This document shows, piece by piece, positions 1-32,948 of a stretch of DNA of 32,948 bases (within the stretch, counting starts at the first letter, position 1; the number at the start of each line of letters is the position of its first letter). The notes below the pieces were generated by a model. It searched no databases. It was not told where the DNA came from and saw only the letters and a program-made list of their open reading frames with translations. The stretch spans positions 1 through 32,948 of the forward strand of contig RBNJ01000327.1 of NCBI GenBank assembly GCA_003990765.1, written 5' to 3'. The DNA comes from Jimgerdemannia flammicorona. Lineage: Eukaryota. The translations under genes and the position numbers were made by a program.

Positions 1-1345
1 TTTTTTTTTATAGTCACTTGGACTTCTCTCTTAATTAATATACCTATCTATCTCCTAAATAATATACAGTGCCTAATCCTATCTGATCTCCCTAGGGCCT
101 CTCCCCCCCCTCCCCACCCCAACTCAATGAAAGACTACTTTGTCTAATACTATCTCCATCTATCTACTACTCTGTTCACATATCCCTTCCACCAGACAGT
201 GATGTTACCCACCCTGGAGACCCCAACACATCCACCACCCAGTCAGCAGATCTCCCATCAACCCCTCCTACCTTAACAACTTCTTCTGTAAGCCTATCTG
301 TTGCCCCTCTTCAAAAACAAAGAGCCAATATCCAGCCAGTCCAACCCATACTGCTAAAATCCACCCTACAGTGAGCCAACCATTGCCCACCCCATCCACT
401 AGTTGAGATTTCAAATCCTCCCAGTGACCTCTCTCTTTATCTGGCCTTCTCTCCACACTCAGCCTATTCCCTACTGCTATCCAAAAATCCCCCAGAACCT
501 CACACTCTCCTAGCCAATGTTCAGGCATTTGCACAAATCCCCCAACCTACCATACATCATAATACTCTTCACAGTTCAATTGGCCACCTTCCACCAGATG
601 CCTGGTATGGAAATTCAACATAATGTTCCTCTGTAACATCCACCATCATACCACTCAGAACTTGGGAGGAAGCCACCTCTGTACCTCAGTACACCATGAC
701 CAGACATCTGCACAGTCCCACTCCTTGCCAATCCTCACTGCCTGCCAGCCACTTGGCTAAAGATCCTGGCCAAGACCCTGCTGATACTCCACTCCATCCC
801 CAAGATCAAACTCAGTAAGCAGAACACCCCCCAGAAGCAGTCTGTCCCATCGCCGCATAGCTGGACCCCACAGCATCTCCCCCTCATTGTCTCATCAGTG
901 TAGACCTATCCAGTGTACACCATCTACCACCCCCCACCAGAAGCCCCTAAACTGTAACTTTTGACTCCTATTTAGCTCCACCAGAGAGAGTAAATCTCCT
1001 GAGAACCCTTGAGGAGAGAATCTCATCTCCCACACCTACAGTATCAGCAGCACCCAACTTCCTCCCTGCAGTTCAACAGCTCTTTTCAACCACCAGGCTC
1101 GCAGGCAGTACAACCTCTTAAGGAAATTGACAAGATCTAGTCCTCTCCTAGCCACTGGAGTTGCAAGGGTATTCCAACTGATCTGGAACCCTCTCTCTGC
1201 CCAAATCCAACCTCTAACCATCTTCATCAGCCTCTTCACCACCCAAGCTGGAAAGTCTAAGTAGTAGGCCATGTACCATAGCTTGGGGAATCAGTAAACA
1301 TTCAGAATTGTCACCTGCCCTACCAGGGAGATATAGCGACCCCCC
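1..1345 (-). mobile_element. 3' fragment of an L1/Tx1-like LINE (post-RT part of ORF2, 3' UTR and probable poly(A) tail), pseudogenised
   Basis: The minus-strand ORF remnants 1036-1272 (AYYLDFPAWVVKRLMK...ISWNTL...GLDLV) and 268-534 (EHWLGEC...DFW) align by eye with the + strand LINE at about 11960-13180. The T-run at 1-9 reads as poly(A) on the minus strand, though it coincides with the window edge. Confidence 0.8.
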
Positions 1346-1547
1346 CATCCTTTATGTTTGATGACACAGAGTAAAACAGATGTCACATCTTGATCAGTAT
1401 GAGTAGGAGAGCTTACATATCAGCCAAAAAATATATTACTGACTTTCACTATGTTTTGTTCAAAATGAAATCCAGTAAGTCTAAAATGTATCCTAGATTG
1501 ACCCAGATTCCACTGACCTCTATCTATTCTAGGTAATTTCAAAACTG

Positions 1548-1730
1548 ATGAAGTCAGAGATACTAAGGATGTCAAGAATGCCAAAGTTGAGAATGCCAGA
1601 GATGTCAGAGATATCAGAGATACTGGGGATGCTGAGGATGCTGAGAATGCTAGAGATGTCAGAGATGCTGGGAATGCCAAGGATGCTGGAGATACTGAGA
1701 AAACCAAGGATACCAAGGATACTGGGATAC
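1548..1730 (+). repeat. Degenerate 9-bp tandem repeat (GAT-RYY-RRR-like) encoding D-x-x tripeptides in one frame
   Basis: gat gtc aga gat atc aga gat act ggg gat gct gag gat gct gag aat gct aga..., about 20 units. Confidence 0.8.
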
Positions 1731-2730
1731 TCTCTGAAATTTCCTCAGAAGATAAACAGTAGGGAGCATTGAATTGGTCAAAAATTGGAAATTTATCACC
1801 ACATCTAGCAAGAAGTATTGAAAAGAAGTAAAGCTATCTCTATAATAGCTATTTTGTATTCCTCTCATTTATCTTGTTTAATTTTTGATTTAAAATTATT
1901 AAGAGGTGTGATATTGTAATATATCTCTCTAGCAAAGTATAGTCAGCTGACATATAAGATCCAGTTCCAGCTTGAGCTTTGCCACACAATTCAGCTTTCC
2001 AAACTTTGAATATCTTCTTACAAATATCCATCAAAACCTGGCTTACTTGATCTCTCAACATCCTCCTCTAAATGATGAGAACAACTTCCTCTATATCAGT
2101 ATCCAAGAGAATATAATTATGATACAAATTTAGAATGCCAGCTGACAAGCTAGAGGACTCCAAAATCATTGCAGTTCAAAAATTATTTTGGCACCCTTTT
2201 TCTGAAAACTTGACAGAATATTACCATGACCAAAGAGGAAGAGAGACCTGGCTAATAGTGTGATGGAGCTGACAGTAGTACTATTGCTTAAGAAGTTGAT
2301 CTCAGAGTTTACTATAACCTTGTATTTCTGGAGCTTGGCAGTGATAGCAAGGATGGTTCTGAGGCTTATCTCTAAGCAGGTGGCTGGGGCTATCTCAGTG
2401 AAGTTCCTGAAGGGTCTGGAGGGGGTTGAGGTGGGCTTTAAGATAGCAGGCCCACTGGAGGAAGCATTGAAGATAGGAGTAACTGTAGAAAAAGTGGTGG
2501 TCTCTATGGTATACTGTTTGAGGTGAGACCCCAGAGTAGTTCAGATCTACCATATAAAGGTTGAGACAAGGAGGAAGATTGAAGAGATTATGGCAGAGTA
2601 TAGTAATGTAGTTGATATTGGATTTCAGATGGAAAAGGGAACCACCTTTAGGATAGGGGATATTGATATCAGGATTAGACTGGCTGGGAGAGAGGCCACT
2701 GAAAAGCTGAGCACCTGGCCTTTGTTGCTG

Positions 2731-2965
2731 ATCAATGTTTTTGCCGTAATGTTGATCTATGCTAGGGAGGCGTAACTATACTACGTTTTGCATAATGTCA
2801 ACTACGCTATGCTCACGTGATGTCAGTCTTCGTGATAAAACACCAATAACCCTGTGTCACCGAAGTGACCATACATCACCCCGAAATCCTAGGAAAGAAA
2901 CCTCAAATAAATGATCGATTGTTCTGTATTTGGGTGGAAACACATGGTATAAAAGACCGGCCCAA
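2731..2965 (-). repeat. Split direct repeat B2 (235 bp), 3' terminus of the Ngaro element
   Basis: Matches 3247-3481 with 9 substitutions by manual alignment, all transitions. Confidence 0.95.
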
Positions 2966-2999
2966 CCACTATGTATATATATATAGGGTGAGGTGGGTG

Positions 3000-3248
3000 G
3001 TAATGAAATGCGTACGAATGTACAGAAGCGCAAAAGCGTAAGTGTAAAGCGCGTACAAAGTAATGTTGGGTGAATGGTAGAATTACATATAGAAGTAATG
3101 TGCCTACTGTGCTAGTACCAAAAAAGGAAAGACTATGCCTGATTTAGAAACGCCTTAGACAAACAATGGCGTTGAAACATTTTTGGGTGCTATACGCCCA
3201 AGACCTTCCTGCATTCATTGACCTGAGGTCTCGAGCGAGCCCCCTCAT
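3000..3248 (-). repeat. Split direct repeat A2 (249 bp)
   Basis: Matches 8193-8441 with 13 substitutions by manual alignment, 12 of them transitions. Confidence 0.95.
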
Positions 3249-3481
3249 CAATGTTTTTGCCGTAATGTCGATCTACACTAGGGAGGCGTAACTATACTAC
3301 GTTTTGCATAATATCAACTATGCTATGCTCACGTGATGTCAGTCTTCGTGATAAAACACCAATAACCCTGTGTCACCGAAGTGACCATACATCACCCCGA
3401 AATTCTAGGAAAGAAACCTCAAATAAATGATCGATTGTTCTGTATTTGGGTGGAAACACACAGTATAAAAGACCGACCCAA
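3247..3481 (-). repeat. Split direct repeat B1 (235 bp), sharing an AT dinucleotide with A2 and forming the internal end-to-end junction
   Basis: The + strand reads ...gagccccctc AT caatgtttttgcc..., which fuses the element's two termini. Confidence 0.95.
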
Positions 3482-3661
3482 ATGTTATATGTAAAATGTG
3501 CGGGATGATGATGTGTAGCAGTGTGAGTTGGCAGCGCCGAAAGAAAGAACTCGGCCCAAATGAAGTAAAAAGGGGGTTATGGATGTGGAAATGTGAGGGG
3601 AGTAGATGATAGAAAGGCGCCGAAGGCTTAATAGAAAGGCCGCGCCCAATGTCGATGATAT

Positions 3662-4028
3662 GGCTGGTGTCGCGAGCCGCACGGTTAAAACCGAGGGCAG
3701 GTGTCGCAAATCATGCGACAGCCAAGAAGCTGATTTAACGAGCCCAGCAATCGAGGGATAGAACTGGTGTCGCGAGTTGTATGGGGGTCTGAGTAGGCTG
3801 GTGTCACGAGCTGCACGATAACGAAAAGAAGGAGGGCTGGTGTCGCGAGCCGCGCAATGTCAGAAAAAGGTTGGTATCGTGAACTACATGGTGGCAAGAG
3901 GCTGAGGTGGGTTGATTAAAGGCTGGTGTCGTGAGCCGCGCGGTGATGTAAGGCCGATGAGGAGAGGTAAAGGCTGGTGTCGCGCGCCGCGCAGGACCCG
4001 GAATAAGCTGGTGTCGCGGGCTACGCGG
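3662..4028. repeat. Array of 9-10 copies of a 23-bp motif (ggctggtgtcgcgagccgcgcgg) with variable spacers, in the Ngaro 3' non-coding region
   Basis: Copies start at about 3662, 3696, 3728 (very degenerate), 3762, 3796, 3835, 3869, 3921, 3972 and 4006. Confidence 0.85.
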
Positions 4029-4053
4029 TAGAAAAAAAAGGAACGGGAAATCG

Positions 4054-5118
4054 TTAACCACAAGTAATATGAGTAACAGAATAAGTATTACGAGTTAACG
4101 AAGCCCGAAGGTGGAGAATGCAAGAAATAGGCATGTGAATATAGCCTTTAAATGCCACGCTCTCCCACCGACCCAACATCTGAATCTCGTAATCAGATAA
4201 ACTGGCCGCAGCGGCATTGGATGTTGCACCAATCCGAAAACTATGCCCAGCATAAAGAAGCAGATTCAGACCAATCCGTGGAAGTAACACGCAAAGACGA
4301 CTAACGAGATAGGCCCGAGAGAACGATCGATTCGCGGAACGCCAGGACAGAGGGGTGTCGGGTGGGGCTGGGTGCGCCAGGTAAAGAAGGCGAAGTAAGG
4401 ATACAACGCATGGCGCGGCGGGATCCGTTTTGGTGATAAAAAGTGTTGCACTCTGGCGAAACGGGTCTGTTTTAGAGGCCGGCAGGGTGAGCGTAATATG
4501 GGTGGGGTTGGCAATGCTAGGTTGAAAGACCACAGAGCCGCAGGACAGCTGGGAAATGGGATCGAAAGACCCGTCCCATGTAAATTCGCTGGAGCAAAGA
4601 AAGCCGACATATGCAAGCGACATCGCGGTTGCAAGATGCAGATCATCATAATTAGATAGCCGAAGCAAACTGATAAGACTGTGAAGAATACCAAGCGTGA
4701 TAGGAAGCCGAGGTCGAGTTGGGCATATGCCTAGCCACCGCTTCACGCCACACATCACTCGGGGAAGTTGGTGAAGACCGATGAATGGATCGGCAAAACC
4801 GGAGTCGATGTGTAGAGAACGAACAGCTGAGAGGTAACATTTGATTGTGGATGGTTGAAGCCGTCGCAAGGCCAAGCTACAGACCCACCGCATTAGCACC
4901 AGTTCGGATGCAGGCAAAGGCCCGCCGGAGGCATGATTACCGCCGTGGAGATTACAGAATTGGAGGAAGCTGCGTTGTCCCGAAGAGTATGAGCGGCGCG
5001 TTGATTTTGCCAGTCCGAACCACAAAAAGAAGGCAACGACGGGTGGAAGCGCGGAATGCAAATGATACCAATCGCGCTCGGGAGCGTCTGAGCGTAAGGG
5101 GCAAGACGACGGAAACAA
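4054..5118 (-). CDS. Tyrosine recombinase of the Ngaro element; first catalytic Arg appears mutated to Cys
   Basis: Motifs GLAKSTRRSY, PSTIKCYLSAVRSLH, RLPIT, GFL(C)SSEF, SKTDPF, GHSFRIGA and LGRWES...Y are present. The ORF overlaps the RNase H C-terminus in another frame and has no ATG at its start. Confidence 0.92.
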   Translation of the reverse strand: MFPSSCPLRSDAPERDWYHLHSALPPVVAFFLWFGLAKSTRRSYSSGQRSFLQFCNLHGGNHASGGPLPASELVLMRWVCSLALRRLQPSTIKCYLSAVRSLHIDSGFADPFIGLHQLPRVMCGVKRWLGICPTRPRLPITLGILHSLISLLRLSNYDDLHLATAMSLAYVGFLCSSEFTWDGSFDPISQLSCGSVVFQPSIANPTHITLTLPASKTDPFRQSATLFITKTDPAAPCVVSLLRLLYLAHPAPPDTPLSWRSANRSFSRAYLVSRLCVLLPRIGLNLLLYAGHSFRIGATSNAAAASLSDYEIQMLGRWESVAFKGYIHMPISCILHLRASLTRNTYSVTHITCG

Positions 5119-6734
5119 GGAAGATCAGCATGGGATAAAGCATCAGCAATGCCGTTATCGGACGTTGAGATGAATATGGCGCGAAGTTGAAAAGCGTGAT
5201 GTGCCATTTGAAAATAGAGCTGGTGGAGAAGTTCCAGCAGAAGAGGGTTGCATGAAGAGCCTGAGTTGATAATAGCGATGACCGCCTGATTATCAGAATG
5301 AAGCAATATACGGTGAAAACGCCATTGAGTGCCCCAGGTAGCAGCAGCAGTGACCACAGCGTAAAGTTCCTTGAACTGAATGTCGCGTGAGGCTATATCA
5401 GGAGGCCAGGGAGCAGAAAACCATTCACTATTGAAATGTGCACCAAAGCCTTGGATCCCGCTGGCGTCTGTCCATAATTGTGCATCAGGCTCGTGGAACC
5501 ATGCCACCAGATGTATAATGGAAATACCATTCCAGTGGGGTAGGAATTCGAGCCACCAACGAATGTTGGCGTAGAATTCCTCATTCAGTGAGATATGGAA
5601 TGAGGCGTTACCGGAAAGAAGGTTGATAAACCGCCGCAGGAATGGGCGGCCCGGCAGAATGATTTTACAGGCAAATGCCAAGGAACCAATAAGAGACTGC
5701 AGTTGAGGGCGTGTACATAACGTGCGCAATAGCCACTGCTGAAGAGTAGCGAGCAATGTGTCAAGCTTGCCGAGAGGCAGGCGGGCTTCCATAGCCATTG
5801 TATCCAATTCAATGCCCAGAAAGATGAGTGACATTGTCAGGCCTTCGACCGTGTGCTCTTGAATCGACCAGCCGAGATGACGACAGATGGCAAGAAGTAA
5901 ACGTAGGTCGGAGAGAGCAAACGGCCGGAGTGGCGGTGAAACGAGGAGAAAATCGTCGACGTAGTGGATGAGCATGCATATGTCATGACAGTGGGCGATC
6001 CATGCGAGAAGTTCCGCGAAAAGGTTGAAAAGAAATGGTAACGAGGATGCACCAAAAGGAGCGAACCGATCGAAATAAAACTGCCCCGACCACTCAAAAC
6101 CCAGCAACTCCCAATCCGTAGGATGGATGAGAATATGATGATATGCATCGGTGAGGTCGACCTTCGATAGAAGACATCCCTGGCCAAAACGACGAACCAA
6201 GTCCAAAGCCTCGTCGAACTTAATGTAAGAGAGCCGGAAGGTGTCGGTATCTATGCTGGCATTCACCGAATCGCCGTGACGGGGCCAAGAAAGGTTGTGA
6301 ATACGACGCCATGCGCTATTAGAATTCTTCTTCGTGACGGCGCCGAGAGGAGATGAGCGAAAGCATTCGAACGGAGGGGATGAGAACAGGCCACAAATTC
6401 TACCGGTGGTGACTTTCCACTCAATGTCAGATGTGATCACTTCCGGGTGGTCGAGAGCAGAGCGATGATTATAGGACAGCAGGCACCGACGAGCCCCATC
6501 AAAGCCGAGAAGAGTGCCTTGAGTAATAGCAGCGATGGCAGCCTGAGCTACCCACGGGGCAGGATACAACTGGAGCTCACGCGCCCATGCGACAGGGCGA
6601 AGAGCAGAAGAAGGAAGAGGAAAACGACGTAGAATGTCTTGAGCAGCTTCGTTGAGAGGGGCAGTAAATGGGCGACGGAGTAGGGTATTTGGAGTGGCCG
6701 GGGGTATGTGTAAAGAATAAACGGGGGTGAGTTC
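4893..6734 (-). CDS. pol: Reverse transcriptase / RNase H (pol) of the Ngaro element
   Basis: RT motifs are WRRIHNLS, KVDLTDAY, PFG, YVDD and FLG. RNase H motifs are TDAS, KELYAV, SDN and NGIADALS. The frame stays open upstream of the track's TTG at 6569 to the gag TAG at 6735-6737. Confidence 0.93.
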   Translation of the reverse strand, partial: ELTPVYSLHIPPATPNTLLRRPFTAPLNEAAQDILRRFPLPSSALRPVAWARELQLYPAPWVAQAAIAAITQGTLLGFDGARRCLLSYNHRSALDHPEVITSDIEWKVTTGRICGLFSSPPFECFRSSPLGAVTKKNSNSAWRRIHNLSWPRHGDSVNASIDTDTFRLSYIKFDEALDLVRRFGQGCLLSKVDLTDAYHHILIHPTDWELLGFEWSGQFYFDRFAPFGASSLPFLFNLFAELLAWIAHCHDICMLIHYVDDFLLVSPPLRPFALSDLRLLLAICRHLGWSIQEHTVEGLTMSLIFLGIELDTMAMEARLPLGKLDTLLATLQQWLLRTLCTRPQLQSLIGSLAFACKIILPGRPFLRRFINLLSGNASFHISLNEEFYANIRWWLEFLPHWNGISIIHLVAWFHEPDAQLWTDASGIQGFGAHFNSEWFSAPWPPDIASRDIQFKELYAVVTAAATWGTQWRFHRILLHSDNQAVIAIINSGSSCNPLLLELLHQLYFQMAHHAFQLRAIFISTSDNGIADALSHADLPCFRRLAPYAQTLPSAIGIICIPRFHPSLPSFCGSDWQNQRAAHTLRDNAASSNSVISTAVIMPPAGLCLHPNWC

Positions 6735-8186
6735 CTAGGGACAAGACGATGGATTGTGGGAGAATCGATACCACGGATGATCACCATTGCAGTGAGAACA
6801 GGAATGCACATAAGGGCATCCTTTTCTATTGCACCCAGGATCCTTCATGGGTGATCCATCAAATAGAATGCCGTTGTATGCCTGACAAGTAGACCGTTGA
6901 GAGGCTTTCTCGGTAGATGAAGCAGAGGAGCCATCAGTAAGGCGTAGCCCCTGTTGTATGTTGCGAGACTTGAAGGGCTTAAGCGGATTAGATGTAGAGG
7001 TCGGAGTTCGCGGACATTGATGTAGACTAAGGATCATAAAGAGGTCGGGGTCGCGCCGGGCCCAGTGCTCGCACCATACCAAAGAAACACTGTCGTTCGC
7101 AATCTCTGCCAGTTGTTTTGTGTGAAAGGAGACATAATAATCGAGAAGCGCGGACCAATACGACGACGTTGATAGTAAAATAAAATCCGTGGCGTATGAA
7201 AAGAATGGAGTAGGATCGGTGAGGCCCGGGTACGCATCATGAAGAATGCTGAAATACGTAAGCAGGGCAGCAAGGAAAGCAGGGACGTCTGGAAGATCTT
7301 TGATAAGGGATGGTGGCTTTCGAAGAATGATCCGGGCACCTGATTCGTCAAACATTTCGATAAATTGAGCATCAGGAAGACTACCAATAGAAACGACATT
7401 TCGCTCCAAGAAACGGCCGAGTGACATGGCGGTGAACGAATTGTCGACGACTGCGGCCAATAGCCGTTGATTAACATGGGCTTATTTTAAAGAGAGATTG
7501 ACGCCTCGGACAACGGTATGGGCAGAGATGACAGAAGGAGGTATAGGGATGGACTCACCCTGGGGATTACCGGTAGGGCCGTGAATGCCGGTGGACCGAA
7601 CCGAAGGGATAGTCGGTAAGGGCTGGAATGAGGATGGGGATGCGAGAACCGCCGAAAGAGAGGCAGTAGCGCGATCGATAAAGGCTTGATCGATGATAGG
7701 AGATGCGTCCTGACCAGAAACGGCAGGAACTGCACTAGCCAGTGCCGCCGAAGATACGATGTTGGGGCGAGAGCGTAAGAGCTGAAAAAGTTCATCGAAC
7801 CGACGGTCTTGCGCGGATGCATGCTCTTGAAGCTGAGCAACGCTGGCTTCGATGGAAACATCAGAGGCCGGTGTGCTGAAAAAAGCTGGTCCGGCTGCCG
7901 TAGCGCTAGCGGGAGCCTTGGATGTAGCATGCGCCGATAGACGCGTGATTCGGCGGAGTGCGGAAGTAGAGTGATTAGAGAGGGTGGCAAGATAATCCAC
8001 GAGGATAGCAACATCGGGGTTCTCGCTATCAGATTCCAGGTCGTCTTGCAGAAAACGGAGCACACACTCGATGAAATTAACATCCGAGCGGAAAGGGCAG
8101 GTGGCAGAGCCCAGGTCATGTTGGCCCTTCGACATATGGGAAGGGTCGTATCGACACAAAAGGCAGGAATTTGCGGAGAGGACCAT
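6735..8186 (-). pseudogene. gag: gag-like ORF1 of the Ngaro element with one in-frame TAA (7482-7484)
   Basis: Track ORFs 7482-8303 and 6735-7460 share one frame (...NLSLK*AHVNQRLLAAVVD...). The likely ATG is at 8186. There is an N-terminal CLLC...H...C motif and a C-terminal Cys/His cluster (CQAYN...CNRKGCPYVHSCSHCNGDH) typical of DIRS/Ngaro gag. Confidence 0.8.
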
Positions 8187-8192
8187 GGTAAT

Positions 8193-8441
8193 GTAATGAA
8201 ATGCGTACGAATGTACGGAAGCGCAAAAGCATAAGTGTAAAGCGCATACGAAGTAATGTTGGGTGAATGGTAGAATTACATATAGAAGTAATGCGCCTAC
8301 CACGCTAGTACCAAAAAAGGAAAGACTACACCTGATTTAGAAACGCCTTAGACAAACAATGGCGTTGAAACATTTTTGGGTGCTATATGCCTAAGACCTT
8401 CCTGCATTCATTGACCTGTGGTCTCGAGCGAGCCCCCTCAT
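8193..8441 (-). repeat. Split direct repeat A1 (249 bp), 5' terminus of the Ngaro element
   Basis: Matches 3000-3248. Confidence 0.95.
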
Positions 8442-9567
8442 TATGAGAGGCCTTTATTAGTAAGGTGTCAAGGGTGAAAGGGAGTGAGGAGGAGGAGGAG
8501 GATCTGTTGGAAGCTTTAGAATAGATAAGCAGTACAGTGAAGCAGAGAGCAAAGGCCTGGAAGATGTATATAGAGTTAATACATTTGGAGATTATAGATG
8601 AGAAACATATCTACACTGATAAGAGGTAGTGGGAGAAGACTCAGGGGTGCAAGAGGCAGAGAGAGTTGTTGGCGAGCCTGGAAGGAAGGGTAAAGTAGAA
8701 TGTGGGTAGCATTGAGGAGTCTGGGGGTGCTAAAGTGAGTGTCTGGACCAGTAATGGAGGAGGGAATATCAAGGAGGGTCAGGTTGTAGCTGGGAAGCTA
8801 CTGCATAATGACCCATATATAAATGGTACATTTAAAGTCTGGGAACAGGACTTGGATGGTACTCCCTCTCTTGTCAGATGAGGTCCTGCTGTGAGGAGCT
8901 GGGCAGTGGAGAATGTGCTGATGCATGGCACCCAGTGAGTTCATTTTGGAGTTTCAGACATAGTGAAAGGGGGTTAGGTGGTGATAGTTGGTGAGGATGA
9001 GCTGGTGGATAAGACAGAGGAGGAGTGGGATTAGACTATAAGTGCAGAAGCAGATACCACAATGCTGAGTGCAGGAAGACCAGCATCTCTGGGAGGTAAG
9101 GAGGTAGAAAACATACTGTGGATGAGCCAGATGATGAATAACTTTGCAGCTGAAGAGTTGGGAGAAGTAGACCTGAGGGTGATAAGTGGAGAGCATTGGG
9201 TATGAATTCTGCATAGTAATGGGTTGGTGGAGGCACTAAAGGCTGAGGTACTTGTGATTTTTCTAGAAAAGGAGCAGTATGAGGTTGATAAGGAAAGTGA
9301 GGCTGAGCTGGCAATTGTTACTAGTGAGCAGGCTGCACACTATTAGGCAGAGCATCATGGATTGCAGCTCTGGCAGGAGGCCTGTCTAGAGTATTGGAAG
9401 GAGTTCAAGGAGAAGGAGCATGGGGAGATGGCTGAACTTCTGGTTGGATTGGAGGCAAAGATGGCTGTAGAGGAGGAAGTAGATGCTAAACATAACTTGG
9501 ACATAGCAAGGAAGGTAATGAATGTGGATTTGTAGAGGATGAGCAGTACTTCTAAACATTATTCCTA

Positions 9568-12500
9568 ATGAACAGTATAACTAATATTTTTTTCTCTAAA
9601 TGTGAATAGGTTACAAGGCTCTGGACAGTATAAGAACATTTTCACTTGGCTTAAGAGATTGGAGACTGATCTCCTTCTGCTGCAGGATGTGCATTGTGAG
9701 GTGGATGTGAATCAAGTAGAGTGGACTAGAGAATGGAGAGAAGCTATAGTTTGGATGGGCAAAGTGGCAGTTTTGGTGTGGGGTGGTAAAGAGGATTTGA
9801 GTAGCATCAGGAGTTAGGGAGACTGTTTGGTATTGAGGAAATGACATCAACCAGGGTGGGAGCCATTGTGAGTTGGTTCTTGCTACTGCTCTGTAGCTAG
9901 GGGTGAGTGGATTACATGCATTAAGGGTCTCTTAGAGGAGGGTACATTCTTAGAGGATGGGGTGGATGTTCTGGGGGGTGACTTCAATATGATATGGAAT
10001 CTTCAGTTAGATGGAACTGATAGAGGGAAGAGTGCTATAGAAGGAGTAGCAGCCTGGATGCATGAGAGGAGGTGGAGAACCTTAGCTCCTTGGGAGATAT
10101 GGGTAGAATGCAGTGAGGTGAAAAGAGGATTTACACACACTGAGTGACTAGGTACAAGGATCAACTAGATACTGACAGCTGAATTCTGGAGCATGGATGT
10201 TTGGAGGACTCTGGAGGTAGAGTAGTGTCCATGATCAGATCACTGGAGATTGGCAGTTTAGAGAGAGTAGAGATAGACCTAGACATTGCTACATTAACTT
10301 TTATCTGCTGGCTGAGAAGGGGTTGTGGGATCCTTGGGCAGAGGACATTCAGGGAAAGATCACTAGCTAGATACATGAAGGTTTGCCAGTAGATGTATTG
10401 TAAATGAAGTTGAAATAGGATGTAAGGGTTTACTGGAGAGGAGCTGGTAGGGATGCTGGGAGATGAAGAAGAAAGAGAGTGAGGTGTGCTTCTAATAGAT
10501 TGATTAGATTGCAGATGGAATGGGCTGACTTGATAAATTCTGGAGAGGTGGATGATTGGAGGTTAGTGTGAGCCAAGCTAGAAGTGGTAGAGTTACAACA
10601 GATATTGAGAGAGGAGGAGGAGATGCGAATGAAAGGAAAGGCAGCTAGGTTTAGGTGATAGGGGCTTGAGGAGGGAGAGGCATACTAGGTTTTATCAAGA
10701 CTCCTTTAGGCTAGAAGAGTGAGACATTATGGAGATAGAGTCCTGAATGCAGAGGGAGAAATAGTTCATAGTATACAACAGATCTTGAGGTTGCTAATAG
10801 AGCAGTGGAGGGGTCTGTGAAGTGAGGAGAAAGGGGGTGCTGAGGCATAGGCAAAAGGAGATGCTCTGGAGAATTGGGAGCTGTCACTAGTGGAGGGCCT
10901 CAGGTATTTGATCCTACCAGTCCAAGAGAAGGATATCTAGAGAGTCTTTGTGGAAACGAAGCTTTGAATGGTACCAGGAGAGGATGGACTATCTTGGGAC
11001 TTTTGGAAGAAGATGGTGAGGGTCTCAGGAGTGTTAGGAGAGATGACAGCTCTCTGTGATATTGTTCTTCTGAATGGCCAGTAGGTGGGAGGGCAGGACT
11101 TAGGGCTGGTGGCCCTATTATATAAGAGCCCTATTGTATAAGGACAAGGGGAGAAGGAAGGATTGGAAGAACTGGAGATTAATTATACTTCTAGATATAG
11201 ATAGAAAGAGAGTTACTAAGGTGATTGTAGCAAGGCTACAGAAGGTTACCCAACAGGTATTGAGTGAGGAGTAGTAGGGTTTTGTTGGAGGTAGATCTAT
11301 CAGAGATAGGATGGCCTGGGTCTATGGAATTATTGAAGGGGTACAGATGAGTGGATTGGATGGGAGACTGATCTTTTTGGACCAGGAGAAGGCCTATGAC
11401 TGTATCTGGTGGGTGTGGTTGGGCAAGGTGTGGAACAGAATAGGAGTTCCTCTACTATTTAGAGCTTCTATATTGAACTATTAGAGGGCAGTAGGGCAGC
11501 AATGATGTGTAATGGTCACCAGGATCTGGTGATTCCCTTGGGAAGAGGAGTTCCTCAGGGGGATTCACTGTCTCCTATTCTATATATCCTTTCACTAGAA
11601 CTTTTGATAGATTGGATTCAGTAGAAGGTGGCAGGGCTCTCTATTTATGGTGTAGTGTGGAAGGTGGGGGTCTTTGCAGATAACATGATGATTGGACTTG
11701 GATCAGTGGCAGATATTGAGACTCTTAAGGAGATAGTATAATGGTATGAGGTACACTCTGATACAAAACTCAACTGGCATAAGTGTGAGACAATGGTGTT
11801 GGGTAATGGGTTAGTGGGAGGGAATATCATTGGAACAATTTTCTCTGCAGAAGAGACAGTGAGGTATCTGGGTATCTTCCTTTTGGTTTATAGATCTGTC
11901 TTGCTACAGGTATAGTGAGAGAAGAGGGTGACTATGTGGGGAGAGGCTCTTAGAGGCTGGGGAGGACACCACATCTCTCTGGTAGGCCAGGTATTGATTC
12001 TGAATGTCTACTAGTTCCTTAAGCTATAGTATATGGCCTATCACTTAGATGTTTCTGCTTAAGTGGTGAAGAGACTGATGAAATAGGCTAGGGATTGGAT
12101 TTGGGCTAAGAGGTGGTCCCAGATCAGTTGGAATACTCTTTCAATACCAGTAGTTTGAGGGGGGCTAGAACTGGTGGATTTTCCTAAGAGACTATACTGC
12201 CTGAGAGCTTGGTGGTTGAAGTGGGCTATGGAACTGAGGGGAGGGAGATGGTGCCACTGATACAGAAGGTATGGGAGATAAGATTCTCTCCAAGAGAGTT
12301 CTTGGGGGATTTGATATCTCTGGTAGGCCTGGGTGGAAGCTGTCAGCTAAGGTAAAAAGACTTCTAGTGGGGGATTGCAGATGGACCATACTGTATAGGC
12401 TTGTGCTTGTATAGCAATAAAGAAGAGATACTGTAGAGACCAGCTATGTTGAGATAGGATAGACTGCTTTTGAGGGGCACTCAATGTTTTGAGTTTGATA

Positions 12501-13185
12501 TTGATGATAGAGTGGAGTGTCAGTAAGGCCTCAGTCAGGATCTTTTGCCTGAAAGTTGGCAAGCAGTAAGAATTGACAATGAGTGGAGATTGCGCAGAAG
12601 TCTGGGCATCGAGTGCTGAAGTACAAAGATGGCTTCCTCCCAAGTTCTGGATAGTATGGTAGCAGATGCTATAGAGGAATATTATATAGAATTTCTATGC
12701 TGGACATCTAGTGGATGGTAGGCTCCTGGAATGTGAGGAGTACTATAATGTAAGATAAGTTGGGGGATTTGTGCAGACTCTAGAACATTGGCTGGAAGAG
12801 TGTAAGGTTCTGAGGGACTTTTGGATAGCAGTAGGGGATCAGCTGGGTGTGGAGAGAACACCAGATGGGGAGAGAGGTTGCTGGAAAGATTTGAGAACTA
12901 GGTTAGTGAGAGGTGGGCAATGAATGATATACTATAGGGTGGGTTTTAGCTATATGGATAGGGCTGGCTAGACATAGGCTCTTTGTTTTTGAGGAGAGAT
13001 GACAGCTCAGTTTGCAGGAGAAGTTATTGAGATAGGAGGGGTTGATAGGAGATTTGCTGACAGAGTGGTGGGTGGGATGGGGTCCCCAAGATAGGAGTCA
13101 TCACTATCTGGTAAAAGGAATTTGTGAACAGAGTAGTGGGTGGGTGGAGGTGATTAATGACCTAGTGGTATTTAATAGAGAGAGT
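9568..13185 (+). pseudogene. LINE ORF2 remnant (APE endonuclease, RT, C-terminal Cys/His motif)
   Basis: ATG at 9568. APE motifs: SLNVN, LLLQDVH, GGDFN (about 9975), SDH (about 10235). RT motifs: PGEDG, NWR, GFVGGRSI, FLDQEKAYD, GVPQGDSLSP, FADN, YLG. EHWLEEC lies near 12785. There are many stops and frameshifts. Confidence 0.9.
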
Positions 13186-13199
13186 TTAGAGTGGCCTCT

Positions 13200-15354
13200 T
13201 CATACCTTTCTCAGTTACCACTCATGTTACACACACTTTTGCAATACACTTTTAAGTATTTATTGGAGAAAGATACTAAGACAATGACAACCAACAAGTA
13301 AGCTGATATGTATCCTGGGTTGGGTGGACCTAGAGCCTTCAACTGGCAATATGTTGGCCATGAATATAGATTAGGGATGGGGTCATTTGGTGGTCTGAGT
13401 GAACAGGGTAGTTCAGGCAGTGGTAGCAGTACTGGGAGAGAAGCCAGAGAGCAGAAGGGAAGGAGCTTTGCAGAGACATTGAAGAATAGTGGATAGCTGG
13501 TTAGATCTTGTAGTAGACAGACAGAGGGGAAGAGAAAGCAGAGGGAAGAAGTAGTGGGAGGTACTGGACCTCAGCTGGTAGGGGGTAGGGCTAATGGAGC
13601 AGTAGCTGAGAGTAGGGAGGGAACTGCTGATGGTGGTATGACTGGGAATCTGGAAAAAAATCCAGATGTGACTGCTGATAGAGGGGCTGAACAGGTGGGC
13701 CCAAGAGGAAGGGGGACCTAGTGGATGGTATGATAGGGCTGGTGGTGGAACCATTACTCAGAAAGTTAATCTTAGAGTTTGTGGCATTCTTGTATTTCAG
13801 GGGCTTGGCTGTGATGGCAAGGATGGTTCTGGGGATTATCTCAGAGCAAGTGGCTTAGGCTACATTGATGAAGTTTTTAAAGGAACTGGAGGGAGTTGAG
13901 GTGGGTTTTGAGGAAGTGGGTCCACTGGCAGAAGCTTTGAAGACTAGTATAGCTGTGGGAGAGGTAGTGGTCCCTATGGTGCAGTGTTTGAGGTGAGACC
14001 CCAGGGTGGTTCAGTTACTGATGAAGGGGGTGCCTATGGTAATAAAGTTGAGACTAGAAGGAGGGTAGAGGAAGTGATGGTGGAGTATGGTGATGTTATC
14101 AATATTGGATTCTGGATGTGGGAGGGGACTACTTTCAGGATAGGAGATGTTGATATCAGGATTAGACTGGCAGGGAGAGAGACTTCTGGGAAGACAAGTA
14201 ACTGGCCCTCCATATATTGTGAGGGGCCTTCATCTGTAAGGTGTCAAGGGTGAAGGAGAGTGAGGAGGAGGAGGAGGATCTGCTGGAGGCCCTCAAGGAG
14301 TTGAGCATGGCAGTTGAGCAGAGGGTGAAGGCCTGAAAGATATATGAAGAGACTATACATTTGGAAATTGTGAATGGGAAGCATATTCATACAGATAAGA
14401 GGCAGTGGGAGAGGGCTCAAGGGCACAAGCAACAGAGAGAGTTGTTGGCAAGCATGGATGGGAGGATGCTGGAGAAGCTGAGGAGTCTGGAGGGGCCAAG
14501 ATGAGTGTCTGAGCTAGTAAGAGAGAAGGGAATGAGGAGGAAGGCCTGGATGGAGCCAGCAAGATACCATGCAGTGAGTCATATGCTGATGGTCCATTTG
14601 AGGTCTGAGAAGAGGAATTAGATGGTACTCCTCCTCCTCTTATCAGGAGAGGTCCAGTTGGGAGGAGCTAGGTGGTGGAGGATATACTGATTTATGGTGC
14701 CCAGCAAGTACACTTTGGAGTTCCTGACATGCTGAAAGGGGGACAGGTGGTGGCTGTTGGTGAGGATGAGCTAGTTGATGTCCCAGAGGAGGGGTAGGAT
14801 GAGATGGTGAGTATAGAGACTGATATCACAATGCTGGATGCCAGGAGGCCAGTGATGCTAGGAGGAAAGGAGGTGGAAAACCTACTGTGGATGTGTCAAA
14901 TGATGAATAACTTTACAGCTGAAGAGTTGGGTGAAGTGGACCTGAGAGTAATGAGTGAGGAGCACTGGGTACAAATTCTGTATAAAGATGGAGTGGTGGA
15001 GGTACTGAAGGTAGAGGTACTTGCGATTCTTCTAGAAAAGGAGAGATATGAGGTTGATAAGGAGAGGGAGGCATGGCTGGCTGTTGGTACTGGTAAAAGG
15101 GCCACCTTCTGTTAGGCAGAGCATCATGGGCTGAAACTCTGGCAGGAGGCCTGTCTGAAGTATCATGAGGAATTTGAAGAAAAGGAGAATGGGGAGATGG
15201 TCAAACTGCTGGTTGGATTGGAGGCAAGGGAGGTTGAAGAGGAGGGATTGGCTCCCAAACATAACTTGGATGTAGCTCAAGAGAGAGATGTGGACTTATA
15301 GAGAATGAGCAGGACACTACTTCTAAACAATCTTCCCAATGAACAGCATAACCA
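13200..15354 (+). mobile_element. LINE copy 2: 5' UTR, ORF1 remnant and first codons of ORF2, truncated by the Gypsy internal region
   Basis: Collinear with copy 1 ORF1 (for example GTTFRIGDVDIRIRLAGRE and NNFTAEELGEVDLRV). An RSFAETLK motif lies near the N-terminus. The ORF2 ATG at 15339 is followed by an abrupt switch in sequence. The 5' UTR resembles the reverse complement of 24420-24515. Confidence 0.85.
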
Positions 15355-15594
15355 GATGCCAGTGGGCACCTTTTTCTGGTAACATTCCCAATCTCCCCAA
15401 TAGAACCCCTACCACAACCCCTTGCAGGACCAGAAGTAGCTCCTATAAGAATACCTAGGCCTATTCCACTCTATCCAAGAACCAGAACACCATCTTCAAG
15501 ATACCTAAGCACCCCCATCTCTAGTGATAGTTCAGAAAGTGAATCAGAATCAGGATCTGAACTTAAACCAGAATCAGAAGAAAGTGACAACAAA

Positions 15595-16500
15595 ATGGCC
15601 ACCTCATTGCTAACCTTTGCAGGATATCTGGAGGAAGACCCCAGAGAATTCCTTGATAGAATTGATGGAATTGCAGCCTTGAGAAATCTCTCAGATAAAA
15701 GAAAAATCGCTATCTATAAAGCTCAGCTCAGAGAACCAGCCAGAGGGATTTTCCATCGAACAGCAATCAACTGAGATTCAGAACTAGCAAGACAGATACA
15801 AGCAGCAATGTCTGATAAGCTAGAATATGAAGTCATGGTCTATTGGCTCATCAAAAAATATGCAGGAAATGAAACCTATCACAAGGCTCAGGAATCCATT
15901 ATGAGAATGAAGATGAATCTTGGAGAATCACCCAGAGCCTTCTTCACAAGAATCCGGAAGAGAATGCATTCTGCTGGGTTCAATGCCACCAACCAAGACA
16001 TCATAGGTCCAATGACCTTCATGAATGGAATTCCCTCAAATATTGCCCAGTATGTCTGCACCCTAGGTATCAGAAGGTCTGAAGAGCAAGTAGATGCAGC
16101 TCAAGGATTCTTTGATATTAGTCAAGAAACTACCTGGAGTGATCATGAAAAAAAGGAAGATAAAGAAGATATTCTGATCAAAGCCCTGCAAGGACTCCTT
16201 CAAGGACAAGAAAGATCTGTGGAAAGAAGGCCAGCCAAGGAGTGGAAGAAGGAGAAAAACGAAATTCAAGATCTCAACTCAAAACTAGACCGATTGGTGG
16301 GTCAGATTGAAAAACTCACCACATGCGAAAATCAGAACTATCAGTCAGACAACAGGGGATATCAACCTCAAAGGAACCAGGACTACCCCAAAGACAATGG
16401 GAGTTACCCAGAAGAAAGAAGATATCCCATCCGAGATAGAGCCCAAGTCTAATGCTTCCACTGTGGACAATTTGGACATTATGCTACAGAATGTGACAAT
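15595..16500 (+). pseudogene. gag: Gypsy gag with CCHC zinc knuckle
   Basis: Starts MATSLLTFAGYLEEDPREFL. CFHCGQFGHYATEC lies at 16453-16494. In-frame stops are present. Confidence 0.85.
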
Positions 16501-17079
16501 AAAAGAAATGACCAAAGGAGCTCTGAACCATCAAACCAAAGGAATGAAACCCAGTACAAAAAGACAGAAGCACATCCTATTGAAGATTTTGAAGAGAATG
16601 ACTGAGAAGAGTACAGTGACCTAGATCTATACCCAGCCAAGGTCATCAGCAGGAAGATAATATCCAGCAGAAAAATGAAAGAGACCAGTAGGAAGGCCTT
16701 CTAGGAATACCAGCAGAAGAATCATTCAAGATGAAGAGGAGGAAGATAAACAGAATCAAGTTGAAACACCTCCTTGGTCACCTTCACCATTAATCCCCAA
16801 AACAAGTGAACTGTCCCCAGAAAATCAAGAAATGGAACAAGAACCCACTCCTCCAAAGCCCAAGAAGAAGTACACCCCAAACACCATGCCCAGGTATATC
16901 TATGATGAAGCCTGGCAAAAGATTCAAGAAGCCAAGATAGAAGTTCCTCTCTTGTAGTTCTTGCCACTTACATCTGCTGGAGTCTGAAACAAATTATTGA
17001 GAACCACAAGGTCTAGCACTGGCCAGGTCCCAATCCCACAGCAAGAGCCAACCCCTATCCAAGCTGCAGAAAGACATGT

Positions 17080-17442
17080 CAACACATATCTGCATGGAAA
17101 CATTGGAGGACAAAAGCGAAAATCCTTATAGATACAGGAGCAGCTGTCTGTATGATCTCCAAACGATTCCTGGACAGCCTCCAATGGCCCATTGATGGAC
17201 CATCCAATCTCAGCATCATAGTAGCAGATGGTGCCCAAACCCAACCCCTTGGAGAAGTCCAAAACATCACCATCTCCCTAGGACACTTTCAGTTCTTGAT
17301 CCCAAAAGCTGTTGTCACTGAAGCTATCACCTATGACATGATCCTAGGCATGAATTGGATGAAGGAAATGAATGCAGTCATAGACATTGACCAACAAGTC
17401 CTCAAATTCGACTATAGAGGAAAAAAGTGTCACCAGCTATGA
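17080..17442 (+). pseudogene. Gypsy aspartic protease
   Basis: ILIDTGAAVCMIS (DTG at 17131-17139), VADG and DMILGMNW. Confidence 0.9.
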
Positions 17443-18742
17443 ACAATCAAAGAAGAAAAAGAAGGTTATCATTCAAGAGGAATATGCCAGCAGTAAAGAA
17501 TCCACCACAGAAGAGGAAGAAGAATCCGAAGATGGAAATGATCCCAGACTTAGCCCATGAATCAACCTAGTAAATGACAGGCCAGAAGACAATGTATGGG
17601 CCAAGGACACTATCCCTGTCACTATTGGAGCTATCGCAGGACAGATTAAAGGATGCCCTATATGCCTCAAGAGACACAAGTGCCCTGAGCACTCATCCAA
17701 GATCATTGGAGCCTGAAAATCACCTGGCACAGCCTGCTATGAGTGCAGAAGAAAGAAGAAGAAGTGCAATCATCTTCCAAAAACACCTGCAGATGAAGCA
17801 GCAGAAGTACAGGTGATTTGGGATCAAGAATCATCTGAAGAAGAAGTGTCCGAACAAGAAGAAGAAGCAACTGAACAAGAGGTCCCTGAACAGGAAGAAC
17901 CACCAGAACTCATCCCCTGGGATGATCTCAACTGGACACCATCCAAAGATGATGATGAGCCCTAGAATGTTAAAGAAGGACCAAGTACAATTCCTGTTAT
18001 CCAAAGGTAAGAAATACACCAAGAAAAAGCCTTTCAGGTAGGAAGATGCCAACATCAAATAACCTTCCACTCTCCTCAAGACTACTGCTATGAATGTCAC
18101 CTACTGGATCAACAAGAAAGACAGAGACCTGTGTGACCAAGAGTCTCAATGACAATCGCCCAGTCAATTATCTTTCAACAAGCAACCTCACATTTGGAAG
18201 AATGAGCTATTGGACATAGTATGTTTGTCCAAACAGAAATACAGCCCCTGATGACAATGCCTCCAATCTATGATGAAGAAGGATATCAATTCCCTAAACA
18301 AAAAGAAATCGCTGATCAGGAGTCATATTCTCAAGTGATGGGATATTGCAGCCATGAAAGACACACAGATTGCAGAGACTGCTGCCACCAGAAGATCCAT
18401 CTTAGCCAAAATGTTGCTGTACATACACTGAAGAGAGGAGATGGTAGAATGCAGACCCAAAAAAGTCAAAAGAAGCTGAAAAAGAAGACCCTCAAGATCT
18501 ATGATCTAGGAGAAGATATCCTGGCCTTAATCAGACATGCAACTTGTGAAGGAATGCTAGATGATGCTATCAACTTCATGGAAGCCCTAGATCCAATGGG
18601 AAAAAGAGGAATCAACTACCTCCAAGACCCTTCCACTAGAGCCAGATGGCCCCACCTCAATATCAGAGCATAGAGATTTACCACCATTGGAGCCTCAGCA
18701 CATGGACAGCCGAAACTGAGTAAAGACATTGCCCAATATGTC

Positions 18743-19145
18743 TTGCTGCACCCTCAGGCCAAACCACCGACCAAGGCTCACCAGGAGGATGTAGGCTATG
18801 ACCTTTATAGTCTGCAGAATCAACTAATCAAGCCTGGAAGAACTGTAGTATTCAGAACTGAACTAGCCATACAGCCACCCAAAGGAACTTACATCCAATT
18901 GACCTCAAGGTCTGGGCTAGCCAAGCAAGAAATCACTGTGGAAGGAGGAACCATAGACCCAGGATATACAGGTGAAATCAAGATTATCCTGAAGAACAGT
19001 AGTACTGAATGGTGCCAAATTTTCAGAGGACAAAGAATTGCACAAGTAGTCTTCATGAAGGCCAAGACTCCCCAGCTGCAAGAAGTTCATGAACTGACCC
19101 AAGGAACAAGACAAACCAAAGGATTTGGAAGCTCAGGCAAGAAAG
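18743..19145 (+). CDS. dut: Trimeric dUTPase domain within the Gypsy pol frame
   Basis: All five dUTPase motifs are visible: VGYDL, SRSGLA, GTIDPGYTGEI, RIAQ and RQTKGFGSSG. Confidence 0.93.
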
Positions 19146-19579
19146 AAATACACCTCCTCCAGGTCAACCATTTCAAAGAAAATGCCCCCCAGCAAGTACT
19201 CTGCCAACCAGTTAGAGTGTACAAAAATATCAGGAGAGCAAACAACCTTTGAAATCTTTGCCCCACCCGATCCCAGGAATCTTTTCTTTAAACCCATTGA
19301 AGACATCAAAGGATTGGAGATAGAAGGACACACATTCCCAGACAAGATGAATCCAGTGCACTCCCAAGCAAACAACCAAAGTTGGGGAAACATCATTCTG
19401 CCAAAAGGAACCATCATAGGACATCTGTTGCCAAATCTCAACTGAGCATACCGAGAGGTCTATGAATTGAACCTATCAGGAAATAGCAAAAGGTCCCAGA
19501 AGAAAGGAAAGGCCCCTCTGCGACCCAGGAGAAAGTAAAGCCTTCCACCAACATTGGAGAAGAATTGACATCTCAGCAG

Positions 19580-21975
19580 TGACAACAATTGATAGATCTT
19601 TTGCATAAATATCAGGACATCTTCACTACAGACTATGGTAACCTGCCACACAATCCATTATATCACCACAGCATAAATACAGGAAATGCAACACCCATCT
19701 GGCAGAAACCTTATAGAATACCCCACCATCTGAAAACATTTGAGAAGGAACACATTCAGGAACTCTTAGACAATGGAGTCATCTGACCCTCCACCAGCCC
19801 ATGGGCTAGCCCTATACTTATTGTACTCAAGAAAGGAGAATGGAGACTCTGTGTAGACCACAGGAAGCTCAACTCAATCACCGAAAAAGATGCTTACCCC
19901 TTGCCACAGATTGATGACCTTTTGGATCAACTACAAGAAGCCAGATACTTCAGCAGCATGGATCTTTTTGCAGGATTCCATGAAATCCCTATGGACCCCT
20001 AAGATATCCAGAAAACAGCTTTTCTTGCCCTAGCAAAACTGTTTGAATACACCCAAATGCCCTTTGGACTTTGCAATGTACCACCCACCTTCCAGAGAAT
20101 GATGAACTCAGTATATACCCCACTGATTCACCAATGCTTGATCATGTACATAGATGATTCCAACATCTACTCAGCAAATTTCGAAGACCATCTGCAGCAC
20201 CTAGAGGAATTCTTCGAGCTCACCTGCAAGAATCACCTGAGGCTCAATTCCAAGAAATGCTACTTCAGGAAACAGAAACTTGAATTCCTTGGATTCGTAG
20301 TTTCAAAAGAAGGAACACATGCAGACCCAAAGAAAACTGAAAAGATCAACAACTGGCCAGTCCCCAGGACCCCAAAAGAAACACTATCATTCCTGATGCT
20401 AGTGTCCTACTATAGAAGATTCATCAAGAACTTTGCTCAAATTGCCACTCCAATCCGAGCCCTTCTCAAGAAAGGAGTGCCATATAAGTAGACAGAATCC
20501 CAAGAACAAGCCTTCAAGGAACTCAAGCACAAAATGACAACAGCACCCATCCTTGTGTGACCCAACCTACAGAAGCCAATCATCCTGTACACAGATGCTT
20601 CCAAAGATGGTCTTGGTGTGGTTCTAGCTCAAGAAGAATCAGATGGCCTACACAATGTGATAGCTTATGCAAGTTGAGCAACAAGCCAATTATGGCGGCA
20701 CCAAACTAGAATACCTTGCAGTTATATGGGCAGTAACCTTTTTCAAGCACTACCTTATTGGAAAAAGATTCACTTTGATAACTAATTATGCAGTCCTCAA
20801 ATGGCTATTCAACCATAAGGATCTCTCTGGAATCTTGGCCCACTGGATTCTTATCTTGCAAGATTACAAAATCACTATCATTCACAAAGCAGAGAAAGCT
20901 CACAACAATGTGGATGTGCTTTCCTGCCAGTCCCAATGAACCAGAAGAAGGGTGTCCTGAGGAACTACACTCTGAAGGAAGCTCCTCAAACCATCAAGGC
21001 ACAAGAAGATCTTATCCAAAATAAACACCAGAAGGCCCACCAAGGACAATCAAATGTAGAAGAAATGCTACAAGCAATATATTAATATTGGCCCAATCTC
21101 TAAGCACAAGTTAGAGACATTTTCAAGAAGTGTGATATCTGTCAGAAGTACTAAGGAAAGAAGAATTATCAAGCACCACTCCAGCCAATCAAACCACCAG
21201 ACAACATCTTTCAGAGATGGGGAGTAGATATTATTAGACCACTACCAGTGATACCAAGAAGGAACAAATACATCCTAGTATTTATTGAACATCTGACCAA
21301 ATGGCCTGAAGCTTTTCTAATGGAAATTACTGATGCCCTGACAATTGTTGGCCTCCTCCATGGTCTGACCCTCAGATATGGACCCTCTGAAGAACTTATC
21401 TCTGACCAGGGCACAGAATTCATCAACAATGTAATCACAAGTTATACCTGAATTCATAATATCCACCTCAAAAGGACTACATCATACCACCCCCAGACTA
21501 ATGGCATGACTGAATGAATGAACCAGACCATCAAGAAAGGACTTACCTGAGTCAATCCTACCAATTGGGACCTCTGCTTACCTGAGATCCTATGGGAAAT
21601 TCGAAATACCCCTGCTGCCTCCACTAAATAAAAGCCATTTGAGATGATGTTCACCAAGAAGACAAGAACTGCTGACCATGAGAACCTTGGAGGCCTCCTC
21701 AAAAAGACAGAACAGTTATGTAATCAAGCCTGAGATCAGATAATCAAGGCCCAAGAAAGACAGAAGAAGTACTATGACAAAAAGCAGAAGGATCAGAAGA
21801 TCAAGATTGGAGATCAAGTACTAGTCTAGAGAAGTATGATTGAGACAAACTTTGCTGCCAAACTGGAGCCCAAATAGGAAGGACCTTATCTTGTACACAA
21901 TATCAGAGGAACTAGTATCTATTTAAGAAGCATGGATGGATGAACTCTGAGGATACCAATAGACACCAATTGCCT
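19580..21975 (+). pseudogene. pol: Gypsy RT, RNase H and integrase with GPY motif, multiple stops
   Basis: RT: QKPYRIP, SPWASP, WRLCVDHRKLN, MPFGLCN, YIDD (20147-20158). RNase H: YTDAS. Integrase: WGVD, ISDQGTEF, YHPQTNGMTE, EGPY. Confidence 0.93.
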
Positions 21976-21980
21976 CATGA

Positions 21981-22505
21981 TATATCTCTCCCCACATCAT
22001 AAACTTCAGAATTGATGACTGCCTCCAGATTCTTATTCTCAGCTCTCTCTAAGCCTTACCAGTTCCCCTGCCACAGTTCCAGAAACCCAATGGAACTTAT
22101 ATCCAGAAGATCTGAATTTACTAAGAAAACCTCATTCTGGCAGAAAGGCTTCTACAAATCCATCAGCTACAGGCCTACTATGTAATTGGAGAACTGATGC
22201 AGAACCTGTCCACTCTAGATGTGACCTATATCCATAGCACCACTGGTCTGAGCAGAAAGAACACCACTGTATCAGACAGACTGTACACAATCTACAAAAG
22301 AAATTCCTCAGCCCTGGGACAGGCACAGTTTTCTCTCAGAGATATACAATGAATGAACCAACCTACCTACCTCAGCATCATTCATCAAGTTGAAATCCTA
22401 TCCCCAGAAGAAGAACTCTTAGGATAGAGTGACTGTAGCTCAGATGAAGATGATGGGACAGGAATAGATACAGATGATGCTTATCCCCACTGAGATGATG
22501 ACTAA
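21981..22505 (+). pseudogene. Probable extra ORF (about 175 codons) between integrase and the PPT
   Basis: One frame reads as protein-like text (...LQAYYVIGELMQNL...DRLYTIYKRN...SLRDIQ*MN...acidic tail). It is interrupted only by stops explicable as C-to-T changes. Confidence 0.5.
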
Positions 22506-22533
22506 AGGATAGTCTGGAGACAGACTACCCTTT

Positions 22534-22545
22534 AGTGGGGGCTGA
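22534..22545 (+). other. Polypurine tract before the 3' LTR
   Basis: agtgggggctga immediately precedes TGTGATG. Confidence 0.6.
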
Positions 22546-22649
22546 TGTGATGAGCCAAGTACATAACCAGATGATGTGAACTTTCAGCATAAATATAGTT
22601 ACCTAGTTACCCACTTATAATTAACCGAAATACCAAATCTGTACACTAT

Positions 22650-22807
22650 CCCAAGTGGAACACCTGTTCCAAGTGGAACACTCATCTCAAGTGGAACACC
22701 TGTTCCAAGCAGAACACCTGTCCCAAGTGGAACATCTGTTCCAAGTGGAATACATGCCTCAAGTGGAACACCTGTTCCAAGCAGAACACCTGTCCCAAGT
22801 GGAATAC
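22650..22807 (+). repeat. 18-bp tandem repeat, about 9 units, with 72-bp higher-order period
   Basis: Unit (t/c)ccaagtggaacacctgt; variants recur every fourth unit. Confidence 0.92.
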
Positions 22808-22903
22808 TATTACTAGAAATAGCAGGCCTATAGTTAGCCTTATAGCAACCAGATAGCAACCAACTTGTATAAATTACCCCAGAAGCTAGAGTGAATAAAC
22901 CTC

Positions 22904-23104
22904 AGTTCAAAATCAAAAAGCAGGAGCTTCCTTTCCCACTCCGGTTCACTTTCCAATACAAAGTTCGAGTTCAAAATCAAAAAGCAGGAGCTTCCTTTCC
23001 CACTTCGGTTCACTTTCTGATACAAAGTTCGAGTTCAAAATCAAAAAACAGGAGCTTCCTTTCCCACTTCAGTTCACTTTCTGATACAAAGTTTGAGTTC
23101 AAAA
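22904..23104 (+). repeat. 64-bp tandem repeat, 3 copies
   Basis: agttcaaaatcaaaaagcaggagcttcctttcccact... starts at 22904, 22968 and 23032. Confidence 0.92.
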
Positions 23105-23449
23105 GCTTGAACCGCAAAAGTCAATTATCTGGTACACTTAGGAGGAGAAACCTGCCAATGAGCCTCTGCCAAGAAATTACAAGCCTGGAGAATCCAAATT
23201 CTGCCACTCAAGAAGAGCCACCATTTGAAGAGAAATCTATTTAAGTTCAAACACACCGCCTTAGGAATTTTGCCACAAAGCCAGTCTTTTGACACAACTT
23301 CACAGTAGAGCCAGTTTCAACATAGCTCTGCACAAATTAAGCCAGTCTTTGATGTATCTTTGCCAAGAATCTGCCCAAGTTATCCACCATGCCAAAATCG
23401 TCTGCATTTCTAGTTAAAGAAGGAAGTCGCACACAAGAGATTGTCTCAC

Positions 23450-23583
23450 CAGAAATCGCATACTTTTGGAGAATACAATCATCATGCAGAAATTACATAC
23501 TTTTGGAGAATATGATTGTTAAGCAGAAATCACATACTTTTGAAGAATATGATAGTCACCCAGAAATCATCTACTTTTGGAGA
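23450..23583 (+). repeat. 37-bp tandem repeat, about 3.6 copies
   Basis: cagaaatyrcatacttttggagaata... starts at 23450, 23487, 23524 and 23561. Confidence 0.88.
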
Positions 23584-24084
23584 TTGTCGCACTATACAAA
23601 TCATCCGCATTTCAGTTAAAGAAGGAAACTGCTTATGCTACACAAATTATCCACCTATTCTCAGTCAACAAGAGATCAACGCACTATACAGGAATTCCCA
23701 GTTGACCTAATTGGGGAAGCTACACTCAGAGAACCGACCCAATTAGGAAATCGACATACAATTAACTGCTGTATCCAGATTTGACTATTATACCACTAAA
23801 CACCAAAGGACTTCAGGAATCTTAGACTATTTTATTGCTTTTAAACAAAGTAACTGGGGGCTCAAGCCAAATTCACACATCTCCCAACCTTGTAATTTGC
23901 CTCCATTGAGCCAGGCACATTACAATATATATGTATCTAGTTAACTTTTGGTATTGCAATAGATAATAGAGACAGGCCAGTTATATATTTGGGAAGAGAC
24001 AGAAGACTTATAAAGATTTTGATGCTGGTCTGATATTATGACATTCATATAATCATATGATCACTTCTCTGATCACATGTTTTT

Positions 24085-24515
24085 GGATCAGAAATTAGCA
24101 GCAGTCCTACTCTCTCTAGCCACTACTCTCTCAGTCCTGCCCCCACTACTCTCTGGGGCCTCTCTACTAGATCCTACAGCTGCTCCCTTCCCTTTATCAC
24201 CCTGTAGCCAGATATCTAAGCCTATCAATAAGCACTCAGTCTTAACTTTATTAGCAAAGCTCACTCTTCTAGTCTTCTGTCTCTCAACATCACCCCCTTC
24301 TCTTTCACCTCCTTGCCTTCTATATTTATCAGCTAGCAAGCCCAACAGACTTTCTCACTTCTTCCTACATATTACCAGTCAAATATACTAAAGATGGCCT
24401 GCCAAGCATACTCCTTTAATCTCTAATTAGTTGCTATATTATTATCACCTTTGCTCTAAAAACTGTATTAAAAGTATTATCAAAAGTTTGTGTAATATGA
24501 ATTATAGTAGAAAGA
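24085..24515 (-). mobile_element. 5' fragment (UTR and ORF1 start) of the same LINE family
   Basis: The reverse complement resembles 13205-13300 (cat[ag]ttacaca..ctttt). It encodes RRVSFANKVK...KGKG, similar to RSFAETLK in copy 2. Confidence 0.55.
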
Positions 24516-24599
24516 GATGTCTACTTTGTTATTATCAAATTAAATTATATTATAGATATCCTTTATAATATATCCAATTAGAGTATTTGCAGAATATAG

Positions 24600-25080
24600 T
24601 CATCTAAGTATAAAAAGAGTCTGTCAGTAGTCTGGATTTTCTTAATATATTTATTTCTGATTGAGTTCTTATATTATATTATGGATTTGACCATAGGTCA
24701 GAGTAGTAACCTTTTCAGAGATAGTAACTTAGAGATGGAAAATAAAGTACTGTACTTATAGAAGAGTTCTTAGTATTTATATATAATGAGGTTTTAATAT
24801 TAAGATTTTAGTAATATTGGTAGTGTGATAGTAGTTGACTATATCTTCAAGAAGATGACTAATTTGATAGTATCTTGAGATTTGTCTGATTTTGTAGACT
24901 TAATTGAATATGTTTAGATTATTTTATCTAACTTCTATAAAATAGAGAGATCCTAAGTTGTAAATATTCATTAGAGATAGAGGTGCTATAGAATAGTTAA
25001 TAATAGTATTCCAAATATCAGTATAGATATAATTGTAGATTTTAGTAGTTATGTATAAGTATATATTTAAGAATTATGGT
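24600..25080 (+). pseudogene. Highly decayed Gypsy-type integrase remnant from a second element
   Basis: Traces of IMDLT, VIVVDY.FKKM and RDPK resemble SMDF, VVVDRFSKM and SDRDPKF. The region is very AT-rich. Confidence 0.4.
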
Positions 25081-26334
25081 TATCCATTTTTGGTAATTTT
25101 TGTCTCAATATATAGTACGTCTAATATATATATATTTAATCTTAATTTCTAAGGTTCTATTTCTATTAATCTTATATTTTGTAACTTCAGTTTGACTTAG
25201 CTTTATAATCTTAAATTCTGTAACTTATATATAAGTTATCTACTCATCTCATTAGAGAGAATCAGGTTCTACCCACTGTTCAGTATTTTTTATAAAGGTT
25301 TTCTTTATCTATCACTCTATTTAGAGTAGTGGGATCTATAAAAATTAGCTTGGGCATAATTTTATATATATATTGAGGTTTTGGATATATATCTTCAGTT
25401 ATAAGTATATAGTCACTTTCTCTCTAGTAATAGAAAGAGCATAATATATAGAATGAAGTATTGACTAATAATAGTCCTGCTATACCTAACTTAGTTGAGC
25501 TACTGAATAATAATTAGTCTAGATTAATAGAAGTATAGTTCTTAGAGAGAGGGTTTTGGTCTATATAGTTTAGATTCTCTTTTAATAAAATTTTATAGAA
25601 CTTGAGTCTATTAAATTAAAAATAAAATAAAATAAACATTTATATTAAAGAAGTTTCCAACTGCTAACCAGAGCTCATAACCTTGTTATGAGAAATAGAA
25701 GAAGCAATTTATTCTTAATATTTAAGTTATATATTTTACATATTACTAATAAATGATATAAAACTAATAGAATAATATATAGTATAAAGTCACATAACTA
25801 TATATTGAGTTGTTATCCCAATAATATTTCAATTTTATCTATATTATAATTTAAGAGATCTATTTAATTATTTTTTTTTTTAGCTAATAATAAATATAAA
25901 ATTGATAATAGTTATTAATATAATTGAAATTTATAATATTAATTATAAATTATTAAAATAATTAAGTTATAACTTTTCATAATTAAAGTTTGTAATATAA
26001 TATAATTTGTTCTATATTTAATAACAATAATCATAATATATATTGTAGGTTATTTATTAAAAAAAATCAGCAACTTTTGTATTACAAAAAAGAAATAAAA
26101 AATTAATTTTGATTATCTGCAGTTTTACTTTAAATAACTACTTATTAAATTTTAAATTTTTCTCATCTTTAACTTCCTTAAATTATTATATGATCATTCA
26201 TAGATATCCAATGATCATATATATATTAGATTTTGGATCCTCACTGATATCAATACAAGATAATGATATTGGGTGAAATTTATTATTAGACAGACTTTGA
26301 CCAATATCCAGCACATACAACAACAACAATTCAA

Positions 26335-27795
26335 CTGCTTACCTTCTTTCCTTGGTATGGAGTTTTGCACCTGTAGGCATGCCTTGAGCCCCATACCAGC
26401 ATCGGTTTCTGCTGCCGTTTTCTTGTCATCTCTGTGCCAATGTTGACAACGTTTCCAATTTCGGCACCTCCCGGCATTGGCATTTGTTCCAATCCTTTGC
26501 CTTTATTTCCACAGATGACAAGGGGAATCGTATGAAAGAGAGGTATGGCAGATTTACGCATTACAAACTATACGAATTACCAAATAACTGATACGGGACA
26601 ACCGACATATTTTAGAATTACCTGATCCACTCGAATAACATTTTTGACTTTCCATGGAGGTTCGCCACCTTCATCCAAGATCGGGAAGTATGTTTTTATG
26701 TTCGTGGGGTAGATGAGAAGAATAATTGGTGAATAGACAATGATGTGGTTGAAATTTTTTAGGAATTTCGTTTACTGCCAAGTTCATACCAGTTATCGGA
26801 GGCACTTTATCATCCGCCTATTTAGCAAGTAGGGTCAGAGCCGCATTTTCCATTTGGACTGCCTTCGACTTGGGCACAACCTTCTATCCTTTCTCCTTAG
26901 CTTCCACAAGGAGAAGCCCCTGGTATTTATTACGAAATAGTTAAGGCAAATTTATACATTACGTACTCTACGGGATCCAGGTTACATCAGAAGCATTCAT
27001 ACGAGATAATCCTCTAATATTAAAACTATCAAGTGCAAAGGGGGCATTTCCTTACTTTCTGCAGTATTAGGAAGGTATATTTTGTGCAAGACTCAGGTTG
27101 GGGAGAGGAAGGATGAGCGCAATGACAATGACGTGGTTGTAATCGGAGCAGGTATTGCGTCGAGATACCGGTTATGTAGTAATATTTCGATACCCTGGTT
27201 AAAACTCAACCGCCACCGAGGACGACAGGACCCTGGAAATAGGTAAATCGGGTTTATTTTTAAGGATTATTCAGAATACACTCAGAAACAAATGTACAAG
27301 TCAATCCCCTAATTTTAAAATTACGTTGTGCACGGAGATCTGGGAGATTTGTCAATTTTTGCGACCGGGATCGCATCTCGTGCTGAACGATATTCCTTCT
27401 CATCTCGGATGGATTGAAAAATTATGTCCATATCCTTAAATTTCATCGACAGTGCAGGTATTCCTTGTAATTTGGGTCATCGTCGCGCGCCTTCTTCCAA
27501 GGCCGGACCCAGTAGTTAACTTGAAAATACTATTCCGAGAGCCCATACGTCACTGGAAAACGCTCTCCAGATTTCAGGCTCGTCAGAAGGTATTTCCGGC
27601 TCATGTAGAGCCAAGAGCCGTCATCAATAACTTGACGCAGGGTGGAGCGCAGATGCTCGGAGACACGGTCCATAATAAGCATGATCCGATGATCGTCCTT
27701 AATCGCGCTGAGGACGTTGAGGAACCCCCTTCGCCCGGACATGAGATAGTTGCGTCCAATCTCTGCACGGAGGTCCCTTAGTTCCTTAAAACCTT
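26335..27795 (-). pseudogene. Multi-exon gene remnant of unknown family
   Basis: CpG-retaining, exon-like blocks (about 27325-27792, 27055-27235, 26790-26922, 26622-26697, 26343-26567) are separated by AT-rich GT-AG introns, for example ...RVDQ|gtaatt...tatag|FVMRK.... Several in-frame stops are present. Confidence 0.55.
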
Positions 27796-28441
27796 TTAAC
27801 ATATTTGCACCATGTAATTGAACATGGATTTGTAACAATAAATCAATAAAACAATTAAAAAAAAAAAAAAAAAAAGAAGGGAGAGTGGAGGTCGAGCGTG
27901 TCCTGACAAATTCCATCATATATAAATTAGAGAAGTAGGGGAGAGATCGTTTGCGATACATTTGAAAATGACAAGTGAGTAACATGCCATCAAAAAATAT
28001 TTACCTAGGCTCGAATGTTGGAAGCAGAAAACGTTATTCTAAAACTCATTCAAATTTGCTAATAATATGTATCATGCTCAAGATTTCTTTTTACTGATCG
28101 TAGTAAGATCATTAATTTTGTATAAGATACCAGCAGGTTTCATTACCATCTGTGATCAAATTCAAATCATATTTGTATTCGAATTAACTACCCTAATGTC
28201 CAGTGTCCCGCGCCACCTTTCCATTACAATTTACATAATTCCAGCCTTCCGCCTTAGCCACTACCCAAGAGTTCACCTTAGCCACGGCCTTGTACCCTGC
28301 GCCCCCTTCGAGAATACGAAGAAAGGAACTCGAGAAAACATATTGTGAGAATGGTGAACGATTTGTAAACTCTAAACCCCCTTGCCTTCCTCCCTCCTTC
28401 CATCCCCACCCCCAACCGCAAACTTAATAAATTAATTAAAA

Positions 28442-28984
28442 TGCCGAAAAATTCCGACACACACGGCTTACTTACACATGACATTCACTGGAATCGCTTG
28501 TCGACATAGATATGCCATGCTGGGCAAGCCAGCGCCATGGAACCCCTCATTTGCTTGTGCACTCCATGTCGGGGAGGTCCGACGCACCTTGTTTGCCTGC
28601 GTATCCCCACGCTTAATGACGTTTCGCTCGTAGTGCTTGGCCCCATGGAGGGTAGTCGATATTCGATGAAGCTGGGGAGCGTGACTTGGCGATAGCAGAC
28701 ACTGGGCAAACCGGTGCCATGGAACACCCCTTGTGCTTGTGCACCCCAAATATTTTAATTGTCGGGGAGGTCCGACACACCTTGTTTGCCTGCGTACACC
28801 CACCACTCAGGTCGATTCGCCCGTAGTGCTTGGCCCCATGGAGGGTAGTCGATATGCGATGAAGCTGGGGAGCGACGCTTGGCAACAGGAATACTGGGCA
28901 AACCGGTGCTCTTTCAAAGGGTGTATCCACGTTACTCGATGAGGTGGTTCTTGAAGGCGTAAAGGCGGGTTTACAAGCCTTCAT
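28442..28984 (-). ncRNA. Candidate structured RNA: 5' hairpin region plus three tandem units (192, 182 and 94 nt)
   Basis: Long-range helices are conserved across the units with compensatory and G-U substitutions. I recognise no known family. Confidence 0.5.
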
Positions 28985-29002
28985 TTTTTTTTTACCGAAG
29001 TG

Positions 29003-29040
29003 GTCACGTGTCTTTTCAAAGTCTTAAGGAAACGTCATCA
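29003..29040. promoter_or_regulatory. Possible promoter motifs (gtCACGTG E-box and ACGTCA CRE-like half site) just upstream of the candidate RNA
   Basis: Short motif matches within a CpG-retaining island; not specific on their own. Confidence 0.3.
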
Positions 29041-29439
29041 TCGTATCGATACTGGATATGACTCCGTGTAGACAGAGATATAGATGACGGATACATTTAT
29101 AGAAGTGGGGCCTCAAACCGGAACAGTTTTCTCAAGAAGCTTGGTGGAAACGATATTAACGTCCTTAGAGTTGAAAGTGCACCTGTCAACTCGACAGACA
29201 ATAACAATAAATTTTCACTGGCAAAGAGCGGCGTAACTGATTGTTAGTGACGTGCCACTTAAGACGTCGATATGTAAGCCACATTTCCGCTCAACAAGAT
29301 ATCCTATAATTGATAAGTAGGAAATGCAGACAAAAACAAATAAATATAAAGCCCTATGTCTGGAGGAAATTTTCAGTCTGAAAATCACTTTCAGTATTTT
29401 GAATGATATTATCTCTAGAAACAAAGAAAAAATATACTA

Positions 29440-30600
29440 TGAGATACATTAGTTAAATATATTATCTTTGCCTCTTTCTCTGCTATCTTACCAGTCACAA
29501 TGGTTTGGTAGGCAACCTTCTGAGTCCCCTTTCCACAATTATTACCCTCTCTACCTTGGGTTGGTTTGCTGTACCTTTTGCAGGGCAGTGAGAGGGAGGC
29601 AATGGTGATGAGTTGCCCCTTTATCAGTATCAGATTGGTGTCTTCTCTACTTTTTTGCAGTTTCTGGTGCCTTTGGCTGTATCTGGGGTGCATTCATTTT
29701 AGTGCAGTGCCTTCTTCCTTTTGCTGTCACCAATAAGGTGGTATCTCGGTATGTCTCAGGCTACATAGGGAGTTGGCTGACCTTAGGCATCAAGTACTTA
29801 GTGTAGATTATCTGCAGGTCCTCAGTACCTGTAGTGGGGTCCTCTGGCTTTGGCAAGCTTCCCAATGAGTGCAGTTCTGGCATAGGTGGCTGCTTTTTGA
29901 GTGTTATTGGGATGGGAGGGGAGATGGCCATCACAGATAGGAGGAAGGGTGATAACGGTAAACCAGTAGAGTACTAGGCTGGAGGTGGTCATCAGGGCTG
30001 AGGCAGATGCTGCTTCGGTGGGGTCTTTTGATTAGTGTGACATAGTTAGGTGATACATAGGTGACACTCTCAGCTTCTTTTGGCAGGTTGGCAGGTTAGG
30101 CTCCAGTCATCAGATGGGGTCGGGGGGTCTGAGGCTACCTATTTCAGGTATCTTGGCTATACTCAACTAGACCTGGAAGCTGACACAGCAATGTGATCGA
30201 GGCCTACAGGCTTGAGTAGTAGGGTATTAGGAGTCTCCTCCTGCCTTACATATAAGTCCTTTACTTACCTTGACTGGGAGAACCAGACCCTACCAACTGT
30301 ATTATACTTTGATGAGAGTTTTTCTTTATCTGTTATTCTCTTTGAGGTGGCAGAGGCTATTCTATTTGGCTCAGGCATGGTTTTGTATATATGTTGGGTT
30401 CTTAGGCATATGCTTTCAGTTGTTGGCGTATGGTTGGGTTGCCTCTGGTGGAGGAAGAGTATGGTGTACAGAATAAGATATAGGCCACCATAGGCCCTGC
30501 TGTATCTGGCATGGTCGAGCTACTGGACAATAGCTAGCCTAGGTTAATGGAGAAGCAGTACTTGATAGGTGGTGGGGGAGAGTTTTAGCCTATATAGTCT
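29440..30600 (-). mobile_element. CpG-depleted decayed TE remnant, possibly LINE ORF1-like
   Basis: Composition matches the other dead TEs, and there is a CHLC...H trace near 30030-30070. No diagnostic catalytic motif was found. Confidence 0.3.
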
Positions 30601-30648
30601 AGATTCCCTTCCAATAAAAATCTGCAGGATATTAAGTCCATTAAAAAG

Positions 30649-30651
<3 letters not shown>

Positions 30652-30678
<27 letters not shown>
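30652..30678. repeat. (AT)n microsatellite
   Basis: Read directly from the sequence. Confidence 0.9.
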
Positions 30679-30682
<4 letters not shown>

Positions 30683-32948
30683 CTTTAGAAGGTCCTTTGT
30701 TATTAAACTAGCCATATAGTACTACTTTCTATATATTTAAATGAAAATTAATATCAAATATTAATAAATTATACTCTCTTAAAATAAATAATATAAATTT
30801 TTTTATATTTTTACTCTATTTAATAACTTTTCTTTATTATTTATTGAAAATATTTAATAATTAAATATATATAAATATTTATTAATAAATATAAACTATT
30901 AATTTTCTATATGAAAATAATATAAAAGAGTAAATTTATTAATATATATATTTTTATTATATAATTCTTCTTTAATAATTAAGTAATATAATATAGTGAA
31001 TATATACTAATAGAAATATAATAGATTTCTTTATCCTGAATACTTGATCTTCTTTGACTCTTTAGAGTTCTCAGATATAAGGGTGGGTGAGTTCAAAGCA
31101 TATATATCTGCTTATAGGTTTACTATATGTTACTTATTTATTTAAACTATTTTGATCTGATATTTATTTACTCTATATACTAAGAATATTTATATAAGTT
31201 TACTAACCATATAGTAGTTAAGTTAAGATATCTTTTTGTATAAGTTATTTTATATAGTTGAGAGGTCTCTATATCTGTAAAGTCTCTATACTTGAGAGAT
31301 CTATATGTTTATACTTTTTATATAATTATACTAATTATACATATAATATAAGATTGAGTGATTGCTAAAATATAATACTATATTATATCAGCAATTAGAT
31401 TCAGATACTATGATCAAATATCTATCTTCTGATAGTTATTTCTAATTTAGAATAACTATTATAACTTCTTTCAATATAAGTAATTTTATTCTTAAATTAT
31501 ATTATTTAAACTTCTATATTTCAACTAATTATATATTTTTATACTATATAATCTACTCAATTATATTCTTTTAATGATATCTCTTTATCAACTAGAAATC
31601 TCTTAGAACTACTTCTCAGAAATAGACCAAAGCTTACTCTATCTTTGAATAGTTTATAGACCTAGTTGGTTATAGTGATCTGGATATTATATATATATCT
31701 AATACTCTATAATCCATTCTTTTTAGTTATATCATTTTTGTTTAGTATTTTTTCCAACTAGAAGTACTCTTGAAACTCAGCATAGTATTAATTGGCTCCA
31801 AAATGTAAAATTTAGTATAGGTAAACTATATAATATTTTCAATACTATTAAATAATTTTCCTAAAGCTGACAGCTCAGTAATACACTATTATATATCTTT
31901 CTATAGCTTGCTGATAGTACTCTCAATAAATCAAATTACATTAAAGATCCAATTTAATACAATTCAAAATTAATTTCAAATCCTATTTTATAAAATATAA
32001 TAACTTAATAAATATATATCAAATTTATGGATCTTTAGCTTATTAGATTCTTCTATATAAGACAAATCTAATAAGCTAAATAATATTAAATTGAGTTATA
32101 TTTTTATTATGTTATTATATTTCTAAAAATAGAGTTCAAATGAGACTATTAATTTAATTCAAATTAAAAAATTTACAATTCTATTACATTTAAATAACTC
32201 TCAATTTAATTTAATTCAAATTGCTTTGCTTTATTTTGAAATATAGATAGCATTTGTAATCTTGTGAGCTATAACTAGTATTCTAAATAGATACAATTTA
32301 TCAGGATGAGATTAGATTCAGATTTATTATATAATAAATTCAAATCAACTTAGATTAATCTTGTAATCTGATCTGAATTAATTCAGATAGATCAAGATTA
32401 CTTGAAATCTTAGATAATATTACTCTTTTTTTATTCTTCTTTCTTTGTTCTCTCTTCTTTTATTCTCTGATACTTTTTTTTATTTCTTCTGCCATATTAT
32501 AAACAAATAAATAATAGCTTTTAATTATATATTGTTCTACTTATTTTTTTATCTAATGATTATCATAAGAGGGAATATTTGAGATAGTAAAGCACTCTCT
32601 GCTGATAATATTAAATTCTTTCTTATATGAATAGTATATAAGCTACTTATTGAAAGCCAAAGTAGAGGTAGCAATGCCAATAGTGATGGTGATGGTGATG
32701 GTGATGATAAAGCTGAAAATGAGAGAGAATTCTGACAACAACTCATAATGACCCTTTGGACTTCAGAATTCATAGACCTCATTGCTATATATATAGTAGC
32801 CTTTTTAAAGTAATAGTTAGTAGATTTAGATTACTTACTCACTACTATATTTAAATTCTCACAATATAACTAAGTTCATTTTATATTTCTCTTTTTCTTA
32901 GTATCTACAGCTCTATAGTAAGATTGGTCAACTTTTTTTTTTTTTTTT

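Follow-up and report, generated by a model that had tools for sequence, protein, structure and literature searches.

The minus strand of the window, by which we mean the whole 32,948-base stretch of DNA analysed, carries a real, non-coding tandem repeat with a unit of about 190 bases. It is found in RNA libraries, and no known RNA family matches it. On an even balance of belief, we favour the reading that this array is the local copy of a lineage-specific, dispersed, modular, multi-copy family of transcribed non-coding repeats. The preliminary description of this DNA had proposed an undescribed multi-domain structured RNA, composed of three tandem units with covarying long-range helices and kept by selection on RNA structure. 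Its observations were confirmed in part, and its interpretation is supported in part.

Organization of the array

The minus-strand sequence from 28909 to 28442 agrees with the preliminary description, and all of the elements named there are in the sequence (Table 1), including the leader hairpin and the U4 run. GCACCGGUUUGCC starts both units 1 and 2 and meets its partner GGCAAACAAGGUG(U/C) about 110 nt downstream, and a GUCGG-ACCUCC-CCGAC hairpin stands after unit 1 and after unit 2. Unit 3 contains GGCUUGC/GUAAGCC plus GCAUGGCAU/AUGUCAUGU, and forms an outer helix of 12 bp and an inner one of 9 bp, with a terminal hairpin at 28458-28443 and then UUUU at 28441-28438. On the minus strand each unit is thus closed by a 12-bp outer helix, with a hairpin of 5-6 bp next to it. 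Immediately upstream of the leader hairpin on this strand is an A10 run (28993-28984); viewed from the plus strand, T10 comes after the leader hairpin, and this combination is a terminator-like signal for the plus strand too.

Table 1. Positions of the array, its parts and the surrounding features in the window
Feature	Positions	Strand	Description	Basis
Leader hairpin UGAAGGC...GCCUUCA	28952..28983	-	Perfect 7 bp, precedes array	Sequence, whole-array fold
Unit 1	28718..28909	-	192 nt	
Unit 1 outer helix	28909-28897 with 28790-28777	-		
Unit 1 hairpin	28776-28761	-		
Unit 1 conserved core	28873-28822	-		
Unit 2	28536..28717	-	182 nt	
Unit 2 outer helix	28717-28705 with 28598-28585	-		
Unit 2 hairpin	28584-28569	-		
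Unit 2 conserved core	28680-28629	-		
Unit 3	28442..28535	-	94 nt, shortened and diverged copy	
Stretch downstream of array	28202..28441	-	Non-coding, including a purine-rich run	Related-contig depth, loose ends
CpG-normal island holding array	26400..29400	.	CpG observed/expected about 0.65-1.3, both flanks nearly CpG-free	

Of the three tandem units proposed, units 1 and 2 are clear, with an overall likeness of 81-87%: they contain direct repeats of 129 nt at 87% and 47 nt at 83%, and align by blastn over 209 nt at 81%. A 20-mer from the core occurs twice in the window versus not once in 100 shuffles, while Tandem Repeats Finder did not list the array at a minimum score of 30. With gap runs collapsed, 27 of 183 columns differ between the two units (12 transitions and 13 transversions), which are further separated by indels of 1 nt and 11 nt. 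The reported contrast between a near-identical core and diverging arms was borne out, since the differences cluster in two arms and the tail, with a bin variance reached by 95 of 10,000 permutations. The identical 34-nt run between the units was reached by 686 of 10,000.

Unit 3 did not hold as a full unit. It shares its first 16 nt and last 25 nt or so with units 1 and 2, and a profile of these two scores it at E = 3.7 only, yet its interior aligns pairwise above chance (z about 4.8, reached by none of 1000 shuffles), indicating a deleted, diverged copy. No further copy was found in the 32,948-base window with nhmmer profiles of the units or blastn. A candidate degenerate unit upstream of unit 1 was rejected as its alignment was unconvincing.

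Related sequences in public sequencing runs

Parts of the stretch are contained in 18 public runs, none of which contains half of its words. Eleven of the 18 are registered as RNA, namely metatranscriptomes of roots and soil; the runs represent 16 studies, with a single campaign perhaps behind many of those from roots. Four runs were compared, all as contigs and hence without readable strand or transcript ends. A soil run (DNA by guess) gave one identical 229-nt contig over 28712-28940, a soil metatranscriptome gave a 255-nt contig over 28675-28929 with 5 differences, and a root metatranscriptome gave five contigs of about 90-95% identity, matching contigs being obtained from two RNA libraries of different studies.

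The fourth run (X2, "organism A"), whose kind, RNA or DNA, is a guess, provided 48 contigs on the 2.2 kb compared, 4 of them at 99% identity or more, 11 at 95-99%, 12 at 90-95% and 21 under 90%; 28 of the 48 lie only partly on the stretch. Summed depth reaches a maximum of 15048 in the core (28644), which may mean expression instead of copies given the guessed kind of the run, and is zero at 27822-28191 and 28858-29449, intervals that we do not count as evidence of absence. In contigs of this run, position 28636 of the core is joined to 28480 or to 28405, and one abundant form passes from the core directly to 28405, past the outer helix and hairpin of unit 3. Loose ends at 28671 and 28781 lead out of the window sequence, and by depth peak and joints unit 2 positions 28671-28636 are the part common to most related contigs.

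The stretch downstream of the array is kept together with it in related contigs as far as 28202, where likeness falls below 85% and loose ends occur in two runs. An X2 contig 99% like 28209-28651 continues beyond 28209 in sequence foreign to the window, and a similar continuation was found in the root run at 28202, with a motif missing from the window. Splicing at 28202 was considered and rejected, because the sequence carried there by other contigs is absent from the window. Exact-pattern scans with two conserved unit stretches returned no loci in metagenome, viral and prokaryotic genome contigs.

Variant contigs, differing flanks and variable joints together are the signature of a multi-copy, modular family. 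Diverged copies in different flanks, the mark of a dispersed family, are present among the contigs of X2, a run of guessed kind, and the window holds one locus. The repeat, its non-coding state, its occurrence in RNA libraries and the many variant copies flanked by other sequence are all directly seen. From these we infer dispersal as a mobile or satellite-like element, together with a mechanism of reshuffling. The modules of the family would be a conserved core of about 36-52 nt, two arms that change fast, an inverted repeat that closes the unit, and a short hairpin. Units would have been duplicated in tandem and then reshuffled through unequal recombination and deletion, which would explain why two units are full and one is shortened here and why the joints differ in other copies, and the copies would be transcribed or very abundant and so appear in RNA libraries. 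The core, outer helix and hairpin are either constrained or recently homogenised at the sequence level. Because a multi-copy family with variable joints and flanks allows recent duplication or homogenisation to account for unit identity, their near-identity would come from such events, perhaps also from sequence constraint, and can be explained without proven selection for base pairing.

The dispersed-repeat reading is supported by the variant copies and modular joints in X2, the broken reading frames, the absence of visible pairing selection and the island-wide extent of normal CpG content. It is opposed by the single locus in the 33-kb window, the absence of transposon hallmarks and the guessed kind of X2. 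Moreover, divergence is clustered in the two arms, both unit-to-unit and in the listed relatives, which simple neutral decay does not predict, and folding favours the minus strand.

Folding, covariation and the case for a structured RNA

The outer helix and the hairpin after it are present in the minimum-energy fold of each unit and in the two-unit consensus fold. In the three-unit alignment of these elements 49 of 51 cells pair, with nine pairs invariant, five changed on one side, one changed on both sides (U-A to C-G) and two unpaired in unit 3. All five one-sided changes still pair, giving G-U on the minus strand. However, 165 of 500 column shuffles matched the observed pairing and covariation, and so the description of the helices as covarying was not upheld: a single compensatory pair in three units is within the shuffle range, and selection on RNA pairing is not demonstrated. 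Sliding the partner by 1-3 columns reduced pairing to 33-39%, a drop that is unavoidable for a structure read from the same sequences. The inner helices, whose differences between units had been taken as further covariation, vary by one-sided changes only and are absent from the two-unit consensus fold, which picks other inner pairs.

Compared with dinucleotide shuffles, the minus-strand z scores are -0.01 for unit 1, -1.5 for unit 2 and -3.6 for unit 3, the last of which scores -0.35 on the plus strand; for the whole array, z is -2.8 on the minus versus -0.1 on the plus strand. Thus, units 1 and 2 fold no better than shuffles; unit 3, alone among the units, does so, as does the array as a whole. 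Across the island, sliding windows of 150 nt on the minus strand average z -0.46 within the array (10 windows) versus -0.13 for the others (48 windows), by which the array is not an outlier inside its island. The outer helix, the hairpins and the long hairpin of unit 3 are real features that favour the minus strand. On the choice of strand, folding agrees with the preliminary description.

In the whole-array fold, the leader (28950-28912) pairs on the minus strand with the tails of unit 1 (28745-28725) and unit 2 (28552-28540), so that the units are enclosed one after another. Leader and unit 2 tail are complementary at 12 of 13 positions, which may be chance (p about 0.1 by rough estimate).

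Substitutions in the relatives were placed on the per-unit minimum-energy folds. The 34 rows listed, beside which the table has 53 further rows, represent 30 distinct positions, 18 paired and 12 unpaired. Among the listed substitutions at the 18 paired positions, 6 keep the pair and 12 break it, leaving the inner folds unsupported. One listed substitution falls in the outer helix or hairpin, at 28533 (G-U to A-U), and nearly all others fall in the same two arms and tail that vary between units 1 and 2; no outer-helix or hairpin pair was seen to covary among the substitutions listed. A root-metatranscriptome contig carries insertions of 11 nt and 12 nt where the window units differ in length, and the 12-nt insertion sits at the base of the unit 3 inner helix, so that the compact architecture of unit 3 in the window is not shared by this relative.

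Known RNA families were searched with Rfam 15. No match was found in the whole window at gathering thresholds, nor on 26300-29500 at E up to 1, and at E up to 10 only chance-level matches were obtained (3 and 1; 12.7-16.6 bits), so that the array remains undescribed by Rfam, as had been supposed. ARAGORN predicted no tRNA genes, and the Rfam tRNA model likewise stayed without a match at E up to 10; only a loose resemblance to A and B boxes was seen by eye, at positions 9-19 and 49-59 of unit 2. No snoRNA C/D or H/ACA boxes common to units 1 and 2 were found in their alignment, and the sole snoRNA match in Rfam at E up to 10 scores 14.5 bits versus a threshold of 75 and lies outside the units. 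The ribozyme models of Rfam gave no match, even at E up to 10, although sequence is poorly conserved among HDV-like ribozymes; a CUGA motif is present in unit 1 and absent from unit 2. A hammerhead core, which is not common to the units, and a telomerase RNA, for which a template-like repeat is missing, were both rejected. A full-text literature search with 13-16-mers from the units returned no match.

We regard it as possible, though doubtful, that the minus strand of the array encodes a new structured non-coding RNA, as a gene or as one of a gene family, or that the array is a functional structured RNA in the wider sense. Each unit would then be a domain in which the panhandle helix and hairpin clamp the conserved core and the two arms are free to vary, and the molecule would be a guide-like RNA, a ribozyme or the scaffold of a ribonucleoprotein. 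A folding bias between the strands, in unit 3 as in the whole array, the stability of unit 3 and the conservation of core, outer helix and hairpin between variable arms, seen between units and again in relatives, keep this explanation alive. It is also consistent with the lack of any matching RNA or protein family, with the pairing of 49 of 51 cells, including one compensatory pair and five one-sided changes to G-U (minus strand), and with the parts found in 11 runs filed as RNA and the contigs that two such libraries, each of its own study, provided. Against it stand covariation within the range of shuffles, the shuffle-like folding of units 1 and 2 and the breaking of 12 of the 18 listed paired positions, with which the inner helices are not kept. 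In addition, the abundant contig form that skips from the core to 28405 bypasses the outer helix and hairpin of unit 3, the inner helix of unit 3 has a 12-base insertion at its foot in one relative, and the plus strand ends in a hairpin and T10 as well. A more specific version is unlikely in our judgement: an undescribed, abundant, modular structured-RNA family of a soil- and root-associated eukaryote, probably a fungus, with an invariant core of 36-52 nt clamped by the panhandle helix and hairpin and with two hypervariable arms. The arms would differ between paralogues and relatives, a layout that would fit a ribozyme, a ribonucleoprotein scaffold or a guide-like RNA with target-choosing arms.

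Genomic context and mobile-element hallmarks

The CpG retention ascribed to the array is real, but it spans a 3-kb island (Table 1) and is thus not a property of the array in particular. The CpG observed/expected ratio is about 0 over most of the window and about 1 in 3000-8300 and, with sharp edges, in 26400-29400, one estimate there being about 0.8-1.3 versus about 0 on either side; the CpG-normal state, also found in the apparently intact retroelement at 3000-8300, marks young or unmethylated DNA. Values of 0.00-0.12 were obtained in 1-2500, 9000-15000, 15300-26300 and 29400-32948. The segment 9000-15000 has 12% C versus 33% G (GC skew about +0.45) with CpT and ApG in excess, which looks like strand-asymmetric hypermutation or deamination of old repeats, and stretches of 7-20% G+C are present at about 25800-26200 and 30600-31000. 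Long open frames occupy the minus strand at 3000-8336, with matches to RVT_1 (E = 1.3e-9) and, weakly and below the cut-off, to an integrase-SAM-like domain (E = 0.0098); this may be a young tyrosine-recombinase-type retroelement. On the plus strand, dUTPase (E = 2.7e-31) and reverse transcriptase (E = 7.7e-18) matches at 18674-19252 and 20003-20491 lie in a CpG-depleted retroelement.

The hallmarks of transposons, namely terminal repeats with a target-site duplication, flanking direct repeats, a neighbouring transposase and ORF1/ORF2, were not found at the array. As to an LTR, solo LTR or TRIM, no direct repeats flank the array, and upstream sequence does not recur after the purine-rich run at about 28412-28372. 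Tf1-like self-priming and a primer-binding site where the unit begins were rejected, as LTR context is missing. As to a MITE, each unit has an inverted repeat of 12-13 nt with no duplication beside it. An inverted pair of an A run plus GAAGG and its complement (16 nt, 94% complementary; 27865-27880 and 28978-28993) brackets a 1.1-kb segment with the array, and related contigs give no cover at 27822-28191. As to LINE 5' monomers, no ORF of at least 120 aa with reverse transcriptase adjoins the array.

The island contains no recognisable gene. Elsewhere in it, an A19 tract on the plus strand (27857-27875) stands after two AATAAA motifs and resembles the 3' end of a retroposed copy, as the sequence suggests. 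Frames are open on both strands over 27440-27875, where X2 contigs match 27630-27786 at about 90% and then diverge. The minus strand of 27470-27650, unrelated in sequence to the array, folds with z -3.2 (2 of 200 shuffles fold as well), sliding windows reaching z -4.0.

The surroundings also bear on whether the units are sub-repeats of a promoter, an enhancer or an untranslated leader of a neighbouring transcription unit, comparable to sub-repeats in ribosomal spacers or to tandem monomers in the 5' regions of some LINEs, acting as DNA or within a longer transcript. The unmethylated-looking CpG island around the array, a number of units that differs between copies and a minus-strand TATAAAT that precedes the leader hairpin by about 110 nt are in line with such a role. 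We nonetheless hold it to be improbable, given that no recognisable gene lies downstream of the array on either strand: a search of 1.84 billion representatives gave no relative of the only sizeable downstream ORF (27533-27811, minus strand), which has no Pfam match either. Furthermore, the window contains no rRNA by Rfam, and no LINE ORF adjoins the array.

Coding potential

Two frames are open across a unit, a minus-strand ORF of 136 aa (28613-29023) and a plus-strand ORF of 85 aa (28685-28942). Neither has a protein relative among 5.8 billion clusters, and the array ORFs matched no Pfam family, one chance-level match (E = 0.11) being obtained from 14 small ORFs. The root-metatranscriptome contig over 28465-28694, for which all 13 substitutions and all 24 gap letters are listed, has insertions of 12 nt and 11 nt and a 1-nt deletion (net +22), and a second related contig, over 28746-28919, has a net indel of +1. 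No reading frame is kept in the related contigs, as the description of a non-coding array had implied, and the array is therefore non-coding. A repeated peptide encoded by either ORF, suggested only by the open frames themselves, is close to refuted by the unit lengths of 192 and 182 nt with their 1-nt and 11-nt indels, by the indels in relatives and by the lack of any protein or Pfam match.

Significance and comparison with known systems

As the evidence stands, the array represents an unclassified family of transcribed repeats, useful for annotation and repeat masking. It also offers a caution, in that the identity of tandem copies together with an inverted repeat can mimic covariation. If the array were a structured RNA after all, it would add a new RNA class in root and soil metatranscriptomes, and its constant scaffold with variable arms would raise the question of catalysis or guiding.

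Three kinds of known systems invite comparison. Multi-domain structured RNAs with repeated domains include tandem riboswitch aptamers and polycistronic snoRNA clusters. The array shares with them repeated units that are each closed by a helix, a conserved core beside variable parts, and a terminal hairpin with a U run, but differs in having no Rfam match, no conserved C/D or H/ACA boxes and no supported covariation.

Self-cleaving ribozymes of the hammerhead and HDV-like types occur in repeats, both in retroelements and in satellites. Like these, the array lies in DNA rich in repeats, is built of units in tandem and has a short, strongly conserved core that helices enclose; unlike these, it matches no Rfam ribozyme at E up to 10, and CUGA is found in unit 1 and not in unit 2.

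Dispersed non-coding repeats with tandem sub-repeats include SINE-like and other non-autonomous elements and the 5' monomers of mouse L1. Whereas no poly(A) tail, target-site duplication, head like tRNA, 7SL or 5S RNA, or adjacent LINE ORFs were found for the array, it shares with these repeats many diverged copies in different flanks, a non-coding and transcribed state, and units of about 190 nt whose number varies between copies.
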